Source: an uncultured Gammaproteobacteria bacterium | GTDB lineage: Bacteria > Patescibacteriota > Patescibacteriia > SG8-24 | Length of the DNA stretch: 64,000 nt | Assembly (NCBI GenBank): GCA_964626205.1 | Contig: CAZVED010000002.1 | Coordinates: 23,708 to 87,707, forward strand | Direction of reading: 5' to 3' | Part shown: in pieces, positions 1-64,000 of the stretch | Layout of the letters: the number at the start of each line of letters is the position of its first letter | Numbering within the stretch: the first letter of the stretch is position 1 | Notes under the pieces: model-generated | Seen by the model: the letters and a program-made list of their open reading frames with translations, nothing else | Told to the model about the DNA's origin: nothing | Databases searched by the model: none | Position numbers and translations under genes: made by a program

Positions 1-401
1 ACTATCTGCGGACGACAAAGCGTCCGGAGATTTCCAAACGTATCGAAGCGGCGAAAGAGCACGGCGACCTCAAGGAGAATGCCGAGTACCACGATGCCCG
101 CGATGAAGCCGCGTTCGTCGACGGACGCATCTTGGAGCTCGATGACATGCTGCGGAACGCGCTCCTCATCGGCGAAGGTGCAAAGGACCAGGTCACGGTC
201 GGTTCCACCGTGTCCGTCGCCTACGACGGAAAAGAGAAGACGTTCACCGTCGTCGGTTCTCACGAGGCAGACCCGATTGGTGGGCGTATCTCCAACGAAT
301 CACCCATCGGCAAGGCGCTCCTCGGTAAGAAGGTCGGGGAGTCTGCCACAGTCACGCTCCCCAAGAACGACGTCACCTACACCATCACCGCAATCCGCTG
401 A
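1..401 (+). CDS. greA: Transcription elongation factor GreA, C-terminal part (5' end lies outside the window)
   Basis: Frame-3 translation from nt 3 reads ...KEHGDLKENAEYHDARDEAAFVDGRILELDDMLRNA...VTYTITAIR, typical of the GreA coiled coil plus C-terminal FKBP-like domain. Stop codon TGA at 399-401. Confidence 0.8.
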   Translation, partial: YLRTTKRPEISKRIEAAKEHGDLKENAEYHDARDEAAFVDGRILELDDMLRNALLIGEGAKDQVTVGSTVSVAYDGKEKTFTVVGSHEADPIGGRISNESPIGKALLGKKVGESATVTLPKNDVTYTITAIR

Positions 402-402
402 T

Positions 403-1911
403 ATGTCCGAACAAAAAGAACTCAACCCCATCGAAGAACGCCTCGTCCGCCTGGAGAAACTCCGCGCCACGCGCACGGACGGTATCAACCCGTACCCGTC
501 GGAAAGTACCCGCACCCACACCGTCGAGCATCTGCTCAGTGATTTCGATGCGCTCGCGGAAAAGAAGGAATCCGTCACGGTATGCGGACGTCTCAAGACC
601 GTGCGCGGCCATGGCGGCGCCTGCTTCGCGGACCTCGAGGACGGTTCGGGAAAAGTGCAGCTGCATCTCAAGGTGGATGTACTCGGCGCGAACGCATACG
701 ACTTCTTCACCTCCCGCGTGGATCATGGCGACTTCCTCCAAGTGACCGGAACGGCATTCGTCACCAAACGCGGAGAAAAGTCCGTGGAGGCGACATCACT
801 GACACTGCTCACCAAAGCGCTTCGTCCGCTTCCGGACAAGCGCCATGGTGTCACGGACGTCGAGATCCGCTACCGCAAGCGCCACCTCGACCTCATCGCG
901 AATCCGGAAGTACGTGGCATCTTCAAGAAACGCAGCCTCATGGTGCAGGCCATCCGCGAGTTCTTCACGGAACTCGGCTTCATGGAAGTGGAAACGCCGG
1001 TGCTGCAGACCATCGCCGGCGGAGCGTCCGCACGCCCGTTCGTCACGCATCACAACGCGCTCGACATCGACCTCACTCTCCGCATCGCGACGGAACTCCA
1101 CCTCAAACGCCTCGTCGTCGGAGGTTTCGAGCGCGTCTTCGAACTCGGCCGCTGCTTCCGCAACGAGGGTATCGACCATTCGCACAACCCGGAGTTCACC
1201 TCCATCGAGGCCTACCAGGCCTACGCCGACTACCGCGAACACATGGAGATGACGGAAAAGCTCCTCGCCTGTGTCGCTGAGCGCGTCAACGGCTCCACGA
1301 CGGTGGAGTTCGACGGCATGACTGTCGACCTCGGCGGCGTGTATCCGCGCATCACATTCCGCGACGCGATCCTCCAGCACGCCGGTATCGACATCGAGTC
1401 CTTCGCCGACCGTGCCGAACTCGCTAAGGCCGCGCAGGAGAAAGGCGTGAAGGTGGAATCTGCGGACGATCGCGGCGTCATCCTCGACAACCTCTACAAG
1501 AAGGCCGTCCGCCCGAACATCGTGAATCCGACCTTCATCACCGACCATCCGACGGAAATCCTCCCGCTCGCCAAGCGGAAGGTGACTGACGCGCGCTACG
1601 TGGAAAGCTTCCAGCTCGTCATTGCGAAGGGGGAGTACGTGAAGGCGTTCTCCGAACTCAACGACCCTATCGACCAGCGCGAGCGCTTCATGGAGCAAGA
1701 ACGGCTCCGTGCTGGCGGCGACGAAGAAGCTCAGCCCATGGACGAGGACTTCATCGAGGCGCTCGAGACCGGCATGCCGCCCACCGCAGGGTGGGGGTTG
1801 GGCGTGGACCGCCTCGCAGCCCTCCTGACAGGCTCCCACAGCCTCAAGGAGGTCATCCTGTTCCCGACCATGCGCCCTGAGCAGGAGGGGTCCGACTCCG
1901 CCTTAAAATAG
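403..1911 (+). CDS. lysS: Lysyl-tRNA synthetase, class II
   Basis: ATG at 403 lies 1 nt after the greA stop. Product starts MSEQKELNPIEERLVRLEKLR. Class II motifs are present (FRNEGIDHSHNPEFTSIE, GGxGxGxDR). The track ORF from 79 is a frame run-through that overlaps greA. Confidence 0.9.
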   Translation: MSEQKELNPIEERLVRLEKLRATRTDGINPYPSESTRTHTVEHLLSDFDALAEKKESVTVCGRLKTVRGHGGACFADLEDGSGKVQLHLKVDVLGANAYDFFTSRVDHGDFLQVTGTAFVTKRGEKSVEATSLTLLTKALRPLPDKRHGVTDVEIRYRKRHLDLIANPEVRGIFKKRSLMVQAIREFFTELGFMEVETPVLQTIAGGASARPFVTHHNALDIDLTLRIATELHLKRLVVGGFERVFELGRCFRNEGIDHSHNPEFTSIEAYQAYADYREHMEMTEKLLACVAERVNGSTTVEFDGMTVDLGGVYPRITFRDAILQHAGIDIESFADRAELAKAAQEKGVKVESADDRGVILDNLYKKAVRPNIVNPTFITDHPTEILPLAKRKVTDARYVESFQLVIAKGEYVKAFSELNDPIDQRERFMEQERLRAGGDEEAQPMDEDFIEALETGMPPTAGWGLGVDRLAALLTGSHSLKEVILFPTMRPEQEGSDSALK

Positions 1912-1940
1912 GCTTGTACATACATCCCGCGAGGGGTATC

Positions 1941-3260
1941 ATGAACGTGTTCGAAACGGACACGTTTTTGTTTATGCTCGACATCAAATACATCAGAGAA
2001 AACTCGGACAAGGTACGCGAAGCCTGCAAGAACAAGAACGTCACAGCCGACGTCGACGCCATCCTGAAGATGGATGCCGAACGCCGTGAGCTTTCCGTTC
2101 AGGTAGAAGACCTCAATCGCCAGCGCAACGAGGCCGCGAAGGCCAAGGATATCGAGAAGGGGAAGGCGCTCAAAGCGACCGCATCCGAAGTGGAGGCGAA
2201 GCTCGCCGAACTCGACGCCGCGCTCACCCCAATGCTCCTCACGCTCCCCAACATCCCGAGTGACGATACGCCAGTAGGTCCCGACGAATCCGGCAATATC
2301 GTCATCCGCAAGGTCGGCGAGCCAACGCAGTTTTCGTTCCCCGTGCGCGATCACGCCGACATCGGCAAGATGTTCAATCTCATCGACAACGAGCGCGGCG
2401 CGGATGTCGCGGGTGCGCGCTTCACCTACCTCAAGGGCGACCTCGTGTTGCTACAGTACGCGCTCGTGCATTACGTGTTCGGCCTCCTCACCAACCGCGA
2501 GGCTTTGGCCGCGCTCATCGAAAAGGCCGGCCTTTCCGTCGCTGCGACGCCATTTGTGCCGGTCGTACCGCCGCTCATGATCCGCCCGGAAGTGTTCCAA
2601 CGCATGGCCCGTCTCGAACCGCGCGATGAGCGTTACCACATCCCGAGTGACGACCTCTATCTCATCGGTAGTGCAGAGCACACGCTCGGGCCATTGCACA
2701 TGGACCAGACGCTCAAGGAAGCCGAACTCCCGTTGCGCTACGTGGCGTTCACCGCCGCGTTCCGCCGCGAGGCAGGAAGCTACGGCAAGGACACCAAGGG
2801 TATTCTCCGTCTCCACCAGTTCGACAAGATCGAGATGGAATCCTTCTCGCTCTCCGAAACCTCCCAGCAGGAGCAGGACTTCTTTGTCGCCATTCAAGAG
2901 CACATCCTCCAGGCGCTCGGCGTGCCGTACCAGGTCATGCAGGTCTGCACCGGCGACATGGGTGGCCCTGATGCCCGCCAGATCGACATCGAGTGCTGGA
3001 TGCCGGGGCAGCAGAAATACCGCGAGACACACACCTCCGACCTCATGACGGACTATCAGGCCCGCCGCCTCAACACGCGCGTGAAGCGCGCGACGGGAAG
3101 CGAGTTCGTGCACACCAACGATGCCACGGCACTCGCCATCGGCCGCATCCTCATCGCCATCATGGAGAACTTCCAACAAGAGGACGGCTCCGTCCGCGTG
3201 CCGGAAGTGCTGGTGCCGTACATGGCCGGCCGCGCGGTCATCGGACCGCCACACGCATAA
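1941..3260 (+). CDS. serS: Seryl-tRNA synthetase
   Basis: N-terminal coiled coil (MLDIKYIREN...). Class II core is present (RFTYLKGD, FRREAGSYGKDTKGILRLHQFDK, GRILIAIMENF). The RBS-like GAGGGG sits before the ATG at 1941, and there is an alternative ATG at 1974. Confidence 0.88.
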   Translation: MNVFETDTFLFMLDIKYIRENSDKVREACKNKNVTADVDAILKMDAERRELSVQVEDLNRQRNEAAKAKDIEKGKALKATASEVEAKLAELDAALTPMLLTLPNIPSDDTPVGPDESGNIVIRKVGEPTQFSFPVRDHADIGKMFNLIDNERGADVAGARFTYLKGDLVLLQYALVHYVFGLLTNREALAALIEKAGLSVAATPFVPVVPPLMIRPEVFQRMARLEPRDERYHIPSDDLYLIGSAEHTLGPLHMDQTLKEAELPLRYVAFTAAFRREAGSYGKDTKGILRLHQFDKIEMESFSLSETSQQEQDFFVAIQEHILQALGVPYQVMQVCTGDMGGPDARQIDIECWMPGQQKYRETHTSDLMTDYQARRLNTRVKRATGSEFVHTNDATALAIGRILIAIMENFQQEDGSVRVPEVLVPYMAGRAVIGPPHA

Positions 3261-3272
3261 GGAGCGAACCCC

Positions 3273-4412
3273 ATGCAGGCCGTGACGCCCACAACTTGGG
3301 TCGACGTCTCCGCAAATGCGCTTCGTGGCAACATGCGGGAATTACGACGTCTCGTCGGTCAGGGCGTGAAGCATATGGCTGTCGTGAAAGCGAACGCCTA
3401 CGGCCACGGCCTCATCGAGGTCGTCGGTGCGGTCAATGAGGAAGCCGACTGGTTCGGTGTCTTCTCGTTAGAGGAAGCGCTCATGGTCCGCTCCGTAACG
3501 AAGAAACCCATCCTCATCCTCGGCGGCACCGTCAAGGAGAACCTGCCGTTCGTCGTGGAACATGGTTTCAGTCAGACCTGCTCCACGCTGGAAGCCCTCA
3601 CTGCGATGTCTGCCGCGGCGACCGCGGAGCGTCCGGCAAAAGCGCATCTCAAGATCGAGACCGGCACTTCGCGCCAAGGCATCCATGTACAGGATCTTCC
3701 TGCGCTCCTGGGACGTGCCAAGGAACTTCCGCATCTGGAGATTGAAGGCGTCTTCACGCATTTCGCCAACATCGAGGACACCACCGACGATACGTACGCG
3801 ATGCAGCAGCTTGCACGTTTCGATGCCGCGCTTGAGGCCTTCGCGGCAGCCGGCATGCCGCAGCCGCTCACGCATACCGCCAGCTCAGCTGCGGCAATGC
3901 TCTACCCGGCGACGCACCGCTCCATGGTCCGCACCGGCATTGCGCTCTACGGCCTCTGGCCCTCCGACGAGACGAAGGTCTCCTTGCGCTACCTCGAACG
4001 CGACGTCACGCTCGTGCCCGCGCTTACCTGGAAGACGCGCGTCATCCAGGTGAAGCCGCTCGCCGCCGGCACGCCCGTCTCCTACGGCCTTACGGAGAAG
4101 GTGACGCGGGACTCCCGCATCGCCGTGCTTCCCACGGGCTACTGGGACGGTTACGACCGTGGACTCTCTTCGGTCGGCGAGGTCCTCATTCGCGGCAAGC
4201 GTGCGAAAGTACTCGGCCGCGTCTGCATGAACATGACGGTCGTCGACGTCACGGACATCCCGGATGCCGCAGACGGTGACGAAGTCGTGCTGCTGGGCCG
4301 GCAGGGGACGGAATCCATCTCCGCGGACGAGCTCGCACGCAAGCTCGGCACCATCACCTATGAGGTCGTCACGCGCATCAACCCGCTTTTGCCGCGCATC
4401 ATCGTCGCATGA
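3273..4412 (+). CDS. alr: Alanine racemase (PLP-dependent)
   Basis: Contains VVKANAYGHG, the PLP-lysine motif. The 379 aa length fits the family, and GGAG precedes the ATG. Confidence 0.9.
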   Translation: MQAVTPTTWVDVSANALRGNMRELRRLVGQGVKHMAVVKANAYGHGLIEVVGAVNEEADWFGVFSLEEALMVRSVTKKPILILGGTVKENLPFVVEHGFSQTCSTLEALTAMSAAATAERPAKAHLKIETGTSRQGIHVQDLPALLGRAKELPHLEIEGVFTHFANIEDTTDDTYAMQQLARFDAALEAFAAAGMPQPLTHTASSAAAMLYPATHRSMVRTGIALYGLWPSDETKVSLRYLERDVTLVPALTWKTRVIQVKPLAAGTPVSYGLTEKVTRDSRIAVLPTGYWDGYDRGLSSVGEVLIRGKRAKVLGRVCMNMTVVDVTDIPDAADGDEVVLLGRQGTESISADELARKLGTITYEVVTRINPLLPRIIVA

Positions 4413-4415
4413 CCT

Positions 4416-5477
4416 ATGACGAACCACACCAAAACGACCATCGCCGTCATCCATGGAGGCCGCTCCGGAGAGCATGAGATCTCCCTGCTTTCGGCGCGCT
4501 CAATCATGGACGCGTTGGATAAGGAGAGGTACGACGTCCTCCCGATTCTCATCGGTAAAGATGGCGTGTGGACCGTCGGCGGCGAGACGCGCTTGCTGTC
4601 TCCGGATGCCAAAGGAGGGAACTTGCTCCGTGAAGACGGGAGTCTCGCCGAACGGTTCGATGTCGCTTTCCCGATCGTTCACGGGACAGACGGCGAGGAT
4701 GGCGCGCTCCAAGGCATGCTCCGGCTGGCCGATATTCCGTTCGTGGGGAGCGACGTGCTCGGATCCGCCATCGGCATGGATAAGGTCATGCAGAAACGCG
4801 TGCTCCGCGACGCCAAGATCCCTGTCGCCGCATGGGTCGATTTCCGCGCGCACGAATGGGAAGCCGATCACGAGGCCGTCGTCGGCCTCATCGAGGTCAG
4901 CCTCAACTATCCAGTCTTCATCAAACCCGTGAGCCTCGGTTCCTCGGTCGGCATCAGCAAGGCGCGCAACCGCCAAGAACTGCTCGATGCCATCGCCTTG
5001 GCGCTGCGCGTCGATACGCACGTCATCGTGGAAAAAGCGGTTCCCGCCGCACGCGAGATCGAATGCGCAGCGCTCGGAAACGTCGACCACGCCATCTCCG
5101 TCTTCGGGGAAATTTTCCCGAGCAACGAATTCTACGACTACGCCGCGAAATATCTCGATGGCACGTCAACAACCGCGATTCCCGCGGACCTCCCGTCGAC
5201 CCTGGAGGAAAAACTGCGAGGAATGGCGGAACGCGCCTGCGCCGTGCTGAATGTGGAAGGTATGGCGCGTGTGGACTTCCTCATCTCACGCGATTCCGGG
5301 GAAGCGGTCCTCAACGAAATCAACACGCTCCCCGGATTCACCGCAATCAGCATGTATCCCAAACTCTGGGAAGCATCCGGTATCGCGTACCCAGCACTTC
5401 TGGACCGCCTCATCACGCTCGCTATCGCGCGGTACGGGGAACAGGAACAGCTGGAACGTGACTTCACCGCCCTATGA
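4416..5477 (+). CDS. ddl: D-alanine--D-alanine ligase
   Basis: Starts IAVIHGGRSGEHEISLLSA and has an ATP-grasp C-terminus (GMARVDFLI...NEINTLPGFT). It lies immediately downstream of alr. Confidence 0.9.
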   Translation: MTNHTKTTIAVIHGGRSGEHEISLLSARSIMDALDKERYDVLPILIGKDGVWTVGGETRLLSPDAKGGNLLREDGSLAERFDVAFPIVHGTDGEDGALQGMLRLADIPFVGSDVLGSAIGMDKVMQKRVLRDAKIPVAAWVDFRAHEWEADHEAVVGLIEVSLNYPVFIKPVSLGSSVGISKARNRQELLDAIALALRVDTHVIVEKAVPAAREIECAALGNVDHAISVFGEIFPSNEFYDYAAKYLDGTSTTAIPADLPSTLEEKLRGMAERACAVLNVEGMARVDFLISRDSGEAVLNEINTLPGFTAISMYPKLWEASGIAYPALLDRLITLAIARYGEQEQLERDFTAL

Positions 5478-6490
5478 GCGCCCCTTGGACACCCACCGCG
5501 TCCGCAAAACGTCGGGTGCGCGACTATCACAAGCGTCAGTACGGCAACCCGCTCTTCCGCCGCGATCAACGCACGAGTCGTCGTTCCACGCGCGAACCCG
5601 GAGCCTGGAAACGGTATGCCATCGCCGGCATAACGCTCTTCGCGGCAGGTACCGGAGCATGGTATCTGTTCTGGAGTCCGACCTTCACTATCGATGTCAT
5701 CGAAGTGAACGGCGCGACACCATCGACGGAGCGCCAGGTCCGCGACATCCTTGATGCGGAACTCGCGCGCAAGACTGCATGGATCGTCCCGCGAAGTTCA
5801 GTCTTCCTTTTCGATAAGCACTCGGCGGAAGCAGCGATTGCAGGGGACTTCCATTTCGAGTCCCTCCAGCTCGCCAAAAAGCTGCCTCGTACGCTCGTTG
5901 TCGATGTGACCGAAATCCCCAAACGCGCAGTCCTCTATGCCGACGGACGCTTCTTCGCGGTGAGCAGTACCGGGGCAGTCATTCGCGACCTCACGGAACG
6001 GGAACAACGGGAGCTCGGTGACATGCCGCCGGACATCGCCGCAACCGCCCTCGGCGATGCGGATGCGGAACTCGTCGAGCTCACGACGCTCATGCCGAAC
6101 GACGCTCCGGAAGCCGCCAAACAGAACGGGAACGGCACTCCGCTGCTCTTTGATGAACGCCTGCGCGAAACCGCACCGACACCCGGCGACGCGCTCTTCT
6201 CGGAGGTCACCTTGGCGCTCATCCTCCAAGCGAACGTCCGTCTGCCGGATATTGCCGGCAACGCCGTGCGCTGGTTCACTGTCCGCGAAAACGATGACGC
6301 CGTGGACGTGACCATGGAAGGGGATTGGCACCTCTATCTCACCACCACGCTGCCCTTTGAAGCCCAAGGGGAACGGCTCGGCCTCATTCTCCGGGAGAAG
6401 GTCGGGGATGACCGTTCTCGTCTCGACTATATCGACCTCCGATACAACGAGCGCGCCTATATCCGGTACAAGGACGACCCCGCCCCCTGA
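5474..6490 (+). CDS. ftsQ: Cell division protein FtsQ/DivIB-like (POTRA domain)
   Basis: Basic N-terminus, one TM segment (YAIAGITLFAAGTGAWYLF), then a POTRA-like fold (FTIDVIEVNGATPSTERQVRDIL...TLVVDVTEIPKRAVLYADGRFFAV). The start overlaps the ddl stop (ATGA). Confidence 0.7.
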   Translation: MSAPWTPTASAKRRVRDYHKRQYGNPLFRRDQRTSRRSTREPGAWKRYAIAGITLFAAGTGAWYLFWSPTFTIDVIEVNGATPSTERQVRDILDAELARKTAWIVPRSSVFLFDKHSAEAAIAGDFHFESLQLAKKLPRTLVVDVTEIPKRAVLYADGRFFAVSSTGAVIRDLTEREQRELGDMPPDIAATALGDADAELVELTTLMPNDAPEAAKQNGNGTPLLFDERLRETAPTPGDALFSEVTLALILQANVRLPDIAGNAVRWFTVRENDDAVDVTMEGDWHLYLTTTLPFEAQGERLGLILREKVGDDRSRLDYIDLRYNERAYIRYKDDPAP

Positions 6491-6572
6491 CAGCTTGCCC
6501 TTTGGGTGCCTTTTCGCATAAGGTGGGGAAGCGACCCTTTGCCCTTTTTCCAGTATCGAAAGGAGGCGCTCC

Positions 6573-8372
6573 ATGGACAAGAAACGGATGCTCATGACGG
6601 GATTCCTCGTCGCAGGCCTCGTCGCCATCGCAACGGTCGTCATGACCGAGCAAGCGCGCCCCAGCGTCAAACATGTCGACTTCGGCACGTTCAGCGGGAT
6701 GATCGATAGCGGCAAGCTGTCGGAGATCGTCATCTCTGGCACTGAGGTCGGCGGCAAGGGGGCGGGAAGCGACACGACGTACTACCGCTCCGTCGGCAAT
6801 GCGCCGGCCATCGAGATCCTCCTCCGCAAGGCGGAAGAGAAAAAAGTGCCGTACCGCATCGTCGAACCTGCGGACACGGGGTTCATCTGGACGATCGTGA
6901 TGTTCGGCATCCTGGGCTTCTGCCTGATCAGCTTCATGAGGTCAGCCGGAGGAGCAGGGAAGCAGATCACCTCGTTCGGACGCAGCAAGGCACGGCTCCT
7001 CAGCCCAAACACCAACGTCGTGAAGTTCACCGACGTGGCTGGTGTACCTGAGGCTGTCGAGGACTGCCGTGACCTCGTGGAGTTCCTCAAGAATCCGAAG
7101 AAATTCCAGAAGCTCGGCGGCAAGGTACCGAAAGGCATCCTGCTGATGGGTCCTTCAGGAACCGGTAAGACGTTGCTTGCGCGCGCGATCGCCGGAGAAG
7201 CGAATGTCCCATTCTTCTCCATCTCCGGCTCTGACTTCGTCGAGATGTTCGTCGGTGTGGGTGCATCCCGCGTCCGCGACCTCTTCGAACAAGGAAAGAA
7301 AAACGCGCCATGCATCATCTTCATCGACGAGATCGATGCGGTCGGCCAAAAACGCGGCCAAGGAACGAGCGGCGGCGGGCATGACGAGCGCGAGCAAACG
7401 CTGAATCAGCTGCTCGTGGAGATGGACGGCTTCGAAGGGAATGTCGGCATCATGATCGTCGCAGCGACGAACCGTCCGGACACCCTCGATCCCGCATTGC
7501 TCCGTCCCGGTCGCTTCGACCGAAAGGTCATCGTACCGCGGCCGGACCTCAACGGACGTGTCGCGATTCTCAAGGTTCACGCGAGGAAGATCCCGCTCGC
7601 TCCCGATGTCGACCTCTCTGTGACCGCTCGGGGCACGCCCGGATTCACCGGCGCGGACCTTGAAGACCTTCTCAACGTGGCAGCGCTCAAGGCGGCCAAG
7701 CTGGGCAAGGATGTCGTCGGGACCGACGACCTGGATGCGGCTCGCGACAAGATCGTGATGGGCGGCGATCCGCGCAAGGGCGTCGTCATGACGGAGCCTG
7801 AGCGCCGGATGACAGCCGTGCACGAGATGGGCCACACCATCGCGGCATGGTTCGAGCAAGATGCCCATCCGGTTCACAAGGTGACCATCATCCCGCACGG
7901 CCCGGCTCTTGGCGTCACCATGTTCCTTCCGGAAGGCGATCAGCGCAGCTACAGCGCGGAACAGATCATCAGTCAGATTCGTGTCGCCGTCGCAGGACGG
8001 GCGGCGGAAGAGCTCGTAATCGGACAGATCACGACCGGAGCAATCAGTGACTTCGAGCAAGCTACCGCCGCCGCGCGAGCCATGGTCATCAACTATGGCA
8101 TGACCGATGTCGGCATGCAGACCTTCGGCTCGAAACACCACGGCTTCCTCGGAACGGAAGAAGGTGTGCGCACCTACAGCCAAGCTACGGCGCGACGTAT
8201 CGACCGGAAGATCGAGTCGATCATCCAAGAGGCGTACGCGCACGTGAAGGCGTTGCTAACGACGCACCGCGCCTTGCTCGATGCGGGCGCGCAAGCCCTG
8301 CTCGAGCACGAGACGCTCGACGCCGCGCAACTCCGCGCCATCCTCGGCCCTCCGGTCTTCCGGATGGCCTGA
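6573..8372 (+). CDS. ftsH: ATP-dependent zinc metalloprotease FtsH
   Basis: N-terminal TM, AAA module ([23 protein letters not shown], Walker [32 protein letters not shown]) and M41 zinc motif [10 protein letters not shown]...GGRAAEE. Confidence 0.95.
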
Positions 8373-8377
8373 CCCCC

Positions 8378-8404
8378 GACCCCTCCTCACGGAGGGGTCT
8401 TTTG
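8378..8404 (+). terminator. Rho-independent terminator after ftsH
   Basis: GACCCCTCC-tcac-GGAGGGGTC hairpin followed by TTTTG. Confidence 0.6.
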
Positions 8405-8426
8405 TATCCGGTTTTGTCCGACATCC

Positions 8427-8470
8427 TTGACAAAACTGCCGGAATATGATATGGTCATGAGCGTACCTCA
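8427..8470 (+). promoter_or_regulatory. Sigma-70-like promoter TTGACA-N17-TATGGT with conserved downstream CATGAGCGTACCT
   Basis: TTGACA at 8427-8432 and TATGGT at 8450-8455. The same -10-to-+13 string recurs at 39584-39602. Confidence 0.45.
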
Positions 8471-8502
8471 ACGACCTTCGAACGCCCCGCCAAGGGGCGT
8501 TT

Positions 8503-9366
8503 ATGCTATGCTGGACGCCTATGAGCCTTACCGTCCTCGCGCTCGTCCTCCTTTCCGCCGTCATTCATGCCGGCTGGAACTTCCTCTCCAAGAAGGCGGG
8601 GGGTGACCTTGCCGTACTCACCTTGGGGGCCGCGGTCGCAGGCATCGTTTCCGTCCCGCTCGCGCTGCCGTTTCTGCCAAGCATGGAAGCCCTCCGCGCT
8701 GGCGCGCCCTACATGGTCGCCACCGCCGTCGTGCACTTCTTCTATTTCACCGCACTCGGACGCGCCTACGAGCACGGCGAGATTTCCGCGGTCTATCCGG
8801 TAGCACGCGGAGCGGGTGTCGCCCTTACCGGCCTCCTTGCCGTGCTCCTGCTCGGCGACCATGTCACGCTCGTGGGCGGCGCCGGCATCGCCGCTGTCAC
8901 CATCGGCGCGCTTCTCATTCGTTCGGTCGGGAGCGGTGAAGCGCGCCACGACCACGCCATGCTCATGGCGCTTGCCGTGAGCGTCCTCATCGTCGCGTAT
9001 TCGCTCATCGACAAGCTCGCGGTCGGGGTGCTACACCCGACGGTCTACAATGGCGCACTCTTCGGCGGTGCAGCCATCCTCCTTTCGTCCTACCTCGCCT
9101 GGCGCGAACCCGGACGGCTCACCGCGACCTGGAACAAGAACCGCAACGCCATCCTCACAATCGGCATCGGCCAAGTCGCGAGCTACCTCATCCTGCTCTT
9201 CGCTCTGCGGATGTCCCAGGTGAGCTATGTCGTCGCCGCACGCGAGCTCTCCGTCGTCTTCGGGGCGCTGCTCGGCGTGAAGCTGCTCGGGGAGCGCATG
9301 ACCGAAAAAAAGGCGTTCGGCATCGCGGTCATCGTAGCAGGGCTCGTCCTCGTGAAACTGGCCTAG
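8503..9366 (+). CDS. EamA/DMT-family transporter
   Basis: Ten predicted TM segments in two homologous halves. HAGWNFLSKKAGG sits at the start of helix 1. An alternative start MSLTV is at 8521. Confidence 0.7.
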   Translation: MLCWTPMSLTVLALVLLSAVIHAGWNFLSKKAGGDLAVLTLGAAVAGIVSVPLALPFLPSMEALRAGAPYMVATAVVHFFYFTALGRAYEHGEISAVYPVARGAGVALTGLLAVLLLGDHVTLVGGAGIAAVTIGALLIRSVGSGEARHDHAMLMALAVSVLIVAYSLIDKLAVGVLHPTVYNGALFGGAAILLSSYLAWREPGRLTATWNKNRNAILTIGIGQVASYLILLFALRMSQVSYVVAARELSVVFGALLGVKLLGERMTEKKAFGIAVIVAGLVLVKLA

Positions 9367-9381
9367 TGTCTGCACACAAAT

Positions 9382-9417
9382 AAAACACCCCCGAACGTCG
9401 AACGTTCGGGGGTTTTC
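9382..9417. terminator. Bidirectional intrinsic terminator between convergent genes
   Basis: AAAACA-CCCCCGAACGT-cg-AACGTTCGGGGG-TTTTCGG. The perfect stem is flanked by A and T runs on both strands. Confidence 0.65.
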
Positions 9418-9419
9418 GG

Positions 9420-9995
9420 TCACATCGCGATGACCATCGGGTTGCCGGGGATGTTGCGGACCAAGACAGTCCACATGTTTGGGCGCCCGGGGAGCTGGCT
9501 CACCGGGACCGCGCGCACGAACGACATCGCGAGTCGACTGAACATCTGCGCGGATGCCGCATCGCCAGCCATCGAGAAGCCAGCGTAGTAGAAGAGCACC
9601 TTCGCGGCTGAGCGACGCGCTGCAGCGAACGGATCTTGGAGCGTATCGAGGAGCGCGACCGGGACATCCGACTGGAACGCCGACTGGAGCGCATTGTACC
9701 GGTCGGCACCCAACGCCATGAGCAGCTTGAACCCGTACCGCCGATCGAGGGTGTCCGCAAGGTTCTCCTGCTTCTCGCCCAAGCGACGCCCGAACACCTC
9801 GTGCTCATCCAAAGCCTCCTCGACGCTCACGCACATCGTCTGGATACGCTGGGCGCTGAGGATGGCCGTGAGCGCCTGCTCGACCTCTTCGATGTCCACC
9901 TCCGTGATCTCCTCGAGCGTAGCGTCACGCATCACCGAAAGGATTGGCGTCATCGTTTTCACGATTTGTCGCCGGATGAACTCACCGTATACCAT
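9420..9995 (-). CDS. Hypothetical protein (191 aa, soluble, no recognised motif)
   Basis: Clean ORF that ends 3 nt after the bidirectional terminator. No signal peptide. Confidence 0.5.
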   Translation of the reverse strand: MVYGEFIRRQIVKTMTPILSVMRDATLEEITEVDIEEVEQALTAILSAQRIQTMCVSVEEALDEHEVFGRRLGEKQENLADTLDRRYGFKLLMALGADRYNALQSAFQSDVPVALLDTLQDPFAAARRSAAKVLFYYAGFSMAGDAASAQMFSRLAMSFVRAVPVSQLPGRPNMWTVLVRNIPGNPMVIAM

Positions 9996-10087
9996 GTCCT
10001 GCCTCCTGGAAAAAAGACCTCGTCATTTCTGACCGCTCAACATAGCAGAAAAACGGCACCCTGTCAACCCTCTGCGACCAGGGCAGC

Positions 10088-10115
10088 AAAAACCCCGCTG
10101 TTTTCATCAGCGGGG
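10088..10115 (-). terminator. Intrinsic terminator of the 10120-10509 gene
   Basis: CCCCGCTG-atgaaaa-CAGCGGGG followed by TTTTTGC on the minus strand. Confidence 0.55.
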
Positions 10116-10119
10116 TCGT

Positions 10120-10509
10120 TCAAAGTCGGAGCGAACGTGCGAGCTCCTGCGGGTCCACGACACTGCGTGCAGCCGAGGGGATCGAGAAGTTATCGATAAG
10201 GAGCACGTATGCCGATCCGGTGTCCGTGAGAACGAACCCGATGACATCGATGCGTACCGGCGCAAGGAGACGCAACAGGCCGGTCTCATGGAACGGCATC
10301 TCGTGCGGATCCCTGCCACGCTCCGGTACCCGGAGTGGACGATCACGCGTCACGACCTCAAGGTACGGCGTCGGTGCAAGACGGCTTGGCATCACAAGGG
10401 AAGCGGCGACACGGCGCTCCATGGCGGCGACGCGGTCGTCGGCCGTTGCCTGGGAGGCTGCGGAAGCGACGATGAACGCCGTTGCCACGAGAACGAAGCG
10501 TCGCGACAT
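10120..10509 (-). CDS. Small secreted protein (signal peptide)
   Basis: Starts MSRRFVLVATAFIVASAASQATA, with a predicted signal peptide and cleavage near A-x-A. Confidence 0.5.
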   Translation of the reverse strand: MSRRFVLVATAFIVASAASQATADDRVAAMERRVAASLVMPSRLAPTPYLEVVTRDRPLRVPERGRDPHEMPFHETGLLRLLAPVRIDVIGFVLTDTGSAYVLLIDNFSIPSAARSVVDPQELARSLRL

Positions 10510-10593
10510 GACATCCTCCTTCGGAGCGACAGGGCGACCCTAGCATCCGTATACCTAAAAAACAACCCGCCTCGTCGGAGGCGGGTAGCGCAT

Positions 10594-11193
10594 TCATTCT
10601 TGCGCGGTCGTGACCGTGTAGTCGAGCGAGGCATTCATCGCGTCGATGTCGGGAAGCGTTGCTTCATGCGCCGCGAGCGGCCACATGGCCTGCACGATGA
10701 GCGCGATGGGGAGGTTCGGCTTCCGGAGGATGTACGTTTTTCCACGCACCTCGGAACCGTAGGCTTCGAAAAAGAACGACGCGTTCATTCCGTCTGCCGA
10801 GACCTGCATCTCTGAGGTTTCGATGCCGACATCAGCAGCCTCCATCAACACCTTTTCGGTGAGCGCGCGCGTGTCCATCGACGAAGGGACGGGGACGGCT
10901 TGGATGAGGTACGCGCTGCGCAACGCGGCATGACGAAGCTTGGCGACCACGCGCGAGGATTGCTCATCGGCGGTCAGCTCTTGGGGAATCCAGAGTTGCG
11001 ACGCGCGGTCAAGCCCGAACTCGAGATTGAACGTCGGAGCTGTAGGAGCTTCTGGCGGCGAAGGCTCCGGTGTCGGCGAAGTCGCGACGGGCGGAGACTC
11101 CGGTGGCGCGACCGGCGTCACGGATGACGGAGGCGGCTTGGAGGCGCATGCGAACAAGACGAACGAAAGGGCGAGAAGTGCGATACGGTGCAT
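10594..11193 (-). CDS. Lipoprotein, paralog family member 1
   Basis: Start chosen at MHRIALLALSFVLFAC (lipobox LFAC) because AAGGAG precedes it. A Pro-rich linker (PPESPPVATSPTPEPSPPEAPTAPT) is followed by a C-terminal domain ending ...IVQAMWPLAAHEATL. Confidence 0.6.
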   Translation of the reverse strand: MHRIALLALSFVLFACASKPPPSSVTPVAPPESPPVATSPTPEPSPPEAPTAPTFNLEFGLDRASQLWIPQELTADEQSSRVVAKLRHAALRSAYLIQAVPVPSSMDTRALTEKVLMEAADVGIETSEMQVSADGMNASFFFEAYGSEVRGKTYILRKPNLPIALIVQAMWPLAAHEATLPDIDAMNASLDYTVTTAQE

Positions 11194-11302
11194 TGAGGAC
11201 TCCTTCAGTGCAGGAAAACGGCACCGAAGGAGCTTACCGGGAGAGTACCGGGAACGCAAGATGGGCATAAAAAAGCTCCCCGGAGGGGGAGCAGAACACG
11301 GT

Positions 11303-11839
11303 TCAGGGAACCACGCGGAGATAGGTCGCGATACCGTCGAGCTCGAGACCCATGGTATCCTCGGCATCGTTCAGAAGGTCCCAGCTTCCGGTGACGACGA
11401 GCATCCATTCCGGGTGATCGCGGTCATGGAAGACCATGACCTGACCAGCCATGGAGCGACCATATAAGAAGATGAAGAGCCCCCAACGGTCGCCGTGCGG
11501 ATCCTTGGCATAGCCGCCGACCCGTGCGCCGGAACGGTCGCGAGCGCGCATCTCTTCCGCAGCGATGTCGGCTGCCGTGCGACCATCCGCACGACGAAGG
11601 CTCACGAGGACGACGGCCTGTGTCACGCGGTGGCGCAGGATGAGCGCCACGGAGCGGTCAGTCGTTGCGGCGTCCTGCTCCCACAAGTCGCTGGGCAGCT
11701 CGAAGGTGACCGTCGGCCTCGACGGAAGTGCCGATGGCAAGGGTGCCGCCTGCACAGGAGGAACCGTTGCACAGGCGACGATGCCGTATGACGACAGAAC
11801 GAACATAAGGATGGAAAGGAGTGGTCGTCGGTGTGGCAT
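11303..11839 (-). CDS. Lipoprotein, paralog family member 2
   Basis: Starts MPHRRPLLSILMFVLSSYGIVAC (lipobox IVAC). The C-terminus ends ...MLVVTGSWDLLNDAEDT. A terminator lies at 11265-11290. Confidence 0.6.
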   Translation of the reverse strand: MPHRRPLLSILMFVLSSYGIVACATVPPVQAAPLPSALPSRPTVTFELPSDLWEQDAATTDRSVALILRHRVTQAVVLVSLRRADGRTAADIAAEEMRARDRSGARVGGYAKDPHGDRWGLFIFLYGRSMAGQVMVFHDRDHPEWMLVVTGSWDLLNDAEDTMGLELDGIATYLRVVP

Positions 11840-11928
11840 GGAAACCCTTTCGAAAAAGACCGTCCGCAAAAACCTAGCAGAAAGTTACTGGATTGAAAAG
11901 ACCCCCGACCTACGTCGGGGATCATGTA

Positions 11929-12552
11929 TCACAGCGGCGGAAGACGAATGACGTTGGGATCCTCCTCGCGGAACCAATCCTCAAAGTCCGGCTCTGGCGG
12001 AGGTGACCCTTCGATGTAAATCGCGGAGACGACATCTTGGAACTCGGAGAGCATCGTGGCGGTGGCCTCGGCAGGCCAGCGGCCGATGATAACCGCGAAA
12101 TACGAGGAATCGGGAAGCTGGCGCACGATGACCGCTCCGCCGTAAATGGTACCGTCATCGGTCGTCTCGATGGTCCGGAACCCCGCGAAAGCCATGCCTT
12201 CGTGGACGCCTTTTTCCATAGGAGACGTCGCCATGTCCTCGCGAGCATCCATGGCTTCCGCAAGACCGGCAGCGATCACTTCGATACTGGACTCCGCAGG
12301 AGCGATGTCAGCGAACGTGAGGGCCGGCGTCACGTACGCATGGCGTAGGACGACATCGACCATCTCATCGTCGGACGGCTCGTGCAGCCAGAGCGGAAGA
12401 TCTGCGACCGCGAGGCGTGGCGGCTCCGGTACTGCGGATTCCGTCTCGACCGTAGCGGATGGCGACGGCGTCGTCGGTGGCGCATGCCCGGCGGAAGCGC
12501 AAGAAGCGATGATGGCGAGGAACGGGAGGATGAACAGGGTCGGCATCCGCAT
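11929..12552 (-). CDS. Lipoprotein, paralog family member 3
   Basis: Starts MRMPTLFILPFLAIIASC (lipobox IASC) with AAAGGAG 7 nt upstream. The C-terminus ends ...FAVIIGRWPAEATATML. Confidence 0.6.
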   Translation of the reverse strand: MRMPTLFILPFLAIIASCASAGHAPPTTPSPSATVETESAVPEPPRLAVADLPLWLHEPSDDEMVDVVLRHAYVTPALTFADIAPAESSIEVIAAGLAEAMDAREDMATSPMEKGVHEGMAFAGFRTIETTDDGTIYGGAVIVRQLPDSSYFAVIIGRWPAEATATMLSEFQDVVSAIYIEGSPPPEPDFEDWFREEDPNVIRLPPL

Positions 12553-12638
12553 GGCGATGCTCCTTTCGTAGCGAGGAAAGAACACCAGAAGAGGCTAGCA
12601 CGGATAGAAAAAAGAGGGTACTCGACCCTCTTGTATCG

Positions 12639-13277
12639 TCATTCCGATCTGCGAATCGTGATACCGCGTAGCACGGCAAGGAATGCCGCCGCGCACGCTT
12701 CGTCATCGGCCTCCGGCCAGACGGCGAAGATCTCGATCTTCGCGCCGGTCGCCGCATCCACGGCAGCGAAGGTCATACCAGTCCCTGCAACACCATCGAC
12801 GACGCCGCCGAACCGGAACCCGATCCATGGGCGCCCGACGGTCGTGAACGTCTCAATAGGGGAGACGTGGACACCATCGATCCGCTCGAACCGATCACGC
12901 GTCCTCCCGACGATTTCCGTCGGTGGGACGTCCGTCGTGACATCCATGACGGCGACACGGAGGATCATGTCCGATCCTGCACGGCTGAACACGTGTATAT
13001 CCATGCCATCTCTTTGCGCCGTCATCACTTCGGTCCACGCGTCCGCGGCAGCGCCGAAACCGATCTCCCAGCGAGGGACCTCGACGGACACGTCGTCGCT
13101 GCCGGCATCCTCATCGTTCGTTACGCCTGGCGCGACAGTCGCACGAGGTGGAGCGACGAGCGATTGCGCGTCCTGCTGCCGCCGAGCGACATCCTGCAGG
13201 ATATGCGTGGAGAACCACCAGCCGCACACCCCGACAGGGATCGCGACAATTATGGCGATGAAAAAGAGCTTCTTCAT
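12639..13277 (-). CDS. Membrane-anchored or lipo-protein, paralog family member 4
   Basis: Starts MKKLFFIAIIVAIPVGVCGWW with GGAGGTG upstream. The C-terminus contains ...EIFAVWPEADDEACAAAFL. Confidence 0.55.
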   Translation of the reverse strand: MKKLFFIAIIVAIPVGVCGWWFSTHILQDVARRQQDAQSLVAPPRATVAPGVTNDEDAGSDDVSVEVPRWEIGFGAAADAWTEVMTAQRDGMDIHVFSRAGSDMILRVAVMDVTTDVPPTEIVGRTRDRFERIDGVHVSPIETFTTVGRPWIGFRFGGVVDGVAGTGMTFAAVDAATGAKIEIFAVWPEADDEACAAAFLAVLRGITIRRSE

Positions 13278-13338
13278 GGAGCACCTCCGCATGACAACCT
13301 TAACAAAAACCCTCCCCTTGGCAAGGGGAGGGAAGCGA

Positions 13339-13890
13339 TCACCGCATGCGCGTGTTCAGGATGATTGCGTCGACACGAGGCAACAGGTCGCGCATGTTGC
13401 CGGGCGGCCACTCCGCGAGGAACAATAGGATCGTGTCCGGACGTTCATAGCTCTCGCGCGCGACGAGCGTACCTTCCTCGTCGTCGCCGTCCGACGTGAC
13501 GCCCGAGAAGGTCACCGACGCGAAGGTGTCACCACCGTCGTAGACCGGTGTATGCGTTGGACGGAACCCTTGATGGATCATGGAGAACCAGTACGCAACA
13601 GCGACCGAAGCGACGTCGAGGCCACCCTCACGCGGAACGATCATGACCGTGATGGTGGCACCCGTCTCCGCATGGTGCATGAGAGCGGCGACACCGCTCT
13701 CCGGCCGTTCCGCAGCACGCGCAGTCCATCCTTCAGGGAGGTAGGGGCGGACCGGGAGGCTATCGAGTGCGCTCGGTGACTCCGGCGATGCCTGCGTCGG
13801 TGAGACGTCGGGTGCCGGGACAGCGGGGGTTGGCGCGACATGTGCGCAAGCGACGAGGACGAAGAACGGCAGTAGGGCGAGCTGTCGCAT
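13339..13890 (-). CDS. Lipoprotein, paralog family member 5
   Basis: Starts MRQLALLPFFVLVAC (lipobox LVAC) with AAGGAG upstream. The C-terminus contains ...ILLFLAEWPPGNMRDLLPRVDAI. Confidence 0.6.
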   Translation of the reverse strand: MRQLALLPFFVLVACAHVAPTPAVPAPDVSPTQASPESPSALDSLPVRPYLPEGWTARAAERPESGVAALMHHAETGATITVMIVPREGGLDVASVAVAYWFSMIHQGFRPTHTPVYDGGDTFASVTFSGVTSDGDDEEGTLVARESYERPDTILLFLAEWPPGNMRDLLPRVDAIILNTRMR

Positions 13891-13969
13891 CAGGGACTCC
13901 TTGCAAAAAGGGCGGTTGACGCGATTCACCGTACGAAAAAAGCCGCCCTTACGCAAGGGCGGCTGTACA

Positions 13970-14572
13970 CTACCGATATTCGATACGGACTGTGCCGAGA
14001 ACGGCCTCGAAGTGCGGTCGCGCTTCCTCGTCGAGCGATGGATGCCACTCTCCGCGGACCGTCATGACGTACGGCGTCTCCGCATCAGTCAACCGACCGA
14101 CGAAGACCGTTCCGTGGACCGGACGTGTCGATCGGCATGCGGTACCGTCGTCCATGCAGTCGGTGCGATCACCGACATACTCGAACCGTGCCCATGAGCC
14201 GTAAGGGTCGTACCGCAGCGGGGACACCGTCCATCCCGGGCCGGCATACGCCATGCGGATCGTCCCTGCGGCGATCTTCGGCGGCGAGACGCCTTCCGCC
14301 GAGCGGACGGAAATCTCGATGACGGCGAAAGTGTCGGACCGGGCGACAAGCCGAGCAGTCATGGGATCGTCCGTCGCCTGCGCCGTGAACATGCCGCTCG
14401 GATCGGTCGCGACGACGGTCGGAATCGACGCACGTGACGTCGTGGCAACCTCCGAGGGAGCAGGGTCGAGATGACCCTTCGGCGGAAGATCGGCTTCCAG
14501 CATGGGTGGGGGTAACGGCGTCGTGGCGCACGCCATAAGGACGAGGGAAAGGAGCAACGATAGCTGACGCAT
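13970..14572 (-). CDS. Lipoprotein (lipobox LMAC), Cys-containing C-terminal domain
   Basis: Starts MRQLSLLLSLVLMAC. The protein is 200 aa and has its own terminator at 13936-13960. Confidence 0.6.
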   Translation of the reverse strand: MRQLSLLLSLVLMACATTPLPPPMLEADLPPKGHLDPAPSEVATTSRASIPTVVATDPSGMFTAQATDDPMTARLVARSDTFAVIEISVRSAEGVSPPKIAAGTIRMAYAGPGWTVSPLRYDPYGSWARFEYVGDRTDCMDDGTACRSTRPVHGTVFVGRLTDAETPYVMTVRGEWHPSLDEEARPHFEAVLGTVRIEYR

Positions 14573-14705
14573 GAGAACCTCCTGTCATCAGGACAAAAGA
14601 ACTCTATACGCGTGCCACGAAACGTCAATCACGGCTTGACCCACGCCCTCCAGAGGGCTACCCTGAGACCGTACACACCGCTCCTTTTGAAGGAAGGACT
14701 GCTCC

Positions 14706-15281
14706 ATGAAAACCGTACTCTTGAGCATCGCGATGGTCGTCGCGCTCGCGACATCCTACGGTCTCGGCTACTACCACCGTGGCAGCTCCGGCCCGCCAAA
14801 CGCTAGCGAGCTCCGCATCAGCATCGACGGCGCAGAGGACGAGCTCACGCTCGCCCCGCTTGCAAAAGGGGAGACGCTCTCCGTCGGCGCCATGGAAGTC
14901 GCGGTCCGTAACGAAACCGCTCCGGACGCCAATGCGCAGTTCCCACATGCCTACGGCGACATCTGTCCGCTCAAGGAGCGCGACCCAGTGCGCGTCGCGG
15001 CACGCTCCGACGATGCGGTGCTCCTCGAGGTCACGGAACGCTCCCCGGACGGACTCTTCGATTCCGGAGACCGTATCGTACGGCACGACCTCGGCGACGG
15101 CGTCACGCGGACCGTCTTCTACTGCCCAGTCGGCACACTGTTCCTGCTCGACCGCCGCCACGCGGACATCGAACGCGTACGACACCTCTCCACGACGGCG
15201 TCCTATCGCCAGCAACGACGCGTCAACGAAGGGGAGCGCACGCTCATCCGCGGTATGCTCCGCGAGAACGGAGGAAGGTAG
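14706..15281 (+). CDS. Secreted or membrane-anchored hypothetical protein
   Basis: Starts MKTVLLSIAMVVALATSYG. A TTGACC-N17-TACCCT promoter candidate lies at 14634-14662. Confidence 0.5.
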   Translation: MKTVLLSIAMVVALATSYGLGYYHRGSSGPPNASELRISIDGAEDELTLAPLAKGETLSVGAMEVAVRNETAPDANAQFPHAYGDICPLKERDPVRVAARSDDAVLLEVTERSPDGLFDSGDRIVRHDLGDGVTRTVFYCPVGTLFLLDRRHADIERVRHLSTTASYRQQRRVNEGERTLIRGMLRENGGR

Positions 15282-15282
15282 C

Positions 15283-15660
15283 ATGATGAACCGTATCCTC
15301 ATCGCCCTGACGACCGTTGTCGTCAGCGTCGCCGCCATCCTCTTCATCGACCGCGCCATGGGCTACGCCTTCTCCGTGGGAGTGACCCTGCCGATGATCA
15401 TCTACCACTACGCCACGCGTTCGGCGTTCGCAATCATCATCGTGCATCTCACCCGGAACAAGACCAAGCTCTGGCATGCTCTCCTCTTCGCCTTCCTCTA
15501 CAGCTTCGTGACAAGCATTCCTAAGACGCTCATGGGATTCCCTCCGGACGGACTTCCGGACGGAGCCTTCCTCCACGACCTTACCTTCGTCCTCCTGATC
15601 ATGGTCGTCTACGCGCGATTGAATCCGCACGTAGAACCGCCGACAGATCAGCCAACGTGA
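15283..15660 (+). CDS. Small integral membrane protein (about 4 TM, 125 aa)
   Basis: Starts MMNRILIALTTVVVSVAAILF with GGAGGAAGG upstream, 1 nt after the previous stop. It is the true 3' part of track ORF 14779-15660. Confidence 0.55.
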   Translation: MMNRILIALTTVVVSVAAILFIDRAMGYAFSVGVTLPMIIYHYATRSAFAIIIVHLTRNKTKLWHALLFAFLYSFVTSIPKTLMGFPPDGLPDGAFLHDLTFVLLIMVVYARLNPHVEPPTDQPT

Positions 15661-15667
15661 CCGCATG

Positions 15668-15695
15668 CCTCTCCCTGAACGGGAGAGGCTTTTTC
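15668..15695 (+). terminator. Intrinsic terminator
   Basis: CCTCTCCC-tgaac-GGGAGAGG followed by CTTTTTC. Confidence 0.65.
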
Positions 15696-15698
15696 ATT

Positions 15699-15748
15699 GT
15701 CACGTTACCCATAGGAGACCGTTTCGTAGTAGAGTATGGGTAGTGACA
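15699..15748. promoter_or_regulatory. Inverted repeat (candidate operator or leader structure) in front of the ECF sigma gene
   Basis: TGTCACGTTACCCATA ... TATGGGTAGTGACA. The 14-16 nt arms are separated by 20 nt and the element ends 10 nt before the ATG at 15759. Confidence 0.4.
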
Positions 15749-15758
15749 CTCCCGACCA

Positions 15759-16331
15759 ATGACCGCCGAAGAGCGACAACTTGCGGAGCGCAGCAGGGCA
15801 GGAGACCGCGAGGCCTTCGCCGGCCTTTACGATGCCTACGCGCAAAAAATCTACCGCTACCTCTATTACCGCATCCAGAACCGCCACACTGCCGAAGATC
15901 TTACGAGCACCGTGTTCCTGAAAGCACTGAATGGTATCGGTAGTTTCGACCCAGAGAAGGGAAGTGTCTCCGCCTGGTTCTACACTATCGCCAGAAACGC
16001 GCTCACCGACCACTTCCGGACGCAAAAGGCGACCGTCGACCTAGAAGACGTCTGGGATGCGCTCGTGGACGGCACGGACCTTGTCCGCGATGCCGATACC
16101 GCCGAACGCCTCAAAGACGTGGACAAGCACCTCATGACGCTCACTGCCGCTCAGCGCGATGTCGTCATCATGCGCCTCTGGGACGGGCTTTCCTACGCCG
16201 AGATCGCAGAAGCGACCGGTAAGAGCGAAGCCGCCTGCAAGATGACGTTCTCTCGTGGAATAACGACGCTTCGCTCGGTCATGCCACTCACCGCCTTCCT
16301 CCTGTTCCTCATTACACGCCCCTATGCATGA
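15759..16331 (+). CDS. ECF-type RNA polymerase sigma factor (sigma-70 family, group 4)
   Basis: Region 2 (FAGLYDAYAQKIYRYLYYRIQNRHTAEDLTSTVFLKAL) and region 4 HTH (RDVVIMRLWDGLSYAEIAEATGKSEAACKMTFSRGITTLR) are present. Confidence 0.85.
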   Translation: MTAEERQLAERSRAGDREAFAGLYDAYAQKIYRYLYYRIQNRHTAEDLTSTVFLKALNGIGSFDPEKGSVSAWFYTIARNALTDHFRTQKATVDLEDVWDALVDGTDLVRDADTAERLKDVDKHLMTLTAAQRDVVIMRLWDGLSYAEIAEATGKSEAACKMTFSRGITTLRSVMPLTAFLLFLITRPYA

Positions 16332-17910
16332 ACGAACAAAAAACCTGCTCATCGAGCTTTACGCGCTCGACCCCTCGCTGAAGGAGCATGAACCTGCCCT
16401 CGTCGCGGTCCTCGAACGCATGACCGCTGCGAAACCCGATGTTCGCATCGACCAAGCCTTCCTTGCAGAACTCCGAGAAACCTTGCTCGCGGTACCAGCA
16501 ACCACTCCTCCTCGCTATCACAACATTATCACTAACCTTTTCGACACTATGTCCAAAACACCTTTCATTCTCGGTGGCCTCGCCATGACCGCCGTCCTCG
16601 TCGCCGTCGTTGCGACGCTTCCGGGACAGGCCCCTTCCGGCACACCGACCGGTTCACAGCTTGCCATGCTCGACGGCATCGTCGACACGGCACCAGGTGC
16701 ATTCGGAAACATCGGTGCGCTCGGCCTACAGGGCGTCGAAGCTCCGTCCGTTGAGTCAGTATCTACGGACACCTCTGCGCCCGCCGCAGAACCGATCGCC
16801 GTCCTCGGCACACCAGCAGCCATCTCCGCACGTCCGCAATCCGGCGGCGGGGGAGGGCTCGGCATGGGAAGCGACGCCAAGATGAGCATCCTCCCATGGT
16901 ACCCGTCTCCCGCGTACGACATCGTCTACGAAGGAGCCGAGCCGATCGAGATCGCCGAGCAGTCGGTCTACCGCCGGAGCACGGACCAGCAGACGCTTAC
17001 AGCATTCGCCGCAGCGGTCACCGGACGTCAGAACGGTCTCATCGACCTCTCCCGTTTCCGCGACCTTCGCATCGAGCGCATCTCGCTCTTCGAGGACCGT
17101 GCAGGCGGGTACCAAACGGAGCTCAACCTCTTCGACGGCTCCCTCTACATGAACCTCGACTGGCGCCACCAGCAATATGACCCGGCAATGGACCGACAGA
17201 TTCCTCTGTCCGAACTGCCGTCGGACACGACGTTCATCGACGCAGCAAACGCTTTCATGGACCGCTTCGGCATCGACCGTGCGGTCTACGGGGAACCGGT
17301 CGTCGACACCAGCTGGCAGCGCTACGTCATCATGGCCGATAGCGCAGAAGCATCCTACGCACCTTCCATGGTGAGCGTGGTCTACCCGCTCCTCGTCGAT
17401 GACATGCAGGTCACGGAGTTCGGTGGAGAAATCGCCGGACCGCGCGTCCACATCCGCGTCCAGGACCTCACGGTGATGAACCTCGGCAATCTCACGACGC
17501 GCCGCTTCGAGCGGTCCGCATACGCCCTCGAACTCGACGTCGTGCGTCTCGTCGCCTTCGCGGAAAAGGGCGGCATCCGCGGCTCCATCCATCAGCCGAT
17601 GAGTTACGACGACCAGGGGAATCCGGTCACACCGACGGAGCCCATGGAGGCCCTGCGCCTCGGGGAGCCTGAGCAGGTGCTCATGAAGATGTATCACTCA
17701 ATCGACAACGTCTCGGTGGAGCTCTATCTCCCGGCCCTCCGCTTCCCGATCCTTAACGTCCCGCAAGGCCCCGATTACTACGGCCCGCGCGATGTCATGG
17801 TGCCGCTCGTGAAGGACATCCTCGATGAAGCCGAGCGCATGATGGACCAACAGCCCGTCCCTATGCCGCTCGACCTCCCGGCCGTCAGTGAACCGGCTGT
17901 CCTCCGGTAG
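16324..17910 (+). CDS. Putative anti-sigma factor or ECF-associated membrane protein
   Basis: Start overlaps the sigma stop (ATGCATGA). A short cytoplasmic N-terminus is followed by one TM (ILGGLAMTAVLVAVVATL) and a large external domain. Confidence 0.5.
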   Translation: MHERTKNLLIELYALDPSLKEHEPALVAVLERMTAAKPDVRIDQAFLAELRETLLAVPATTPPRYHNIITNLFDTMSKTPFILGGLAMTAVLVAVVATLPGQAPSGTPTGSQLAMLDGIVDTAPGAFGNIGALGLQGVEAPSVESVSTDTSAPAAEPIAVLGTPAAISARPQSGGGGGLGMGSDAKMSILPWYPSPAYDIVYEGAEPIEIAEQSVYRRSTDQQTLTAFAAAVTGRQNGLIDLSRFRDLRIERISLFEDRAGGYQTELNLFDGSLYMNLDWRHQQYDPAMDRQIPLSELPSDTTFIDAANAFMDRFGIDRAVYGEPVVDTSWQRYVIMADSAEASYAPSMVSVVYPLLVDDMQVTEFGGEIAGPRVHIRVQDLTVMNLGNLTTRRFERSAYALELDVVRLVAFAEKGGIRGSIHQPMSYDDQGNPVTPTEPMEALRLGEPEQVLMKMYHSIDNVSVELYLPALRFPILNVPQGPDYYGPRDVMVPLVKDILDEAERMMDQQPVPMPLDLPAVSEPAVLR

Positions 17911-17943
17911 ACTTCTGGAAGCGGAATAGACCGTCCTACCATC

Positions 17944-18034
17944 CTGTCATTGCGAGTGGGTCGTACTCGACCCCGAAGCAATCCCGAACATGACGGGATT
18001 GCTTCAGGCCTAAAGGCCCTCGCAATGACAAAGG
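17944..18034. repeat. Composite palindromic element: two inverted copies of a ~36-nt unit also found at 43068
   Basis: Outer arms are TGTCATTGCGAG / CTCGCAATGACA. The inner hairpins are GGGTCG-tac-tCGACCC, GAAGCAATCCCG-aacatga-CGGGATTGCTTC and GGCC-taaa-GGCC. Confidence 0.7.
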
Positions 18035-18121
18035 TGGCGGGACGGTTTTTCGCTAGTTGACACTATCGGGCCCGGAGGCAAAGATAGGGGGACGCACCTT
18101 CTAGCGTCCTCAGAAAGGATC

Positions 18122-18757
18122 GTGCCCGTGGACGAAAATCCCAAGACTCCGCCATCCGCCTCCTACGTCCCCATGGTCGTCTTCGGTGATCGTGGTCACG
18201 AACGGGCAGCAGACATCTTCTCGATGCTGCTCGCCAAGCGCATCATCTTCATCCAGAGCGAGATCGAGCCATACATGGCCGCCGCGGTCGTGGGACAGCT
18301 CATCTATCTCGACTTCGAGGATCCCGACAAGGAAATCTGCATGTACATCCAGAGCCCGGGCGGCCAGATCACTTCCGGCCTCGCGATTGTGGACACCATG
18401 CGGTTCATCAAATCGCCGATTCGCACAGTCTGCGTCGGACAATGCGCCTCCATGGCCTCCTGGATCCTCGCGGCAGGCACCAAAGGACGGCGCACGATTC
18501 TCCCGAACGCGGAAGTCATGATCCACCAGCCTATCGGCGGCGTACGTGGTCAGGCAACGGACATCGAGATCGCGAACACCCACATGCAAGCGACCAAGCG
18601 ACGTATGAACGAGCTCTTCGCAGCCTTCACCGGCAAGAGCATCGAGGAGGTCCGGAGGGACACCGACCGCGACAACTACCTTACCGCCGAACAGGCGAAG
18701 GAGTACGGCATCGTCGACCAGATCATCCCCTGGAGTGTCCCGATCCTCGGCAGCTAA
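18122..18757 (+). CDS. clpP: ATP-dependent Clp protease proteolytic subunit
   Basis: GTG start with GAAAGGA upstream. Catalytic Ser (GQCASMASW), His (MIHQP) and Asp are in ClpP positions. Confidence 0.9.
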   Translation: MPVDENPKTPPSASYVPMVVFGDRGHERAADIFSMLLAKRIIFIQSEIEPYMAAAVVGQLIYLDFEDPDKEICMYIQSPGGQITSGLAIVDTMRFIKSPIRTVCVGQCASMASWILAAGTKGRRTILPNAEVMIHQPIGGVRGQATDIEIANTHMQATKRRMNELFAAFTGKSIEEVRRDTDRDNYLTAEQAKEYGIVDQIIPWSVPILGS

Positions 18758-18835
18758 ATGCGGACGCTTCTGCATACCAACGGCTTCCTCGTCATGAGGG
18801 GCCGTTTTTTGTTCGCGGTGCTATACTGACCGCAT

Positions 18836-20158
18836 ATGCAGCAAAAGAAGCGCCTCATCATCGTCGCGGTCGCCGCAACTGTGACTGTTGCAGCCATTCT
18901 CGCTGCCATCCTCATCGTCATGCGTCCCGTCCGGCAAGCGGACATCGTCCCGCCGCTCCTTACCTCGAACGAGGTTGCAGAACTCGGGATCCGCGAAGAA
19001 TCCTTCACGCTACCGCCTCCTGAGCCGATGCCGACAGGGGAGTATGGTCCGCCCGCTCCGGAAGTCGTGCGCCAACCCTACCTCCCGCCGCCATCCATGA
19101 ACCTCACCAGCTCGCGTCTTGGCACACAACGCGTTCCTGGGAGCGAAGACGTCGGTGATGTCTATCAGATTCTTTTCCATGCGCGTGCATCCGCGTTGTT
19201 CATGGCAGTCATCGAGCCCACGGGGCTGCGCGCCATCTGGAAGCTGGATCAGCACGGGGCTTTCGAACGTGTCTTCGCGGTGAGCGAAGCGCAAGGGGAG
19301 ATACGCCTCTTCATGACGAGCGGAGGAGTGATGTACGTACAGGCGCATGGCGTCAAAGGCATGCTCCGTACCGACGATGCCTTCGCGACCATCCACCAGG
19401 TCGACGGCGACTTTGGGATGTTCTGGCAGATGACCGACAACGGTAGGGGAACGGTCTGGGGGACGCAGCATGAGTTCAACTCCGCCGTTCTGTTCCGCAG
19501 CACGGATAACGGCCTTACCTGGGAACCGTGGGTAGACTTTCATCAGCTCCTTCCGCAGGAAGCGCGGCGCTATGCGCAAGGTGACGAACGATTCCGGCTC
19601 CGCCACCTGCACGGCATCATCTTCAACGACAAGACGCAGGAACTCGTCGTAGGAACGGGCGATGTCGCACGCTACGCGCTCCGGACGCGCGACGAAGGAT
19701 TCACCTGGGAGCAGATCTGGGACGAAGGCTTCACCGCGTGGGCGCCGGTCCCCGGAGGAAGTCGCTACGTCCTCGGTCCGGATAAACTTGCAGGTCCAGG
19801 AATCGTCCTCTATGACGCCTGGGCAGACACGGTCCGCACGGTCTGGACGCCGTGGAAGCACGGCTATGCTGGGTACACCTACTCCATCATCAGCGCGGAA
19901 GGCATCCTCTACGCCGCGTTCCACACCGAAGCGAACGAGGTCGAGGAGCGGACGCCGCTCTTTGGTATCGTCGTCTCACCGGACGCTGAAACCTGGTATC
20001 CGTTCCTCCAATGGGGTCCGCTCGGCAACCATGCGCGCACGGACATTTGGCTCGCTCCGTCGCCCAGTGCAATCTACGCAAGCGTCAACGGCGCGCTCTA
20101 CGCCTTCAGTCCACTCGACCAGGAGTGGTTCACGAACAAGACTCCGTTCATGGAATGA
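18836..20158 (+). CDS. Membrane-anchored BNR/Asp-box repeat protein (sialidase-like beta-propeller)
   Basis: N-terminal TM (LIIVAVAATVTVAAILAAILIV). Asp-boxes are STDNGLTWEPW and RTRDEGFTWEQIW. The -10 TATACT at 18823-18828 is only 7 nt from the ATG, so the mRNA may be leaderless. Confidence 0.55.
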   Translation: MQQKKRLIIVAVAATVTVAAILAAILIVMRPVRQADIVPPLLTSNEVAELGIREESFTLPPPEPMPTGEYGPPAPEVVRQPYLPPPSMNLTSSRLGTQRVPGSEDVGDVYQILFHARASALFMAVIEPTGLRAIWKLDQHGAFERVFAVSEAQGEIRLFMTSGGVMYVQAHGVKGMLRTDDAFATIHQVDGDFGMFWQMTDNGRGTVWGTQHEFNSAVLFRSTDNGLTWEPWVDFHQLLPQEARRYAQGDERFRLRHLHGIIFNDKTQELVVGTGDVARYALRTRDEGFTWEQIWDEGFTAWAPVPGGSRYVLGPDKLAGPGIVLYDAWADTVRTVWTPWKHGYAGYTYSIISAEGILYAAFHTEANEVEERTPLFGIVVSPDAETWYPFLQWGPLGNHARTDIWLAPSPSAIYASVNGALYAFSPLDQEWFTNKTPFME

Positions 20159-20191
20159 AAAACGGCTCCCTGAAAGGGGAGCCGTCGTCGT

Positions 20192-20845
20192 TTACTCGAA
20201 GGTCAGACTGTTCATGACCTGCAGCATCTCGCGACGCCGCATGTCTTGCCGGGCCTTTGGCCACTCGGCACGGATGACCACCGTGTACTCCTGCGGCTGT
20301 TGTGGTAGACGCATGACCGCGAAAAAGACCTGTCTGGTTCCGCGCTCCGTCACCAGCACGCTCGTGAACCACGCCTTCTCGTCGTTCGACGTCTTGGTAG
20401 GGTATGCGCGAGTCATCCTCGCTCCATCGGCCTTCTCTTTCTCGAAGATGGCGTGCAACAAGTCTGGAACCGATGCCACATCGCTCGAACGACGGATGTC
20501 GATGCGGATCTCCGCGTCGCGATGCCCGTTCGTAAACAGGACGTCCGTGTTCGCGGCGAAGGAGACGTTCTTGAGGAACGACCCGCTCCAATCGGAGGAC
20601 GTCTCGTACCGCAGACGTACCGGTCGTGGCGCGGCGGGGTTGCCGTACGCGGTCGGGTTCCGGAAGACCTCGCGCTCCGTCATGAGCGGCGGGTCACGAA
20701 GCGGCTCGTCGCGCGTCACGGTACGGGTCACCACAGGAACCGTTCCTGCGGCCGCAAGCGGGTCCGTGGGCGAGTCCGCACTGGCTGGCAAAACTGCCGC
20801 CAGGATGGCAAAGACCGAAAGAACGCTGTTGGTTCTCATGCGCAT
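20192..20845 (-). CDS. Secreted protein, distant paralog of the lipoprotein family (AEWP motif)
   Basis: Start taken at MRMRTNSVLSVFAILAAVLPASA (signal peptide) with AAGGAGGAG upstream. The C-terminus ends ...VVIRAEWPKARQDMRRREMLQVMNSL. Confidence 0.55.
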   Translation of the reverse strand: MRMRTNSVLSVFAILAAVLPASADSPTDPLAAAGTVPVVTRTVTRDEPLRDPPLMTEREVFRNPTAYGNPAAPRPVRLRYETSSDWSGSFLKNVSFAANTDVLFTNGHRDAEIRIDIRRSSDVASVPDLLHAIFEKEKADGARMTRAYPTKTSNDEKAWFTSVLVTERGTRQVFFAVMRLPQQPQEYTVVIRAEWPKARQDMRRREMLQVMNSLTFE

Positions 20846-20934
20846 GAGTATCTCCTCCTTCGCAGCAGCGGGATGCCCTGCGAACATCTAGACCTACCAT
20901 GCCCGCCCATTCTTGGCAAGGATAAGGCTCAGGA

Positions 20935-20967
20935 TAAAAAAGGGGGCAGACCGAGTGTCTGCCCCCT
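20935..20967 (-). terminator. Intrinsic terminator of the 20978-21934 gene
   Basis: GGGGGCAGA-ccgagt-GTCTGCCCCC followed by TTTTTTATCC on the minus strand. Confidence 0.6.
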
Positions 20968-20977
20968 CACGAAAGGT

Positions 20978-21934
20978 TCAGTGATTCATCGACTCGTCGA
21001 CGACGATCGGGCCGTCCTCGCAGTGGACGGGGCCGTACTCGCCGTTATTGTACGCGTCGAGCATCGCGCCGAGCATCTTTGCGTTCGCGCTCGCGAGCGC
21101 GCCAGCGCCGCGATTCGACGTGCGGTAGGGAAGCTTGCCGTCCGCATCGGCGTTCGCGCTCATCCATGCCTGGGCGGCCGCAAGGTCGTCCATGAACGCG
21201 TCGGTACCGCCGGCCCCCGCAGCGACGTTGAGCATCGCAGCAATGAGCTGGTGGCCGAGAATGAGGCTCGCGTCGCCGCGTGTCGGGGTCTTCAGGATGA
21301 CCAACAGCTCCGCCTTCGTGTACGTACGGTTCCCGAGCGTCAACTCGTCGACCGGCCATGCCTCCGGATGGTTCTTCCAGAAGCCCTGCGTCAGCGTGCA
21401 ACCGTAGTCGGTCCCGGCATCCGGCTCCTCATCGCAGAGGAACGTGTATGCCACGAACTGGTACTGGCCGCCGACGCCCGTGAAGTGCAGGGACTGCGTC
21501 TGAACGTGCAGGAACTTCGCCATGATCTGCATCATGAGCGCATCACCGCACGCCGGCTCGCCGATCGCTTCGAACGGGATGACCACGGTCGAGGTCGTCG
21601 CGGTAGACGAAAGACCGAAGTTCTGGACGTACGGGCACTGCCACGGATCCGTAGACGTGACGGCACCGAAGGTCGCGCAGATCGACGTGTACACGATGAC
21701 GAATCCGGGAGATGCCGTGAACGTGACCGTCACTGCCGCATCGTCGGAAGACACCGTCGCCATGCCGGCCTGGACGGGGAAACCGTTCAGTGTCGACATG
21801 AGCGGATAGTCCGCCGCCGGGATGCTGAGCGTCTGCCGTTGCCCGGCGACCTCGTTCGGCTGCTCCGCCACGGCGCAAGCCCCGACCATGAGTGTCGCTG
21901 CGACCAGGAAACTCCATCGAACGATACGTGTCAT
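20978..21934 (-). CDS. Lipoprotein with conserved CTLTQGFWKNHPEAWP motif
   Basis: Starts MTRIVRWSFLVAATLMVGAC (lipobox VGAC), with RBS AAAAGGAGGA. The mature protein is Thr/Ser-rich and contains the GCTLTQGFWKNH motif and several Cys. Confidence 0.55.
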   Translation of the reverse strand: MTRIVRWSFLVAATLMVGACAVAEQPNEVAGQRQTLSIPAADYPLMSTLNGFPVQAGMATVSSDDAAVTVTFTASPGFVIVYTSICATFGAVTSTDPWQCPYVQNFGLSSTATTSTVVIPFEAIGEPACGDALMMQIMAKFLHVQTQSLHFTGVGGQYQFVAYTFLCDEEPDAGTDYGCTLTQGFWKNHPEAWPVDELTLGNRTYTKAELLVILKTPTRGDASLILGHQLIAAMLNVAAGAGGTDAFMDDLAAAQAWMSANADADGKLPYRTSNRGAGALASANAKMLGAMLDAYNNGEYGPVHCEDGPIVVDESMNH

Positions 21935-21959
21935 TGTGCGTCCTCCTTTTGGGTGGTTG

Positions 21960-22700
21960 TGAGACGCGGTCGCATGCTACAAGATTCCATGGATATGTCA
22001 AGGAGGTCGTAGCGCTATGCATCTTCGATGAAGCATTTTTTGGCTTTGTTAAGCTAAAAAATGCTTATTATCCTTAAAATTGGCTTAATCTAGCAAAAAA
22101 ACGACACTGGCGGTTATCGATAAATTTTGAACAAGCACGGCAAGAACATCTGCAAAAGATCTCTGACAAGTCTCAACAAGAGAGCTGGCTGCTCCATATC
22201 TCGCTTCGCCACGCCAGACACTTGCTGAACAAGCACGGCAAGAGAAAAGCATTTTTAGGGGGCCTCCCCCCGATCCCAGCCTTATTAAGTGTCGTCTAAG
22301 ATATATTGTGCGACACAGTAGAGACCACTCCTGGGCCGCTTCCCTCGCGCTCCTAGAGGTCAACGCCCCCGTACTGCTCTGGTGTATTTTCCCTGGGTGC
22401 TCTGGCCATGAAGTTCCATCCCTTGGCGCACACGCGACACAAGTCACTGGGACGAGACCCGTGCGCACATCATGGCGCTACCCCATCGTTGCCTTCTGCT
22501 GGATCGCCGGGCGCGCGGACTCAGTCCCCGACCATGGGATACTCAGTCGCACATGACATGGTTCCCCATCCTCCATTTTGGTCGTTTCTGAATGTGGACG
22601 AAAGTCCCTCGATGTGTCGTAAAATGTATATCCTGCGCCCTGCGTCCATTGACCAGCAATCCGCCTGCCGTATACTGACCGCACCGCCCTTTGCCATGGA
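21960..22700. other. AT-rich non-coding island with direct repeats
   Basis: No convincing ORF on either strand. GC drops sharply, visible for example at 22040-22140. TGAACAAGCACGGCAAGA occurs at 22128-22145 and 22226-22243. It ends in a TTGACC-N16-TATACT promoter (22657-22684) for the next gene. Confidence 0.5.
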
Positions 22701-22703
22701 GGC

Positions 22704-23270
22704 TTGCTAATGACGCCGACGCATGCACGCGCACTCGCCCACGAGAGCGGTCACGCCCTCGTCGCCTGGTTCTCGCCCAACTGCGAAAGTGTCGCGGAAG
22801 TCATCGCTCGCGAGGACGGATCCGGTATCGTCGCGAGTCACTGGCCTCCCGAAAAACCCGTCCGCGTGCTCTGGGAACGGACGTCCCAGATTCTCGGCGG
22901 CATCGCCGGCGAGTACTGCGCGCTCGGGTCGTACCGAGCCGGCGGCGCAGCGGATGACCTCATGAAAGCGATCAACGTCGCGCGACGCATCGTCCTCCTG
23001 CAGGGAGCGGACACCGTGCCATGGCAGGGCGATGCCTATGCCGAAAAACTCACCCACGTGGAGCGCGCATTCGCGAACGGTATCACCGACGACGAGGCGC
23101 TCGTCCTCAACCGTTCCCTGCGGCATGCGATCCACATGATCGAGCGGCAACGGACAGGCTTCGACGCGCTCCAGGCGCATCTCGCAACGCAGCGCCTCGT
23201 GTACGGTCACGAACTCGAAGCGCACTTCGGGAATCGAAAACTCATCCGCCTGTTCAGCATCTTCCGCTGA
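22704..23270 (+). CDS. Stand-alone FtsH-type (M41-like) zinc metallopeptidase domain protein, no AAA module
   Basis: AHESGHALVAWFSPN and LGGIAGEYCALG align with Fts[12 protein letters not shown] and [12 protein letters not shown] (zinc ligands H, H, E). The protein is 188 aa and GGAGG precedes the ATG. Confidence 0.6.
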   Translation: MLMTPTHARALAHESGHALVAWFSPNCESVAEVIAREDGSGIVASHWPPEKPVRVLWERTSQILGGIAGEYCALGSYRAGGAADDLMKAINVARRIVLLQGADTVPWQGDAYAEKLTHVERAFANGITDDEALVLNRSLRHAIHMIERQRTGFDALQAHLATQRLVYGHELEAHFGNRKLIRLFSIFR

Positions 23271-23278
23271 GCTTCTCC

Positions 23279-23306
23279 CCGCCGCATATGCCTGCGGCGG
23301 TTTTTT
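23279..23306 (+). terminator. Intrinsic terminator
   Basis: CCGCCGCA-tatgcc-TGCGGCGG followed by TTTTTTC. Confidence 0.6.
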
Positions 23307-23348
23307 CTTTACGCATATACCAAAAACGCCGCCCTTACCGGACGGCGC

Positions 23349-24596
23349 TCACGGAGCCACGAGATACTTCATCGGATCAACGGGGATGCCGCTCTTTCTG
23401 ACCTCGAAGTGCAGGTGGGGGCCGGTCGTCATCGTTCCTGCACCCGGCGTGCCCGGCATGCCGCCGCTGTAGCCGATGACCTCGCCCCGCTCGACGAACG
23501 TATCCTCCTTCACCATGATGCGTGAGATATGTCCGAACACCGTGGAGATGTTGTTGTTGTGCAGCAACATGATGTACGAATATCCATATCCCGCATCCTT
23601 CGCACGCGCCACGATGCCGGACGCCGGAGCGCGGACAGGCGTGCTTTGGTACGCGCGAATATCGAGCCCTGGATGCTCGTAGACATAGCGGAACGGGTAT
23701 TCCGGATCATGGAAGCGCGTGGAAATGCCGCGAGTCGGCACCACCGGCCACGAGAGCACGGTATCCCCTCCTCCGAGCCGGTCCGCGGTCTCGATACGTT
23801 CGCGCAACGTCCGCTCCAGCCGCCCGATGTCCGCGTCGGCTTCCTGTAACTCGCGCTGGAGTTCCGCGACCATATAGCGGTACCGAAGCTCCGACGATTC
23901 CGTCTCGACCAACACTGCGTTCTTGAGAATGCGGTCATCCTCAAGCAGCTCGCGCTCTGCGACAAGCTCCTGCCGTTTCACTGCGAGCGCGTCTTGGACC
24001 CTGCCGCGCTGCTCGCGTTCCATCGCGAGCGAGGCATGCATGCCCTTGATGGAGGCAAGCGACTTGTTCATGCCTGCCTGCATGTCGGACATCGCGCGGA
24101 TGTCGTCGAAGAATGCGGAGAACGTGTCGTGCGAAAACAGGATCTCGAACGCCGACCGGTTGAACTTCGCCCGATACAGCTTGCGCGAAAGTCCTGCCAT
24201 GATGACCTTCTCACGCTCCATCTGCTCCTCTTGCTCCACGATCCGCTCATCGAGCATCTTCACCTCGAGCTCCAACACCTGAATCTCCTGTCCAGTGATG
24301 TCGATGGACAACTGCGTCCGCGCGATCTTCGACTCGAGCAGGTTGATCTGATCGGCGAGCTCGGCGCTCTCGCCGCGCTTCTCGAGCACAAGGTTCTTGT
24401 AGCCGTCGATGCGGCTCGACAGCGACGAGAGATCGCGCTTTTTGTCTGCCACCTGATGGTTGATTTGTTCGATTTGTGTGCGCACGTCGGAGCCGTTCGA
24501 CGCCGTCTGCGCCGACACTGACACTGCCGCGAATGACGCCGCAGCGATGAATGCAGCGACGACGATGAGCGACCGATGCGATGACGCGAACCTCAT
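23349..24596 (-). CDS. M23-family murein endopeptidase with N-terminal coiled coil (EnvC-like)
   Basis: Signal/TM, then long heptad-rich region, then a C-terminal LytM domain (GLDIRA...HLHFEVRKSGIPVDP). Confidence 0.8.
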   Translation of the reverse strand: MRFASSHRSLIVVAAFIAAASFAAVSVSAQTASNGSDVRTQIEQINHQVADKKRDLSSLSSRIDGYKNLVLEKRGESAELADQINLLESKIARTQLSIDITGQEIQVLELEVKMLDERIVEQEEQMEREKVIMAGLSRKLYRAKFNRSAFEILFSHDTFSAFFDDIRAMSDMQAGMNKSLASIKGMHASLAMEREQRGRVQDALAVKRQELVAERELLEDDRILKNAVLVETESSELRYRYMVAELQRELQEADADIGRLERTLRERIETADRLGGGDTVLSWPVVPTRGISTRFHDPEYPFRYVYEHPGLDIRAYQSTPVRAPASGIVARAKDAGYGYSYIMLLHNNNISTVFGHISRIMVKEDTFVERGEVIGYSGGMPGTPGAGTMTTGPHLHFEVRKSGIPVDPMKYLVAP

Positions 24597-26104
24597 AGCA
24601 GCGTGATAGCAGTACGTAAACGCGCAATCGTCGCGTCTTTACCGAGCACGCAAGCAAGCTCAAATGGGCCGGGTGATGCCGCGCGGCCGGACAACGCTAC
24701 GCGCATAGGCCATAACGTTTCCGCGTTCGTCCACCCACGCTCCTTGATGTGCGCGATGCCTGCGGCTTCGAGCGTCAGACGATCTTCGAATTCACCGTCC
24801 GTACGAGCGGAAAGCCAGGCAACCATACCTTCCAATCGGTCCTTCGCGACCTCGGGCGTCGCCTTCTTGCCGGGAAGGAGTGCTGCATCGACCGCCACCG
24901 CTGCCGTGAACATGTAGCCTACCGCTGCTGGCAGCTCCGCGAGGACCGCGATGCGTTCCCGCTCGGAAGCGACCGCACGTTCGGCCTTTTTCCAGTCGAC
25001 CATAGTACCGTCTTCCGCGATAAACCCACCTTCCGCGTGACGCAACGTTCCTGCATGCTCGAGGAACGGCAATGCGCGCTGGAACAGCTCCGCCGGCGAT
25101 AACGCACGAAGGTACTGACCGTTCATCCAATCGAGCTTTTCTTTCGCGAACACCGCGCCCGCAGAATTGACCTTCGCGAGATCGAACGCGTCGGCAAGCT
25201 CCTGCTTGGCATAGATCTCCCGGTCCCCTGTCGGGTTCCAACCGAGCAGCGCGACGAAATTGACGAGCGCTTCCGGAAGGTATCCCTTGTCGAGGAAATC
25301 CTCGGCAGCGACGTCGCCTTGCCGCTTGGAGAGCTTCGACTTGTCCGGATTGAGCAGCAGCGGAATATGCGCGAACTCGGGCGGTGTCCAACCGAACGCC
25401 TTATACAGGACGACATGCTTCGGCGTGGACGGCAACCACTCCTCGCCACGGATGACATGCGTGATGTCCATGTGGTGATCATCGACGACGTTCGCGAGAT
25501 GGTACGTCGGGAACCCGTCCGTCTTGATGAGCACCTGATCGTCGATGAGCGCGTTCTCGAACGAAACGTCGCCACGCACAGCATCCATGAACGTCGTGAC
25601 GCCTTCTTTCGGCATCTTCATACGGATGACGTACGGCGTACCCTTGGTAATCTCCGCTTCTGCCTCGTCCTGCGGAAGATTGCGGCATTTGCCGTCGTAC
25701 ATCATGGGAAGCTTTGCCTCGGCCTGGGCCTTCTTCACCTCTTCGAGACGTTCGACCGAGCAGAAACAGCGGTAGGCACCACCCTTCTCAAGCAGCAGTT
25801 CTGCGTGCTCCTTATACAAAGCAGTCCGTCGGGATTGGACATACGGGCCCTTGTCGCCGCGCTCCTGGATAGAACCGTCCTCCGTAAGGTACGGACCTTC
25901 GTGCGGAACAATGCCGCAGCGCGACAACGTGCGCAGCAGACTCTCTACCGCTCCTTCGACGTAGCGCGTCTGGTCCGTGTCTTCGATACGTAACACAAAC
26001 GTTCCGGCGTGTCGCAATGCGAACAGCTCGTTATACAAAGCAGTCCGGAGTCCTCCGACATGCAAAAATCCCGTGGGTGATGGTGCGAACCGTACCCGTA
26101 TCAT
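24593..26104 (-). CDS. gltX: Glutamyl-tRNA synthetase
   Basis: Starts MIRVRFAPSPTGFLHVGGLRTALYN (HIGH-type motif). KLSKRQGD is the KMSKS motif. Confidence 0.9.
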   Translation of the reverse strand: MIRVRFAPSPTGFLHVGGLRTALYNELFALRHAGTFVLRIEDTDQTRYVEGAVESLLRTLSRCGIVPHEGPYLTEDGSIQERGDKGPYVQSRRTALYKEHAELLLEKGGAYRCFCSVERLEEVKKAQAEAKLPMMYDGKCRNLPQDEAEAEITKGTPYVIRMKMPKEGVTTFMDAVRGDVSFENALIDDQVLIKTDGFPTYHLANVVDDHHMDITHVIRGEEWLPSTPKHVVLYKAFGWTPPEFAHIPLLLNPDKSKLSKRQGDVAAEDFLDKGYLPEALVNFVALLGWNPTGDREIYAKQELADAFDLAKVNSAGAVFAKEKLDWMNGQYLRALSPAELFQRALPFLEHAGTLRHAEGGFIAEDGTMVDWKKAERAVASERERIAVLAELPAAVGYMFTAAVAVDAALLPGKKATPEVAKDRLEGMVAWLSARTDGEFEDRLTLEAAGIAHIKERGWTNAETLWPMRVALSGRAASPGPFELACVLGKDATIARLRTAITLL

Positions 26105-26119
26105 AGTGTCCGTAGTGTA

Positions 26120-26872
26120 TCAGTTTTTGGACCTTAAAGCCAGGAACGGAAACACAACCGTTGCCTTGAGAATACGACCAATACGATGCGGCTCCCGAAG
26201 AAGTCGCCATGCCCATTCAAGCCAAAGACGGCGCATCCACGCCGGAGCGCGCTTGGCGCGACCAGCGATGAAATTGAACGCCCCTCCCACGCCGATTGCG
26301 ACACGCACGCTCGGTAACGACAGCAGATTGGTATGAATCCATGTCTCCTGCTTCCCGTGCCCGAACGCCACCAAGAGCACCTCTGGTGCTGCCTCACGGA
26401 TTGCGACAAGCACCGCCTCTTCCGTTCGCCAAACGCCATCCGCTCCACGAACCAGTCTTCCACCCTCATGGACGCCCACGATACGGATTCCCGGATGCGT
26501 GATGCGTAACGACTCCGCCGCCTCGGCAGCCTCCCCATCCAGGCCGCCCAACAAAAACACCCCGCTCCCCTGTTCCGCCGCCAATGCGGCGACATCTTGC
26601 ACGATATCGGTCCCGGTGACGCGCTCAGGGAGGCGTTTGCCTTTGAGTCGGGCCACGAAAAGAAGGCCGTGGCCATCCGGAATCGCCAAATCCGCGCTCC
26701 GCAAGGCAGCCGTGAAGGCGGGGTCACGTCGTGCATCGACCAGCATTTCCGGGTTCGGCGTGGTCACAAAGCGACCCTTCGGTCCACGGTCATGAAGAAA
26801 GCCACGGAGAGCCTCCACGGCCTCGGCCCGTGTCACCGCGTCGATCGGAATACCCATGAGCGTCAGGCGCAT
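26120..26872 (-). CDS. WecB/TagA/CpsF-family glycosyltransferase
   Basis: Start taken at MRLTLMGIPIDAVT. The core sequence is ...RFVTTPNPEMLV...VFLLGG...VAFGHGKQETWI. Upstream in-frame residues on the track look non-coding. Confidence 0.7.
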   Translation of the reverse strand: MRLTLMGIPIDAVTRAEAVEALRGFLHDRGPKGRFVTTPNPEMLVDARRDPAFTAALRSADLAIPDGHGLLFVARLKGKRLPERVTGTDIVQDVAALAAEQGSGVFLLGGLDGEAAEAAESLRITHPGIRIVGVHEGGRLVRGADGVWRTEEAVLVAIREAAPEVLLVAFGHGKQETWIHTNLLSLPSVRVAIGVGGAFNFIAGRAKRAPAWMRRLWLEWAWRLLREPHRIGRILKATVVFPFLALRSKN

Positions 26873-26957
26873 ATGGGCATACTTTACTCCGAGCCGCTCC
26901 TCTGGTACAGTCGCCGGTCCCGCATACGGCGGGAAACGTTCCTTGCAGGGAGGCCCC

Positions 26958-27536
26958 ATGGCACCGATTACCTTCATTACGGGCGGCGATGGCAAATATC
27001 GTGAAGCCTTGTCGATCATCCCTACCCTCCTTCGGCGGAAGCTCGACCTCACGGAAATCCAAGAGCTCGACCCCCGGAAGATCGTCGAAGCGAAGCTGCG
27101 GGAAGCGCGATTGCACCAAGACGGCGACATCATCGTCGAAGATACGTCGCTCTACCTCGAAGCCTTCGGCGGCAAGCTCCCCGGCCCGCTTGTGAAGTGG
27201 TTCATCCACGGCATGGACGGATGCGCTGAAGCCTATCGGCTCATCGAGCGCATCGGACGCTTCGGCGCCGAAGGACGTTGCGTCGTGGGCTACATGAGCG
27301 CTGACGGGGAGACCATCGAGTACTTCGAAGGTTTTGTCCGCGGCACCATCGTGCGCCCAGCGCAAGGACGGAACGGCTTCGGGTGGGATCCCATTTTCCA
27401 ACAGGAAGGATACGATCGCCCCTACGCCGACATGACGCTCGAGGAAAAGTGCGTCGGCTCCCATCGCGCACAGGCGTTCCGGCTGCTCAAGGACTCCTTG
27501 GACGCCGACGCCGTGGCAACGAAAGGTGCGCCATGA
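26958..27536 (+). CDS. Non-canonical purine NTP pyrophosphatase (Ham1/RdgB/ITPase family)
   Basis: Start taken at MAPITFITGGDGKYRE. The C-terminal signature is GFGWDPIFQ. Confidence 0.75.
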   Translation: MAPITFITGGDGKYREALSIIPTLLRRKLDLTEIQELDPRKIVEAKLREARLHQDGDIIVEDTSLYLEAFGGKLPGPLVKWFIHGMDGCAEAYRLIERIGRFGAEGRCVVGYMSADGETIEYFEGFVRGTIVRPAQGRNGFGWDPIFQQEGYDRPYADMTLEEKCVGSHRAQAFRLLKDSLDADAVATKGAP

Positions 27537-28255
27537 GCAACTACCCACGAGACAGGACCGCGCTGCGGACATGCATCATCGCCTTCCTCACAGCGCATGG
27601 CGGGCACGCGAAGGCGAAAACGATCCATGCCGCCGTCGTGGCAGCAGGACACCGATGCCACGAACGAAAGCTCGTCTATCACCTGAACCTGCTCATTTCC
27701 CAAGGACACCTCGTCCGTGCAGGGACTGGCGACTACTGGCTTCCGGACGCGCTGGAGCGGTCAGGGGAAAAGACGCTGGCACGCTTCCCGTTTGGCACCA
27801 CGCTCAAGGGACGCATCCTCTTCGCCATGGTCGGGCGCGGCATCACGCGCACAGACGAGCTTCTGCACCACCTGCTCACGAAAGGCGTCATCCGCAAGCG
27901 TCCAGCACTCAATAACGCGCTCTCCGAACTGCGGAAGGAAGGCTACGTCACCCCTGTTGGGTACGGCGTGAACGCGCCTTCCGCGAAAACGTACGCGCAT
28001 GTCGGCATGGTACCAAAACCGGCCGTGGAGCCGAGATTCACGGAACGTGTACGACCGTCCATCATGAACTATCTCAAGGAACACGGGTCGACACGAAGCA
28101 TCGTCCTCATCCGCGCTTTCGGGGATCCGAAGATTAACCAGAGCCGATTCGCCATCTATGCAGCGCTCGACGGCCTGAAACATGACGGGTACATCGCACA
28201 AATCGCGCGCGCGACATGGGATGTGACCGACAAGCCGTATCTGAAGCCGGCATGA
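27533..28255 (+). CDS. Hypothetical protein with three winged-helix-like repeats
   Basis: Start MSNYPRDRT overlaps the previous stop (ATGA). Three ~70 aa segments each resemble a wHTH (...LISQGHLVRAGTGDYW..., ...LLTKGVIRKRPALNNALSELRKEGYVTP..., ...LDGLKHDGYIAQIARATWDV). Confidence 0.45.
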   Translation: MSNYPRDRTALRTCIIAFLTAHGGHAKAKTIHAAVVAAGHRCHERKLVYHLNLLISQGHLVRAGTGDYWLPDALERSGEKTLARFPFGTTLKGRILFAMVGRGITRTDELLHHLLTKGVIRKRPALNNALSELRKEGYVTPVGYGVNAPSAKTYAHVGMVPKPAVEPRFTERVRPSIMNYLKEHGSTRSIVLIRAFGDPKINQSRFAIYAALDGLKHDGYIAQIARATWDVTDKPYLKPA

Positions 28256-28369
28256 CCAACGACTGCCATCTCCGGGCGGTCGTTTTTTTCATCCGATGGA
28301 CGGACTTGTAGCCCATTGACCGGCTCGCCTCATCATGCTGAGATTCCCGCGCAACAAGGAGACCCTCCG

Positions 28370-28780
28370 ATGGACAGCGGACTGTTCTATTGCATCGCCA
28401 CCGCCCTCTGCTTCGGCTCCTGGCCGCTCATCACCCGCGCCGCGGGAGATACGAGCAGCTGGGCAATGCCGATTGTGCTCATCGCCTGCATGCTGACATC
28501 TTTCCTTGCACGCATCGGCGCAAAGGATGCGTTCCCGACGAAGACGGCCGTGCTCATCCTTGTCACGGCCGGCGTCGTGAACGGCTTGGGCGCGTTGGCA
28601 TACGGTCGCCTCATCACCTCGACCTCACAGTCGATGTCCGCACTCCCCTCTGCCGCGCTCACCGCGATGATCGTCTTCATGGCCTTCGGAGGATTCGTCT
28701 TCTTCAAGGAAGCGGTCACGCCGACGAAGCTCGTCGGCCTCGCGTTCGCGTCTGTCGGCTGCTGGCTACTCACGAAGTGA
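28370..28780 (+). CDS. Small 4-TM membrane protein (SMR/EamA-half-like)
   Basis: Starts MDSGLFYCIATALCFGSWPLITRAAG. It has four hydrophobic helices and a terminator at 28787-28815. Confidence 0.5.
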   Translation: MDSGLFYCIATALCFGSWPLITRAAGDTSSWAMPIVLIACMLTSFLARIGAKDAFPTKTAVLILVTAGVVNGLGALAYGRLITSTSQSMSALPSAALTAMIVFMAFGGFVFFKEAVTPTKLVGLAFASVGCWLLTK

Positions 28781-28857
28781 ACCTTGCGACCACCCAATCG
28801 GGTGGTCGTTTTTTGTTCCGCTACAAACAAAAAACCGCCTCCATAGAAGCGGTCCTT

Positions 28858-29031
28858 TCAGCCGTGTCGCTGCTTTTCTTTTTTGAGACGCATCAGCCCA
28901 AGGAGCTCCCGCGTTTGCGCCACGACGGTCGCGACACCCCAGAAACAGGCGACGAGTCCGGTATACGGAGTGAGGCAGGCAATCGCCAGGCTGACAGCGC
29001 CAGCGATGAAAAAGAGCGTGTTCGTCTTCAT
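28858..29031 (-). CDS. Small hydrophobic peptide 1 (57 aa), not on ORF track
   Basis: Reverse-complement translation is MKTNTLFFIAGAVSLAIACLTPYTGLVACFWGVATVVAQTRELLGLMRLKKEKQRHG. GAGGAGG lies 7 nt upstream and a terminator hairpin follows. Confidence 0.5.
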   Translation of the reverse strand: MKTNTLFFIAGAVSLAIACLTPYTGLVACFWGVATVVAQTRELLGLMRLKKEKQRHG

Positions 29032-29048
29032 GGAAACCTCCTCATGCC

Positions 29049-29216
29049 TCAGTCAGGCCCATTGATGAGCAAGTAGACTTGCCGGATCTGCAGGAAGACG
29101 ACGACCGAGATGAGAAAGATCGCCGCGGCACCAAACCCGCTCTGGATGCCGCAGTACCACAACGCGATGCACAAATTGGCTGAACCGACGATACTGAAGA
29201 AAAGACCCTTCTTCAT
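29049..29216 (-). CDS. Small hydrophobic peptide 2 (55 aa), paralog of peptide 1, not on ORF track
   Basis: Reverse-complement translation is MKKGLFFSIVGSANLCIALWYCGIQSGFGAAAIFLISVVVFLQIRQVYLLINGPD. AAAGGTGG lies upstream. It is divergent from clpB. Confidence 0.5.
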   Translation of the reverse strand: MKKGLFFSIVGSANLCIALWYCGIQSGFGAAAIFLISVVVFLQIRQVYLLINGPD

Positions 29217-29300
29217 GGATGGCCACCTTTCTGAAGGAGCGCCACTCTTATGTACCAGGAAGATGGGCTCGCGTCAATCTTCCACAACCCGTTTGACAAG

Positions 29301-29327
29301 TTAGCACTCTCTTGTTTAGACTGCTAA
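29301..29327 (+). promoter_or_regulatory. CIRCE element (HrcA operator) in the clpB promoter
   Basis: TTAGCACTC-tcttgttta-GACTGCTAA versus consensus TTAGCACTC-N9-GAGTGCTAA (8/9 in the right arm). TTGACA at 29294-29299 lies immediately upstream, and the element ends 23 nt before the clpB ATG. Confidence 0.75.
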
Positions 29328-29349
29328 TGATAAGCATATCCCCTATCCT

Positions 29350-32016
<2,667 letters not shown>

Positions 32017-32020
32017 TGCT

Positions 32021-33631
32021 ATGCGCGAGCGCCTCCTCCCCCACCATCGCGGCATCATCATCGCCGGAACTGCCGGAAGCGGGAAAACGACGCTCGCAAA
32101 AGCCCTGACGCGCCGCGTCGCCGATGCGCGCGTCATCGAAGCCTCAGCCTGCGTCATCGGGCCGGCTTTGATGATGGCAACGTTCCCGAAAAGCGCGGAT
32201 GCCTTCGTCATGAAACTCCTCCGTGCGCAGAAGCGCCGGGTCGCCGCCCATGAACGCGAAGCTGCGAAGACGCTCAATCAAGAGCTGCGCCGAGCGTACG
32301 GACCAAGCATTATCGGCCTTGCGCTTCATGCCATGGCGCTCCGTGACGCGAAAGGTGGCATCCCGATCATCACCGGTGTGCGTGGCAATGACACCATGGA
32401 GGTCCTCCGCGCACTCGGCTACATCACGGTCTTTGTGGATGTGACGGAGAAGACTGCCGTCCAGCGTCTGATGCGGCGCGACGGCGTCTCCCGTTCTGAG
32501 GCACTAGCCGAAGTGCGCCGCGAACGACAACTGTTCGAGGTAGCGGATGCGAAGAACCATGCCGATATCCATCTCGTGCTCCCGGATGGCGCGGTTGATT
32601 CTGCGCTCGCGACGATTCTTGACCATATCGCCGTACGTGAATGCTCTCGCTGTATCAACGACACCGCAAACCCGACCATCACCATTGGTGCTGACGGACG
32701 CTGTTCCGTCTGTTCGTGGTACAAGAAGCATTTCAGCGAGACCCGGCTCGAAAAAGAACGGACCCTTTTCAAAAACCTCCGCGGAACGGGCGTGGGAGAA
32801 TATGACATCGCGGTCGGTATCAGCGGAGGCAAGGACAGCACGGCCATGCTCGCGACCGTCCTCGAGCTGGGCTTCACGCCGCTCGCCTTCACGCTCGACA
32901 CCGGCTACTACCCGGCGCACAGCTTTGCGCGCGCGAAGGCGGTCGCGAAAAAGCTCGGCGTGGACTGGGTCCGCGCCGACATCCGTGGCTATGCGCGCGC
33001 CTGCGACAAGGCATCCTTCCGCATGACTGCGAACCTCTACGACCTACCGGAAACCCCCGATGTCGCAAGCCTCTTCCGCGGCATCTACGCGCACAACCGC
33101 GAGCACTACGCCATCACCTGCAAGCATCCCATGCCGTTCGTTCGGAGCTGCATTCTCTGTCGTCGGCTCGTCATCCGCGCGTACCATGCCCTTGCTACGG
33201 AACATGGCATCAAGACCGTAGCATTGGGCATGAACGAATGGACCGGCCTCAGTAGCATCGGCACAAAGGCCGGTATCAGCGCGATGCGCGAACTCCGTCC
33301 ATCGAAAAAAGGACCGTCCGTGACTATCGTCCATGTCCCGTTCCTCTTCCGTCGCAAGCGCAAAGACACCGCGAAGATTCTCAAGAAACTCGGCTGGAAA
33401 GCGCCCATGAAGGAGTCCTTTGTGGAATCAAACGCCAATTCCTGCTTGCTTGCGTTCGCCATGGAAGCGAAGGCTGCACGTCTGCTCGGCTTCCATCCGG
33501 ATACGACACGCCTTGCGCGCGAAGTCACAGCCGGCTTCCTTACAAAGACCGAAGCACGGCATGCACTCGCTACAACGCATCCGTCTCCTCACTCCGCACG
33601 TGCGATCCTCCGAAAGGCGGGGTTGCTCTGA
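32021..33631 (+). CDS. Fusion protein: N-terminal P-loop kinase-like (dephospho-CoA kinase-like) domain plus zinc ribbon plus TtuA/NcsA-like PP-loop ATPase
   Basis: Walker A is IIIAGTAGSGKTT. The CoaE-like tail is ...QRLMRRDGVSRSEALAEVRRERQ. Then comes CSRC...CSVC, the PP-loop VGISGGKDS, and further Cys (CDKAS; CKHPMPFVRSCILC). ATG at 32021 is 5 nt after the clpB stop. Confidence 0.55.
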   Translation: MRERLLPHHRGIIIAGTAGSGKTTLAKALTRRVADARVIEASACVIGPALMMATFPKSADAFVMKLLRAQKRRVAAHEREAAKTLNQELRRAYGPSIIGLALHAMALRDAKGGIPIITGVRGNDTMEVLRALGYITVFVDVTEKTAVQRLMRRDGVSRSEALAEVRRERQLFEVADAKNHADIHLVLPDGAVDSALATILDHIAVRECSRCINDTANPTITIGADGRCSVCSWYKKHFSETRLEKERTLFKNLRGTGVGEYDIAVGISGGKDSTAMLATVLELGFTPLAFTLDTGYYPAHSFARAKAVAKKLGVDWVRADIRGYARACDKASFRMTANLYDLPETPDVASLFRGIYAHNREHYAITCKHPMPFVRSCILCRRLVIRAYHALATEHGIKTVALGMNEWTGLSSIGTKAGISAMRELRPSKKGPSVTIVHVPFLFRRKRKDTAKILKKLGWKAPMKESFVESNANSCLLAFAMEAKAARLLGFHPDTTRLAREVTAGFLTKTEARHALATTHPSPHSARAILRKAGLL

Positions 33632-34592
33632 ACAGATCGTCCACAAGGCGGCTCGCCTGCGCGAGCCGTTCTTCGTGCGTCCCGCGCAGCAACGCCCACG
33701 GCACGTTGCGTGTCGGTAAGAGCTCTTCAAAACGCCGGTGCATCGCGTGACGCCGAGGTCCGCCGTCCCGTAACCCGTCCTGCTCGAACGGGATCTCGTC
33801 GCCGGTCAAAAGGTACAAGTCCGGTTTCCGAGTAGCATTCGCCACGGCCTGCACGGCCGGAGACGACGCCCCCATATAGTGCTCATGCCACAACGTCGTG
33901 GCGAACGCATCCGTGTCGCAGAACAACACCTTGTTCGCGGACCGCGCCAGCATCTCCGTCATGCGCGTCTGCGTTTCCGCAATGAACGTGAACTCGTCCG
34001 TGCGCCAGCAATAGCCTGCATCGCCGTACTTCCCTTCCGCATATAACCGCCCGTATTCCGGCACCCACGCCGTCCGATACTTCGCGGCAAGCGCCTTCGT
34101 GAGCGTCGTCGTGCCAGTCGACTCCGCACCAAGGACGACCACGCGTTTCGCGAAGTGCGCGCGCACCGGCGGCTCGATGAATTCCCATTGCGCGAAAGGA
34201 TCCTTCCGCACCGCCGTCCCTGAGACTGGAAACGTCACGCGCGGCGCGTCCACGGAGACATGCTCGCACCCCATCGCCGCGGCATACGGCACGCCGTAGT
34301 CCTCGGAGCTGAACACCGCGTCTGGTGCCGCACCAAGAAACGCGACCGTATGTTCCGCCCACGCGACAGAATCATCGTCCTTCCAGATATCCGGAATGAT
34401 TCGCACGTCCGCGTCCGGATGGACCTCCTGCAACCACGAAGCGCGTGTCTCTGCCGGGATTACCTGCAACGGGTCGCCGACAACGAGCACGATGACGCGT
34501 TCGCAAGCTGCCTGCGCTGACCCGACGAGATGATGATGCCCTTTGTGGGGCGGAACAAACTTACCGACCACCAATCCCGTCCGGTACCGCAT
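33570..34592 (-). CDS. nadR: NadR-like bifunctional NMN adenylyltransferase / ribosylnicotinamide kinase (no HTH domain)
   Basis: GKFVPPHKGHHHL is the nucleotidyltransferase (H/T)xGH motif. Second-domain Walker A is VVLGAESTGTTTL. The 3' end overlaps the convergent gene by ~60 nt. Confidence 0.7.
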   Translation of the reverse strand: MRYRTGLVVGKFVPPHKGHHHLVGSAQAACERVIVLVVGDPLQVIPAETRASWLQEVHPDADVRIIPDIWKDDDSVAWAEHTVAFLGAAPDAVFSSEDYGVPYAAAMGCEHVSVDAPRVTFPVSGTAVRKDPFAQWEFIEPPVRAHFAKRVVVLGAESTGTTTLTKALAAKYRTAWVPEYGRLYAEGKYGDAGYCWRTDEFTFIAETQTRMTEMLARSANKVLFCDTDAFATTLWHEHYMGASSPAVQAVANATRKPDLYLLTGDEIPFEQDGLRDGGPRRHAMHRRFEELLPTRNVPWALLRGTHEERLAQASRLVDDLFRATPPFGGSHVRSEETDAL

Positions 34593-35262
34593 AGGCGTTC
34601 TTTTCAGAGATGACCGCTCCCGCAAGAATCTTCCGCCAGCTCAGAAGACCCCATGTCGCCATGGCGAGGAAGATGACATACTCCAACGCGATGAACCGCA
34701 CACCCTTCACGAAGTACAGCCAAATACCAATGACATCCACGATAATCCAGTATGTCCAGCAGTCCACGCGACGGCGCATCATGAGCACCGTCGCCGTGAA
34801 GCTCATGACAGTCGTGAGCGCATCAAGGAACGGGTAGTCTGCCGGAGCCGGAAAGGCTGCGGGCAGCAGCACATGAATGCGCGACATCAGCGTGCTGAGT
34901 ACCAGCGTTCCAACTGCGGTAATCGCGATTGCCGACACGGCTTCCATACGAGGAGAGCGTGTCACCGGAAGCTCCGTGCCTGGCTTCTTCTCCCCTTTCG
35001 GATGCGTCCACATCCACCACCCCCAGAACCCCGTCACGAAGAACCATGCCTGCTCGATCATGTCGGAGTACAAACGAATCTGGTAGAACAGGATGAAAAA
35101 CAGCACCACAGCAACGATGCCGACCGGCCAAGTGAGCACCTTGTTACGTGCCGCCAACCAAACACAGACAAGATTGAATACTGTTCCGAAGAACTCGATA
35201 TAGCTCATGGGATAGCCCATGACCGTGAAAAAGACGGTGTTGATGTCGAGCAGAGCGGTCAT
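34561..35262 (-). CDS. pnuC: Nicotinamide riboside/NMN transporter PnuC
   Basis: Starts MTALLDINTVFFTVMGYPMSYIEFFGTVFNLVCVWLAARN and contains WPVGIV...FWGWWMW. It has 7-8 TM segments and overlaps nadR by 32 nt. Confidence 0.85.
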   Translation of the reverse strand: MTALLDINTVFFTVMGYPMSYIEFFGTVFNLVCVWLAARNKVLTWPVGIVAVVLFFILFYQIRLYSDMIEQAWFFVTGFWGWWMWTHPKGEKKPGTELPVTRSPRMEAVSAIAITAVGTLVLSTLMSRIHVLLPAAFPAPADYPFLDALTTVMSFTATVLMMRRRVDCWTYWIIVDVIGIWLYFVKGVRFIALEYVIFLAMATWGLLSWRKILAGAVISEKNAYAVPDGIGGR

Positions 35263-35361
35263 AACCGATAATCATCAGTGGGGCGAATCCGTCCCTTTGC
35301 TGCACCGTACGCCTTACTTTGTGTACTGTCAACACTAAGTAATCCACAGGCGGCAACAAAC

Positions 35362-35395
35362 GAAAAAACGCTCCGGTTTTCCGGAGCGTTTTACC
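35362..35395. terminator. Bidirectional intrinsic terminator (ends the lexA transcript, insulates pnuC promoter)
   Basis: AAAAAACGCTCCGG-tttt-CCGGAGCGTTTTACCTTTT. Confidence 0.6.
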
Positions 35396-35537
35396 TTTTC
35401 CAGGGCCACTTATGCCGTGAGAAAAGCATCGGAAATGGTGCCGAGAAATTGCCGGTAAAAACCGCGAAGCTTGCGCTTAAGCATAGGGTTGTTGGGTAAA
35501 CCTTTATTATCGAAGTTGGTTGTGACCTCGTCTGCCG

Positions 35538-36167
35538 TTACGCTGGTAGCGTCGCCCTGAAGTTCCTGATGACCGCACACACCACGCCTTGGACGATGAG
35601 ATCCTTCACGTAGAGCGGCTTCATGGCGCTGTTCGCCGGTTGCAACCGTATGCGTCCCTTTTCCCGATAGAACCGTTTCAGCGTGGCGTAGGTGTTCTCA
35701 AGGAGCGCTACGACCACGTCTCCGTCCCGTGGTGAGGGGTTTCGTTGTACCACCACGTAGTCGCCAGAGAGGATGCCGTCCTCGATCATGGACTGACCTT
35801 TGACGCGGAGGACATACGTGTTGATGCCGTCCATGGCGAGGTCAGCGGGCACTGCAATCGTTTCGTTGGATTCCATGGCCTCGATGGGCTCTCCTGCCGT
35901 GATGAGTCCTAGGAGCGGTAGCTGGACAGCCTTCGCGACCATGTTCACTGCCTTGTCGAGCTCGATGGACCGTGGCCCGTCGGAGTCTCCGCGCAGGTAC
36001 CCTTTGCTCTCGAGGTTCTTGATGTGCTCGTGCACCGTTGCGGTCGACGAGATGCCGAGGTGGTCGGCGATTTCTCGATACGACGGCGAGTACTCATGCT
36101 CTTGGATGTACCCGACCACGAAGTCGAGGATCTCTGATTGCTTCTTGGTGAGTTTATCGAGGGTCAT
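35538..36167 (-). CDS. lexA: LexA repressor
   Basis: N-terminal wHTH (LTKKQSEILDFVVGYIQEHEYSPSYREIADHLGISSTATVHEHIKNLESKGYL), cleavage site AGEP, and S24 peptidase with catalytic Ser (GQSM) and Lys (TLKRF). Confidence 0.9.
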   Translation of the reverse strand: MTLDKLTKKQSEILDFVVGYIQEHEYSPSYREIADHLGISSTATVHEHIKNLESKGYLRGDSDGPRSIELDKAVNMVAKAVQLPLLGLITAGEPIEAMESNETIAVPADLAMDGINTYVLRVKGQSMIEDGILSGDYVVVQRNPSPRDGDVVVALLENTYATLKRFYREKGRIRLQPANSAMKPLYVKDLIVQGVVCAVIRNFRATLPA

Positions 36168-36215
36168 GGGCGTTGGGGTTATCCACACTCGTTGTCTGAT
36201 AGGTTCAGTATACCC

Positions 36216-36230
36216 GAACAAAAACCGAAC
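36216..36230 (-). promoter_or_regulatory. Candidate LexA box, direct repeat GTTC-N7-GTTC
   Basis: Minus-strand sequence is GTTCGGTTTTTGTTC, about 50 nt upstream of the lexA ATG. An overlapping GTTC-N9-GAAC inverted repeat sits at 36203-36219. Confidence 0.4.
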
Positions 36231-36300
36231 GTCCAGATGGAGTCATCCACAGGGTGGTTTCTCTCGCAAAACACCGCTTATTGTGCTATCATTTTGAAAT

Positions 36301-37095
36301 ATGGCCCTCGTCTTCTCCTGCATTGCAAGCCACACCCCCCTTCTCATGCCAACCATCGGCAAGACTAATTTGGCAACTATCGCCAAAACAGAAGCTGCCA
36401 TGAAGCGGCTTGAGCAGGAGCTCTACACCACGCATCCGGAAACGCTCATCGTCATCACGCCGCACGGCAACCAGTTGCCGGACGCGATGACCATCAACCT
36501 GAGCGCCACGTACCGCACGAACTTCCAGGAATTCGGCGATCTCACCACCAAGCTCGCATGGAAGCCGAACACGATGCTCATCGACCGCATCCGCGAGGAC
36601 TCCAAAGATAAGCACCTTCCGCTCGTCCTCGACTCCCAGGAAGACCTGGACTACGGCACGGCGGTCGCGTTGTGGTACCTCACCCAGCACCTGCCGAACG
36701 TGAAGATCATCCCAGTCGTCACCTCTGGCCTCGACATGAAGGCGCACATGGAGTTCGGGCGCGAACTCAAGGACGAAATCCTCTCCTCCACCGAGCGTAT
36801 CGCGGTCATCGCCTCTGCAGACCTTTCGCACACGCTCTCCGAAAAGGCTCCTGGCGGTTTTTCTCCGCGCGGTGCGGAACTCGACGCGCTCGTGCAAAAG
36901 CTCGTCACGGAACAGAACATGGAAGGCTTCCTCCAGCTCGATGATGCCTGGATCAACGAAGCGCAGGCATGTGGTGCAAAGGTGCTCGGCGTACTTGCCG
37001 GCATCTTGGGCGACTCCCGCCACACCACCGAGGTCTTCTCCTATGAGAGCCCGTTCGGTGTCGGCTACTTGGTCGCCGAAATGAAGAACCTTTGA
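36301..37095 (+). CDS. LigB/Memo-like class III extradiol dioxygenase family protein (AmmeMemoRadiSam system protein B-like)
   Basis: Has ...LIVITPHGNQ...DYGTAVALWYL...IASADLSHTLSEKAPGGF (His/Asp metal ligands typical of the fold). An extended -10 TGcTATCAT lies at 36284-36292. Confidence 0.5.
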   Translation: MALVFSCIASHTPLLMPTIGKTNLATIAKTEAAMKRLEQELYTTHPETLIVITPHGNQLPDAMTINLSATYRTNFQEFGDLTTKLAWKPNTMLIDRIREDSKDKHLPLVLDSQEDLDYGTAVALWYLTQHLPNVKIIPVVTSGLDMKAHMEFGRELKDEILSSTERIAVIASADLSHTLSEKAPGGFSPRGAELDALVQKLVTEQNMEGFLQLDDAWINEAQACGAKVLGVLAGILGDSRHTTEVFSYESPFGVGYLVAEMKNL

Positions 37096-37156
37096 GCGAT
37101 GTTCCGGTCTTCCCTGAAGACCTTTGTTCTGCTAGGGTAAGCCAAGATTCTACCCT

Positions 37157-37465
37157 ATGGACGACCTCAAAGACGCGCTCGCTAAGCGGGTGCAGCCGAA
37201 AAAACGCAACGTGAAGATCCACTCCGAAGCCCACGCGCTTGCGGACGAGATTAGCACCGCCTTCCAAGAACGGAAGCGTTTCGCCATGTACCTCGGCACC
37301 ATCAACCGTGTCGGCGTCCCGGAAGCGCGGCGCATCTTCACTCAACTGCAGCAGGAGAGCAAAGGACACTTCGGCAAGCTCTTCATGTTCCTCTGCAGCA
37401 AGAAGGCGAAAGAGAAAAAAGTCGCGGAGGCGAAAGTGACCCCGCCTCTCAAACCGAAATCCTGA
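37157..37465 (+). CDS. Small basic hypothetical protein (102 aa)
   Basis: Clean ORF directly upstream of def. Lys-rich C-terminus. Confidence 0.45.
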   Translation: MDDLKDALAKRVQPKKRNVKIHSEAHALADEISTAFQERKRFAMYLGTINRVGVPEARRIFTQLQQESKGHFGKLFMFLCSKKAKEKKVAEAKVTPPLKPKS

Positions 37466-37475
37466 CGAGCCGCAT

Positions 37476-37943
37476 ATGGCCATCCACGAGATCACCAAAA
37501 AAGGAGAACCTGTCCTGCACCGCCGCTCCAAAGACGTCACGGAGGCGGAGTTCGGCACCCCGAAACTCAAGAAACTCATCGCGGACATGGTCGAAACCAT
37601 GATTCATGCCAATGGCGTGGGTATCGCCGCACCGCAGATCGGCGTCGACAAGCGCATCTTCATCGCGGAATCCGATGCGGGTCCTATCGCGGTCCTCAAT
37701 CCGAGCATCGTGAAGTATTCCAAGAAGCTGGTGCGTGGCGAAGAAGGTTGTCTTTCCATCCCCGGCAAATACGACAAACTCATGCGCGCCAAAGAAGTGA
37801 CCGTCGAAGGGTGCACGGTGGACGGTAAAAAAATCAGTTTCGTTGCCAAGGATTTCTTCGCGCGCATCATGCAGCATGAAATCGATCACTTGGAGGGTTT
37901 TCTGTACGTGGATCGGGTGGAGGAACAACGAAAAGAAAAGTAG
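37476..37943 (+). CDS. def: Peptide deformylase
   Basis: The three canonical motifs are GVGIAAPQIG, EGCLSIPG and HEIDHLEG. Confidence 0.92.
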   Translation: MAIHEITKKGEPVLHRRSKDVTEAEFGTPKLKKLIADMVETMIHANGVGIAAPQIGVDKRIFIAESDAGPIAVLNPSIVKYSKKLVRGEEGCLSIPGKYDKLMRAKEVTVEGCTVDGKKISFVAKDFFARIMQHEIDHLEGFLYVDRVEEQRKEK

Positions 37944-37948
37944 GCCAT

Positions 37949-38593
37949 ATGTACTCCGAGCGCCATCACGTCCCTGCTCCAGACCAGGAAAACCGGCTGG
38001 AAAAAGAACAACTGGCTCAAGACTATAAAGAACAGGCGCTCGATCTGCAGCGGCGTATCGCGGCCATGGAAACCCCGCTAGGGCACGGCACGACATCCGA
38101 GTATCTTGCAAGCATCCTGGAAAAAGAACTCGGCGGAATCCAGCCCGAAAAGGCATTCGCCGGAACGAAGAGTGCGACGGACCTGCGCGTTCCTGACGGC
38201 CTTCTTGGCGCGTACCTTTTTTCCCGCTTCACTACAGAGTCCTTGGAAGTGACCTCTGAACAGCTTTCAGGAGAGGACGCCATCGCCCGCTATGCGCGAC
38301 TGAATCCCGACATCACCGAGGAACGGCTTCGCGAAGCTTTCGCTGCGTATGTCGAAAAGCGCAAACCAGAAGGGTTCCCTGTCCTGTTCGTCTACGACGG
38401 TGGTAAGGATGCGATGATCCGGAACGTGAACCCTCGTGTACCGAGCGAGGTGGAGTTCGAAGGAAGTCTGACGACGGACAAGCTCCGCATTCTCCTGGTT
38501 CCGAAAGCGAAGATGGCAGAAACTGCTGCACGGCTCAAAGAACTTGGAATCTCGGCCGAAGTGCGTCCAATAGAAACGATGGAAGTATCCTGA
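37949..38593 (+). CDS. Hypothetical protein between def and fmt
   Basis: 214 aa ORF, acidic, no recognisable motif. It is co-oriented and tightly packed within the def-fmt operon. Confidence 0.45.
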   Translation: MYSERHHVPAPDQENRLEKEQLAQDYKEQALDLQRRIAAMETPLGHGTTSEYLASILEKELGGIQPEKAFAGTKSATDLRVPDGLLGAYLFSRFTTESLEVTSEQLSGEDAIARYARLNPDITEERLREAFAAYVEKRKPEGFPVLFVYDGGKDAMIRNVNPRVPSEVEFEGSLTTDKLRILLVPKAKMAETAARLKELGISAEVRPIETMEVS

Positions 38594-38599
38594 AATACC

Positions 38600-39538
38600 A
38601 TGATCCGCATTGTCTATTTCGGAACCTCGCGCTTCGCCGTGACTCCCTTGCTCCGTTTGCTCGAACAGCCGGACGTTTTCAAGGTGGTTGCCGTCGTTTC
38701 GCAACCGGACCGTCCGGTCGGACGTAAGGCCGTCCTCACGCCCACGCCGGTTTCCGTCGCGGCGCTGGAAAAAAGTCTGCCGCTCTTCCGCTACGAAAAG
38801 ATCCGTACGCCGGAGATACTTGAGGAGCTCCGCTCGTTCGAAGCGGACGTGTTCGTGGTCGCGGCGTACGGCCGCATTATCCCGCAGACCATCTTGGACC
38901 TGCCGCGCATTGCGCCTATCAACCTCCACGGTTCATTGCTGCCGAAGTATCGTGGCGCCTCCCCTATCCAGGCCGCCATCGCCAACGGCGACGCCGTGAC
39001 CGGCATTTCGTTGATGCAGATGGACGCGGAGATGGATCATGGACCGGTGTATGCGATGATTGAAACGCCGATCGTCGCCACGGACACCTTCGAGACGCTC
39101 GAAGCGAAACTCGCCGACGATGCCGCAGCAATGCTTTTGGGAAAGCTTCCCGCCATCGTCGACGGAACGCTCGTCGCCGTCGAACAAGATCACGCTGCCG
39201 CGACCTCCACCGGACTCATCAAGAAAGAAGACGGTGTCATCGACCCGCTCACCATGTCTGCCGTGCAAATCGAGCACCGTCTTCGCGCCTACACCCCATG
39301 GCCCGGCATGACGTATGTGTGGAGCCGAGGCGACGAGGTGCTCAACCTGAAGCTCCTCTGTGTCGGAGTAACGGACACACCCCTCCTCGCACCTGGAGCG
39401 CACGGCATCACCGCCGACGGCTACCCCGCGCTCGGTACGCGCGAAGGCACGCTCGTGCTCAGCGAGGTACAGCCTGCGGGGAAGAAGTCTATGGATGGAA
39501 AGATATTCCTCAACGGGTACGCGGATTTCATGAAATAA
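38600..39538 (+). CDS. fmt: Methionyl-tRNA formyltransferase
   Basis: Starts MIRIVYFGTSRFAV. Contains NLHGSLLPKYRGASPIQAAI (formyltransferase SLLP motif) and the C-terminal domain. Confidence 0.9.
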   Translation: MIRIVYFGTSRFAVTPLLRLLEQPDVFKVVAVVSQPDRPVGRKAVLTPTPVSVAALEKSLPLFRYEKIRTPEILEELRSFEADVFVVAAYGRIIPQTILDLPRIAPINLHGSLLPKYRGASPIQAAIANGDAVTGISLMQMDAEMDHGPVYAMIETPIVATDTFETLEAKLADDAAAMLLGKLPAIVDGTLVAVEQDHAAATSTGLIKKEDGVIDPLTMSAVQIEHRLRAYTPWPGMTYVWSRGDEVLNLKLLCVGVTDTPLLAPGAHGITADGYPALGTREGTLVLSEVQPAGKKSMDGKIFLNGYADFMK

Positions 39539-39554
39539 GCTCAATGAGGCCAAA

Positions 39555-39602
39555 ACACCCTTGACAAAAGGGTGTTTTTGTGGTATGGTCATGAGCGTAC
39601 CT
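39555..39602 (+). promoter_or_regulatory. fmt terminator hairpin overlapping a TTGACA-N17-TATGGT promoter plus conserved CATGAGCGTACCT
   Basis: ACACCCTT-gacaaa-AGGGTGT-TTTTG hairpin whose loop holds the -35 TTGACA (39561-39566). The -10 TATGGT is at 39584-39589, and the downstream 13 nt are identical to 8456-8468. Confidence 0.5.
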
Positions 39603-39640
39603 GAGTGATTTTTTCTCCTGTTCCTTTTGAGGAGGTTTCC

Positions 39641-39949
39641 ATGTCCCATCCCATTCCGACCGGTCCCGTACACACCATCAAGACGCTCCTGCGTGGCGGC
39701 AAGAGCCTCGAGGAGTCGCTCGCCATCATCCGGCGCGCCGCCGACGAGCTCAACATGAAGGTCGGCCTCCCGACCGCCGACGAGGTGCATGCGTACCTCG
39801 CGCACCGCCGCGACGTGCTCAACGACGTCGCGCTCATGTGCGCGACGACGGAGCCGGACTTCGTCATCGAACCGCCTCCGCCCGGCACGCCGAGCCCGGT
39901 GGTCCGCATCGCGGAAGCCATGCTCGAGCTGCGGCACGAGATCAACTGA
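39641..39949 (+). CDS. Small hypothetical protein (102 aa)
   Basis: Starts MSHPIPTGPVHTIKTLLRGGKSLEESLAIIRRAADELNMKVGL. GAGGAGG lies 8 nt upstream and a terminator at 39967-39994. Confidence 0.5.
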   Translation: MSHPIPTGPVHTIKTLLRGGKSLEESLAIIRRAADELNMKVGLPTADEVHAYLAHRRDVLNDVALMCATTEPDFVIEPPPPGTPSPVVRIAEAMLELRHEIN

Positions 39950-40000
39950 ACTCGCCGCACAACAAGCGACCCCGCACCATACCGGTGCGGGGTCTTTCAT

Positions 40001-40603
40001 TTACTCGCCACGGATGAGTGCAACAAGCTCCGGAAACTCTTCTTGCAAAAAGTGCCCGCGATCCGTGAATGTCACGATCTTCGCGGACGGAAGACGTGTG
40101 GCATAGACCTCCTTATGCGCGAACGGGATGCAGAAATCATCCTGGCTGAAGAACAGCGTGATCTTCCCGCCCCGCTCCGCGAAACGCGACATGTCTTCCG
40201 GTAGCGCGAAGTCCGCGAGCGAATCCTCTGGTCCGGTTGCGCCTGCAGGCGGAGCGACGAGAGCGGTCTGGCGGATGTGTTTCGGAAAATCGCGCTCGGA
40301 AAGATACTGCGCCAAAAAGATGCCGCCGAGCGAATGACCGACGAGCGTCACGTCGTCATGGAGGTACGGAACATATTTCTCGAACCAAATCCTCCACTCC
40401 GCGTACTTCGCATTGAGCTTGTTGGGCATACTCGGCTTCACGATGGCGAAATCGTCACCGAGACGTTCCGCCAACGTATCTTTCCAGCCTTTCGGTGACG
40501 GAACGGACGGATCATCGACCGTGCAGCCGCGCAGGAACGCGACGTACTGCTCGTACGTCGCGAAGGTCTCTCCCCCATGGATGACGACGACCTGACGCGG
40601 CAT
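40001..40603 (-). CDS. Alpha/beta hydrolase (YdeN/RBBP9-like serine hydrolase)
   Basis: Starts MPRQVVVIHGGETF. The nucleophile elbow is LVGHSLGG. Product is 200 aa. Confidence 0.65.
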   Translation of the reverse strand: MPRQVVVIHGGETFATYEQYVAFLRGCTVDDPSVPSPKGWKDTLAERLGDDFAIVKPSMPNKLNAKYAEWRIWFEKYVPYLHDDVTLVGHSLGGIFLAQYLSERDFPKHIRQTALVAPPAGATGPEDSLADFALPEDMSRFAERGGKITLFFSQDDFCIPFAHKEVYATRLPSAKIVTFTDRGHFLQEEFPELVALIRGE

Positions 40604-40604
40604 A

Positions 40605-42185
40605 TCAGGCCTTCACGTCTTCTTGCCGCTCCCCGTACGCGAAAGCCGCCACGAGCATGAGGATACCGATACCGAGCGGATGATTGAGGTACGGACTGAA
40701 GACGTTCGTAGCGAGCAACGCGATGAGTCCGGCCACGACGCCTAACGCGACGACCGGCGCCATGTTGTGCGGCGGGTCAGCCTCGATATGCGGTCGCTTG
40801 AAGGCACCGAGCCCATCGCGGACTTTGCGGACCCATGGCGTGATGATGACGGCAAGGAACCAGGCGTAGACCGCAAGACCGAGCGCACCGAGCTTCACCC
40901 AAAGGTCATGATAGCCCCACTCGAAAGCGAAGGTGGTGTACTCGCCTGTAGGGTTGTCTGCCAGGAGACGTGGATCTTCGGTGCGATACGTCACCTCCTT
41001 GCCGAAGCCGGAGCCGAGAATGGGATATTCCTTGCCAGCAGCGACAAGCTCCGGAAGCAGAATCCAGCGGCTATTGGCCGCAGACTCGCCAGAGAACGAG
41101 AACGCGCGCTTACCGAAGAGCTCTCCAAACGCCACATCCGAGCCTTTCTTCGGGAACGGAAAGGAGTACGTCAGCAAGATCACGGCCATGCCGCCCGCGA
41201 TACCAACGACACCAATGACCGCGAGTCGCTTCCAGACTGCAAGAGACGCGCGAGAAACTGCGAGCACGGCAACGATACTCAGCACGGCAAGCGCTCCCCC
41301 GAACCAGAAACTGCGCGAGAGCGACAGGAGCATTGCCGTTCCCGTCGCGAGCACGAGGGTGAAAAGCACCTTGGGAGCCTTCCCGCGCCACGACGGCATG
41401 AAAGCGAGCTGGAGCACGGCAGTGAACAAGAGGAAGATCGCGAAGACGTGCGCCTGGAAGAAAATGCGGTAAAAGTCGCCGGTCTGGATAGTAATCTCCC
41501 CCACCCGCGTGTCACGGATCCAGATGTATAACGGAGAGGCGGCATAGAACAAACGATGCGAAAAGATGAACTCCACGAAAAGCGCTTTCGCAGTCGTCGT
41601 GAAGATGCTGGCAACGACGACTGCAACGGACGCCATCCGTGCCTCGTGTGAACGAATGACTGTCACGAAGACCGGCAGGAGCGCGAGGTACAGGTACCCG
41701 TTGGCATCGAAGAACACGTTCGCAGCGCCGTTGCCGAGGAGTACACCGCGCGTCACGGCGATAGCGAAGACGGCCACGAGACTGACGGTCGGCGCAAAGA
41801 GCGGATGCTTCGGCAGCGCGCGCCATGCCGCAACCTCGCGCGAACGAGTCGCGGAGTCGAGGATGGCTGCGATACGCTGGGCGACCCAAACACCGACGAC
41901 CGTAAGGAACAACCCCATGCGAAGCGACAAATTGAGGCCGTCCATGAGGCCGTACGAAACAAGATACCCGCCTTGGGAACCAATGCAGAGCTCAGCTAAT
42001 AGCACGAGGAAGGCGAGCGTAAGGTCTTTCGCAGCGAGGAACAACGTCATCGCGAGAATGACGAGGAAAACAATGTCGGAGAAAGCTGGGTACACAAACG
42101 CGCAAAACGACAAGATTTCGAACAGCGTGATGAAGAGCACGCTTGTCGTCAGGACGCGGGAGAAAGATGGTAATGGTTCGTTCAT
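40605..42185 (-). CDS. O-antigen ligase/polymerase-like (Wzy_C) polytopic membrane protein
   Basis: Start taken at MNEPLPSFSRV. At least 10 TM segments. The large external loop carries ...SRSFWFGGALAV... (Wzy_C-like). Confidence 0.55.
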   Translation of the reverse strand: MNEPLPSFSRVLTTSVLFITLFEILSFCAFVYPAFSDIVFLVILAMTLFLAAKDLTLAFLVLLAELCIGSQGGYLVSYGLMDGLNLSLRMGLFLTVVGVWVAQRIAAILDSATRSREVAAWRALPKHPLFAPTVSLVAVFAIAVTRGVLLGNGAANVFFDANGYLYLALLPVFVTVIRSHEARMASVAVVVASIFTTTAKALFVEFIFSHRLFYAASPLYIWIRDTRVGEITIQTGDFYRIFFQAHVFAIFLLFTAVLQLAFMPSWRGKAPKVLFTLVLATGTAMLLSLSRSFWFGGALAVLSIVAVLAVSRASLAVWKRLAVIGVVGIAGGMAVILLTYSFPFPKKGSDVAFGELFGKRAFSFSGESAANSRWILLPELVAAGKEYPILGSGFGKEVTYRTEDPRLLADNPTGEYTTFAFEWGYHDLWVKLGALGLAVYAWFLAVIITPWVRKVRDGLGAFKRPHIEADPPHNMAPVVALGVVAGLIALLATNVFSPYLNHPLGIGILMLVAAFAYGERQEDVKA

Positions 42186-43057
42186 ACGGTGGTACGTTTT
42201 TTGCGGAGACCGAACCATTGTATCAACCAAGCGAGGAGCATGGAAACCGGATGTACAAAGGCGATAATTGCCGCCGCAAGGTCGCCGTGATGGATGCGCG
42301 TGTAGGTCCGGAGGCTCGTGTTGTAGTACCTCTGCTTCTTCACGCCGAATTCCTTCGCGAAGGACGCTCCCCCGTGATGGACCACGGACACTTCCGGCAA
42401 GTACCACGTCTGAATTCCCTTATCTGCCGCGCGCTTGCAGTAATCGACCTCCTCGAACCAAATGAAGTACCGCTCGTCGAGCATGCCAACGTCGCGGATG
42501 ACGGAGCCACGAATGAGGAACGCTGCGCCCATGATCTGCTCCACGCGCTGTGCGGTCCCGTAGTCCATGTCGTCCATGAAGTATCGCGCAAACACCGCGC
42601 TCCGTCGCACGCGCGGCACGTGGTGCGCCTTGAGCATGAGCGGAACCTGCGAAGCGAGCGTAGGAAACCGGCGTACGGACGGCTGCAGGGTCCCATCCGG
42701 GTTCATCATGCGCGGCCCCGCAATGCCGACGTACGGCCGCGCGCGCATAGCCGCGACGAGCGCAGAGATGGCATCCTCACGCAGTTCCGTATCCGGATTG
42801 AGCAGCAGGATGAATTCCCCCTGCGCGCGGCGGATACCTTCGTTGCAAGCGGCGGCGAACCCAGTGTTCCGCGAATTCGCCACGAGCGTGACATGCGGGA
42901 ACTCGGAGGCGACCATCGCCGCAGAACCGTCCGAACTGGCGTTGTCCACGACGAATACTTCGAACGAGACACCTTTCGTGTACTGCGCAACCGAAAGCAA
43001 GCACCGCCGCAGCAGTTCCTTGCCGTTCCAACTCACGATGATAATGCTCACGTCCAT
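42182..43057 (-). CDS. Family 2 glycosyltransferase
   Basis: Starts MDVSIIIVSWNGKELLRRCLLSV. Has DNASSDGS, DxD and QxxRW-type motifs. Confidence 0.8.
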   Translation of the reverse strand: MDVSIIIVSWNGKELLRRCLLSVAQYTKGVSFEVFVVDNASSDGSAAMVASEFPHVTLVANSRNTGFAAACNEGIRRAQGEFILLLNPDTELREDAISALVAAMRARPYVGIAGPRMMNPDGTLQPSVRRFPTLASQVPLMLKAHHVPRVRRSAVFARYFMDDMDYGTAQRVEQIMGAAFLIRGSVIRDVGMLDERYFIWFEEVDYCKRAADKGIQTWYLPEVSVVHHGGASFAKEFGVKKQRYYNTSLRTYTRIHHGDLAAAIIAFVHPVSMLLAWLIQWFGLRKKRTTV

Positions 43058-43067
43058 AGGTACGCCG

Positions 43068-43103
43068 TGTCATTGCGAGGCCCGAAGGGCCGAAACAATC
43101 CCG
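43068..43103. repeat. Single copy of the palindromic repeat unit filling the GT2-GT2 intergenic gap
   Basis: TGTCATTGCGAGG-CCCGAAGGGCC-GAAACAATCCCG matches both arms of the 17944-18034 element. Confidence 0.65.
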
Positions 43104-43105
43104 TG

Positions 43106-43816
43106 CTAATCAGGTAAGTAGTGCTTCTTTTTGAGCACCTCCCGCGCAACATGGAACTTCTCCACCGTCGGAATGGTGATACCGAACCGCTTCCACGGGA
43201 TACGATACATGATGCCCGGCACCCACGTGCTGATGCCGCCCTTGTGCGGAATCGCCCGGAACATGACCCGCGGCACCCACACGCCGGTATGGCCTGCCGC
43301 GAGCATGGTGAGCCACAAGTCCCAATCTTGGAGCCGCCGGATCGATTCGTCGAACCCGGGAAAATGCTCCCGACGGATGAGCGAAGTCGTATGGATGTAA
43401 TTCATGCGGCGAAGGATATCCGCATCGAACGACCAGAGATGAAACGTCTTCCAACCGAACTTGAAGGATGCATAGGCATAAGATGCTTCCGGATGCGCCT
43501 TGAGCGTGTCGAGCATGGTCTGAAGGAAATCCTTCTCCATGACGATGTCCGCATCGCAGAACAGGAGAAAGTCCCCTTGCGCGTCCTTGGCGCCGCGATT
43601 GCGGGCGTGATTGCCGCCATGGTTCTCCTGGCTGATGTAGCTGATGCGATTGAGGTACGGCTGCACGACCTCTTCCGTGCCATCCGTGGATCCATCGTTT
43701 ACCACGATGACCTCGAAGTCCGTGAACGTCTGCGCGAAAATGCCGTCCAAGCACGCCGGAAGCTCCTTGGCGTGCTGGTACGACGGGATGATAATGCTGA
43801 TAACAGGCTTGCTCAT
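43106..43816 (-). CDS. Family 2 glycosyltransferase
   Basis: Starts MSKPVISIIIPSYQHAKELPACLDGIFAQTFTDFEVIVVNDGSTDGT. Has DAD and DxD motifs. Confidence 0.8.
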   Translation of the reverse strand: MSKPVISIIIPSYQHAKELPACLDGIFAQTFTDFEVIVVNDGSTDGTEEVVQPYLNRISYISQENHGGNHARNRGAKDAQGDFLLFCDADIVMEKDFLQTMLDTLKAHPEASYAYASFKFGWKTFHLWSFDADILRRMNYIHTTSLIRREHFPGFDESIRRLQDWDLWLTMLAAGHTGVWVPRVMFRAIPHKGGISTWVPGIMYRIPWKRFGITIPTVEKFHVAREVLKKKHYLPD

Positions 43817-44967
43817 ATGCGCTTTTCGATGATGGCGTCGAATGCTGCCTGCAAACGCTTTACTTCGCGATCCCAGCCGAACGCATCGAGCACGCGAGCG
43901 CGGCCGTCCGCGCCAAGACGTGCAGCAAGCGCCGGATCGTCCATGAGCCGAGCGATTGCCGCCGCCAACGCGTCTGTATCCCCCGGCTCCACGAGCAGGC
44001 CAGTCTTGTCATGCAACACCGCCTCCGGCACACCGCCGGTCCGTGCGCCGATGACCGGCTTACCAAACAGGTTCGCCTCCAAGTACACGGTCCCGAATCC
44101 TTCCACGTCCGCGCCCTCGCTCTTTGACGGCGCTACGAGCGCGTCACAGGCCGCGAAATATGCCGGAAGCTCCTCGCGTCCGACACTCCCCCGAAAAACG
44201 ACGCGGTCGCTCACACCAAGCGTATCGCTCAGCTCCTCAAGACGCTCGCGATCCGGACCGTTGCCGACGATGAGGTACTGCGCAAGCTTCCCTTGCTGCT
44301 TGAGTGCCGCAACCGAACGGATGACGTCGTCATACCCCTTTCGCTTCACAAGACGCCCCGCCGACAGCAGCAGGAACCCGTCCTCCATGCGGTTCTCCCT
44401 GCGGACGCGTCCAGCGACATCGGGTGCAACAACGGTATCCGTCGGAAAGCTTGGGGATGGGTGCACGATCATGATGCGATCTTTTGGAACGCCGAACGCC
44501 TCCGCGAACCCTGCGGTGTATGCGCTGTTCGCCACGACGAGCGCGGCCTCACGCACCACCCGCTTTGCAGCCTCACGCTTACGCGGTGCAGCAACGGAGG
44601 CGAGCGCGATATCCATGCCATGGATGACGACGACATACGGAATGCCACGCTTCCGCTTCTGCCGCAAGGCAATCTGCCCGATAGGCAACAGGTGGCTCAC
44701 CAAGAGCAGGTCCGGCTTTTCCTTGCGACAGAGCCAGTCCGTCCAGAAGAGCGCCGGAAGCCAGCGTGGGCGAAGCCAAGCGGTCTCAAGGTGACGGCGA
44801 TAGGTCGGAACAGGAGAAACGACATCGAACTCGTGTGCACCAGGTTCGTCCGGTGCAAGCACGTTTACCTGCTCTGGCGGCAAGCGCGAAACGACGTTCC
44901 GGAGGTATTCGGCAATGCCTCCGATCCGTGGCGGGTAGTCGAGCGTGACAAGGAGGACGTTCTTCAT
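43813..44967 (-). CDS. Family 4 (GT-B) glycosyltransferase
   Basis: Start MKNVLLVTLDYPPRIGGIAEY. C-terminal EGFG/E-x7-E region is ...SKSEGADVEGFGTVYLEA. Confidence 0.75.
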   Translation of the reverse strand: MKNVLLVTLDYPPRIGGIAEYLRNVVSRLPPEQVNVLAPDEPGAHEFDVVSPVPTYRRHLETAWLRPRWLPALFWTDWLCRKEKPDLLLVSHLLPIGQIALRQKRKRGIPYVVVIHGMDIALASVAAPRKREAAKRVVREAALVVANSAYTAGFAEAFGVPKDRIMIVHPSPSFPTDTVVAPDVAGRVRRENRMEDGFLLLSAGRLVKRKGYDDVIRSVAALKQQGKLAQYLIVGNGPDRERLEELSDTLGVSDRVVFRGSVGREELPAYFAACDALVAPSKSEGADVEGFGTVYLEANLFGKPVIGARTGGVPEAVLHDKTGLLVEPGDTDALAAAIARLMDDPALAARLGADGRARVLDAFGWDREVKRLQAAFDAIIEKRI

Positions 44968-46430
44968 GGCTGCGCAACGATATCGCTGACACCACCTTTC
45001 CGCAGCAGGATACGCGCGAGCGTCCGCATTTCCCCCACCGTGAGCGCGCCGGTCAGGAAGACCGCGCCGACGTACACCGCGACGCCAATAGGGACGAGCA
45101 GGATGAAGTGCGCGAACGGCGCGAGCAACAGCAGCACGGCCCACATGGCAAGAGCGGAGGCGACAATGCGTACCGCCGAAGACGCGAATGCCTTGCCATC
45201 AAACGGTGTCACGTTGCGCGCATACGCGAACGCTCCTGCGAAGAGGACCATATTGCCCACGAGCGCAGCGACAGCGGCACCCACTGCACCCAAGCGCGGC
45301 ACAAGGAGCAGGTTCAAGACGACATTCACGACCATAGTGACACCCATCACTGTCGTGTTCTTCGCCTGGCGGTCAGCAGCATTCAAAAGCGAACCTGCCG
45401 GCCAGTAGAGGAACGCGAAAACGAGCGATAGCATGAGAATCTGCAACGGAAGGATGGAGCCCAAGAACGGCTCACCGTAGACCGTCAGGATGAATGGTCG
45501 CGCAATGGCTGCAACACCCAACGCCAACGGCATTGCGATGACGAGGAGATACTGCAACGTCGCGGTAAAGATCCGTCCAAGCTTGGCATGGTCAGCGATG
45601 TAATACTCGCTCATGGCCGGGTACACGGCCGCGGCGAACGCCATCGGCAGGAACTGGAACGAGAACGCGACCTTGTAGGCGACGCTGTAGATACCAACGG
45701 CGGCCTCTGAGATGATCTTCGAAAGCAAAATAGCATCGATGTAGGAATAGATGCGCGAGAAGATACCAGCGAGCGCGAACGGTACCGTCACGGACCAAAG
45801 AAACCGCACGATGACCGGATCGAGCGACAAGGAGAATCCGACGCCAAAGTGACGACGCATCGCCCATGCCGACCAGATGACGTTCCATGTGGAACCGACC
45901 AAGAGCGCCACCACGAGGAACGGCAGCGGCAGCCCGAATACGATGAAGAGGCTTCCCGCGACGATGGTGCAGGCCTGACCCGTCACGACACCGACAGCCT
46001 CATGCTTGAGGTCCTGGAACCCGCGCATGACCGCGTAGAAGACGAGGTGAATGGAATCGAGCACCATCACGATGGAGGCGATTGCGATCATGACGCGCGT
46101 CTCCACAGGGTAACCGATGAGCCAAGAGGTCAAAAGCGCGGCAATGACCGACCCGATAGCGAAGAGCACCTTGAGGCCAAGGACGTTCGCAAGAAGCGTT
46201 CCTGCCTTCTCGCGATGCTTCGCGACTTCGCGAACGAGGACGTTCGCTAACCCTAAGTCCACGAACACGGACCAAATCGTAGTGAACGAGACCGCGATAA
46301 AGTAGCGCCCCGCGCCCTCCACGCCAACTTGCCGCGCGATAATGCTGAAATACAAAAAGGACAGGAGCTTCTGTCCTACGAACGCGGCGGTAAGATAAGC
46401 GGTATTCCGTGTAACCTGCTCTGCTGCCAT
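44964..46430 (-). CDS. Polysaccharide flippase (Wzx/MOP superfamily)
   Basis: Start MAAEQVTRNTAYLT. About 12-14 TM segments. Overall similarity to RfbX/Wzx polysaccharide biosynthesis proteins. Confidence 0.65.
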   Translation of the reverse strand: MAAEQVTRNTAYLTAAFVGQKLLSFLYFSIIARQVGVEGAGRYFIAVSFTTIWSVFVDLGLANVLVREVAKHREKAGTLLANVLGLKVLFAIGSVIAALLTSWLIGYPVETRVMIAIASIVMVLDSIHLVFYAVMRGFQDLKHEAVGVVTGQACTIVAGSLFIVFGLPLPFLVVALLVGSTWNVIWSAWAMRRHFGVGFSLSLDPVIVRFLWSVTVPFALAGIFSRIYSYIDAILLSKIISEAAVGIYSVAYKVAFSFQFLPMAFAAAVYPAMSEYYIADHAKLGRIFTATLQYLLVIAMPLALGVAAIARPFILTVYGEPFLGSILPLQILMLSLVFAFLYWPAGSLLNAADRQAKNTTVMGVTMVVNVVLNLLLVPRLGAVGAAVAALVGNMVLFAGAFAYARNVTPFDGKAFASSAVRIVASALAMWAVLLLLAPFAHFILLVPIGVAVYVGAVFLTGALTVGEMRTLARILLRKGGVSDIVAQP

Positions 46431-46544
46431 ATCCTCACTAGTATAGGCTGGAATAAGGGGGAAAGCAATCAGCGGGTGATGAAAAAACGGGGCGGCCACA
46501 ATGGCCGCCCCTTGGTCACCTCCTTTCTCTGTCACGAGCCGACA

Positions 46545-46682
46545 TCAGGGTCCGAAACCGTAGTCGCGGAACCCATCAACGAGGTCGTCGATGCCGTCGT
46601 TACCATCCTTGTCGTCGCCGTCACTGGGGCCGGCAAGGAAGAGCGTCGGGTGCGGGTCGTTGGGAATGAGCGTCGGGTGCAT
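46545..46682 (-). CDS. Candidate small acidic peptide (45 aa), not on ORF track
   Basis: Reverse-complement translation is MHPTLIPNDPHPTLFLAGPSDGDDKDGNDGIDDLVDGFRDYGFGP. GGAG lies 8 nt upstream. A GGGGCGGCCA-caat-GGCCGCCCC hairpin followed by a T-run is immediately downstream. Confidence 0.3.
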   Translation of the reverse strand: MHPTLIPNDPHPTLFLAGPSDGDDKDGNDGIDDLVDGFRDYGFGP

Positions 46683-46868
46683 ATCGTTTCTCCTTGGAAG
46701 CGAGGTTGATTGGTCGCTTCCACGCCGGATAGCTACAGCCTCAACGGAAATGGGTCAAATCCCCTCTTTTCTGCCTTATTTTCCTAGTTATCCACAGGCT
46801 TCATCAAAGTTCCCTTCCGCATTGCCAAGGAGGCGTTTCCGGGGTATGGTGGATGGAACCTCAAGCCT

Positions 46869-47252
46869 ATGGAAAACCCTTGGAAAGACCTCGGAGGCCC
46901 TACCTACCGCATCGAGAACCTCGGTCGTCCGGCCGTGTTCCTGATCCCCTCCGTCAAACTCCGCTCCCCAACGCCCTCCGGGAAGACGATTGAGGACGAC
47001 CTCCACGCCTTCCTCTCGGAGACGTTCGGCGCGTTCACCACGACGACCGTGCCGTTCTTCGGTTTCTGGCAGAACGACCACGAACAGCTCGTCTACGACG
47101 AGTGCCGCATGTACGAGGTCTCCTTCGACGGCAAGCACCTCATCCCCCAGCTGCTCACCAAGCTCGCGGAGATTTGCTCCCTTATTGGCGAGGAATGCCT
47201 CTACGTGAAGGCGGGGCAATATTCGGGGCTTTTGTATCCGGAGAAGAAGTGA
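46869..47252 (+). CDS. Hypothetical protein (127 aa)
   Basis: TTGCCA-N17-TATGGT promoter at 46822-46850. A bidirectional terminator follows at 47264-47300. Confidence 0.45.
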   Translation: MENPWKDLGGPTYRIENLGRPAVFLIPSVKLRSPTPSGKTIEDDLHAFLSETFGAFTTTTVPFFGFWQNDHEQLVYDECRMYEVSFDGKHLIPQLLTKLAEICSLIGEECLYVKAGQYSGLLYPEKK

Positions 47253-47314
47253 GTGTGGGGAAACGAAAAGACGTCCCATAAGGGACGTCGTTTCTTGTTT
47301 GCAGGGTCGGCGCC

Positions 47315-47800
47315 TTAGCGCTTTGCCCACTGAGATGCCTTACGAGCCTTCTTGAGACCCGGCTTCTTGCGCTCCTTCTTGCGCGCGTCGCGCGTGAGGA
47401 AGCCAAGCGGCTTGAGCGATCCGCGATAGGTCGGATTGTAGACCAAGAGCGCGCGGGAGATGCCGAGGCGGGATGCTTCGGCCTGGCCGCGGAGACCGCC
47501 TCCGGAAACCGTGAGCGCGACGTTTGCCGACTCGTCGAATCCGACGGCGCGGAGCGGTGCGAGCACCTGCTCCTGGTATTCGAACGTCGGGAAGTATTCC
47601 TTCATCGGACGCTCGTTGACCGTGATCTGACCCTTGCCGTCCATCCAAAGGCGCGTCTTCGCGATGGCGTTCTTGCGGCGGCCGACGGCGTAGACGTACT
47701 CGTCCTTCTTCAGCTTCTTTGCGGCGGACGCGTCGACGACCGGAGCCGTGGCGACGACGACCTCCTCGGTTGTTTCCTGCGTTGTCGTGGTTTCTTCCAT
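47315..47800 (-). CDS. rpsI: 30S ribosomal protein S9 with acidic Thr/Glu-rich N-terminal extension
   Basis: Core is YVYAVGRRKNAIAKTRLW and the C-terminus is GGLRGQAEASRLGISRALL...KKARKASQWAKR. Confidence 0.9.
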   Translation of the reverse strand: MEETTTTQETTEEVVVATAPVVDASAAKKLKKDEYVYAVGRRKNAIAKTRLWMDGKGQITVNERPMKEYFPTFEYQEQVLAPLRAVGFDESANVALTVSGGGLRGQAEASRLGISRALLVYNPTYRGSLKPLGFLTRDARKKERKKPGLKKARKASQWAKR

Positions 47801-47801
47801 A

Positions 47802-48173
47802 TCAGTCGTTGTGAACGGTGAGCCGCTTAAGACGAGGTGCCCGGTGGGTGTTCATAGGGATCATGTTCTTGACCGCCATCTTGAGCACCTTGGACGGATC
47901 CGTGGCCATCATCGTGGTGAGCTTGGTGCTCGTGATGCCGCCCGGGTGGCCGGAGTGCCGGTGGTACACCTTCGTGGCAAGCTTCGTGCCGGTGACCTTC
48001 ATCTTGGCGCAGTTACGCACCTCGACGATGTCGCCCATGTCGAGATGGGCCTGATAGGCAGGCTTGTGCTTACCCTGGAGGATAAGCGCGATTTCGGAGG
48101 CGAGACGACCCGAGCTCTTGCCCGTGGCGTCAATCACCTTCTTCTCGCGGGTAATGTTTGGAATGCGTGGCAT
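47802..48173 (-). CDS. rplM: 50S ribosomal protein L13
   Basis: Start MPRIPNITREKKVIDATGKSSGRLASEIALILQGKHKPAY. The track ORF is extended upstream by a run-through. Confidence 0.9.
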   Translation of the reverse strand: MPRIPNITREKKVIDATGKSSGRLASEIALILQGKHKPAYQAHLDMGDIVEVRNCAKMKVTGTKLATKVYHRHSGHPGGITSTKLTTMMATDPSKVLKMAVKNMIPMNTHRAPRLKRLTVHND

Positions 48174-48183
48174 AGACGTGCGG

Positions 48184-48537
48184 TTACACCAGTTCGATCT
48201 GCACCATTTCCGCCGCGTCGCCCTTGCGGGTGCCGAGCTTGGTGATGCGAACGTAGCCGCCAGCGCGGGACTTATACCGCGGCGCAAGCTCTTCGAGAAC
48301 CTTCTTTCCGACGTTCTCGCTATAGAGACGCTGCACGATAGTACGACGCGCAGTGACGGCATCCTTGGTCTTGCCGGTGGTGATGATGCGCTCCACGAGC
48401 GGGCGGACAGCCTTGGCCTTGGCCTTGGTCGTCTTCACCTTCTCGAAGAGGATGATGCTCGCCGCAAGGTTGCGAAGCAGGGCTTCGCGAGGTGCCTTCT
48501 TACGGTCGAGGATGACTCCTGATTTACGATGACGCAT
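48184..48537 (-). CDS. rplQ: 50S ribosomal protein L17
   Basis: Starts MRHRKSGVILDRKKAPREALLRNLAASIILFEKVKTT. Confidence 0.92.
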   Translation of the reverse strand: MRHRKSGVILDRKKAPREALLRNLAASIILFEKVKTTKAKAKAVRPLVERIITTGKTKDAVTARRTIVQRLYSENVGKKVLEELAPRYKSRAGGYVRITKLGTRKGDAAEMVQIELV

Positions 48538-48547
48538 AAGTGTACGG

Positions 48548-49273
48548 TTACTCAGCCGATGCAGCCGGCGCTTCCGAAGCGGATGCTCCCCTGTTCAGGA
48601 TGAGGTTGAAGTGGTCGAGCAAAATGCGGACCGTCGCGTCGACCGCCTCTTCCGGGGTGATCGTACCGTCCGTCTCAATGTCCATGATGAGCTTGTCGAA
48701 GTTCGTGATATCGCCGACGCGGACGTTCTCCACCTTGAAGCCGACCTCCTTGACCGGCGTGTAGACGGCGTCCATGACAATGACGCCGAGCTCGGCCTTC
48801 TCCTTGGCGCGCTCCTCGACCGTGTCGTACCCACGACCCTTCGCGACGAAGATCTCCATCGAGAGCGTGGACTTGTCGTCCGTGATGGTCGCGATCTCGA
48901 GGTCCGGGTTCGCAATCTCGACGTCGGAGTTCGCTTCGATGTCCTTCGCCTTCACAGCGCCCTTGCCCTTCTTCTTGAGGATGAGGCGCATCGGCTCGTC
49001 GGTGTGGAGACGAAGACGGAGTGCCTTGAGGTTGAGGACGATCTCGAGCACGTCTTCCTTGACGCCGTCGAGCGCGTCGAATTCATGCGTGACGCCGTCA
49101 ATCTTCACCGCCGTCACCGCCGCACCCGGCAGCGAGGAGAGCAGCACGCGACGAAGCGCGTTGCTGAGCGTGGTGCCGTACCCGTGGAAGCAGGGGCTGA
49201 TCGTGAGCGTGGCCCGGTTCGCGGTCTCACCGGGAGTGATCTCGATCTTGGACGGGAGTAAGAGTTCTTGCAT
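48548..49273 (-). CDS. rpoA: DNA-directed RNA polymerase alpha subunit, N-terminal domain only (241 aa)
   Basis: Has alpha-NTD dimerisation and beta/beta' assembly motifs (...DGVTHEFDALDGV...TDGTITPEEAV...). The ORF stops about 10 aa after the NTD, only 10 nt before rplQ. Confidence 0.85.
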   Translation of the reverse strand: MQELLLPSKIEITPGETANRATLTISPCFHGYGTTLSNALRRVLLSSLPGAAVTAVKIDGVTHEFDALDGVKEDVLEIVLNLKALRLRLHTDEPMRLILKKKGKGAVKAKDIEANSDVEIANPDLEIATITDDKSTLSMEIFVAKGRGYDTVEERAKEKAELGVIVMDAVYTPVKEVGFKVENVRVGDITNFDKLIMDIETDGTITPEEAVDATVRILLDHFNLILNRGASASEAPAASAE

Positions 49274-49294
49274 AGTGGTGTCGGCAATGAGCGA

Positions 49295-49924
49295 TTAGCG
49301 AGAGTAGAATTCGACGATCAGGCGCGGGTCGAAGCCCTGCTTGAGGTCCTCACCGGACGGCAGGCTCACGACCTTGCCGGAGTGATCCGCGAGGTCGACG
49401 TGGAGCCAGCCTGGGGCCTGGTGCTTCTCCATGCGCTGCGCATCGTTCGCAAGGAGCTTGCTCTTGAGCGCACCCTTGGAGAGCGAGACGACATCGCCAG
49501 GCTTCACCTGGTAGGACGCGATCGTCACGCGGGAGCCGTTGACGAGCACGTGGCCGTGGCTGCAGAGCTGGCGAGCGAGGGCGCGGGACTTGCCGAAGCC
49601 AAGGCGGTACACGACGTTGTCGAGACGCGACTCGAGCTTGCGGACGAGGATTTCACCGGTGTTGCCCTTCATGCCGATAGCCTTCTCGAAGTAGCCGCGG
49701 AACTGGCGCTCCATGAGGCCGTAGGTGTTGCGGGCTTTCTGCTTCTCACGAAGCTGAGTGCCGAACGGGGTCGGGCGCGTGCGCGAAGTCGGACCGTGGA
49801 CACCCGGTTTGAAGGGGCGCTTCACCATGCCGCACTTGGTCGTGAAGCAGCGCTCTCCCTTGAGGTAGAGCTTCTCGCCTTCACGGCGGCACTGCTTGCA
49901 TTTCGGTTCAAGACGTTTAGCCAT
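49295..49924 (-). CDS. rpsD: 30S ribosomal protein S4
   Basis: Zn-ribbon-like N-terminus CKQCRREGEKLYLKGERC and S4 RNA-binding domain. Confidence 0.92.
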   Translation of the reverse strand: MAKRLEPKCKQCRREGEKLYLKGERCFTTKCGMVKRPFKPGVHGPTSRTRPTPFGTQLREKQKARNTYGLMERQFRGYFEKAIGMKGNTGEILVRKLESRLDNVVYRLGFGKSRALARQLCSHGHVLVNGSRVTIASYQVKPGDVVSLSKGALKSKLLANDAQRMEKHQAPGWLHVDLADHSGKVVSLPSGEDLKQGFDPRLIVEFYSR

Positions 49925-49935
49925 AGTGGTGGTGA

Positions 49936-50406
49936 TCAGACGCGGCGCGGCTTCGGAGCGCGGCAGCCGTTATGCGGGATAGGAGTCATGTCCTTGATGC
50001 CAGTGACGGCGATGCCGTTGGCGTGCAGGGCGCGGACCGCGGCCTCGCGGCCGGAACCGATACCTTTGACGTAGACGGCGACCTCCTTGAGGCCGGACTC
50101 CTTGATCTTGTCGCAGACGTCCTTCACGATCACGCTCGCGGCGTATGGAGTGGCCTTCTTCGGGCCACGGAACCCTACTGCGCCTGCTGAGGACCAACCG
50201 AGCACGTTGCCGTTGGCGTCAGTCATCGTCACGATGGTGTTGTTGTAGCTGGCGTGCACATAAGCGCGGCCAGACGACACCTTCTTGATGGCCTTCTTCT
50301 TACCACGGCGTGCGGCTGCCTTGGCAGCGCTCACGCCCTTCTCCTCCGCGGAAGCTGCAGCCGGAGCCGCAGTATCCGTCGGGATTGTCATGTTAAGCTC
50401 ATCCAT
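49936..50406 (-). CDS. rpsK: 30S ribosomal protein S11 with N-terminal extension
   Basis: Core is GRAYVHASYNNTIVTMTD...GSGREAAVRAL. Confidence 0.92.
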   Translation of the reverse strand: MDELNMTIPTDTAAPAAASAEEKGVSAAKAAARRGKKKAIKKVSSGRAYVHASYNNTIVTMTDANGNVLGWSSAGAVGFRGPKKATPYAASVIVKDVCDKIKESGLKEVAVYVKGIGSGREAAVRALHANGIAVTGIKDMTPIPHNGCRAPKPRRV

Positions 50407-50409
50407 AGA

Positions 50410-50796
50410 TTACTTCTTTTCGATCTTGGTCTTACCGGAGCCCATGGTCTTGCGGACGTTGCCGCGGACCGTACGGGAGTTCGTCTTGCTGCGCTGGCCG
50501 CGGGCCGGAAGACCGAGGGCATGGCGCGAGCCGCGATAGCTGCCGATGTCGCGCAGGCGCTTGATGTTGCTTGCGACGAGACGGCGGAGGTCGCCTTCCA
50601 CGCGGAAGTGCTTTTCGATCTCGGTGCGGAGGTCGCCGACCTGCTCGACAGTGAGGTCGTTCGCCTTGATGGAACGGTCGATCTTCATCTTGTCGAGAAT
50701 CTCGTGCGAACGGCTCAGGCCGATGCCGTAGACGTACGTGAGCGCGATCTCGATGCGTTTGTTGGGGAGCGTGACTCCCGCGATGCGTGCTGCCAT
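50410..50796 (-). CDS. rpsM: 30S ribosomal protein S13
   Basis: Starts [26 protein letters not shown]. Confidence 0.92.
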
Positions 50797-50801
50797 AGGG
50801 C

Positions 50802-50915
50802 TTATCCCTGACGTTGCTTATGCTTCTTGATCTTGCAGTTCACGACGACGCGGTTGAACCGGCGCGTGACGATGCAGTTGCGGCAAATCTTCTTGACGGA
50901 TGCTCGGACTTTCAT
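50802..50915 (-). CDS. rpmJ: 50S ribosomal protein L36 (37 aa), not on ORF track
   Basis: Reverse-complement translation is [37 protein letters not shown]. The C-x2-C...C...H zinc ribbon is conserved, and it lies between rpsM and infA as usual. Confidence 0.85.
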
Positions 50916-51026
50916 GGTAGTCGGATTACGGACGGTAAATAACAGAGAACCACCTCTTTCGAAGGTGGGAGCAGCTGCCACGCCAAGAAGCGTGTCGACT
51001 GTCCTACTCTGATTCGGTTTCCCAAA

Positions 51027-51326
51027 TCAGTATCGAAAGACAATTCTTCCTTTCGTCAGGTCGTACGGGGTCATCTCCACTTTCACTTCATCGCCAGGAA
51101 GGAGGCGGATGCGGAACATCCGCATCTTTCCTGCCAAGTGACACAGGATGACCTGACCGTTAGTCAGCCGGACCCTGAAGGTCGCAGCTGGCAACGATTC
51201 CTCGATCGTCCCGTCCATTTCGATGAAGCCTTTGGAGAGCTCTTGGGCTCCGGTTTCGGAGACCTCCGCCTTGTCCTGCTTCTTCTTTCTTTTTTTACGC
51301 GGTGGGCGTTTTCGGTATCCAGCCAT
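51027..51326 (-). CDS. infA: Translation initiation factor IF-1 with Lys/Arg-rich N-terminal extension
   Basis: Start [19 protein letters not shown], then the S1-like core ...[65 protein letters not shown]. Confidence 0.85.
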
Positions 51327-51448
51327 AACGGCGTTACTATACCGAATGGTACGAAAATCATCAAGGGCCTGGCCAAGGGTCGACAAGGCTCTTGAAACGC
51401 GGTCACCTTAGCCCTAATCTCGGAGGCCGTCAAGACCCCGAATTAAGC

Positions 51449-53305
51449 TTAATCCGGAACAACGGCCTTGATGCGCCGGATGCCGGAGGAGGACGCTTCT
51501 TCCTTCTTAATGGAGAATCCCTTCACAATGCCGGTGTGCTCCACGTGCGGACCGCCGCAGATTTCCTTGGAGAAGTACCCCTGTGCATCATCGCCAACGC
51601 GGTAGACCTTCACCTGATTTCCGAGGGCGGCGTACTTGTCATCGAAGAGGCCAATGACGCCTTCGGCCTTGGCCTCGTCCACCGTCATGGTGGTGAAGGT
51701 CATGGGAAGGTCTTTGCGGATTTGCTCGTTGACCATCTCCTCCACAGCCTTCACTTGTTCTGGTGTCATTTTTTCGCCGTGGGCGAAATCGAAACGGAGG
51801 CGCTCCTGCGTGATGTTGCTCCCCTTCTGCTCAACGTGCGGACCGAGTACGTTGCGAAGCGCCTGGTGCAACAAGTGCGTCGCCGTGTGCATACGGACCA
51901 CTTTCTCTGAGTGGTCGGCGAGACCGCCCGCAAACTTCTGCTCCGCTCCTTTGCGGGACAGGTCCTGATGCGCCTTCATGGCCGCGTCCCATCCGGCAGA
52001 GTCCACCTTCTTGCCGGTCACCTCTTCGGTGAGCTCCTTCGGGAAACCGAACGATTCATATAAATAGAACGCCTTGTCGCCGGGTATGACGTCTCCCGCG
52101 CTCTCGCCGAGCACCTTCTGCGCTTCCTTGAGGCCACGCTCCAGGGTGGCAGAGAACTTCTCTTCTTCCTTGGCGAGCTCGTCCATGATGCGCGCGCGGT
52201 TCGTCGCGAGCTCGGAGTAGTGCGCCTCGTACATGGCAACGACCGCCTCCGCGACCTTCGGCGTGAACACGCCCTCGATACCGATCTGGCGACCGAAGCG
52301 CACCGCACGACGAATGAGCCGGCGGACGATGTAGCCCTGGTCGGTGTTGGACGGTCCGACACCGCGAGCATCGCCGATGATCATCGTCGCGGTCTTCACG
52401 TGATCCGCGATGATGCGCATGGCGCGGATATCGTCTGGTGCGGCGCCGATGTACGTCTTGCCGGAGAGGCTTTCGATTGTCGCGAGAATACTCGTGAATA
52501 CATCGGTCTCGAACACCGTCTCCGCCTTCTGCAGCATCATCGCCATGCGCTCCAAGCCCATGCCAGTGTCCACGTTCGGCTTCGCAAGCGGCTCAAGCGT
52601 ACCTTCCGCCGTCTTGTTGAATTGCATGAACACGTCGTTCCAGATCTCGACGTACCGGCCGCAGTCGCAGTTCGGGTGGCAGGCTTCCTCGCCGTTCCAT
52701 CCCTGTGCGTGCGTCTTGGAATCCGCGAGATCCAACGTGTCATAGAACATCTCCGTATCTGGACCACATGGACCCGTGAGCCCGGCCGGACCCCACCAAT
52801 TCTTTCCCTTCGGATAGGCAAAGATGCGCTCCCCGACCTTGGCCTCGATGCCGGCCTTGGCGAACTGCGCCTGCCAGATGCGGATGGAGTCTTCGTCGAG
52901 CGGAGCAATCTCGTCACCCTCGAAGACAGAGACGTACAAGCGCTTCGGGTCGAGACCGAACCCGTCCGGCTGCGCGCCAGTCAGCAACTCAAAGCTCCAA
53001 GCGATGGTGTCGTCCTTGAAGTAGTCGCCGAGTGACCAGTTACCGAGCATCTCGAAGAACGTGAGGTGACGATTGTCGCCCACCTCGTCGATATCGCCGG
53101 TACGCACGCACTTCTGCGCGTCTGCCAAGCGTTTGCCCTGCGGATGCGGCTCACCGAGCAGATACGGGACGAGCGGATGCATGCCCGCCGTCGTAAACAG
53201 CACGGTCGGATCATTCTCCGGAATGAGTGAAGCCGACGGGATCACCGAATGACCACGCTGCTCGAAAAAGCGCAAAAAGGTTGAGCGGATCTGGTCACCC
53301 GTCAT
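51449..53305 (-). CDS. alaS: Alanyl-tRNA synthetase, short form lacking the C-terminal C-Ala domain
   Basis: Catalytic core (FTTAGMHPLVPY...RHLTFFEMLGNWSLGDYFK) and editing domain (HTATHLLHQAL...CGGPHVEHTG). Length is 618 aa. Confidence 0.88.
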   Translation of the reverse strand: MTGDQIRSTFLRFFEQRGHSVIPSASLIPENDPTVLFTTAGMHPLVPYLLGEPHPQGKRLADAQKCVRTGDIDEVGDNRHLTFFEMLGNWSLGDYFKDDTIAWSFELLTGAQPDGFGLDPKRLYVSVFEGDEIAPLDEDSIRIWQAQFAKAGIEAKVGERIFAYPKGKNWWGPAGLTGPCGPDTEMFYDTLDLADSKTHAQGWNGEEACHPNCDCGRYVEIWNDVFMQFNKTAEGTLEPLAKPNVDTGMGLERMAMMLQKAETVFETDVFTSILATIESLSGKTYIGAAPDDIRAMRIIADHVKTATMIIGDARGVGPSNTDQGYIVRRLIRRAVRFGRQIGIEGVFTPKVAEAVVAMYEAHYSELATNRARIMDELAKEEEKFSATLERGLKEAQKVLGESAGDVIPGDKAFYLYESFGFPKELTEEVTGKKVDSAGWDAAMKAHQDLSRKGAEQKFAGGLADHSEKVVRMHTATHLLHQALRNVLGPHVEQKGSNITQERLRFDFAHGEKMTPEQVKAVEEMVNEQIRKDLPMTFTTMTVDEAKAEGVIGLFDDKYAALGNQVKVYRVGDDAQGYFSKEICGGPHVEHTGIVKGFSIKKEEASSSGIRRIKAVVPD

Positions 53306-53320
53306 ACGGCCGCGAGACGG

Positions 53321-53947
53321 TTAGTTGCACTCGCCGGACATGTCGCCGTGGCAGCGCCAGGCGGACTCCGAACCGTTCAGGAGCACGCGGAACGTCGGTT
53401 TGAAGCGGCGAATCGTCCCCTCGATCTGCTCCTTGATGCGCGGGTCGTCACAAGCCCCACCGGAGACGATGTTGCCTGTGATACGAACTTCGGTCGTGAT
53501 GCCGTCCGGACTGCGGATGTCGTCCACCGCGAGCTCGGAATACGCCAGACTGTTATGCAGGCCTCCGACGTTGGAATCGCGTACGGCGAAGAGCGTCGCA
53601 AGCGCGTCGAGCATGGTGTTGCCCGTAGCGGTCTCGCGCGTCATCTGCACGACGACCGGACGGTCGTTGCAGCCGATGACCTCGCCAGGCAGGACGCCAG
53701 TCGGGGCTTCGGCGCCTTCGGTCAGAATCATGACCACGCCGACCTCGTTCGTCATGCGTTCGTTTTCCTCGTTCGCGCGAGCACGCTGCTCGGCAGAGAG
53801 GTCGCCGGCCTTCTCAAGCGCTTCGAACGGAACCGTAACGGGACGCAAGGCGTCGTCAACAACTTTGTCTGCGGCAGGCACGCAACCGGCACCGACGAAC
53901 AAAAGGGTCGTAAGGAGAGCGGAAAGACGCGAAATAGTGATATGCAT
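53321..53947 (-). CDS. Lipoprotein, possibly GerMN-domain-like
   Basis: Starts MHITISRLSALLTTLLFVGAGC (lipobox). Confidence 0.45.
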   Translation of the reverse strand: MHITISRLSALLTTLLFVGAGCVPAADKVVDDALRPVTVPFEALEKAGDLSAEQRARANEENERMTNEVGVVMILTEGAEAPTGVLPGEVIGCNDRPVVVQMTRETATGNTMLDALATLFAVRDSNVGGLHNSLAYSELAVDDIRSPDGITTEVRITGNIVSGGACDDPRIKEQIEGTIRRFKPTFRVLLNGSESAWRCHGDMSGECN

Positions 53948-53984
53948 ATGCTCCTAGGGTACCGCAGGTCCCGGGGAATTTCAA

Positions 53985-54012
53985 CAAAAAAACCGCCCGT
54001 GGAAAACGGGCG
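53985..54012 (-). terminator. Intrinsic terminator of the 54022-54300 gene
   Basis: CCGCCCG-ttttcca-CGGGCGG followed by TTTTTTTG on the minus strand. Confidence 0.55.
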
Positions 54013-54021
54013 GAAATAAGG

Positions 54022-54300
54022 TCAGGAAATGTCGGCGAGTACGGAAATGTCACGAAAGGCATAGTACCCGAACAGCGCAAGCATGACGATGGCGATGAGA
54101 CTCACACCGCCCAAGACGATACTTGCGCCGGAGATGACGCAGAGCATCAACTCGCCGATGATGGCGAACCGCAGGGCGAGCTTCGCTTTGCGGACATCGC
54201 CTGCAGGAAGGAACTTCTTGTACGCCAGAACATGCCCGCCGAGTGCGAGTAAGAACCACAACGTCTGCATGCCAAGTATGAGCTGAATGAGTGATCCCAT
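54022..54300 (-). CDS. Small 3-TM membrane protein (92 aa)
   Basis: Hydrophobic throughout (MGSLIQLILGMQTLWFLLALGG...). Confidence 0.45.
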   Translation of the reverse strand: MGSLIQLILGMQTLWFLLALGGHVLAYKKFLPAGDVRKAKLALRFAIIGELMLCVISGASIVLGGVSLIAIVMLALFGYYAFRDISVLADIS

Positions 54301-54383
54301 ACCATACCTCTCTCGAAAGAACGGAGTTCCGTAACCCTAGCGCACCTCCAAGATAAAGAAAACCGTCCTAGAATAAGGCGGTT

Positions 54384-55478
54384 TCAGGCAATGACTCCCC
54401 CACCAAGGCAGATATCACCATCGTAGAGCACGGCGAACTGACCCGAAGAAACCGCGCGTTGACGTTCAGTGAAGACGAGGTCGTAGCCGTCATCGCTCCA
54501 CTGCACGCGAACGTCTTGCAGTGGCTGGCGGTAGCGAATGCGCGCCTGGCAGGTAAAAGGGGCCTCCGGAGCGGTTCCGCTCACCCAATGCATGTCGTCG
54601 AGCATGACGACGTCGCGATACAGCGCCTCCGGATCCTCCCCGCGTGCCACGACGAGCGTATTGGTGGCAGACTGTTTGTCCACCACGTACGCCGGTTCCC
54701 CGCCACCGAGGCCGAGCCCATGGCGCTGCCCAACGGTGAACGGCGCAATGCCTTCGTGCCGACCAATGACCGCACCAGCGGTGTCCACGATGTCGCCCGG
54801 CCGCTGCGCGACATGCGGCGCAAGAAACGTCTTCATGTCCACTTTGCCGATGAAGCACAACCCCTGACTGTCCTTCTTTTCCGCGGTCGGTAAGCCCGCC
54901 TCGCGCGCCAAGCGGCGCACGTCCGGCTTCTCCAAGTGCCCGATCGGAAAAAGTGCGCGCGACAATTGCTCCTGATTGAGGCGGTGCAGGAAATACGACT
55001 GGTCCTTATTGAGGTCGGTGCCCGCCAGCAATTGCACCTTACCGTCGGCACCCTTGCCAATGCGCGCGTAATGCCCGGTCGCGATCATGTCTGCTCCGTC
55101 TGCAAGCGCACGCTCGAGGAACACGTCGAACTTCACGAGATTGTTGCAAAGCACGTCCGGATTCGGCGTGCGACCTTCGGCGTATTCACGAATCATGTAC
55201 GCGAAAACGCGCTCGCGGTACTCGGCCTCAAGGTCATAGGTGAGGAACGGAATATCCAAGTGGGCCGCGACCCGCATGGCGTCCCGGCGTTCCAGTTTCC
55301 AACCACATTCCTCACCCGCAGCATCTGCCGCCTCATCCGACCAGTTCTTCATGTAGACACCCGTGACCTCGTAGCCATCACGCATAAGCAAAAACGCAGC
55401 GACAGATGAGTCGACGCCGCCAGAGAGTCCGACGAACACTTTTTGCTTCTTGTTCTCCATAACGCACGACGATACCAT
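54384..55478 (-). CDS. mnmA: tRNA-specific 2-thiouridylase MnmA
   Basis: PP-loop VFVGLSGGVDSSVAAFLL and catalytic Cys (...GLCFIGK...). An alternative start is at 55460. Confidence 0.88.
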   Translation of the reverse strand: MVSSCVMENKKQKVFVGLSGGVDSSVAAFLLMRDGYEVTGVYMKNWSDEAADAAGEECGWKLERRDAMRVAAHLDIPFLTYDLEAEYRERVFAYMIREYAEGRTPNPDVLCNNLVKFDVFLERALADGADMIATGHYARIGKGADGKVQLLAGTDLNKDQSYFLHRLNQEQLSRALFPIGHLEKPDVRRLAREAGLPTAEKKDSQGLCFIGKVDMKTFLAPHVAQRPGDIVDTAGAVIGRHEGIAPFTVGQRHGLGLGGGEPAYVVDKQSATNTLVVARGEDPEALYRDVVMLDDMHWVSGTAPEAPFTCQARIRYRQPLQDVRVQWSDDGYDLVFTERQRAVSSGQFAVLYDGDICLGGGVIA

Positions 55479-55516
55479 GTCCGACCTACCCTTTCAAGCA
55501 GTGGGCCGGGACACGG

Positions 55517-56080
55517 CTACTTGCGTGCGCCGATGAGGTCGCGAACCTGGGACCAATCCCCTGCCACGTCGTATCCTTCTTCGATGCTCAGCTGAGGGCT
55601 CACACCATGATGGTCGAGCAGAACGCGCTTCATGCGCGGTGAAAGCGACTGTAGCACTTCGAGCTGGTCGTCGACGAATGCGGTGATGCCGAGACGGTCA
55701 CAAATCGCGCGCTTGTCTTTCTTGGATTCACAGAAAAACATCCGCTCGGCAGGGATGATGTCGAACACGCCGTGCTTCATGAGCCACTGCTGCGCGTACC
55801 GGACGGACTTGAGCCGTCGTGCGGAGACGATGTACGGCTCACCGTCGAGCGCGGCAAGATGCTCTAACGCGCCTGGGATAGATGGCGCGTCCCCTGTCAT
55901 CTTGAGATACACCTCGTCAAGCAGCGTCTCATGGTCCTGCTGCGCCATGACGCCGCGCAGGATGTTGGAGTTCGTCTGCCAAGGTTCCAGGGAATACCCA
56001 AGTCGCGCGGCCACCGCGAGCTTATGCGCCGTGTGGTCGATAAGCACCCCGTCCAAATCGATGCCGATCCTGCGTGACAT
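55517..56080 (-). CDS. HAD-superfamily 5'(3')-nucleotidase-like hydrolase
   Basis: Motif I is GIDLDGVL. Motif III/IV is KRAICDRLGITAFVDD. Confidence 0.6.
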   Translation of the reverse strand: MSRRIGIDLDGVLIDHTAHKLAVAARLGYSLEPWQTNSNILRGVMAQQDHETLLDEVYLKMTGDAPSIPGALEHLAALDGEPYIVSARRLKSVRYAQQWLMKHGVFDIIPAERMFFCESKKDKRAICDRLGITAFVDDQLEVLQSLSPRMKRVLLDHHGVSPQLSIEEGYDVAGDWSQVRDLIGARK

Positions 56081-56127
56081 AGGCGTATCTCCTTTCCTTT
56101 CCAGTATAGCCCCTCACGCGAAACCGG

Positions 56128-57543
56128 TCACGTTCTTGGCCGCAAAGGCTCGATAGCCTTCATCGCGGCAGCGACATGCTCCGGTAAGACGTACAGGTTT
56201 GTGAGGTCGATGACCTCGTTGTATTTGTTGAGCAAGGACGAGTGCCGCTCGATTGGCTCATACACCGCCGCCCCGAATACCTTCTTGCGGACGAGCATGG
56301 CCGTTCCTTCCGGATCCGGCGGAGCAGTCGCACCGAGCATCTTTGAAAGGGTCTGACGCGCATCCATGGTGAAGTATGGGACAGCGGCTTCCATAAGCAT
56401 GGCGACAGTTTGCTCCATGAGTGTGCGATCCTCTGCAATCGCATTCGCGGACTGGAGCAGTAACTTCGGCGGACGCCGTTCCGTGAGCCGCCGCGCCCAG
56501 ACGTTCGCAGGGTCCTTCGCTGCACCGAACAACCGTTCGATGAGCGTGGAGTCGCGCAGCTCGGCGTACTCCTCCGCCGTCCCGGGCACGACGAGACTAA
56601 ACTCGCCGTGCTGGAGTGCCTGGTCCAGGTAATGATCGAACGCGGTCGTGGTCTTGTGCATGTAGACCTGGATGAACATGTGATACCGCGCGAGAAGGAA
56701 GTCCTCGAACGTCCGGACTGCCGTCGCATCGATGGTGAGCCGGAGGCCCATCTCATCATGATCGACGACACCAAGATTACCGACCAAATGATCGATGTCG
56801 TGTGCACCATACGCAGCGCCGGTGTGATACGCATCGCGCAGGAGATAATCCATGCGATCGCAATCAAGCTCGCCGGAGATGAGCGAACGCAACAGGCGAC
56901 GGATGCCCTCACGACCTTCCCAGCCGGCACCTGGCGTCACGCCATGGTGCACGAGCGAGGCAATATCCCGCGCTTCGTCTTCTGACAGTGCCGCATCTGG
57001 CCCCTTCGCGAGCGCAGCGATGAGCACGACGGAATAATCCTCATGTTTCGCCTGACGATCCTGGTCGGGATGCTCGAACCAGCCGATAGGAATCTCCAGC
57101 TCGGAGAACGACGGCATGAACTGTTCGGAGACATGGGAAAACGGCGGATGCCCGAGGTCGTGCAGGAGTCCGGAGAGACGGAGTAAGCGACGGAATCGCG
57201 CGAGATCCTCTTCGCTGAAACGCTTACGAAGCACGTCACCGGATGTCGAAACAATACCGTCCCAAAGTCGGCCGGCAACATGCATCGCGCCTAACGCGTG
57301 CGAGAACCGATCATGCGTCGCGCCAGGATAGACAAGGTAGCTCAACCCGAGCTGCCGCACATGACGGAGGCGCTGGACGTACGGATGATCGATAACGCGC
57401 TTCTCGGACTCCGAGAAGCTGATTGTGCGGTGAATGGGGTCGCGAATCTCGAACATAGAAGGAGGCTTAGCGTGAGCTTGAGTATCGTCATCTCGTACCA
57501 TGACACAACCGTAGCATCCGACCAGCGCCTGACAAGAACCCAC
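56128..57543 (-). CDS. HD-domain dNTP triphosphohydrolase (dGTPase/SAMHD1-like)
   Basis: Starts ...IRDPIHRTISF. HD motif is THDRFSHALGAMHVAGRL...LLHDLGHPPFSH. Start is ambiguous among 57543, 57501 and 57456. Confidence 0.75.
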   Translation of the reverse strand: MGSCQALVGCYGCVMVRDDDTQAHAKPPSMFEIRDPIHRTISFSESEKRVIDHPYVQRLRHVRQLGLSYLVYPGATHDRFSHALGAMHVAGRLWDGIVSTSGDVLRKRFSEEDLARFRRLLRLSGLLHDLGHPPFSHVSEQFMPSFSELEIPIGWFEHPDQDRQAKHEDYSVVLIAALAKGPDAALSEDEARDIASLVHHGVTPGAGWEGREGIRRLLRSLISGELDCDRMDYLLRDAYHTGAAYGAHDIDHLVGNLGVVDHDEMGLRLTIDATAVRTFEDFLLARYHMFIQVYMHKTTTAFDHYLDQALQHGEFSLVVPGTAEEYAELRDSTLIERLFGAAKDPANVWARRLTERRPPKLLLQSANAIAEDRTLMEQTVAMLMEAAVPYFTMDARQTLSKMLGATAPPDPEGTAMLVRKKVFGAAVYEPIERHSSLLNKYNEVIDLTNLYVLPEHVAAAMKAIEPLRPRT

Positions 57544-57553
57544 TCAATACGCC

Positions 57554-58498
57554 TCACTCCTCGCCGATGCGACCCGTGCCGGCGTAATACTGATCGAGAA
57601 AGCCGTCAACGACGCCCGCAGAAACGATGAACCCGAGGCTGCCTCCAATATCGCCCGAAACTGCCGCGGTCGCTACGCCGATATACCTTCCACGAAGGTC
57701 GAAAACCGCTCCGCCGGAAGTACCGGAATCGATAAGCGCAGAGGTCTTGATGAGGTCAGGACCGACGTGTCCGCTGACCACACCCTGGGTGAACGTGAGC
57801 GTTTCCGCACCGATGCCGGGATACCCGCCGATAAAGACCGTCTCGCCAAGCAGCGGAGAAACAAACGACAGCGCTCGGTCCCCGAGTGTGATGGCCGGGA
57901 ATACGGCCGGAAGGTCGCGACCGTCGAGATGCTCCGTGATGCGCAGGATGGCGAGATCTGCCTCCGCATGGACTGCCGCGACTGCGGCGACATAACTAAT
58001 CATCGGCGCACGGCGGAGGTCATCCGTGAAACCGACGCCGCAGTACCTGATGAGCGACCCGTCCAGGCTCGACAACGCATGACTGTTCGTGAGGATGAGA
58101 CCGCTCTCGTCGATGACCGTCCCCGTCGACGTGAAGAACGTCTTGTCATCGCGATTGTCGATGCACACAAGCTTCACAAGCGAAGGAACGACCGACTCCA
58201 ACGGGAACGGCGTCTCCACAGATGTGGCAGAAGCATTCCCGTCGTTCGCCAAGAATGCCTGCTGCAGTCCTTCCAAGATGCCGATTGCTCTGTCGCTTTC
58301 CTGTTCGACCTTGGCGACACGTTCCTCGAGCGCGGCTTGGCGCACGAGCATATCACTCCGATCGCTCACGCGCTCGCTTCCACGCAAGATGACGTCCGCA
58401 AGCAATGTCCCGCTGAACGTCAATACCGCAGCGACGAGCATGATGAGCAGCGTCGTGCGAAAATGGCGGCGGAAGAGGTGGAGAACGCTCTCAAGCAT
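57554..58498 (-). CDS. Trypsin-like serine protease (S1C/HtrA-like, no PDZ) with N-terminal TM and coiled coil
   Basis: Catalytic His is TNSHAL. Catalytic Ser is DSGTSGGAVFD. N-terminal TM is TLLIMLVAAVLTF. Confidence 0.75.
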   Translation of the reverse strand: MLESVLHLFRRHFRTTLLIMLVAAVLTFSGTLLADVILRGSERVSDRSDMLVRQAALEERVAKVEQESDRAIGILEGLQQAFLANDGNASATSVETPFPLESVVPSLVKLVCIDNRDDKTFFTSTGTVIDESGLILTNSHALSSLDGSLIRYCGVGFTDDLRRAPMISYVAAVAAVHAEADLAILRITEHLDGRDLPAVFPAITLGDRALSFVSPLLGETVFIGGYPGIGAETLTFTQGVVSGHVGPDLIKTSALIDSGTSGGAVFDLRGRYIGVATAAVSGDIGGSLGFIVSAGVVDGFLDQYYAGTGRIGEE

Positions 58499-58505
58499 GG
58501 GGGTG

Positions 58506-60671
58506 TCAGAACGTTACGGTCTCACCTGGATCGAGCGGCCTTGGTCCATCCGATGGTGTGGAAGGAGCAGGTCTCGGCGGCTTCGGTTCCGGTGGCAATT
58601 GTCGTTGTTGCAGCTGCGGCTTCGCTTGCTGCTCCTTCATGAAGCGGATCTTGTCTGCATTCGGACTATCAGCGGCTGGTATCGATTGCTGTGGTGGACG
58701 TTGCCGCTGCTGTTGTGGCGGTTGTTGCTGCTGCGGCTGCGGCTGCGGGCGGGGTGCCGGACGTTCCGCGCGCGGTGCCTCTTCGCGACGCGGAGGCGGC
58801 GCCGGACGTTCGGTATCCGCGGACTTCTTCTTGTCGCCCAGCAACATATCGAGGCGCACATCGTCATCACCGCTATCGCGAATGATGACCGGCTTTCCGG
58901 AACCCAGCGGTGGCACGACGGCCGTACGGTCAGCGCGCGGCTGTGGCGGACGTTGCCGTTGTTGTTGCTGCGGCTGCGGGCGGGGCGCCGGACGTTCCGC
59001 GCGCGGCGCCTCTTCGCGGCGCGGAGGTGGTGTTGATGGACGGTCATCGCGACGCGGCGGAGGTGGTGAAACTGGACGGCGCGGAGGCGGCGGAAGTTTG
59101 TCCTTCAAGTCGAGATGGTCCTTACAGAACCACGGTCGGGATTTGTCCGGCTCGAACGTAAGCTTGGAAATGTTCGGGCAGTCAGGAACAGAGCACGCCA
59201 TCTCGTACTTCGCCTCCTTCTTCGGCTTATCACCAGGGCCACCGACGGGGCCGGAAATCGACGGAGAAGATTTTGCGAGCTCCTCGAGCTTCGTGGCAAT
59301 GGACTTCTCGAGATCTGAAGCATCATCTTCAGTTACAGTATCATCGCCCGCGAATCCGCTCCAACGGTTCACGTTCAGCTCGACGACCGAACGAGGAGTC
59401 GCGTACCGCTCGCGCGAGACGCGGATGACCTTGTCCGCACTGCCGGTGCGCTGCGAAATCTGCGGCAACGTCGTCGCGGAGAACGGTGCGGATGCGGCAC
59501 CGTTAATCATGAGCTTGAGATAGATGTCGTACTTCTGGAGATTTACGATGTCCTCTTCCGTAAACTGTGGCGCGAACTCCTTACCAAGCAGCTCGGCATC
59601 TACCGCGCCGACACGGAACGCGATGATGGTGCCAACGTTGCCGAAAATGGCCGCCCGGACGAGCTCGTCGAGCTGTTCCACGTACTGATGCGCGACGATG
59701 AGGTTGAGGCGGTACTTGCGCGCCTCGGAAAGGATGTTCGCGAACGATTCGGTGGCGAAGTTCTGGAATTCATCGACATAGAGGTAGAAATCCTGCCGAT
59801 CCTCTTCTTTCGGGATATCCACGCGCTCCATCGCCGCGAGCTGGAGACGTGTGATGATCATGGCACCGAGCAGGCGGGCGTTCTCTTCGCCGATGAAACC
59901 CTTCGAGAGGTTCACGATGAGAATCTTGCGGTTATCCATGATGTCACGCACGTCGATGGTCGACTTCGGCTGCGCGACGATGTTGCGGATGAGCGCAGTG
60001 GAGAGGAACTGACCGACCTTGTTCTGCACCGGCGCGACGGCCTCAGTGGCGTACTTCTCCTGCCACGACGCGAATTCCTTGACCCAGAACGTCTTCACGA
60101 TGGGATCCTGGATGACCGCGACGACGCGCTGACGGAACTCCTTGTCCGACAGGATGCGCGTGATGCCGAGCAGCGTCGACCCTGGGTAATCCAAAAGCGC
60201 ATTGATGGTGTTCAGCAGGATGTACTCCATGCGCGCCGACCATACGTCCGGCCAGATCTTCTTGAACACGCCCATGAGACCCGCGGAGATGAGATGCTTC
60301 TGGTTCTCCTTGACCTGTTCAAGAATGTTGAAGCCTACCGGGTGGTCCAGGTCGCCAGGATTGAAATACACGACGTCGTTGATGCGATGCGGCGGGATGA
60401 AGTCCAAAAACCGCTGCGCGGTATCGCCGTGCGGATCGATGTAGCAGACGCCGTGACCCGCGTTGATGTCGTTCACGAACATGTTCTCGAGCAAGGTCGT
60501 CTTGCCCATGCCCGTCTTTCCGATCACGTACGCATGACGGCGGCGATCATCCGTCTTGATACCGAACTTGCGACGACGATTGCGAAAGTTCGTCTCGGCG
60601 AAGACGTTGATTTCGCTATCGTGGTCGTGATCGTACGGCAGTGGAGCTGCAGGGGGCATCGACATAGGCAT
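58506..60671 (-). CDS. VirD4/TraD/TrwB-like P-loop ATPase with C-terminal zinc finger and repetitive Pro/Gln-rich tail
   Basis: Walker A is VIGKTGMGKTTLLENMF. Walker B is FYLYVDEFQNF. The sensor is RKYRLNLIVAHQYVEQLD. A C-x4-C...C-x2-H motif follows (CSVPDCPNISKLTFEPDKSRPWFCKDHL), then about 220 aa of PPPRR/PQPQ repeats. Confidence 0.65.
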   Translation of the reverse strand: MPMSMPPAAPLPYDHDHDSEINVFAETNFRNRRRKFGIKTDDRRRHAYVIGKTGMGKTTLLENMFVNDINAGHGVCYIDPHGDTAQRFLDFIPPHRINDVVYFNPGDLDHPVGFNILEQVKENQKHLISAGLMGVFKKIWPDVWSARMEYILLNTINALLDYPGSTLLGITRILSDKEFRQRVVAVIQDPIVKTFWVKEFASWQEKYATEAVAPVQNKVGQFLSTALIRNIVAQPKSTIDVRDIMDNRKILIVNLSKGFIGEENARLLGAMIITRLQLAAMERVDIPKEEDRQDFYLYVDEFQNFATESFANILSEARKYRLNLIVAHQYVEQLDELVRAAIFGNVGTIIAFRVGAVDAELLGKEFAPQFTEEDIVNLQKYDIYLKLMINGAASAPFSATTLPQISQRTGSADKVIRVSRERYATPRSVVELNVNRWSGFAGDDTVTEDDASDLEKSIATKLEELAKSSPSISGPVGGPGDKPKKEAKYEMACSVPDCPNISKLTFEPDKSRPWFCKDHLDLKDKLPPPPRRPVSPPPPRRDDRPSTPPPRREEAPRAERPAPRPQPQQQQRQRPPQPRADRTAVVPPLGSGKPVIIRDSGDDDVRLDMLLGDKKKSADTERPAPPPRREEAPRAERPAPRPQPQPQQQQPPQQQRQRPPQQSIPAADSPNADKIRFMKEQQAKPQLQQRQLPPEPKPPRPAPSTPSDGPRPLDPGETVTF

Positions 60672-62110
60672 CAGGCAAACGGGAGATCATCGGGGATATC
60701 GCTATCCTCCTCGGCAAGCGCACCTGAGCGCGGTGCTTGCGCGGTCGGTGCCTGGAAGGCTGGCTTGATGACGTCGAACGGACGACCGTCGAGCATACCC
60801 TCCACCGGCAGACCTGCCGGAGGTTCGGAACGCTTCGCTTCGGTCTTCTTGAGCGACGGCGTCTTGATGCCGAGCATCGGGAAGTGGTAGAGCGTCGCAA
60901 GCTCCTCGATGTTGAGAATAAACGCGTCCGCTCCTTTGCCGCTGCGCTTCTTGTAGTTGCGCACGATGGCCGACTCCTTGTCGTGCATGGACCAGCGCTG
61001 CCAGAAATAATCACCTTTCGGCGTGACCTTGCCGTAGCCCGTGAGCGTATTCATGTTGAGCGCGTTGAACTGCGCGAGCGCGCCCTTGAACGACGACATC
61101 ACGCGACCCTTCGCGAACTTGTCGCGCTTCGCCGCATAGACGATGCGCATCTTCGTCTTGAACGCGATCTTGGAGAGCTTCTGCTGCATGGCCTTGAGCG
61201 TCTCCGTCTCGCCGGGAGAGAGCTTCTGCATGACCGGCGTTCCGTCGGCCTTCTTCGGCGCATCATCGCCACCCCCAAGGATGGGTGACCCTGCGACCTG
61301 TGTCGACAGCTCGTTCATGAGGCCGATTGGGATGTCCGTCACCCAGCCGAAAGACGATTTCTTCGCTGGAGGCGTGATACCGAGGATCTTCTTCACCTCC
61401 GCCTCCCCCTTTTCCTTCCAGTCGTCGCCGAGCGGCGTGATGATGAATTGCAGCCACAAGTGTTCGCCCGGCTGGAGGCTTGAGAACACCTCAAGCACCG
61501 CGGACATCGGATCTTTGAACATGACCTCCTCGGAGGACTTGTCCTCGAATGCGGAATACGTGCGGATAGGGATGTGCGTCGGCTTCTTCAATACGAACTC
61601 CGTCCCGAAGACCTGCCATTCGGCGTCGGGATACTGCGACGGGATCTTATCGACGTAATCGGCAATCTCGACAATCTCCGCACCAGGATACTGCGAGTAA
61701 AACGCGGACTCGACGAGGTCACGATACTTGGTGTTGGTACGCACGACGAACTGCACGTAGCCGCCGATAGAGACGATCTCGAAACTGAAGCTCGACGGCC
61801 CCATGCCGTACCAGTACTTCTCGATGTTGTCGAAACCGCCGTATGCACCGGAAAGGTGGCTGAAAATCTGCTCGACAGCCTTTGGGGTCTGTTCGTTGTC
61901 GCGTGGAACATCGATGGCAAGAACGCAGAACGTCTGTTGCGCACCGAACTTCGCCTGGCGGGATTCGACCCAAAGGAACCAGAGGACCTGCGAGAGCAAC
62001 GCCACCACGAACACCCATCCTCCGTCCAAAAAGACCCGCCACAGCATGAGCGGGAACGGCAAATTCCCTAATTCGAGGAAATAATTAAGGTTGACGTGGA
62101 TTGTCGGCAT
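60671..62110 (-). CDS. Membrane protein partner of the VirD4-like ATPase (479 aa, single N-terminal TM)
   Basis: Its stop overlaps the ATPase start by 1 nt. TM is LMLWRVFLDGGWVFVVALLSQVLWFLWV. No recognised domain. Confidence 0.5.
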   Translation of the reverse strand: MPTIHVNLNYFLELGNLPFPLMLWRVFLDGGWVFVVALLSQVLWFLWVESRQAKFGAQQTFCVLAIDVPRDNEQTPKAVEQIFSHLSGAYGGFDNIEKYWYGMGPSSFSFEIVSIGGYVQFVVRTNTKYRDLVESAFYSQYPGAEIVEIADYVDKIPSQYPDAEWQVFGTEFVLKKPTHIPIRTYSAFEDKSSEEVMFKDPMSAVLEVFSSLQPGEHLWLQFIITPLGDDWKEKGEAEVKKILGITPPAKKSSFGWVTDIPIGLMNELSTQVAGSPILGGGDDAPKKADGTPVMQKLSPGETETLKAMQQKLSKIAFKTKMRIVYAAKRDKFAKGRVMSSFKGALAQFNALNMNTLTGYGKVTPKGDYFWQRWSMHDKESAIVRNYKKRSGKGADAFILNIEELATLYHFPMLGIKTPSLKKTEAKRSEPPAGLPVEGMLDGRPFDVIKPAFQAPTAQAPRSGALAEEDSDIPDDLPFA

Positions 62111-62446
62111 GTATCCCCAGTATAGCAGGAAATAGGCTCAAGGGGTAGATGTGCTTACGACGGGAGCGGCTGGATTTGCGCGATGCCGTCGTTGTCGCGT
62201 CTCATGGGTGCGCTGCACCCATTTCGCCGCTCCGCCTAGGCCTCGCGCAAACCAGCTCGCTCCGGGGTTTACCCCAGGCGGGTCGCCAGAGCACATCCGC
62301 GATGACACCCCGACCCGGCACCCCGCCACACGCTCACCGTTCATGTTCCCGGCCCCGGACCGGGGCCGGGATGCCGAGAGAGCGTCAAGACGCAAAGAGC
62401 GGCGCTTTGTGGCGCCGCTCTTTGCAACAAGGGAATGACCGCTAGC
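62111..62446 (-). ncRNA. Candidate structured RNA (RNase P RNA-like motif order), unverified
   Basis: The 336-nt GC-rich intergenic region has many hairpins. In minus-strand order it reads GGGGUGCC...CCUGGGGUAAACCCC...GCGAAAUGGGUGCAGCGCACCC...AAAUCCAGCCGCU, resembling the order of conserved bacterial RNase P RNA regions. Confidence 0.2.
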
Positions 62447-63373
62447 TTACCGTACGGACTTCTTTTGCATCACCACGAGGAGCGGTGCTGCGAGGAAGAT
62501 GGACGAGTACGCACCGGCGATCATACCGATGATGAGCGCGAGCGCGAAGTATTTGAGCGACTCCCCTCCCCAGAGATAGATCGCGACGAGCGGGATAAGG
62601 GTCGTGACCGTCGTGTTGATGGAGCGTGCGAGCGTCTCGTTCACGCTGCGCTCGACGATATCCTCGAAGACGCCTGTGGACTTCTGGAGATTCTCACGGA
62701 TGCGGTCGAATACGACGATGGTGTCATGCACCGAGAAGCCGAGAATGGTAAGGATGGCCGCGATGAACCCGGAGTTCAGTTCGACGCCATACCATGTTCC
62801 GAGCAGCGCGAACGCGCCGAGCGGTAAGAGCACGTCATGCGCAACAGCAGCAAGGAGCGTGACGAGACCGTACTTCCAGGATGCAACCGGGCGGGACACC
62901 TTACGGAAGGCATACGCGACATAGAGCGCGATCGCCAGCAAGACGGCCGAAAGGGACCACACGGCGTTCCGACGAAGCTCGTCGCCGACCGATGGTCCAA
63001 TGGATTCGAAGCGCAATTCCTGCGCGTCTGGATGCGCGGCAAGGATGACATCGAGGACGGCCTGATGCTCCGCTTCGTCCATATGACGCATGCGAATGAG
63101 GACAGTGTCGTCGCCAGCGGTCTGCACGAGCACTTCACCGAGCTCGCCGGATGCCAACGTGGCGCGCAATGCCGACACATCAGGACGTTCTGTGAACGCG
63201 ACTTCCATGAGCGAACCACCTGTGAAATCGATACCGAATTTCAGCGGGAACATGACCAACGCGGCGACACAGGCAGCAATGAGAAGACCAGAGATGGTGA
63301 ACCAGACGCCGCGCTGCTTGATGATGGGAAGATACATAGGGGTGGTGAGATCAGGATTTGGACTCCGTCGCAT
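62447..63373 (-). CDS. secF: Protein translocase subunit SecF
   Basis: Six TM segments. Contains ...IKQRGVWFTISGLLIAACVAALVM...GIDFTGGS. An alternative start MYLPIIK is at 63337. Confidence 0.88.
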   Translation of the reverse strand: MRRSPNPDLTTPMYLPIIKQRGVWFTISGLLIAACVAALVMFPLKFGIDFTGGSLMEVAFTERPDVSALRATLASGELGEVLVQTAGDDTVLIRMRHMDEAEHQAVLDVILAAHPDAQELRFESIGPSVGDELRRNAVWSLSAVLLAIALYVAYAFRKVSRPVASWKYGLVTLLAAVAHDVLLPLGAFALLGTWYGVELNSGFIAAILTILGFSVHDTIVVFDRIRENLQKSTGVFEDIVERSVNETLARSINTTVTTLIPLVAIYLWGGESLKYFALALIIGMIAGAYSSIFLAAPLLVVMQKKSVR

Positions 63374-64000
63374 CCTTCGGCATACGGTGCAGACCGGACA
63401 AGTACAGCGTCGGCGACGACAGCCACGACCACCCTACTGCAAGGCGAAGTAGTGTGCGGCTGACCGTGATTGCCGAGAACATCGAGACGATCACGCCGAG
63501 ACCGAGCGTCAACGCGAAGCCCTTGATAAGGCTCGTGCTCGTGTAGAAGAGGATGACGCAGGAGATAAGCGTCGTGAAGTTCGAGTCGCGGATGGAGAGC
63601 CAAGCGCGGCGGAAACCTTCATCAACCGAGGAGCCGAGCGTACGTCCGCGAAGGATCTCTTCTTTCATGCGCTCGAAGATGAGGACGTTCGCATCTACGG
63701 CCATACCGACGGAGAGGATAAAGCCAGCGATGCCGGAGAGTGTCAGCGTGACCGGGATAACCTTGTACAATGCGAGGTTGATGGTGGAGTACAGGACCAA
63801 CGCGAGAACGGCGATGAGGCCGGCTAAGCGGTAATAGAGCAGCATGAACGCCGCGACCGCGAAGAAGCCGAGCATGCCAGCGCTCAACGAAAGATCCAGA
63901 GACTCCTTGCCAAGCGTGGCGCCGACGGACTGCTGGCTCTCCAAGCGAATTGGGACTGGGAGCGCACCAGCGTTCAGGCGGCGAACCAGCAACTTGCCCT
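63351..64000 (-). CDS. secD: Protein translocase subunit SecD (C-terminal part; start lies beyond the window)
   Basis: Contains ...SAGMLGFFAVAAFMLLYYR...VDANVLIFERMKEE... Confidence 0.88.
   Translation of the reverse strand, partial: GKLLVRRLNAGALPVPIRLESQQSVGATLGKESLDLSLSAGMLGFFAVAAFMLLYYRLAGLIAVLALVLYSTINLALYKVIPVTLTLSGIAGFILSVGMAVDANVLIFERMKEEILRGRTLGSSVDEGFRRAWLSIRDSNFTTLISCVILFYTSTSLIKGFALTLGLGVIVSMFSAITVSRTLLRLAVGWSWLSSPTLYLSGLHRMPKDATESKS

Follow-up and report, generated by a model that had tools for sequence, protein, structure and literature searches.

A tandem array of membrane-tethered paralogs with a predicted Mog1/PsbP-like fold in the neighbourhood of an ECF sigma factor operon

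The window, a stretch of 64,000 nucleotides from an uncultivated bacterium, carries a minus-strand block at 10120-14572 in which the list of open reading frames contains seven genes, g0 to g6. Six of these (g1-g6) belong to one family of homologous proteins, and a seventh paralog, g7, lies apart from the array at 20192-20845 on the same strand. Taken as a whole, our account, which we consider reasonably probable, is that the array is an old tandem expansion of an unnamed family of Mog1/PsbP fold, whose members were diversified as membrane-tethered binding or adaptor modules.

Members of the array and their homology

In the sequence-only reading the array was described as five paralogous lipoproteins. 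The paralogous family is real, but the array has six members, since g6 (13970..14572; lipobox LMAC, Pro-rich linker, 151-aa domain with the predicted Mog1/PsbP fold) had been overlooked. The other members are g1 (10594..11193; lipobox LFAC, long Pro-rich linker), g2 (11303..11839; IVAC), g3 (11929..12552; IASC), g4 (12639..13277; VGVC) and g5 (13339..13890; LVAC), the last encoding a protein identical to the 183-aa P0001. The spacers between the genes are short (61-109 nt), and a Shine-Dalgarno sequence (GGAGG/AAGGAG) is found 6-9 nt from the ATG of every copy, the weakest being that of g2 (AAGGG). The linkers described earlier as rich in Pro, Ser and Thr are present and are also rich in Ala. 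All of the hydrophobic-W-P motifs quoted before were found again: MWPLAAHEA in g1, GSWDLL in g2, GRWPAEA in g3, VWPEADDEA in g4 and AEWPPGN at the end of the g5 domain, to which GEWHP in g6 and AEWPK (AEWPKARQ) in g7 correspond. In g3 an additional C-terminal tail (..PPPEPDFEDWFRE..) follows, which is kept in the g3 orthologs.

The lipoboxes LFAC, IVAC, IASC and LVAC are good ones and, together with the LMAC of g6, point to lipidation of these five copies. The VGVC of g4 does not belong with them. The hydrophobic stretch of g4 runs on beyond the Cys, and its ortholog is Cys-free in the related locus L169 (MKMFIFGVIAVMVLGGGWLF), so g4 is probably not a lipoprotein; in locus L001 the ortholog reads LALCGG. 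The anchor of g4 is most likely an N-terminal transmembrane helix. The dispersed copy g7, already regarded as a secreted paralog, is indeed one, with an ordinary signal peptide of the ASA|D type (..PASA|DSP). The last gene of the block, g0 (10120..10509), encodes a secreted protein of 129 aa that carries an ordinary signal peptide; it stands outside the family, as neither Smith-Waterman shuffles nor the profile search revealed similarity to it. It is nevertheless the conserved final gene of the array: L001, L169 and L171 have orthologs of 50-72% identity in this place, and in the latter two g0 overlaps, or starts 6 nt past, an eighth family gene, X.

The homology was examined on the C-terminal domains only, with signal peptides and linkers removed. 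In Smith-Waterman comparisons against composition-preserving shuffles z scores of 4.4-10.5 were obtained, forming a connected graph centred on g6 (z = 10.5 for g2 versus g6). When each copy was left out in turn, it was the best non-training match of the profile made from the remaining six, in a search space of 419 six-frame ORFs from the same GC-rich window where noise appeared at E >=0.2; the values were 3.9e-12 for g3, 1.1e-9 for g6, 3.1e-9 for g2, 3.7e-6 for g1, 2.7e-5 for g4, 4.5e-4 for g7 and 1.3e-3 for g5. The paralogs are thus true homologs, beyond composition, with 13-28% identity between them. One could still suppose that unrelated small lipoproteins resemble each other merely through their signal peptides, Pro-rich linkers and the amino-acid bias of high GC content, since full-length pairwise BLAST against a very small database gave weak E-values (1e-3 to 1e-6), left several pairs without a match, and the seven-sequence alignment has only P and W as invariant residues. 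The shuffle z-scores of the domains alone, the first rank of all left-out copies among the 419 ORFs, an AlphaFold model of pLDDT 90 obtained from the seven-sequence alignment alone and the retrieval of copy-specific orthologs by the seven-copy profile from 1.84 billion proteins refute this compositional explanation, whose probability we regard as practically nil.

Predicted fold, relatives and conservation

The AlphaFold (AF2) predictions for g6 (pLDDT 90.2, pTM 0.85) and g7 (pLDDT 75.2, pTM 0.73) rest on the alignment of the seven sequences only, and the two independent models have their secondary-structure elements in the same order. Foldseek matched g6 with PsbP, Mog1, MTC28, LpqN and EagT6, and g7 with CyanoP, Mog1, DcrB and MTC28 (TM up to 0.71); the PDB set common to both models consists of PsbP/CyanoP, Mog1, 3lyd, MTC28, LpqN, DcrB, EagT6/SciW and PA94. 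The matches of these predicted models have a probability of 1.00 but moderate TM values (0.5-0.71) and about 10% identity. Since PsbP, Mog1, DcrB, MTC28, LpqN and EagT6 are all matched, the family domain of about 140 aa is predicted to have a Mog1/PsbP-like fold. In the models the hydrophobic-W-P motif closes the last long beta-strand and opens the C-terminal helix, and so appears to be a structural signature and not an active site. No Pfam or NCBIfam model matches the window copies or 98 family members. The domain had been called unrecognisable, which is correct for the sequence family, new and previously unnamed, but not for its predicted fold, the PsbP/Mog1 binding scaffold, which is already known. 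The fold indicates a binding scaffold and names no partner, nor does any transporter or complex gene regularly adjoin the array; we count both points, like the moderate structural matches, against our account.

In a search of 1.84 billion representative proteins the profile of the seven copies found 102 relatives at E<=1e-3. Of 97 relatives, at least 74 carry a lipobox and 69 the exact W-P. In other metagenomes each paralog of the window is best matched by orthologs of its own, with 34-73% identity (35-48% for g1; 37-41% for g2 with P0009 and P0016; 37-73% for g3; 45-46% for g5 in L082; 40-41% for g6 in L001 and L082; 47-48% for g7 with P0010 and P0017). The copies are therefore old and individually maintained, and the array is an old tandem expansion of highly diverged members. 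Its gene order is identical in the window, L001, L169 and L082+L171, and its content varies: g2 and g5 are absent in some relatives (the L001 and L169 arrays lack both) and X is present in others. The genes beside the array encode an EamA transporter, an unknown cytoplasmic protein and ClpP, in addition to the sigma operon.

A phase- or host-adaptive family had been put forward as a possibility. Such varying content, the tandem arrangement of paralogs that are divergent, exposed at the surface and each equipped with expression signals, and the faster divergence of the family orthologs (34-48% identity) than of the flanking genes (58-83%) might suggest a variable surface-protein repertoire, in which copies are switched or recombined in phase or antigenic variation or in rapid host adaptation. 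However, between the copies there are no DNA repeats beyond chance-level matches of 14-31 nt, no inverted repeats of the kind seen in invertible elements were found, and simple-sequence tracts are absent from promoters and 5' coding regions. The identity between paralogs is too low for homologous recombination, and one-to-one orthologs in conserved order are the opposite of recombining cassettes. We consider such a repertoire a remote prospect, and return to the old, stably inherited expansion.

Transcription signals and the ECF sigma factor operon

As stated in the sequence-only reading, each gene is followed by its own GC-rich hairpin and T-run. The scan found six terminators in the array and that of g7 (20186-20161, minus strand), while the one after g0 (10088..10115; CCCCGCTG-ATGAAAA-CAGCGGGG-TTTTT) was recognised by eye. 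Since the spacers are short, the promoters abut or overlap the preceding terminators. In the 133-bp divergent spacer ahead of g6 there is a sigma-70-type promoter-like site, TTGACG-16-TAGAGT (14601..14628), which reads TTGACA-16-TAGAGT at the same position in L001. The terminator after g6 (13934..13964) has a 10-bp stem with 7 GC pairs, followed by TTTTTT. The terminator after g5 (13303..13332) overlaps with its tail a -10-like element of g4, TGTTAAGGT (13305-13297); TAAGGT upstream of g4 is kept in L001, L082 and L169. Next to the terminator after g4 (12605..12632) stands the promoter-like element of g3, TGCTAGCCT (12600-12592), kept as TGCTA(G/C)nnT in four genomes. The terminator after g3 (11893..11923) is likewise followed by an element of g2, TGCTAGGTT (11879-11871), the one after g2 (11268..11292) by TTGCGT-N17-TAAGCT of g1 (11259-11231; read from the sequence, with the counterpart TTGTC(G/C)-N17-TAGGAT in L001 and L169), and the one after g1 (10558..10586) by an element of g0, TGCTAGGGT (10545-10537), all on the minus strand. 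In L001, L082, L169 and L171 the terminators have the same positions and different stem sequences. Four correctly oriented TGnTAnnnT sites occur in the approximately 640 nt of array spacers, versus about 0.2 expected from the window-wide rate (43 sites in 128 kb, both strands).

These signals suggest that the array copies are transcribed as separate, monocistronic short units, as had been supposed, and with its own terminator and, mostly, its own compact promoter each copy could have its own expression level. The g5 upstream spacer has no convincing promoter-like element, and g5 may be transcribed by read-through from g6. Because of this, and of the short spacers, the whole array may alternatively be co-transcribed from the g6 promoter by read-through with graded attenuation.

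The array had also been placed directly beside an ECF sigma/anti-sigma operon. The neighbourhood is conserved, but a plus-strand two-gene unit (14706-15660) and its terminator (15667-15689) intervene. The true immediate neighbour of the array is a divergent gene (14706..15281) for a 191-aa exported or anchored protein without Pfam or NCBIfam match, whose counterparts in L001 and L169 are 58% identical and occupy the corresponding place. It is followed by a gene (15283..15660) for a 125-aa multi-pass membrane protein, whose orthologs are 28-30% identical. The operon begins, on the same strand, with an ECF (group IV) sigma factor gene (15759..16331; Pfam Sigma70_r2 2.8e-20, r4_2 9.3e-12, Sigma70_ECF), the product of which exceeds the cut-off of NCBIfam sigma70-ECF with 94.7 bits and is 82-83% identical in L001 and L169. 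The next gene (16324..17910), overlapping it by 8 nt, encodes a putative anti-sigma factor of 528 aa, so assigned by position and topology (one TM segment near residue 90 and a large outside domain); it has no Pfam or NCBIfam domain, and in L001 and L169 its length is equal and its identity 59-60%. Ahead of the operon CGTTAC-N16-CGTAGTA (15703..15731), a candidate autoregulatory ECF-type promoter, recurs in L001 and L169 with its spacing unchanged and is the sole such site near the locus.

It had been suggested that the family is regulated by envelope stress. On this view the lipoprotein genes would be the regulon of the sigma factor, which would transcribe them when the anti-sigma factor senses a signal in the envelope and sets it free. 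The array adjoins the same operon in both related contigs that reach this side, and in the window, L001 and L169 the array has stayed together with the two-gene unit and the operon despite the 34-48% identity of the lipoproteins. In Streptomyces, families of small surface proteins that are secreted depend on BldN for their transcription, and the best-scoring subfamily model of the sigma factor is BldN-like, with 136 bits, far under the 206-bit cut-off. In relatives the promoter-like region ahead of X/g0 includes CGT(A/G)GTA, a sequence similar to the -10 portion of the motif that precedes the sigma gene. The bipartite motif itself, even as the relaxed GT[TA]AC-N15-17-CGT[AC], is absent upstream of the family genes in the window, L001, L169, L082 and L171, and with up to 3 mismatches there are zero correctly oriented sites in the array. 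Instead, the family genes bear housekeeping-type elements kept in relatives (TTGACG-16-TAGAGT of g6, TTGCGT-17-TAAGCT of g1 and TGnTAnnnT), which point to dependence on the housekeeping sigma factor, and a terminator and two genes separate the array from the operon. We find such a regulon rather unlikely: the adjacency is conserved and there is no sign that the sigma factor directly drives the array. The conserved adjacency in three genomes is not accounted for by our explanation and was counted against it.

Probable role of the family

Small exported or lipoprotein paralogs, divergent and in tandem, are typical of immunity loci, and the array could be a polyimmunity locus in which each extracytoplasmic protein blocks a separate secreted toxin attacking the wall or membrane. 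The quick divergence of the family and weak structural matches to the T6SS immunity protein Tsi3 (TM 0.33-0.45) would fit, and PsbP/MOG1 domains have been listed as fusion partners in polyimmunity contexts (PMC3482391). However, neither in the window nor in the related loci does a toxin, secretion-system or mobile-element gene adjoin the array; the locus lies on the chromosome, keeps its synteny and is inherited vertically, and the Tsi3 matches are much weaker than those of PsbP, MTC28 and DcrB. We judge an immunity function very improbable.

Binding or adaptor modules remain our preferred explanation, suggested by what the fold does in all of its characterised bacterial members. Among the fold analogues of the array domains, Eag chaperones hold transmembrane helices and PsbP sits on photosystem II. 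Others are LpqN, which interacts with the MmpL transporters MmpL3 and MmpL11 (PMC7458404), and DcrB, a membrane-anchored periplasmic Mog1p/PsbP protein whose family is tied to membrane-anchored complexes (PMC7716261). The DUF1795/Eag proteins have been described as protein-protein interaction accessories (PMC4524185; PMC3482391).

In the proposed plan of the proteins an N-terminal membrane tether would be followed by a flexible Pro/Ser/Thr/Ala-rich spacer and one domain of about 140 aa. The tether would be a lipid anchor in five copies and a transmembrane helix in one, while the dispersed seventh would have an ordinary cleaved signal. At the outer face of the cytoplasmic membrane the domains would serve for binding or as adaptors, without enzymatic activity, and each paralog would probably be specialised on a separate partner or ligand.

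Homology of the array genes and their membrane anchors

Seven consecutive minus-strand genes were found at window positions 10120-14572, denoted here g6 (13970-14572), g5 (13339-13890), g4 (12639-13277), g3 (11929-12552), g2 (11303-11839), g1 (10594-11193) and g0 (10120-10509), and a further gene, g7 (20192-20845), lies outside the array. Since full-length BLAST between the copies gave weak matches, homology was tested on the C-terminal domains only, after the signal peptides and the linkers had been cut off. The Smith-Waterman z-scores against 300 composition-preserving shuffles were 10.5 for the g2-g6 pair, 5.3 for g1-g5 and g3-g6, 4.7 for g4-g6 and g5-g6, and 4.4 for g6-g7, and the graph of the pairwise scores was connected with g6 as its hub, g0 staying unconnected. 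In leave-one-out searches a profile built from six domains was run against all ORFs of 80 aa or more in the six frames of this GC-rich window, 419 in number. Each omitted copy was the top match outside the training set, with E-values of 3.9e-12 (g3), 1.1e-9 (g6), 3.1e-9 (g2), 3.7e-6 (g1), 2.7e-5 (g4), 4.5e-4 (g7) and 1.3e-3 (g5); the matches that followed had E-values of 0.2-1.5, and no additional copy was detected by the profile searches among the 419 ORFs.

A compositional artefact, which the sequence-only reading had named as the outcome that would speak against paralogy, could be rejected, since the shuffles and the left-out profiles gave their signal with signal peptides and linkers removed. 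Thus the family is real. The paralogy claimed for five array genes holds for six of them, g1 to g6, and g7, also proposed as a paralog, was recovered by the left-out profile; the protein identity between paralogs is 13-28%. The possibility that g0 is a degenerate member was rejected as well, since it has no similarity to the other array genes; it carries an ordinary signal peptide and no motif. The hydrophobic-W-P motifs quoted earlier were all found in the sequence (MWPLAAHEA in g1, GSWDLL in g2, GRWPAEA in g3, VWPEADDEA in g4, AEWPPGN in g5), the corresponding motifs of g6 and g7 being GEWHP and AEWPKARQ, and the Pro/Ser/Thr/Ala-rich linkers of the copies as well as a Shine-Dalgarno sequence ahead of each gene could also be confirmed.

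A lipoprotein signal was defined by a positive n-region, a hydrophobic core and a lipobox [LVI][ASTVI][GAS]C with the Cys as residue +1. Such signals were present in g1 (LFAC), g2 (IVAC), g3 (IASC), g5 (LVAC) and g6 (LMAC). Four of the five lipoboxes proposed before were therefore correct and that of g6 had been overlooked; however, the VGVC of g4 had to be rejected as a lipobox, because the hydrophobic stretch runs past the Cys (..VGVCGWWFSTHIL). The g4 ortholog of the related metagenome contig L001 reads LALCGGALAVL and that of another such contig, L169, is without any Cys. The long hydrophobic stretch and the Cys-less ortholog suggest that g4 is most likely anchored by an N-terminal transmembrane helix. 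The signal of g7 is of the signal-peptidase-I type, with an ASA/D cleavage site (..PASA/DSP). Neither Lgt nor LspA was found among the approx. 25 window ORFs scanned with Pfam.

In g3 the domain is followed by an acidic and aromatic C-terminal tail (..PP.P.PD.EDWF..; window 11929-12010), which is common to the window, L001 and the family proteins P0020, P0040 and P0057 and does not occur in the other paralogs. Possibly this tail serves as a short motif for docking.

Predicted fold and comparison with known proteins

The g6 domain was modelled by AlphaFold2 with an alignment of only seven sequences as input. The model had a pLDDT of 90.2 and a pTM of 0.85, with the element order b-b-b-b-a-b-b-b-b-a-b, and in case of g7, the most divergent copy, the same order minus one short strand was obtained (pLDDT 75.2, pTM 0.73). 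In Foldseek searches of the PDB the two models matched one common set of structures with a probability of 1.00 and TM values of 0.5-0.71, namely cyanobacterial and plant PsbP, Mog1, the Jonesia protein 3lyd, M. tuberculosis MTC28 (TM up to 0.71), LpqN, Salmonella DcrB, the type VI chaperones EagT6 and SciW, and PA94. Since both models match this PsbP/Mog1/DcrB set, the family domain is predicted to be a Mog1/PsbP-like alpha-beta-alpha sandwich, that is, an N-terminal beta-hairpin and a central antiparallel sheet with two flanking helices. The last long strand of the modelled g6 domain spans residues 117-127 and ends at the invariant Trp, and the C-terminal helix (129-143) opens with the Pro that follows, so that the W-P motif would be a structural hinge and not a catalytic site.

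At the sequence level the family could not be assigned. PF10738 (Lpp-LpqN), PF08786 (DUF1795), PF01789 (PsbP) and PF04603 (Mog1) gave no hmmscan match to the eight window proteins (E<=1) or to 98 family members (E<=0.01), none of these 98 matched any Pfam family, and NCBIfam gave no match for g6, g2 and g7, the three proteins scanned. A PDB sequence profile made contact with LpqN and other lipoproteins through the signal peptide and lipobox only. The family is thus an unnamed sequence family within a known fold superfamily: the earlier statement that no named domain can be recognized is valid for the sequence, but not for the fold as predicted from structure.

The mycobacterial LpqN/LpqT/Mtc28 proteins resemble the family in being secreted or lipid-anchored outside of the cytoplasmic membrane, with a Pro-rich N-terminus and a single Mog1/PsbP-fold domain, and they are its best or near-best structural matches (MTC28 TM 0.58-0.71; LpqN E 8e-4 to 1e-3). 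However, the PF10738 profile matches 0 of the 98 members, the mycobacterial paralogs are dispersed and not tandem, and only the family has the W-P signature and, as a conserved neighbour, an ECF sigma operon. LpqN partners the membrane transporters MmpL3 and MmpL11 (PMC7458404). The fold is shared with DcrB (6e8a, TM 0.60, E 3e-4) and the DUF1795 proteins EagT6, EagR, SciW and PA0094 (E 2e-3 to 8e-3 for EagT6, SciW and PA94). DcrB is an inner-membrane-tethered periplasmic lipoprotein whose family is associated with membrane-anchored complexes (PMC7716261), and the Eag/DUF1795 proteins are accessory proteins which make protein-protein contacts rather than catalyse reactions (PMC4524185; PMC3482391). 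In contrast to the family, the Eag chaperones are cytoplasmic and encoded beside T6SS effectors, the genes of the DcrB and DUF1795 group are single-copy and form no arrays, and the DUF1795 profile does not match; no T6SS effector gene was found near the array. The PsbP, CyanoP and PPL proteins of photosystem II and NDH gave the top Foldseek matches (2xb3, E 1e-5 to 4e-5, TM up to 0.64), and CyanoP is itself a lipoprotein with this fold, but there is no PF01789 match and the sequence identity is 6-13%. No photosynthetic genes were detected among the scanned window genes.

Transcription units, conservation of the array and the adjacent sigma operon

A GC-rich hairpin with a T-run was found by scanning after g6 to g1 and g7, and by eye after g0, in agreement with the claim that every gene has its own terminator. 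In the related contigs L001, L082, L169 and L171 the terminators are at matching positions and their stem sequences differ, which argues that termination after each gene has been selected. Regarding these terminators as exceptional is not warranted, since strong terminators also end other units of the window, and their high density in the array is explained by the succession of seven short units, not by a special device.

Only 61-109 nt separate a terminator from the next start codon, and most of these spacers contain promoter-like elements. These are TTGACG-16-TAGAGT for g6 (TTGACA-16-TAGAGT in L001) and TTGCGT-17-TAAGCT for g1 (TTGTC(G/C)-17-TAGGAT in L001 and L169), and an extended -10-like element, TGnTAnnnT, for g4, g3, g2 and g0; four correctly oriented copies of the latter occur in about 640 nt, where the rate over the whole window predicts about 0.2. 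The elements of g3 (TGCTAGCCT, TGCTACTCT or TGCTAGCGT) and g4 (TAAGGT) are conserved in four genomes. Since TGCTAnnnT also stands ahead of unrelated window genes, e.g. at 10047-10039, 18819-18827 and 62127-62119, it looks like the ordinary promoter type of the organism. The g5 spacer has no convincing element and g5 may depend on read-through from g6. Individual transcription of the array genes, as had been claimed, is plausible from the terminators and promoter-like elements.

The gene order of the array was constant and its content variable in the relatives. In the window the sigma operon, made up of an ECF sigma gene (15759-16331, plus strand) and a putative anti-sigma gene (16324-17910, plus strand), is divergent from g6 g5 g4 g3 g2 g1 g0. 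In L001 (Logan, 6.8 kb) anti-sigma, ECF sigma, a 124-aa membrane protein and a 191-aa protein stand opposite to g6 g4 g3 g1 g0, and in L169 (JGI, 6.4 kb) the same four flanking genes stand opposite to g4 g3 g1 X g0. L082 and L171, from one sample, carry g6 g5 g4 g3 ... g1 X g0, then an ortholog of window 9420-9995. The additional gene X (L169:5606-6193, L171:754-1344) encodes 195-196 aa with the lipobox LAAC or LSAC, EYP replaces EWP, and it was matched by a profile of window sequences only (E 2.9e-9 and 2.5e-6); it is missing from the window. X and g0 are separated by a 6-nt gap or overlap by 4 nt in L169 and L171, where they form an operon, and the g0 of the window looks as if it had inherited the terminator-promoter spacer of X.

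The identity between orthologs is 34-48% in case of the lipoproteins (up to 73% for g3), 82-83% for the sigma factor, 59-60% for the anti-sigma and 58% for the 191-aa protein. Since each copy has its own orthologs in a constant order, the duplications are older than these lineages. Each copy has been retained individually, in a family which evolves faster than its neighbours. Gene 9420-9995, directly after the array, encodes a 191-aa cytoplasmic protein and has a good sigma-70-like promoter at 10039-10067 (TTGACA-17-TATGTT with TG); its N-terminus is kept after g0 in L171, which indicates a fixed far boundary of the array.

These observations bear on the suggestion that the array is phase- or host-adaptive. 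The arrays of Borrelia, Mycoplasma and Bacteroides are likewise tandem sets of exported lipoproteins with the divergence focused in the displayed domain; however, such arrays typically vary by repeats, promoter tracts, inversions or cassettes. No tandem repeats were found within the array genes or spacers (one weak hit in 9900-21000 lies inside clpP), DNA matches between the copies were only short direct or inverted ones of chance level, and no simple-sequence tracts, invertible promoters or repeat cassettes were seen. The lack of repeats, the low identity of the copies, their ancient divergence and their stable one-to-one orthologs in conserved order rule out the usual switching mechanisms, so this suggestion could not be maintained. 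A polyimmunity array would be expected beside toxins or effectors, a secretion system or a mobile element, and none was recognized at the Pfam level within about 10 kb. The neighbours in this range are FtsH, an EamA transporter, the sigma operon, ClpP, a BNR-like protein and other exported proteins without assignment, and the related contigs have the same neighbours around the array.

The sigma factor itself was verified as ECF (group IV) by Pfam (Sigma70_r2 2.8e-20, Sigma70_r4_2 9.3e-12, Sigma70_ECF 2.8e-7) and NCBIfam (TIGR02937, 94.7 bits versus a cut-off of 42.9). Gene 16324-17910 overlaps it by 8 nt; its product has a single transmembrane helix and a large domain outside the membrane, and the pairing is kept in L001 and L169. 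It is from this position, the single helix and the conserved pairing that we infer an anti-sigma; neither Pfam nor NCBIfam detected an anti-sigma domain of the zf-HC2, RskA or RsdA type. The array was said to end at a divergent promoter region leading to this operon: it does start divergently, but its direct neighbours are 14706-15281 and 15283-15660, followed by a terminator at 15667-15689.

Upstream of the sigma gene CGTTAC-N16-CGTAGTA occurs with identical spacing in three genomes and is probably an ECF-style autoregulatory promoter. A relaxed form of the motif, GT[TA]AC-N15-17-CGT[AC], was searched for in five loci. In L001 and L169 it turned up only upstream of sigma, and in the window additionally at two distant sites; none of the family genes of the five loci is preceded by it. 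The CGT(A/G)GTA in the X/g0 spacer of relatives bears only a faint resemblance to it. Thus the envelope-stress regulation assumed earlier, that is, direct control of the array by the adjacent sigma, is not supported by the promoter motifs. The adjacency of the array and the sigma operon is nevertheless conserved and real.

Distribution of the family and possible role

When the family profile was run exhaustively against 1.84 billion representative proteins, 102 matches were obtained at E<=1e-3 and only 14 at E<=1e-10, six of which are the window's own genes. The top foreign matches are specific orthologs of single paralogs: P0008, P0013 and P0021 of g1 (35-48% identity), P0009 and P0016 of g2 (37-41%), P0020, P0040 and P0057 of g3 (37-42%), P0101 and P0104 of g4 (34-39%), P0018 of g5 (46%), P0012 and P0055 of g6 (34-41%), and P0010 and P0017 of g7 (47-48%). 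The distant relatives are of approx. 160-220 aa, with a lipobox in at least 74 of 97 and an exact W-P near the C-terminus in 69 of 97. A word-indexed homology search with g5 returned only the g5 protein itself, and one with the 98-sequence alignment four proteins, as signal-peptide words swamped the candidates. No family gene was found near ClpP relatives in 80 ClpP-anchored genome loci, the window ClpP having its best genome matches (at most 56% identity) in Firmicutes and candidate phyla radiation genomes, or in the 80 metagenome loci of other ECF sigmas (at most 41% identity) scanned with the sigma alignment. The comparison of the loci shows that one uncultivated lineage of high GC content has enlarged the family to eight or more members, which separated long ago and have kept their order next to an ECF sigma operon.

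In a more distant high-GC relative three adjacent family genes (L164:20-2331) lie beside a GH5 glycoside hydrolase, and one protein of this contig, P0011 (330 aa), has two family domains in tandem. The distant member P0029 (294 aa) has a C-terminal thioredoxin-like extension with WCGYC; no other domain fusion was seen among the members.

The window is of chromosomal origin and carries many housekeeping genes, with at least five aminoacyl-tRNA synthetases, Alr, FtsH, ClpP and ClpB in 64 kb. Four of the synthetases were recognized by Pfam, namely a class II enzyme of D/K/N-type, SerRS, GluRS and a short AlaRS of 618 aa (79-3260, 24593-26104, 51449-53305), and so many of them in 64 kb suggest a small, gene-dense genome. 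No rRNA, tRNA or other Rfam hit was obtained in the window. Upstream of clpP a 210-nt leader (17911-18121) has long inverted repeats nested one within the other, CATTGCGAG...CTCGCAATG around GAAGCAATCCCG...CGGGATTGCTTC. The leader was not matched by Rfam at the gathering threshold and could be a regulatory RNA or operator structure. An AT-rich spacer at 21935-22100, in a genome of 61% GC, contains a palindrome with a 16-bp stem (22031-22066) and several promoter-like sites upstream of a lipoprotein-like gene (20978-21934, lipobox MVGAC). Gene 58506-60671 encodes 721 aa with type IV coupling-protein domains of the TrwB/TraG type; an ORF of 479 aa without assignment follows it, and the region may be a conjugation- or competence-like module.

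The description of the array and of the family is well supported. As to function, the proteins of the array might be binding or adaptor modules which are tethered to the membrane and have diversified, each specialised on its own partner and held off the membrane by the flexible Pro-rich spacers. This account is tentative, and in our judgement has clearly less than an even chance; it is favoured because all characterised bacterial relatives of the fold are non-enzymatic partners of proteins or membrane complexes, and the thioredoxin-like fusion of P0029 fits an extracytoplasmic helper role. A far-reaching version, which we regard as improbable, supposes an organism that may be CPR-like and dependent on other cells, with a conserved 'envelope island' in which the ECF sigma, the large orphan anti-sigma sensor, two membrane proteins, six to eight tethered PsbP-fold adaptors in constant order and g0 act as one module. 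Each lipoprotein would capture its own ligand or partner from outside (host surface, lipid or fragment of the cell wall) and present it to machinery in the membrane or to the anti-sigma. If true, this would be a novel kind of surface sensing or uptake assisted by lipoproteins, and not a group of unrelated housekeeping lipoproteins.

The tethered adaptor reading itself implies no new mechanism, since LpqN, DcrB and CyanoP are already examples of tethered proteins with a PsbP/Mog1 fold, and arrays of paralogous lipoproteins occur commonly. The family is now defined as about 100 clusters at 50% identity among the 1.84 billion representatives, with the W-P signature. 'Hypothetical lipoproteins' unseen by the sequence libraries thereby gain a predicted fold, useful for annotation, and become candidates for envelope adaptors in a lineage without culture.

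What the first reader, a model, noticed from the sequence alone, without database searches (positions are those of the whole stretch)
22704..23270. Orphan FtsH-type M41 peptidase domain with no AAA ATPase, expressed from its own strong promoter in an AT-rich island
A 188-aa protein keeps the HExxH zinc site and the downstream Glu ligand in a context that aligns directly with the C-terminal domain of the bona fide FtsH in this same window (HESGHALVAWF vs [11 protein letters not shown]; GGIAGEY vs AGRAAEE). It has no AAA module or TM segment.

Free-standing M41 domains are unusual. It could act as a regulatory protease partner, or as an immunity or anti-defence factor. It is preceded by a near-consensus TTGACC-N16-TATACT promoter and sits right after a low-GC non-coding island, which suggests foreign origin.
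Basis: partly seen in the sequence, partly recalled or inferred. Interest (0 to 1): 0.55.

Follow-up and report, generated by a model that had tools for sequence, protein, structure and literature searches.

The report
Stand-alone FtsH-type protease domain, no ATPase
This is a real, probably expressed small gene in a CPR (Patescibacteria) bacterium that encodes only the zinc-protease half of the FtsH quality-control machine, and it belongs to a sizeable uncharacterised family of motor-less proteases found in these bacteria and in phage-like genomes.

Summary
Window 22710-23270 (+) encodes a 186-aa protein; the true start is ATG 22710, not TTG 22704. It scores above Pfam's cut-off for Peptidase_M41 over almost the whole domain. 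It folds confidently (pLDDT 92) and matches only FtsH/AFG3L2/YME1 protease domains. It keeps H11, E12, H15, E68 and D83, which aligns with the third zinc ligand, Asp500 of T. maritima FtsH. It has no AAA module and no membrane segment. The promoter-like site, Shine-Dalgarno sequence, ATG and terminator are confirmed, and the first three are conserved in orthologous loci.

It is not a one-off. An exhaustive search found at least 150 clusters of short AAA-less relatives. They form one clade apart from AAA-linked M41 domains and carry their own signature residues (W20, W55, W105, R176). One sub-clade lies in CPR chromosomes, and the other lies on phage-like and IMG/VR contigs.

Foreign origin is not supported for this copy: composition is native, synteny with M23-gltX is conserved, and no defence-system model matches. 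Relatives carry one to three paralogs at the same locus, including membrane-anchored pseudo-proteases.

Most likely function: an ATP-independent, probably ring-forming zinc peptidase, acting alone or together with FtsH. A 28-bp palindromic site, conserved across genomes of 37-66% GC, lies just upstream and remains unexplained.

The parts
22710..23270 (+). CDS of the 186-aa AAA-less M41 (FtsH-type) zinc-peptidase domain protein, stop codon included. HESGH at residues 11-15, E68, D83.
   Evidence: ORF; Pfam PF01434 at 43.2 bits, above the 29.9 cut-off; AF2 pLDDT 92; Foldseek matches only FtsH-family protease domains; D83 aligns to T. maritima Asp500.
22698..22702 (+). Shine-Dalgarno GGAGG, 7 nt upstream of ATG 22710
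   Evidence: Sequence; invariant in the alignment of five orthologous upstream regions.
22649..22676 (+). Sigma-70-like promoter site TTGACC-N16-TATACT
   Evidence: 10 of 12 consensus matches, with 0.5 sites expected in shuffles. The -35 TTGACC, the spacing and the -10 [T/C]ATACT are conserved in L001, L002 and L003. Function is inferred.
22593..22630 (+). Conserved proximal block TGTGGAC-N4-GTCC-CTCGATGTGTCGTAAAAYGT just upstream of the -35. It contains a half copy (GTGTCGTAAAA TGTATA, 22614-22630) of the 28-bp site.
   Evidence: 87-95% DNA identity to L001, L002, L003 and L022, although the proteins are only 36-61% identical. The GTGTCGTNNAA motif occurs only twice in the 64 kb window.
22289..22316 (+). 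28-bp imperfect palindrome GTGTCGTCTAA-GATATA-TTGTGCGACAC (conserved block 22279-22325). One copy per locus, fixed orientation, function unknown.
   Evidence: 91.5% identity over 47 nt to L004 and 88.9% over 45 nt to L023. Found in 15 metagenome contigs of 37-66% GC. One copy per locus, none in viral contigs.
22013..22280 (.). The AT-rich part of the gap (44% GC). It holds a promoter-like site for the divergent 318-aa gene, an AT-rich hairpin at 22031-22066, and a perfect 18-nt direct repeat at 22128-22145 and 22226-22243.
   Evidence: No Rfam family, no tRNA.
23279..23310 (+). Intrinsic-terminator-like hairpin (8 pairs, 7 of them G-C) plus a T-run, 9 nt after the stop codon
6573..8372 (+). 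The genome's bona fide FtsH (599 aa: FtsH_ext, AAA, AAA_lid_3, Peptidase_M41). Candidate partner, and the comparison sequence.
   Evidence: 30% identity to the M41-only protein over 112 residues.
23349..26104 (-). Convergent M23 peptidase (coiled-coil N-terminus, 23349-24596) and gltX (24593-26104). These are the conserved synteny anchors of the locus.
   Evidence: 76-80% identity to L001 and L024, 57-61% to L004.

Best explanation
The gene encodes a catalytically competent, cytosolic, ATP-independent zinc metallopeptidase consisting of an FtsH-type (M41) protease domain and nothing else. It belongs to an old, uncharacterised clade of AAA-less M41 proteins that is distinct from the protease domains of true FtsH.

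Shown here: M41 fold and sequence membership; a complete metal and catalytic site (H11, E12, H15, D83, plus E68) conserved across the clade; purifying selection; its own conserved promoter-like site, SD and terminator; vertical inheritance at a fixed chromosomal locus in a group of high-GC CPR/Patescibacteria.

Inferred: FtsH protease domains form stable hexameric discs. By analogy, the protein assembles into a ring, either a homo-oligomer or, in relatives that carry 2-3 tandem paralogs, a hetero-oligomer with membrane-anchored pseudo-protease subunits. Lacking an unfoldase, it would cleave peptides or unfolded and unstructured polypeptides without ATP. Alternatively it receives substrates from, or docks onto, the resident FtsH. 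This parallels the ATPase-dead Lon-like protease LonC.
For: Family and fold:
- Pfam M41 above gathering, near full length.
- AF2 model pLDDT 92, pTM 0.89.
- All 47 Foldseek PDB hits with E < 1e-3 are FtsH, AFG3L2, YME1 or FtsHi protease domains; the top hit is 3kds_E, E = 6.6e-8, TMq 0.71.

Active site:
- The family profile aligns to T. maritima FtsH 2CE7 with HEAGH on His423/His427, E68 on Glu486 and D83 on Asp500 (offset counted from the printed alignment).
- M41 is defined by HExxH plus a downstream Asp as third ligand (PMC5939537).
- H11, E12, H15, G64 and D83 are invariant in 60 diverse members. HExxH is present in 146 of 150 top hits.

A distinct clade:
- The exhaustive search gave 1796 hits at E <= 1e-3, and the best 150 are all 147-284 aa.
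- In an NJ tree, 182 short proteins plus P0231 form one clade with no AAA-linked domain.
- W20, W55, W105 and R176 are conserved in the clade and rare in AAA-linked M41 domains (W55 in 0 of 40).

Selection and expression signals:
- dN/dS is 0.22-0.40.
- Promoter-like site, SD and ATG are conserved in orthologs. A terminator follows the stop.

Native and vertically inherited:
- Composition is native.
- Synteny with M23-gltX and the ClpP-side genes is conserved.
- GltX relatives are Parcubacteria, Uhrbacteria and Patescibacteria MAGs.

Oligomer inference:
- Tandem active and degenerate paralogs occur in L001, L003, L022, L024 and L037.
- TM-anchored members follow the positive-inside rule, with K+R of 0 before and 3.1-3.6 after the helix. 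This places the catalytic domain in the cytoplasm, as in FtsH.
- A full FtsH lies directly upstream in L004, L026 and L031.

Precedent: LonC is a hexameric, ATP-independent Lon-like protease that degrades only unfolded substrates (PMC3391209).
Against: - No biochemical data exist for any member.
- Oligomeric state could not be predicted with the tools available (single-chain prediction only).
- Substrates are unknown.
- In true FtsH the protease sites are reached through the AAA ring, so a free ring might be unregulated or need another gate.
- The window genome shows only one copy and no membrane-anchored paralog within 64 kb, so the hetero-oligomer idea rests on relatives.
- The gene evolves faster than its neighbours: 61% against 78% identity in L001, and 32% against 57-61% in L004. 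This would also fit a less constrained, accessory role.
- CPR promoters are not characterised, so 'expressed' is inferred.
Confidence: 0.6

Rival explanations
1. FtsH modulator. The protein co-assembles with, or caps, the protease ring of the resident FtsH through the conserved protease-domain interfaces. It would alter FtsH activity or specificity as a regulatory or dominant-negative subunit, and would not act as an autonomous peptidase.
For: Protease domains drive the stable FtsH hexamer (PMC12067869). A full FtsH gene lies immediately upstream on the same strand in L004, L026 and L031, and probably L023. Heteromeric FtsH/FtsHi rings with inactive subunits are known in plastids (PDB 8xku/8xks hits; PMC8197885). 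Relatives carry degenerate paralogs.
Against: A pure modulator would not need an intact catalytic site, yet H, E, H and D are invariant across the clade. The protein is only 30% identical to the resident FtsH protease domain. The clade has its own signature residues, which argues for self-association over mixing. In the window, FtsH lies 14 kb away. In the FtsH-adjacent loci the two genes are separated by the 28-bp site and an intergenic gap of about 450 nt.
Confidence: 0.2
2. Recently acquired mobile-element or phage cargo, such as a host-takeover, anti-defence or immunity factor, inserted next to a recombination site.
For: One large sub-clade sits on phage-like contigs of 50-600 kb with dense co-directional ORFs. 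It also sits on 7 IMG/VR contigs carrying phage-type helicase, HNH, PAPS-reductase and integrase-like genes. BFVD holds a 214-aa M41-only protein from an uncultured Caudovirales phage. Copy number at the CPR locus varies from 0 to 3 next to a conserved 28-bp palindrome, with half-site copies between genes.
Against: The gene has native GC, GC3 and codon usage. Synteny is conserved on both sides. Orthologs diverge in step with their neighbours. The window protein falls in the sub-clade that contains none of the phage-context members. No PADLOC model matches. No match in 50,697 GenBank phages and none of this family on plasmids. The 28-bp site is absent from viral contigs. No integrase or transposase lies nearby.
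Confidence: 0.12
3. Decaying remnant. The gene is a truncated duplicate of FtsH on its way to loss, with no function.
For: It evolves faster than its neighbours. The window has lost the paralogs present in relatives, leaving a 690-bp gene-free gap. Frameshifted or interrupted copies exist in some viral contigs (L017-L021).
Against: The ORF is intact and of conserved length (186 aa in three lineages). dN/dS is 0.22-0.40. Catalytic residues are invariant. Promoter-like site, SD and terminator are conserved. The model is confident and compact. The clade is ancient and large.
Confidence: 0.04

Closest known systems
FtsH (MEROPS/Pfam family M41) C-terminal protease domain
   Same: Same fold (Foldseek TMq up to 0.71). 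Same HExxH plus downstream Asp metal site and the Glu of the 'AAEE' motif. Near full-length match to the Pfam domain.
   Different: No AAA+ module, no transmembrane helices and no periplasmic domain. It scores 33.9 bits against the 600-bit cut-off of the FtsH equivalog TIGR01241. It forms a separate clade with its own conserved W20, W55, W105 and R176, so it cannot be ATP-dependent by itself.
LonC-type Lon-like proteases without ATP-powered unfolding (PMC3391209)
   Same: The concept: the protease part of an AAA+ protease family surviving as a distinct clade without a working motor. LonC is hexameric and degrades only unfolded proteins and peptides without ATP. This is the working model proposed here.
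   Different: A different protease family (Ser-Lys Lon versus zinc M41). LonC keeps a degenerate AAA-like domain, whereas this protein has none at all. Activity and assembly are demonstrated for LonC and only inferred here.
FtsHi pseudo-proteases and heteromeric FtsH rings of plastids (PMC8197885; PDB 8xku, 8xks)
   Same: Relatives of this locus combine active (HExxH) and degenerate (HAAAN, HAAAS, HVAGK) M41 paralogs in tandem. This is reminiscent of mixed active and inactive FtsH/FtsHi rings. FtsHi chains are among the fold hits.
   Different: FtsHi proteins retain AAA modules and act as import motors. Here all subunits lack AAA. The window itself holds only the active type.
Stand-alone 'ATP-dependent Zn protease' proteins of about 230-260 aa in Rhizobiales (e.g. 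P0208, P0229, P0232)
   Same: Also short, Pfam M41-only proteins already in NCBI and UniProt under generic names.
   Different: They fall outside the core clade in the tree and group nearer to the AAA-linked domains. They hit the family profile only at E of about 1e-12 to 1e-14.
ImmA/IrrE (M78) HExxH metallopeptidases
   Same: Small, cytosolic HExxH proteins.
   Different: No M78 hit at E <= 10. No M78 structure is among the 47 significant fold matches, which are all FtsH-family. No adjacent HTH repressor gene. Rejected.
dif/Xer sites, IMEX elements and 'dif modules' (PMC3025954, PMC4246890, PMC12907356), for the 28-bp site only
   Same: 28 bp, readable as 11-bp inverted arms around a 6-bp AT-rich spacer. 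One copy per locus, deeply conserved regardless of GC content, and located between convergent genes in M41-free loci. Variable gene content lies beside it, and a half-site has a degenerate second arm, as described for phage dif-like sites.
   Different: The inner-arm complementarity used to define dif is weak (3 of 6 pairs, against more than 4 required), while the outer arms are perfectly complementary (criteria applied to the sequence). No GC-skew shift at the site. No recombinase gene found nearby. Function untested.

Membership tests
Peptidase family M41 (Pfam PF01434 / MEROPS M41 fold) | Match to the family HMM above the curated threshold | tested here: met
   43.2 bits against gathering 29.9, E = 5.2e-11, profile positions 14-187 of 191. 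The PDB profile search hits 18 FtsH-family chains, the best at 2.6e-18.
Peptidase family M41 (Pfam PF01434 / MEROPS M41 fold) | HExxH zinc-binding and catalytic motif | tested here: met
   HESGH at residues 11-15. H, E and H are invariant in 60 family members.
Peptidase family M41 (Pfam PF01434 / MEROPS M41 fold) | Downstream aspartate as third zinc ligand (PMC5939537) | tested here: met
   D83 is invariant and aligns to chain position 355, which is Asp500 of T. maritima FtsH 2CE7 (numbering offset derived from the alignment). Metal binding itself was not tested.
Peptidase family M41 (Pfam PF01434 / MEROPS M41 fold) | Three-dimensional fold of the FtsH protease domain | tested here: met
FtsH proper (ATP-dependent zinc metalloprotease, NCBIfam TIGR01241) | AAA+ ATPase module N-terminal to the protease domain | tested here: not met
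   No AAA Pfam hit. 33.9 bits against the 600-bit cut-off. An in-frame stop lies 19 codons upstream of the ATG. No AAA remnant in the upstream gap.
FtsH proper (ATP-dependent zinc metalloprotease, NCBIfam TIGR01241) | N-terminal transmembrane anchor(s) | tested here: not met
   Only 10 residues precede HExxH, and the maximum 19-residue hydropathy is 0.82. Other clade members do have one N-terminal helix.
FtsH proper (ATP-dependent zinc metalloprotease, NCBIfam TIGR01241) | Hexameric ring assembly through the protease domains | not testable with these tools
   Only single-chain prediction is offered. Inferred from the literature on FtsH (PMC12067869).
ImmA/IrrE (Peptidase_M78) | Match to the M78 HMM or fold; adjacent HTH repressor substrate | tested here: not met
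   No M78 hit at E <= 10, none among the significant fold matches, and no HTH gene adjacent.
Known anti-phage defence systems (PADLOC-DB 2.0) | Match to any defence-protein model | tested here: not met
   0 families at E <= 1 for the window protein and for four diverse family members.
dif (Xer chromosome-dimer resolution site), applied to the 28-bp site at 22289-22316 | 28-bp site with two recombinase-binding arms around a 6-bp centre | tested here: inconclusive
   It reads as GTGTCGTCTAA / GATATA / TTGTGCGACAC, with arms identical at 9 of 11 positions as inverted repeats. Kono's inner complementarity test (positions 7-12 against 17-22, more than 4 pairs) gives only 3 of 6.
dif (Xer chromosome-dimer resolution site), applied to the 28-bp site at 22289-22316 | [quoted passage not shown] | tested here: not met
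   Cumulative GC skew falls monotonically through 22.3 kb, and the slope changes only near 35 kb. The whole genome is not available.
dif (Xer chromosome-dimer resolution site), applied to the 28-bp site at 22289-22316 | Single copy per chromosome and a cognate Xer recombinase | not testable with these tools
   One full copy in 64 kb and one per fetched locus. No recombinase among the flanking or window ORFs scanned.

The most novel reading that the evidence does not exclude
AAA-less M41 proteins are subunits of a previously unrecognised ATP-independent, FtsH-like ring protease. It would be built from active subunits and membrane-anchored pseudo-protease subunits. Its genes behave as cassettes: 0-3 copies accumulate beside a 28-bp recombinase-type site conserved across the CPR lineage, and a sister clade has been taken up by large phages for host manipulation. 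The 28-bp site would be the CPR chromosome's dif-like or integration site.
Probability: 0.12. Interest if true: 0.75.

Novelty: new variant of a known kind. Interest (0 to 1): 0.5.

Why it matters
FtsH is the only essential AAA+ protease in many bacteria. Its protease domain has always been studied as the passive end of an ATP-driven machine. This family is large, ancient and under selection, and it keeps the catalytic site while discarding the motor. That implies the M41 ring can work in another mode, either as an energy-free peptidase or as a bolt-on subunit. It may be relevant that the family occurs in CPR bacteria and in phage-like genomes; CPR bacteria are, to my knowledge, minimal-genome episymbionts. 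The family gives protease biochemists a compact 186-residue, soluble, confidently modelled entry point. It would also correct the misleading database label 'ATP-dependent Zn protease'. Separately, the 28-bp site, conserved from 37% to 66% GC, is a candidate landmark for CPR chromosome biology.

Tried and rejected
- **ImmA/IrrE or another zincin:** rejected by Pfam and by fold search.
- **Recent duplicate of the resident FtsH:** rejected. Identity is only 30% over 112 residues, and the two fall in separate clades.
- **Upstream gap as a decayed paralog or AAA remnant:** only one very weak HMM hit (E = 0.13 over all ORFs, 27 residues) and a weak tblastn hit (E = 0.81). Treated as chance.
- **Upstream gap encoding a known RNA:** no Rfam hit at gathering. 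The only hit at E <= 1 is a 16.6-bit Bacilli-1 match against a 55.6-bit cut-off. No tRNA or tmRNA.
- **28-bp palindrome as an RNA hairpin:** the variable positions (7, 22, 27, 28) do not covary as pairs, and A27 to T breaks the stem in four loci. Disfavoured.
- **28-bp palindrome as a dedicated operator of the M41-only genes:** contradicted. It is present between convergent genes in loci with no M41-only gene (L029, L033, L035).
- **Regulon search:** GTGTCGTNNAA occurs only at the two upstream positions in 64 kb. My first 21-letter pattern was one base too long and found nothing.
- **Defence-system membership:** none.
- **GenBank phages:** no homolog. The 'FtsH-like' genes reported in jumbo phages MIJ3 and vB_OspM_OC are AAA-containing, not this family.
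- **Plasmids:** mainly full-length ftsH on megaplasmids, identities 25-38%, and nothing close to this family.
- **GTDB representative genomes:** the pattern scan returned three weak matches. The one I inspected (L005, Polyangiaceae) is an ordinary FtsH, and the window's own genome was not returned.
Full report
**1. The observation**

Window 22704-23270 (+) is an open reading frame. The reported TTG start is followed two codons later by ATG 22710, which has a GGAGG (22698-22702) 7 nt upstream. Three orthologous proteins start at that Met and are also 186 aa. The GGAGG and the ATG are invariant in an alignment of five upstream regions. The product is therefore 186 aa.

They align with [13 protein letters not shown] and AGRAAEE of the window's true FtsH (6573-8372; FtsH_ext, AAA, AAA_lid_3 and Peptidase_M41) at 30% identity over 112 residues, E = 3e-6.

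**2. Family assignment**

- Pfam gives Peptidase_M41 at 43.2 bits, above the 29.9 gathering cut-off, covering profile positions 14-187 of 191. The next hits are insignificant, and no ImmA/IrrE (M78) hit appears at E <= 10.
- NCBIfam's FtsH equivalog scores 33.9 bits against a 600-bit cut-off, matching only its residues 423-517. So this is an M41 domain but not FtsH.
- An AlphaFold2 model built on a 42-sequence family alignment is confident: pLDDT 92, pTM 0.89.
- All 47 Foldseek PDB matches with E < 1e-3 are protease domains of FtsH, AFG3L2, YME1 or plastid FtsH/FtsHi. The top hit is 3kds_E, E = 6.6e-8, TMq 0.71.
- A family profile aligns to T. maritima FtsH 2CE7. HEAGH falls on His423/His427, E68 on Glu486 and the invariant D83 on Asp500 (native numbering is chain index plus 145, counted from the printed alignment). 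M41 is described as HExxH plus a downstream aspartate as third zinc ligand (PMC5939537).
- There is no AAA module. An in-frame stop lies 19 codons upstream of the ATG, and no AAA or M41 remnant is detectable in the upstream gap.
- There is no hydrophobic segment; the maximum 19-residue hydropathy is 0.82.

**3. Transcription unit**

The TTGACC-N16-TATACT site at 22649-22676 matches 10 of 12 consensus positions, with 0.5 sites expected in shuffles. The -35, the spacing and the -10 ([T/C]ATACT) are conserved in L001, L002 and L003. A G+C-rich hairpin plus T-run at 23279-23310 follows the stop codon. Expression is inferred from these signals and was not shown.

**4. It is a family, not an orphan**

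The word-indexed search found only three relatives: 61%, 58% and 33% identity. The exhaustive HMMER search with their profile found 1796 proteins at E <= 1e-3 and 329 at E <= 1e-10. These are representatives at 50% identity. The best 150 are all 147-284 aa.

- HExxH is present in 146 of 150, mostly as HEAGH.
- In 60 diverse members the invariant columns are H11, E12, H15, G64 and D83, and E68 is at least 90% conserved.
- In a neighbour-joining tree of 265 M41 domains, 182 short proteins plus P0231 form one clade that contains no AAA-linked domain. P0231 is M41 fused to a ClpB_D2-small domain, with no AAA module.
- W20, W55, W105 and R176 are conserved in this clade and rare in AAA-linked domains. 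W55 is present in 168 of 183 clade members against 0 of 40 AAA-linked domains.
- Public names are only 'hypothetical protein', 'ATP-dependent Zn protease' or 'cell division protease FtsH'.
- My searches of the held library returned no paper describing AAA-less M41 proteins. The 'FtsH-like' genes reported in jumbo phages contain AAA modules.

**5. Where the family lives**

The window is a cellular chromosome. It encodes a class II D/K/N-type aminoacyl-tRNA synthetase, SerS, Alr, Ddl, FtsH, GltX, ClpB, SecD/F and others. The closest named GltX relatives are Parcubacteria, Uhrbacteria and 'Patescibacteria group' MAGs, so the source is a high-GC CPR bacterium.

The gene's GC (0.645), GC3 (0.775) and codon usage (r = 0.83 to the other genes) are native. 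The locus is syntenic in relatives:
- M23 and gltX lie convergent on one side: 76-80% identity in L001 and L024, 57-61% in L004.
- ClpP-side genes lie on the other side: 42-63% in L024.

dN/dS among the three 186-aa orthologs is 0.22-0.40, against 0.19 for M23.

The content between the anchors varies:
- The window has one gene.
- L001 has two.
- L003 and L024 have three tandem paralogs. These include a membrane-anchored copy whose HExxH has degenerated to HAAAN, HAAAS or HVAGK.
- L022 and L037 have two.
- In L004, L026 and L031 a full FtsH gene lies directly upstream.

A second sub-clade (117 leaves) holds every member I could place in a phage-like context:
- P0051, P0160, P0161 and P0180 lie on contigs of 50-600 kb made of short, co-directional, overlapping ORFs with almost no Pfam hits. 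Only 2 of 10 neighbours had PHROG hits.
- Seven IMG/VR contigs carry the gene alongside phage-type helicase, HNH, PAPS-reductase and integrase-like genes.
- BFVD has a 214-aa M41-only protein from an uncultured Caudovirales phage.

The window protein sits in the other sub-clade (66 leaves), together with all the CPR-locus paralogs. N-terminal membrane helices occur in 62% of the phage-context sub-clade and 26% of the CPR sub-clade. K+R averages 0 before and 3.1-3.6 after the helix, so the catalytic domain is predicted to be cytoplasmic. No GenBank phage, plasmid or PADLOC defence model matches the family.

**6. Mechanism**

Shown: a complete, conserved M41 catalytic site in a confidently folded stand-alone domain, under purifying selection, with its own expression signals.

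Inferred:
- FtsH protease domains form the stable hexameric disc of the enzyme (PMC12067869). The protein retains the whole domain, including the C-terminal helices. It therefore probably forms a ring.
- With no unfoldase, it should act without ATP on peptides or unstructured polypeptides. The ATPase-dead Lon-like protease LonC does this (PMC3391209).
- The tandem active and degenerate paralogs, and the FtsH adjacency in relatives, suggest hetero-oligomers or cooperation with FtsH. This is the main rival reading.

I put 0.6 on 'active, ATP-independent, oligomeric peptidase', 0.2 on 'FtsH modulator', 0.12 on 'recently acquired mobile cargo' and 0.04 on 'decaying remnant'.

**7. The upstream 'island'**

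Only 22013-22280 is truly AT-rich, at 44% GC. It carries:
- a promoter-like site for the divergent 318-aa gene;
- an AT-rich hairpin at 22031-22066;
- a perfect 18-nt direct repeat at 22128 and 22226.

Two short blocks are conserved at the DNA level in loci whose M41-only proteins are only 32-61% identical.

The distal block (22279-22325) contains a 28-bp imperfect palindrome, GTGTCGTCTAA-GATATA-TTGTGCGACAC (22289-22316):
- A degenerate 26-nt version of it matches exactly in 15 metagenome contigs whose GC content ranges from 37% to 66%.
- There is one copy per locus, always in the same orientation relative to M23-gltX and to the M41-only genes. It is absent from viral contigs and from the phage-like loci.
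- It heads the M41-only arrays in L003, L004, L023, L024, L025, L026, L031 and L038.
- It is also present where no M41-only gene exists. There it lies between convergent gene ends (L029, L033, L035) or 70 nt after M23 (L028). It is therefore not simply an operator of these genes.
- Its variable positions do not covary as an RNA stem would.

The proximal block (22593-22630) lies just upstream of the -35. It contains a left-arm-plus-spacer half copy, GTGTCGTAAAA-TGTATA.

The 11-6-11 layout, the deep conservation, the single copy, the convergent flanks, the neighbouring variable gene content and the half-site with a degenerate second arm all recall Xer/dif sites and IMEX or 'dif-module' insertions (PMC3025954; abstracts). 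Against that reading:
- The inner-arm complementarity used to define dif is weak, at 3 of 6 pairs.
- The window has no GC-skew shift at the site.
- No recombinase gene lies nearby.

I leave it as an unexplained conserved site with a tentative recombination-site reading.

**8. Verdict**

The 'foreign origin / anti-defence' reading is not supported for this copy.

The thing is a new variant of a known kind: a member of a large, uncharacterised, AAA-less branch of the M41 peptidases. Interest is moderate (0.5). The catalytic logic is familiar. The existence, breadth and CPR/phage distribution of a motor-less FtsH protease, and its variable arrays beside a deeply conserved 28-bp site, were not described in any paper I could find and are directly testable.

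Noticed in passing
window 22289-22316 (conserved block 22279-22325); also L003 563-590, L004 1375-1402, L023 715-742, L024 10030-10057, and L025-L039: A 28-bp imperfect palindrome, GTGTCGTCTAA-GATATA-TTGTRCGACAC. It is conserved in contigs of 37-66% GC, with one copy per locus and a fixed orientation relative to M23-gltX. It occurs with or without M41-only genes beside it, and lies between convergent genes in the M41-free loci. It resembles a recombinase (dif-like) core site, but it fails the inner-palindrome test and shows no GC-skew shift. Function unknown.
   Followed up: partly
window 22593-22630; L001 639-676, L002 81-118, L003 2055-2090, L022 ~150-185: An invariant block, TGTGGAC-N4-GTCC-CTCGATGTGTCGTAAAAYGT, immediately upstream of the -35 of the M41-only gene. 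It includes a small inverted repeat (GGAC-N4-GTCC) whose loop varies, and a half copy of the 28-bp site. It could be an activator or UP-type site, or a recombination scar.
   Followed up: partly
window 22031-22066, 22128-22145 / 22226-22243, 22247-22259: An AT-rich hairpin with 16-nt arms. A perfect 18-nt direct repeat, TGAACAAGCACGGCAAGA, spaced 98 nt apart. A second copy of AAGCATTTTT(T/A)GG. Together they look like a small duplication or a miniature-element remnant in the 44%-GC part of the gap.
   Followed up: no
L003 694-2730; L001 27-1316; L024 7804-9917; L022 272-1638; L037 1-1305: Tandem arrays of 2-3 M41-only paralogs in relatives. They include N-terminally membrane-anchored copies whose HExxH has degenerated (HAAAN, HAAAS, HVAGK). 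This is a pseudo-protease plus protease arrangement reminiscent of FtsH/FtsHi.
   Followed up: partly
L004 2-1075 / 1534-2142; L026 1370-3172 / 3-467; L031 1641-3587 / 3828-4730: In one sub-family (proteins of about 202-209 aa) a complete FtsH gene lies directly upstream on the same strand, and the 28-bp site sits in the gap between the two genes.
   Followed up: partly
L017 and L018 4881-7286; L019, L020 and L021 4326-5592 (IMG/VR contigs): In L017 and L018 the viral M41-only ORF is split by an in-frame insert of about 560 residues. HMM positions 5-172 and 170-210 lie 558 residues apart. In L019-L021 the gene is split by a frameshift shared by three contigs. These could be an insertion element or intein-like insert, or pseudogenes. 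Not resolved.
   Followed up: no
P0231 (411 aa, NCBI contig of 32.5 kb): The only long member inside the stand-alone clade. It is M41 fused to a ClpB_D2-small (AAA-lid-like) domain with no AAA core, a possible adaptor for a Clp/Hsp100 partner.
   Followed up: no
L008 7664-8065 and L016 1812-2567: The same phage protein family of unknown function (phrog_34511, E about 1e-18) lies within a few kb of the M41-only gene in two unrelated phage-like contexts.
   Followed up: no
L008-L014 (contigs of 50-600 kb, e.g. ERZ25039491 contig_10361): Very long contigs of 60-67% GC made almost entirely of short, co-directional, overlapping ORFs with no Pfam hits. A few Rv2525c-like glycoside hydrolase, NT5C, HerA-like and ADP-ribosylglycohydrolase genes are scattered among them. 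They are probably huge phages of an undescribed lineage.
   Followed up: partly
window 58506-60671 (-): A 721-aa protein with TrwB/TraG-type (type IV secretion coupling protein) domains, in what appears to be a CPR chromosome. The adjacent 479-aa ORF (60671-62110) has no Pfam hit.
   Followed up: no
window 16324-21934: A run of sizeable ORFs (528, 440, 231 and 318 aa) with no Pfam family. By my reading of the sequence, the 318-aa protein (20978-21934, -) starts with a lipoprotein-like signal (…LMVGAC). The 440-aa and 231-aa ORFs have homologs in L024, while the 318-aa gene does not.
   Followed up: no
P0191, P0313, P0273 (names given by sources): CPR-like GltX and M41-only fragments on 2-13 kb contigs are labelled Thermoanaerobaculia or Binatia MAGs. 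Their closest relatives are Patescibacteria, which suggests mis-binned contigs in those MAGs.
   Followed up: no

What the first reader, a model, noticed from the sequence alone, without database searches (positions are those of the whole stretch)
32021..33631. Unusual fusion of a CoaE-like P-loop kinase to a zinc-ribbon plus TtuA/NcsA-like PP-loop ATPase
The N-terminal ~200 aa has the Walker A (GTAGSGKTT) and C-terminal signature (QRLMRRDGVSRSEALAEVRRERQ) of dephospho-CoA kinase / nucleotide kinases.

The C-terminal ~330 aa has CxxC-x12-CxxC, the PP-loop SGGKDS, and a later C...C-x2-C cluster. This matches the architecture of Fe-S-dependent tRNA thiolases (TtuA/TtcA/NcsA), or possibly N-acetyl-sugar amidotransferases.

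I do not know of a described fusion of these two activities. It could be a nucleotide or cofactor-modifying enzyme, for example a thio-cofactor or modified-nucleotide synthesis enzyme. mnmA is also present in the window, so the s2U34 route is already covered.
Basis: partly seen in the sequence, partly recalled or inferred. Interest (0 to 1): 0.6.

Follow-up and report, generated by a model that had tools for sequence, protein, structure and literature searches.

The report
Kinase fused to iron-sulfur-type PP-loop enzyme
This is a real, conserved but uncharacterised two-domain enzyme of tiny symbiotic (CPR-type) bacteria, joining a small kinase to an ATP-dependent base-modifying module that most likely swaps an oxygen for sulfur or nitrogen on a purine nucleotide such as IMP.

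Summary
One intact 536-aa ORF (32021-33631, +) joins a P-loop kinase-like domain (aa 1-200) to a zinc-ribbon plus PP-loop module (aa 204-536). The module carries an invariant CxxC...C triad.

This is not a frameshift artefact. More than 100 protein clusters, mostly from Patescibacteria/CPR, share the fusion at 40-48% identity.

The N-domain has a CoaE/UPF0200-like fold but fails every CoaE model threshold. The C-module fails the TtcA, TtuA, QueC and NASAT (TIGR03573) thresholds, and its C-terminal 200 aa match no Pfam family. Even so, profile-profile alignment places all three cysteines on the three conserved cysteines of TtcA-type proteins. In TtuA those cysteines hold the [4Fe-4S] cluster.

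The new finding is contextual. Where the kinase is absent, the module is fused to, or directly adjacent to, a stand-alone PurH IMP-cyclohydrolase domain. Kinase-fused genes recurrently sit next to Ham1 (ITPase).

Best reading (about 0.4): adenylation of a purine lactam oxygen, with IMP the likeliest substrate, followed by replacement with S or N, coupled to a phosphorylation step.

Main rival: an RNA thiolase, favoured by the protein's extreme basicity.

The function is unproven. I classify it as a new variant of a known kind.

The parts
32021..33631 (+). Complete CDS (536 aa plus stop) of the kinase-PP-loop fusion protein
   Evidence: ORF list and translation. Start supported by alignment A1 and by the clpB stop 4 nt upstream. 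AF2 model pLDDT 92.4, pTM 0.85.
32021..32620 (+). N-terminal P-loop kinase-like domain (aa 1-200). It has a CoaE/UPF0200-like fold with a helical insert between strands 2 and 3.
   Evidence: Pfam AAA_18, 32.7 bits (cutoff 29.4), aa 12-154. NCBIfam PRK08356, aa 13-192. Foldseek 3lw7/3h0k TM 0.74/0.71; CoaE 0.5-0.63.
32066..32092 (+). Walker A / P-loop GTAGSGKTT (aa 16-24; G16, G21 and K22 invariant)
32138..32140 (+). Invariant Glu40 ('IEAS'), a candidate general base for a hydroxyl acceptor. It sits where CoaE and nucleoside kinases carry an acidic residue (position recalled from memory, not tested).
   Evidence: Invariant in A1 and in the most divergent members. The catalytic role is inferred.
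32630..33628 (+). Zinc-ribbon plus PP-loop plus Cys-triad module (aa 204-536). It also occurs as a stand-alone ~330-aa protein or fused to PurH-N.
   Evidence: about 35 full-length family clusters at 50% identity. HHalign against TtcA-like proteins: probability 98.2%.
32642..32713 (+). Tetracysteine zinc ribbon C208-x2-C211-x16-C228-x2-C231. It fits the NASAT motif CXXCXn[GN]XCXXC.
   Evidence: All four Cys invariant in A2. Motif definition and zinc binding from PMC10607449. TIGR03573 positions 3-135 matched.
32822..32839 (+). PP-loop SGGKDS (aa 268-273), the ATP pyrophosphatase signature
   Evidence: Invariant in 113 sequences. Coordinates.
33149..33160 (+). C377-x2-C380 at the N-terminus of helix 376-394. 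These are the first two predicted ligands of a Cys3 metal site (probably [4Fe-4S]).
   Evidence: Invariant. Aligned to the invariant CxxC of TtcA-like proteins. Secondary structure.
33425..33445 (+). 'ESNANSC' motif ending in invariant C475, the predicted third ligand of the Cys3 site
   Evidence: Invariant. Aligned to the third invariant Cys of TtcA-like proteins in extended and global hhalign, and to the later Cys of Cys-triad NASAT-like proteins.

Best explanation
The gene encodes a bifunctional nucleotide-modifying enzyme.

C-terminal module:
- It is an ATP pyrophosphatase of the TtcA/TtuA-NASAT lineage.
- It binds ATP at the PP-loop and adenylates a lactam/amide carbonyl oxygen of its substrate.
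- A nucleophile held at a conserved three-cysteine metal site then displaces AMP. The site is most likely a [4Fe-4S] cluster with one free iron.
- By family precedent the nucleophile is sulfide (oxo to thio). Ammonia (oxo to amino) is the alternative.

Substrate:
- It is most likely a hypoxanthine-type purine nucleotide, with IMP (O6) the best candidate.
- The recurrent partners could all supply IMP, and only IMP cyclohydrolase produces IMP specifically. These partners are a stand-alone IMP cyclohydrolase domain and Ham1/ITPase, plus two isolated cases of purine nucleoside phosphorylase.

N-terminal domain:
- It is a CoaE/UPF0200-like P-loop kinase.
- It either phosphorylates the nucleoside to make the substrate (for example inosine to IMP) or phosphorylates the NMP product.

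Shown: the domain architecture, its conservation, the motif homology and the gene linkage.
Inferred: metal identity, substrate, nucleophile and the order of steps.
For: 1. Conservation. The fusion occurs in more than 100 clusters and in 48 of 72 loci. The AF2 model is confident as one unit (pLDDT 92.4, pTM 0.85).

2. Invariant motifs. The PP-loop SGGKDS, the zinc ribbon and the Cys triad are invariant across 113 sequences. The divergent representatives printed also keep the CxxC and the third cysteine.

3. Homology of the triad.
- HHalign of the module against TtcA-like proteins gives probability 98.2%, E 3e-14. It runs from the PP-loop through CxxC to strand 4.
- Extended and global alignment puts C475 on their third invariant Cys.
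- In TtuA three conserved Cys hold a [4Fe-4S] cluster with one free Fe. TtcA needs the cluster and its CxxC (PMC6225789).

4. Rosetta-stone link to purine metabolism.
- The module is fused to PurH-N in P0105/L007, L089 and P0125. L095 looks like a broken fusion.
- A ~198-aa PurH-N gene is directly adjacent in L109, L120, L121/L130, L126, L081 and L129.
- This partner matches PurH positions 5-196 at E 3e-62. It keeps the motifs that I assign from memory to the four catalytic residues listed in PMC3261824.
- It was never found within about 8 kb of a kinase-fused gene.

5. Other neighbours.
- Ham1/ITPase is next to kinase-fused genes in four lineages, once with a 4-nt overlap.
- PNP_UDP_1 and NUDIX each occur twice among immediate neighbours.
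- PurD follows a 5'-truncated family gene in L085.
- One locus is embedded in Tmk/Dcd/ThyA/DHFR genes.

6. Precedent. YcfA is a PP-loop enzyme that adenylates O6 of free GTP before sulfur addition (PMC12494993).

7. N-domain. Its nearest structures are small-molecule nucleotide kinases: AMP-bound AdkA-like 3lw7, CoaE, and Odinarchaeota adenylate kinase.
Against: - No biochemical data exist, and neither the metal nor the substrate was tested.
- Outside the PurH-N and Ham1 links, gene context is not conserved. Second neighbours show nothing enriched.
- Both domains are extraordinarily basic. Median net charge is +9.3 and +10.4 per 100 aa, and the window protein has pI 10.0.
- Free-nucleotide enzymes of the same loci (Ham1, PurD, Tmk, Dcd, ThyA, DHFR) lie between -5.7 and +0.5. 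Only 3.9% of neighbouring proteins are as basic. This suggests a polyanionic partner such as RNA or DNA.
- A Cys3 Fe-S site argues for sulfur chemistry, yet a thiopurine nucleotide has no obvious housekeeping use.
- Amination makes metabolic sense but has no Fe-S precedent among PP-loop amidotransferases.
- The PurH-N partner has lost the canonical 'STGGT' loop, so its own substrate may not be FAICAR/IMP.
- Fusion data cannot say whether the module acts before or after IMP cyclohydrolase.
Confidence: 0.4

Rival explanations
1. It is an RNA (most likely tRNA) thiolase of the TtcA/TtuA/NcsA type. The PP-loop module adenylates a base carbonyl in RNA, and the Fe-S cluster delivers sulfide. The basic P-loop domain serves as an RNA-binding or RNA-dependent NTPase/kinase module, analogous to PSTK/KTI12 or polynucleotide kinases.
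For: - The Cys triad and PP-loop align with TtcA-like proteins.
- TtuA is among the best structural and sequence matches.
- The protein has an N-terminal zinc ribbon, as TtuA does.
- Both domains carry an extreme positive charge that is kept even in this 60% GC genome.
- Pnkp1 of an RNA-repair complex appears among the fold matches (rank 30).
Against: - The score is far below the TtcA, TtuA and NcsA model thresholds: 19.5 bits of 272 for TtcA, with no significant match to the TtuA or NcsA models.
- There is no C-terminal zinc finger; the cysteine list is.
- The C-terminal 200 aa are unrelated to these families by sequence.
- The strongest contextual signal is fusion or adjacency to a purine-biosynthesis domain (PurH-N) and to Ham1. 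That is not expected for a tRNA enzyme.
- The nearest structures of the N-domain are small-molecule kinases.
- tRNA enzymes in the same data are not basic: MnmA is -3 and TtcA-like proteins are -0.8 to +3.3 per 100 aa. Charge is therefore not diagnostic.
Confidence: 0.25
2. It is a folate-independent AICAR formyl-ligase (FAICAR synthetase) that replaced the PurH formyltransferase domain. The PP-loop module would activate formate as formyl-AMP and formylate AICAR, and the PurH-N partner would then close the ring to IMP. In kinase fusions the kinase would make AICAR from its riboside.
For: - The PurH-N-module fusion has the same domain order as bifunctional PurH. The ~335-aa module sits exactly where the formyltransferase domain normally is.
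- Stand-alone PurH-N in archaea works with a non-homologous ATP-dependent formyltransferase, PurP (PMC3261824).
- PurD is adjacent in L085.
Against: - To my knowledge, PP-loop enzymes adenylate the large substrate and use a small nucleophile. Formate activation by this fold has no precedent that I know of.
- This reading gives the invariant Cys triad no role.
- It explains neither the Ham1 link nor why the kinase and PurH-N are mutually exclusive partners.
- Most carriers are Parcubacteria-type genomes, which are generally thought to lack de novo purine synthesis (my own knowledge, not tested here).
Confidence: 0.08
3. It is an N-acetyl-sugar amidotransferase (NASAT, the WbuX/WbpG/PseA type) or a similar amide-to-amidine enzyme acting on a nucleotide-sugar for surface glycans.
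For: - The best single fold match is LpNASAT 8WEX.
- The best NCBIfam hit is TIGR03573 (E 2e-20).
- The tetracysteine motif fits the NASAT definition.
- A few loci have sugar-nucleotide genes nearby: NTP_transferase in L008, and epimerases at the second-neighbour position.
Against: - Only profile positions 3-135 of 344 match, at 73 bits against a cutoff of 203.
- The rest of the module, including the Cys triad, aligns to TtcA-like proteins instead.
- The one typical WbuX-like sequence inspected (L037) lacks the CxxC.
- No HisH/HisF-like ammonia donor or polysaccharide cluster is enriched among 206 neighbours.
Confidence: 0.07
4. The N-domain is a true dephospho-CoA kinase, and the fusion makes a CoA-related or other thio-cofactor.
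For: - The fold resembles CoaE (Foldseek probability 1.0).
- The CoaE tail region gives weak hits.
Against: - All CoaE models score below threshold.
- UPF0200/AdkA-like structures fit better.
- No CoA-pathway gene appears among the enriched neighbour families (the top-25 lists) or among the individually annotated neighbours.
- The alternative partner is a purine enzyme.
Confidence: 0.03

Closest known systems
TtcA / TtuA / NcsA [4Fe-4S]-dependent tRNA sulfurtransferases (PP-loop ATPases)
   Same: - PP-loop SGGKDS.
- CxxC at the start of the helix before strand 4, plus a third Cys after strand 5. All three align (HHalign 98.2%).
- N-terminal zinc ribbon, as in TtuA.
- The expected chemistry is adenylation followed by sulfide attack.
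   Different: - Far below the family HMM thresholds.
- A ~40-aa helical insertion lies before the CxxC.
- There is no C-terminal zinc finger.
- A distinct ~200-aa C-terminal half matches no Pfam family.
- It is fused to a kinase or to PurH-N.
- Context points to purine nucleotide metabolism rather than tRNA.
N-acetyl sugar amidotransferase (NASAT; TIGR03573; LpNASAT, PDB 8WEX)
   Same: - Best fold match (E 2.5e-9).
- Tetracysteine zinc motif CXXCXn[GN]XCXXC immediately before the PP-loop.
- Chemistry of activating an amide carbonyl.
   Different: - Only the first ~135 profile positions match.
- This family has an invariant CxxC...C triad, which the typical WbuX-like sequence inspected here lacks.
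- There is no polysaccharide or HisH/HisF context.
YcfA of the YcfA-YcfC 6-thioguanine pathway
   Same: It is a PP-loop (AANH) enzyme that acts on a free purine nucleotide. It adenylates the C6 lactam oxygen before a sulfur nucleophile adds (PMC12494993).
   Different: - YcfA uses free L-cysteine plus a PLP lyase (YcfC), not a Cys3 metal site.
- It has no zinc ribbon and no kinase fusion.
- No significant similarity was detected here beyond the shared fold class.
Dephospho-CoA kinase (CoaE) and archaeal UPF0200/AdkA-like P-loop kinases (PDB 3lw7, 3h0k)
   Same: - P-loop kinase fold with a helical substrate subdomain and a lid helix.
- Walker A motif.
- An acidic residue after strand 2.
- An arginine-rich lid ('RLxKRE').
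   Different: - Fails the CoaE HMM cut-offs.
- UPF0200 itself has no known function, and I found no paper on it.
- It is fused to a PP-loop module and is unusually basic.
Bifunctional PurH (IMP cyclohydrolase + AICAR formyltransferase)
   Same: Some family members have the architecture PurH-N (IMP cyclohydrolase) followed by a ~335-aa catalytic domain, which mirrors PurH.
   Different: - The C-terminal domain is the PP-loop module, not the folate-dependent formyltransferase.
- The window protein has a kinase in place of PurH-N.

Membership tests
Dephospho-CoA kinase CoaE (PF01121 / TIGR00152) | Whole-protein score at or above the curated cutoff | tested here: not met
   PF01121 scores 18.9 bits against 27, and only aa 135-166 match. 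TIGR00152 scores 15.3-19.1 bits against 65.55.
Dephospho-CoA kinase CoaE (PF01121 / TIGR00152) | P-loop kinase fold with Walker A and a helical CoA-binding subdomain | tested here: met
   Foldseek matches 4i1v, 6ari and 1n3b at E about 1e-5, TM 0.5-0.63. UPF0200 structures fit better, at TM 0.74.
Dephospho-CoA kinase CoaE (PF01121 / TIGR00152) | Phosphorylates the 3'-OH of dephospho-CoA | not testable with these tools
   Needs an enzyme assay.
TtcA/TtuA/NcsA Fe-S tRNA sulfurtransferases | PP-loop SGGxDS | tested here: met
   SGGKDS at aa 268-273, invariant.
TtcA/TtuA/NcsA Fe-S tRNA sulfurtransferases | Three conserved cysteines (CxxC plus a distal C) in the cluster-ligand positions | tested here: met
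   C377, C380 and C475 are invariant. They align to the three invariant Cys of TtcA-like proteins. The alignment of the third Cys has low per-residue confidence.
TtcA/TtuA/NcsA Fe-S tRNA sulfurtransferases | Score at or above the family model cut-offs (NF007972, NF049949, NF047749, PF01171) | tested here: not met
   NF007972 scores 19.5 bits against 272. PF01171 scores 13.2 bits against 27.
TtcA/TtuA/NcsA Fe-S tRNA sulfurtransferases | C-terminal zinc finger (TtuA/NcsA subgroup) | tested here: not met
   Cysteines occur only at positions 44, 208, 211, 228, 231, 328, 367, 377, 380 and 475. There is no second CxxC...CxxC pair.
TtcA/TtuA/NcsA Fe-S tRNA sulfurtransferases | Binds a [4Fe-4S] cluster and thiolates tRNA | not testable with these tools
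   Needs anaerobic purification, spectroscopy and activity assays.
N-acetyl sugar amidotransferase (TIGR03573, WbuX/WbpG/PseA) | Tetracysteine zinc motif CXXCXn[GN]XCXXC followed by the PP-loop | tested here: met
   C208/C211 ... G226-R-C228-S-V-C231, then SGGKDS.
N-acetyl sugar amidotransferase (TIGR03573, WbuX/WbpG/PseA) | Full-length match at or above the cutoff (203.2 bits) | tested here: not met
   73.4 bits, covering profile positions 3-135 of 344 only.
N-acetyl sugar amidotransferase (TIGR03573, WbuX/WbpG/PseA) | Location in polysaccharide/O-antigen clusters with a HisH/HisF-like ammonia donor. This feature is recalled from the family description, not read here. | tested here: not met
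   No such families appear among the 25 most frequent Pfam families of the 116 first and 90 second neighbours.
QueC (7-cyano-7-deazaguanine synthase; a database name given to several homologues) | PF06508 / TIGR00364 at or above the cutoff | tested here: not met
   PF06508 scores 16.4 bits against 22. TIGR00364 scores 15 bits against 150.3. Only the PP-loop region, aa 265-333, matches.

The most novel reading that the evidence does not exclude
The module could be a one-step, adenylosuccinate-independent 'AMP synthase'. It would adenylate O6 of IMP and displace it with ammonia. The IMP would come from IMP cyclohydrolase, from ITPase, or from inosine via the fused kinase. This would give reduced symbiotic bacteria a single-enzyme bypass of PurA/PurB. 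A still more radical version is direct re-amination of hypoxanthine within nucleic acids, which the extreme basicity and the Ham1 link do not exclude.
Probability: 0.12. Interest if true: 0.85.

Novelty: new variant of a known kind. Interest (0 to 1): 0.55.

Why it matters
- CPR/Patescibacteria depend on salvaged nucleotides, and much of their proteome has no assigned function.
- This is a well-defined, sharply bounded family. About 35 clusters at 50% identity match over the full length, and roughly 200 residues have no Pfam model.
- It combines the signature of Fe-S sulfur-inserting PP-loop enzymes with a kinase, or alternatively with the last enzyme of purine synthesis.
- If it acts on IMP-type nucleotides, it would define a new reaction in purine interconversion or thiopurine formation.
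- If it acts on RNA, it would define a new modification enzyme.
- Either outcome is directly testable with recombinant protein.

Tried and rejected
1. The genome-contig scan with the full alignment chose the generic PP-loop peptide. It returned mostly unrelated PP-loop genes, and only L010 and L011 were true members. The scan was redone on metagenomes with a C-terminal-only alignment. The off-target hits were reused as TtcA-like and NASAT-like outgroups.

2. Viral contigs gave no relative. PADLOC gave no defence-system match beyond P-loop noise. Phage and defence origins are therefore rejected.

4. The listing of cluster members gave no names. P0001 is not on record for the look-up of encoding contigs, so the source organism of the window was not identified.

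5. The link to the adjacent NadR-like/PnuC genes is rejected. The 74%-identical relative (L136) keeps LexA and LigB downstream but has no NadR or PnuC.

6. A split kinase gene next to stand-alone modules is rejected. The 164-aa ORF after the L008 gene has no P-loop. No kinase-domain homologue lies near any stand-alone gene.

7. Second-neighbour genes show no enrichment.

8. I tested whether Cys-triad-bearing NASAT-like proteins sit with HisH/HisF, which would have argued that the triad is compatible with amidotransfer. They sit instead in HAD / PP-loop / PPDK_N clusters, so the test is inconclusive.

9. Literature searches for the fusion, for UPF0200, and for direct IMP amination or thiolation enzymes found nothing relevant.
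Full report
**Observation**

The window holds one uninterrupted ORF on the + strand (31940..33631). The biologically supported start is the ATG at 32021. It lies 4 nt after the clpB stop and matches the N-termini of homologues (alignment A1). The product is 536 aa.

- Walker A GTAGSGKTT (aa 16-24).
- A tetracysteine ribbon C208-x2-C211-x16-C228-x2-C231. The spacer is 16 residues, not 12.
- PP-loop SGGKDS (aa 268-273).
- Later cysteines C367, C377-x2-C380 and C475.

mnmA is elsewhere in the window (54384-55478).

**The fusion is real and conserved**

- A search of 5.8 billion proteins found 173 relatives. More than 100 clusters are 530-545 aa long, cover 98-100% of the query, and are 40-48% identical (one is 74%).
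- Where these are named, they come from Patescibacteria/CPR lineages: Harrison-, Sung-, Yanofsky-, Lloyd-, Vogel- and Uhrbacteria. One record is labelled Woesearchaeota.
- In 72 non-redundant loci collected from metagenomes and genomes, 48 carry the kinase fusion. Nine carry a complete stand-alone ~330-aa module, and two carry a different N-terminal domain. Thirteen are truncated by contig ends.
- A profile search of 1.84 billion cluster representatives shows a sharply bounded family. About 35 clusters at 50% identity match over the full length. After those come fragments, and then distant proteins that share only the first ~120 positions, the zinc ribbon and PP-loop.
- AlphaFold2 on a 113-sequence alignment gives a confident single-unit model (pLDDT 92.4, pTM 0.85).

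**N-terminal domain (aa 1-200)**

- Only the generic AAA_18 model passes its threshold. CoaE models touch only the tail (aa 135-171) and score far below cut-off.
- Structurally, the best matches are Sulfolobus UPF0200/AdkA-like proteins (3lw7 with AMP bound, and 3h0k; TM 0.74 and 0.71). CoaE structures follow (TM 0.5-0.63), then a cytidylate-kinase-like protein and an Odinarchaeota adenylate kinase.
- The invariant residues are G16, G21, K22, E40 (in 'IEAS'), R79, G119-x-R121-G122, R149 and E168. E40 and the R-G pair are kept in the most divergent members.
- An invariant carboxylate just after strand 2 is typical of P-loop kinases that phosphorylate a hydroxyl. This is my own knowledge of CoaE, nucleoside kinases and T4 polynucleotide kinase, and was not tested here.

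The domain is therefore a CoaE-like fold, but not a CoaE family member.

**C-terminal module (aa 204-536)**

- Pfam finds nothing above threshold, and nothing at all for aa 334-536.
- The best NCBIfam hit is TIGR03573 (N-acetyl sugar amidotransferase, NASAT). It covers only profile positions 3-135 of 344 and scores 73 bits against a cut-off of 203.
- The tetracysteine motif fits the published NASAT definition, a zinc site (PMC10607449).
- The best fold match is LpNASAT 8WEX (E 2.5e-9), followed by TtuA.
- By sequence profile, the best solved relatives are TtuA PH0300 (8e-7), NAD synthetase, MJ0690, Thermus TtuA, NASAT and QueC. All match only the first ~120 positions.

The informative part is the Cys triad:
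- C377, C380 and C475 are invariant in 113 sequences. The divergent representatives printed also keep the CxxC and the third cysteine.
- Off-target hits of my first genome scan supplied eight TtcA-like proteins. Their best NCBIfam hit is TtcA, at 197-224 bits for the three members scanned.
- hhalign of the module against these proteins gives probability 98.2%, E 3e-14. The alignment runs from the PP-loop through CxxC to strand 4, and the family carries a ~40-aa insertion.
- In extended and global mode, C475 falls on their third invariant cysteine.
- In TtuA, three conserved cysteines hold a [4Fe-4S] cluster with one free iron. TtcA needs that cluster and its CxxC (PMC6225789).

The module is therefore best described as a new clade of the zinc-ribbon PP-loop enzymes that retains the Fe-S-type triad. 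A subgroup of TIGR03573-like proteins from Firmicutes and Treponema also has the triad. The one typical WbuX-like sequence I inspected does not.

**Gene context**

Most neighbourhoods are unrelated, but two links recur.

1. PurH-N (IMP cyclohydrolase).
- Wherever the kinase is missing, the module tends to be joined to the IMP cyclohydrolase half of PurH.
- It is fused in P0105/L007, L089 and P0125. L095 looks like a broken fusion.
- It is directly adjacent, on either side, in L109, L120, L121/L130, L126, L081 and L129.
- The partner matches PurH positions 5-196 at E 3e-62.
- It keeps the motifs GIKxIH, CNFYPF, NxDIGGP and RCAAKNY. From memory, I assign these to the four catalytic residues listed in PMC3261824. 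It has lost the 'STGGT' loop.
- PurH-N never occurs within about 8 kb of the 48 kinase-fused genes, and no separate kinase gene accompanies stand-alone modules. The two partners are therefore alternatives.
- A rough tree of the modules places PurH-N-linked members at two or three positions among kinase-fused ones.

2. Ham1/ITPase.
- It lies next to kinase-fused genes in four lineages, in different arrangements, once with a 4-nt overlap.

Isolated cases:
- Purine nucleoside phosphorylase and NUDIX genes, twice each.
- PurD after a 5'-truncated family gene.
- One locus embedded in Tmk/Dcd/dCMP-deaminase/DHFR/ThyA/dUTPase genes.

The NadR-like and PnuC genes next to the window gene are not conserved in its closest relative, so I discount them.

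**Mechanism**

- Shown: architecture, conservation, motif homology and gene linkage.
- Inferred, chemistry: the PP-loop adenylates a lactam/amide oxygen, and a nucleophile at a Cys3 metal site displaces AMP. The site is probably a [4Fe-4S] cluster.
- Inferred, substrate: IMP cyclohydrolase makes IMP, and ITPase makes IMP or XMP. Nucleoside phosphorylase plus a kinase could also make IMP. IMP (O6) is therefore the most economical substrate. The fused kinase would act just before it (inosine to IMP) or just after it (NMP to NDP).
- Precedent: YcfA shows that a PP-loop enzyme can adenylate O6 of a free purine nucleotide before sulfur addition (PMC12494993).
- Unresolved: family precedent favours sulfide (giving 6-thio-IMP), while metabolic logic favours ammonia (giving AMP). 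I cannot decide between them.

**Evidence that cuts the other way**

- Both domains are extremely basic. The window protein has pI 10.0 and a net charge of +33.
- The family medians are +9.3 (module) and +10.4 (kinase) per 100 aa.
- Ham1, PurD, Tmk, Dcd, ThyA and DHFR of the same loci lie between -5.7 and +0.5. A DNA glycosylase is +5.4. Only 3.9% of neighbouring proteins reach the family's value.
- The PurH-N partners are basic too, with pI 9.5-10.
- This suggests a polyanionic partner and keeps an RNA (or DNA) substrate as the main rival.
- Charge is not diagnostic, however. MnmA and the TtcA-like proteins in the same data are not basic.

**Other rivals**

- Folate-independent AICAR formyl-ligase replacing the PurH formyltransferase domain. 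The architecture is attractive, but the chemistry has no precedent and the triad would have no role.
- A NASAT-type amidotransferase. Only the N-terminal third matches, and the expected context is absent.

**Verdict**

- The finding is a genuine, conserved and undescribed domain fusion. No paper was found. Databases label homologues 'AAA family ATPase', 'QueC', 'cytidylate kinase' or 'hypothetical'.
- It is a new variant of a known kind: PP-loop ATP pyrophosphatases with an Fe-S-type triad.
- Its function is unknown but testable, and the best lead is purine (IMP-type) nucleotide modification.
- Confidence is about 0.4 for the best explanation and 0.25 for the RNA-thiolase rival. Interest is 0.55.

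Noticed in passing
window 33570-35262 (- strand): A NadR-like gene (33570-34625) shows an HxGH nucleotidyltransferase motif by eye and a Pfam AAA_28 kinase domain. A PnuC-type NMN/nicotinamide-riboside transporter (34561-35262) follows it. The NadR-like 3' end overlaps the 3' end of the studied gene convergently by 62 nt. The pair is absent from the closest relative's locus (L136), so the adjacency looks incidental.
   Followed up: partly
L012:1654-2724, L013:7989-9062, L014:7995-9053 (also L016, L019, L020): TIGR03573-like PP-loop proteins of Firmicutes and Treponema score 148-157 bits where scanned (L012 and L020), below the cutoff. They also carry a CxxC plus a later Cys. In L012-L014 they sit in a conserved HAD-hydrolase / PP-loop / PPDK_N (PEP-utilising dikinase-like) gene trio, with no HisH/HisF. 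This is an uncharacterised cluster that may also be Fe-S dependent.
   Followed up: partly
Proteins P0183, P0191, P0202, P0237, P0241, P0252 and others: Very large proteins (about 900-5400 aa) contain an internal copy of the zinc-ribbon plus PP-loop segment, matching profile positions ~3-125 at E about 1e-16 to 1e-22. Their other domains were not examined.
   Followed up: no
P0135 (878 aa); L122:3-1163 and L124:1-1308: In a deep-branching clade, the kinase-PP-loop protein is preceded by, or fused to, an APH/TCAD9-like phosphotransferase domain. In P0135 this gives a three-domain protein.
   Followed up: partly
L109:1359-1955, L121:1121-1717, L126:2661-3251, L081:588-1199; N-termini of L089 and L007: The stand-alone or fused PurH-N (IMP cyclohydrolase) partners keep the four catalytic motifs. 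They replace the canonical 'STGGT' loop with 'AS(K/L)xT' and are unusually basic (pI 9.5-10), which hints at an altered substrate.
   Followed up: partly
L095:2000-3887: The PurH-N-module fusion seen intact in the close relative L089 is split into two ORFs here (114 aa and 374 aa). This is either a frameshift or an assembly error.
   Followed up: no
window 32021-33628 and the whole family: Both domains are extremely basic (window protein pI 10.0; family medians +9 to +10 net charge per 100 aa). They far exceed the nucleotide-metabolism enzymes of the same loci, and this is conserved irrespective of genome GC content.
   Followed up: yes
L003 (GCA_026395055.1), 4241-10840: In one Uhrbacteria genome the gene sits inside a compact deoxypyrimidine block: Tmk, Dcd/dUTPase, [the gene], dCMP deaminase fused to a nucleoside deoxyribosyltransferase-like domain, DHFR, ThyA, dUTPase. 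No other locus showed this.
   Followed up: partly
L131-L134, 1764-2378: The stand-alone module P0113 is followed 22 nt downstream by a HAD-family phosphatase whose weak matches include nucleotidases. The arrangement is seen in four contigs carrying the identical P0113 gene.
   Followed up: no
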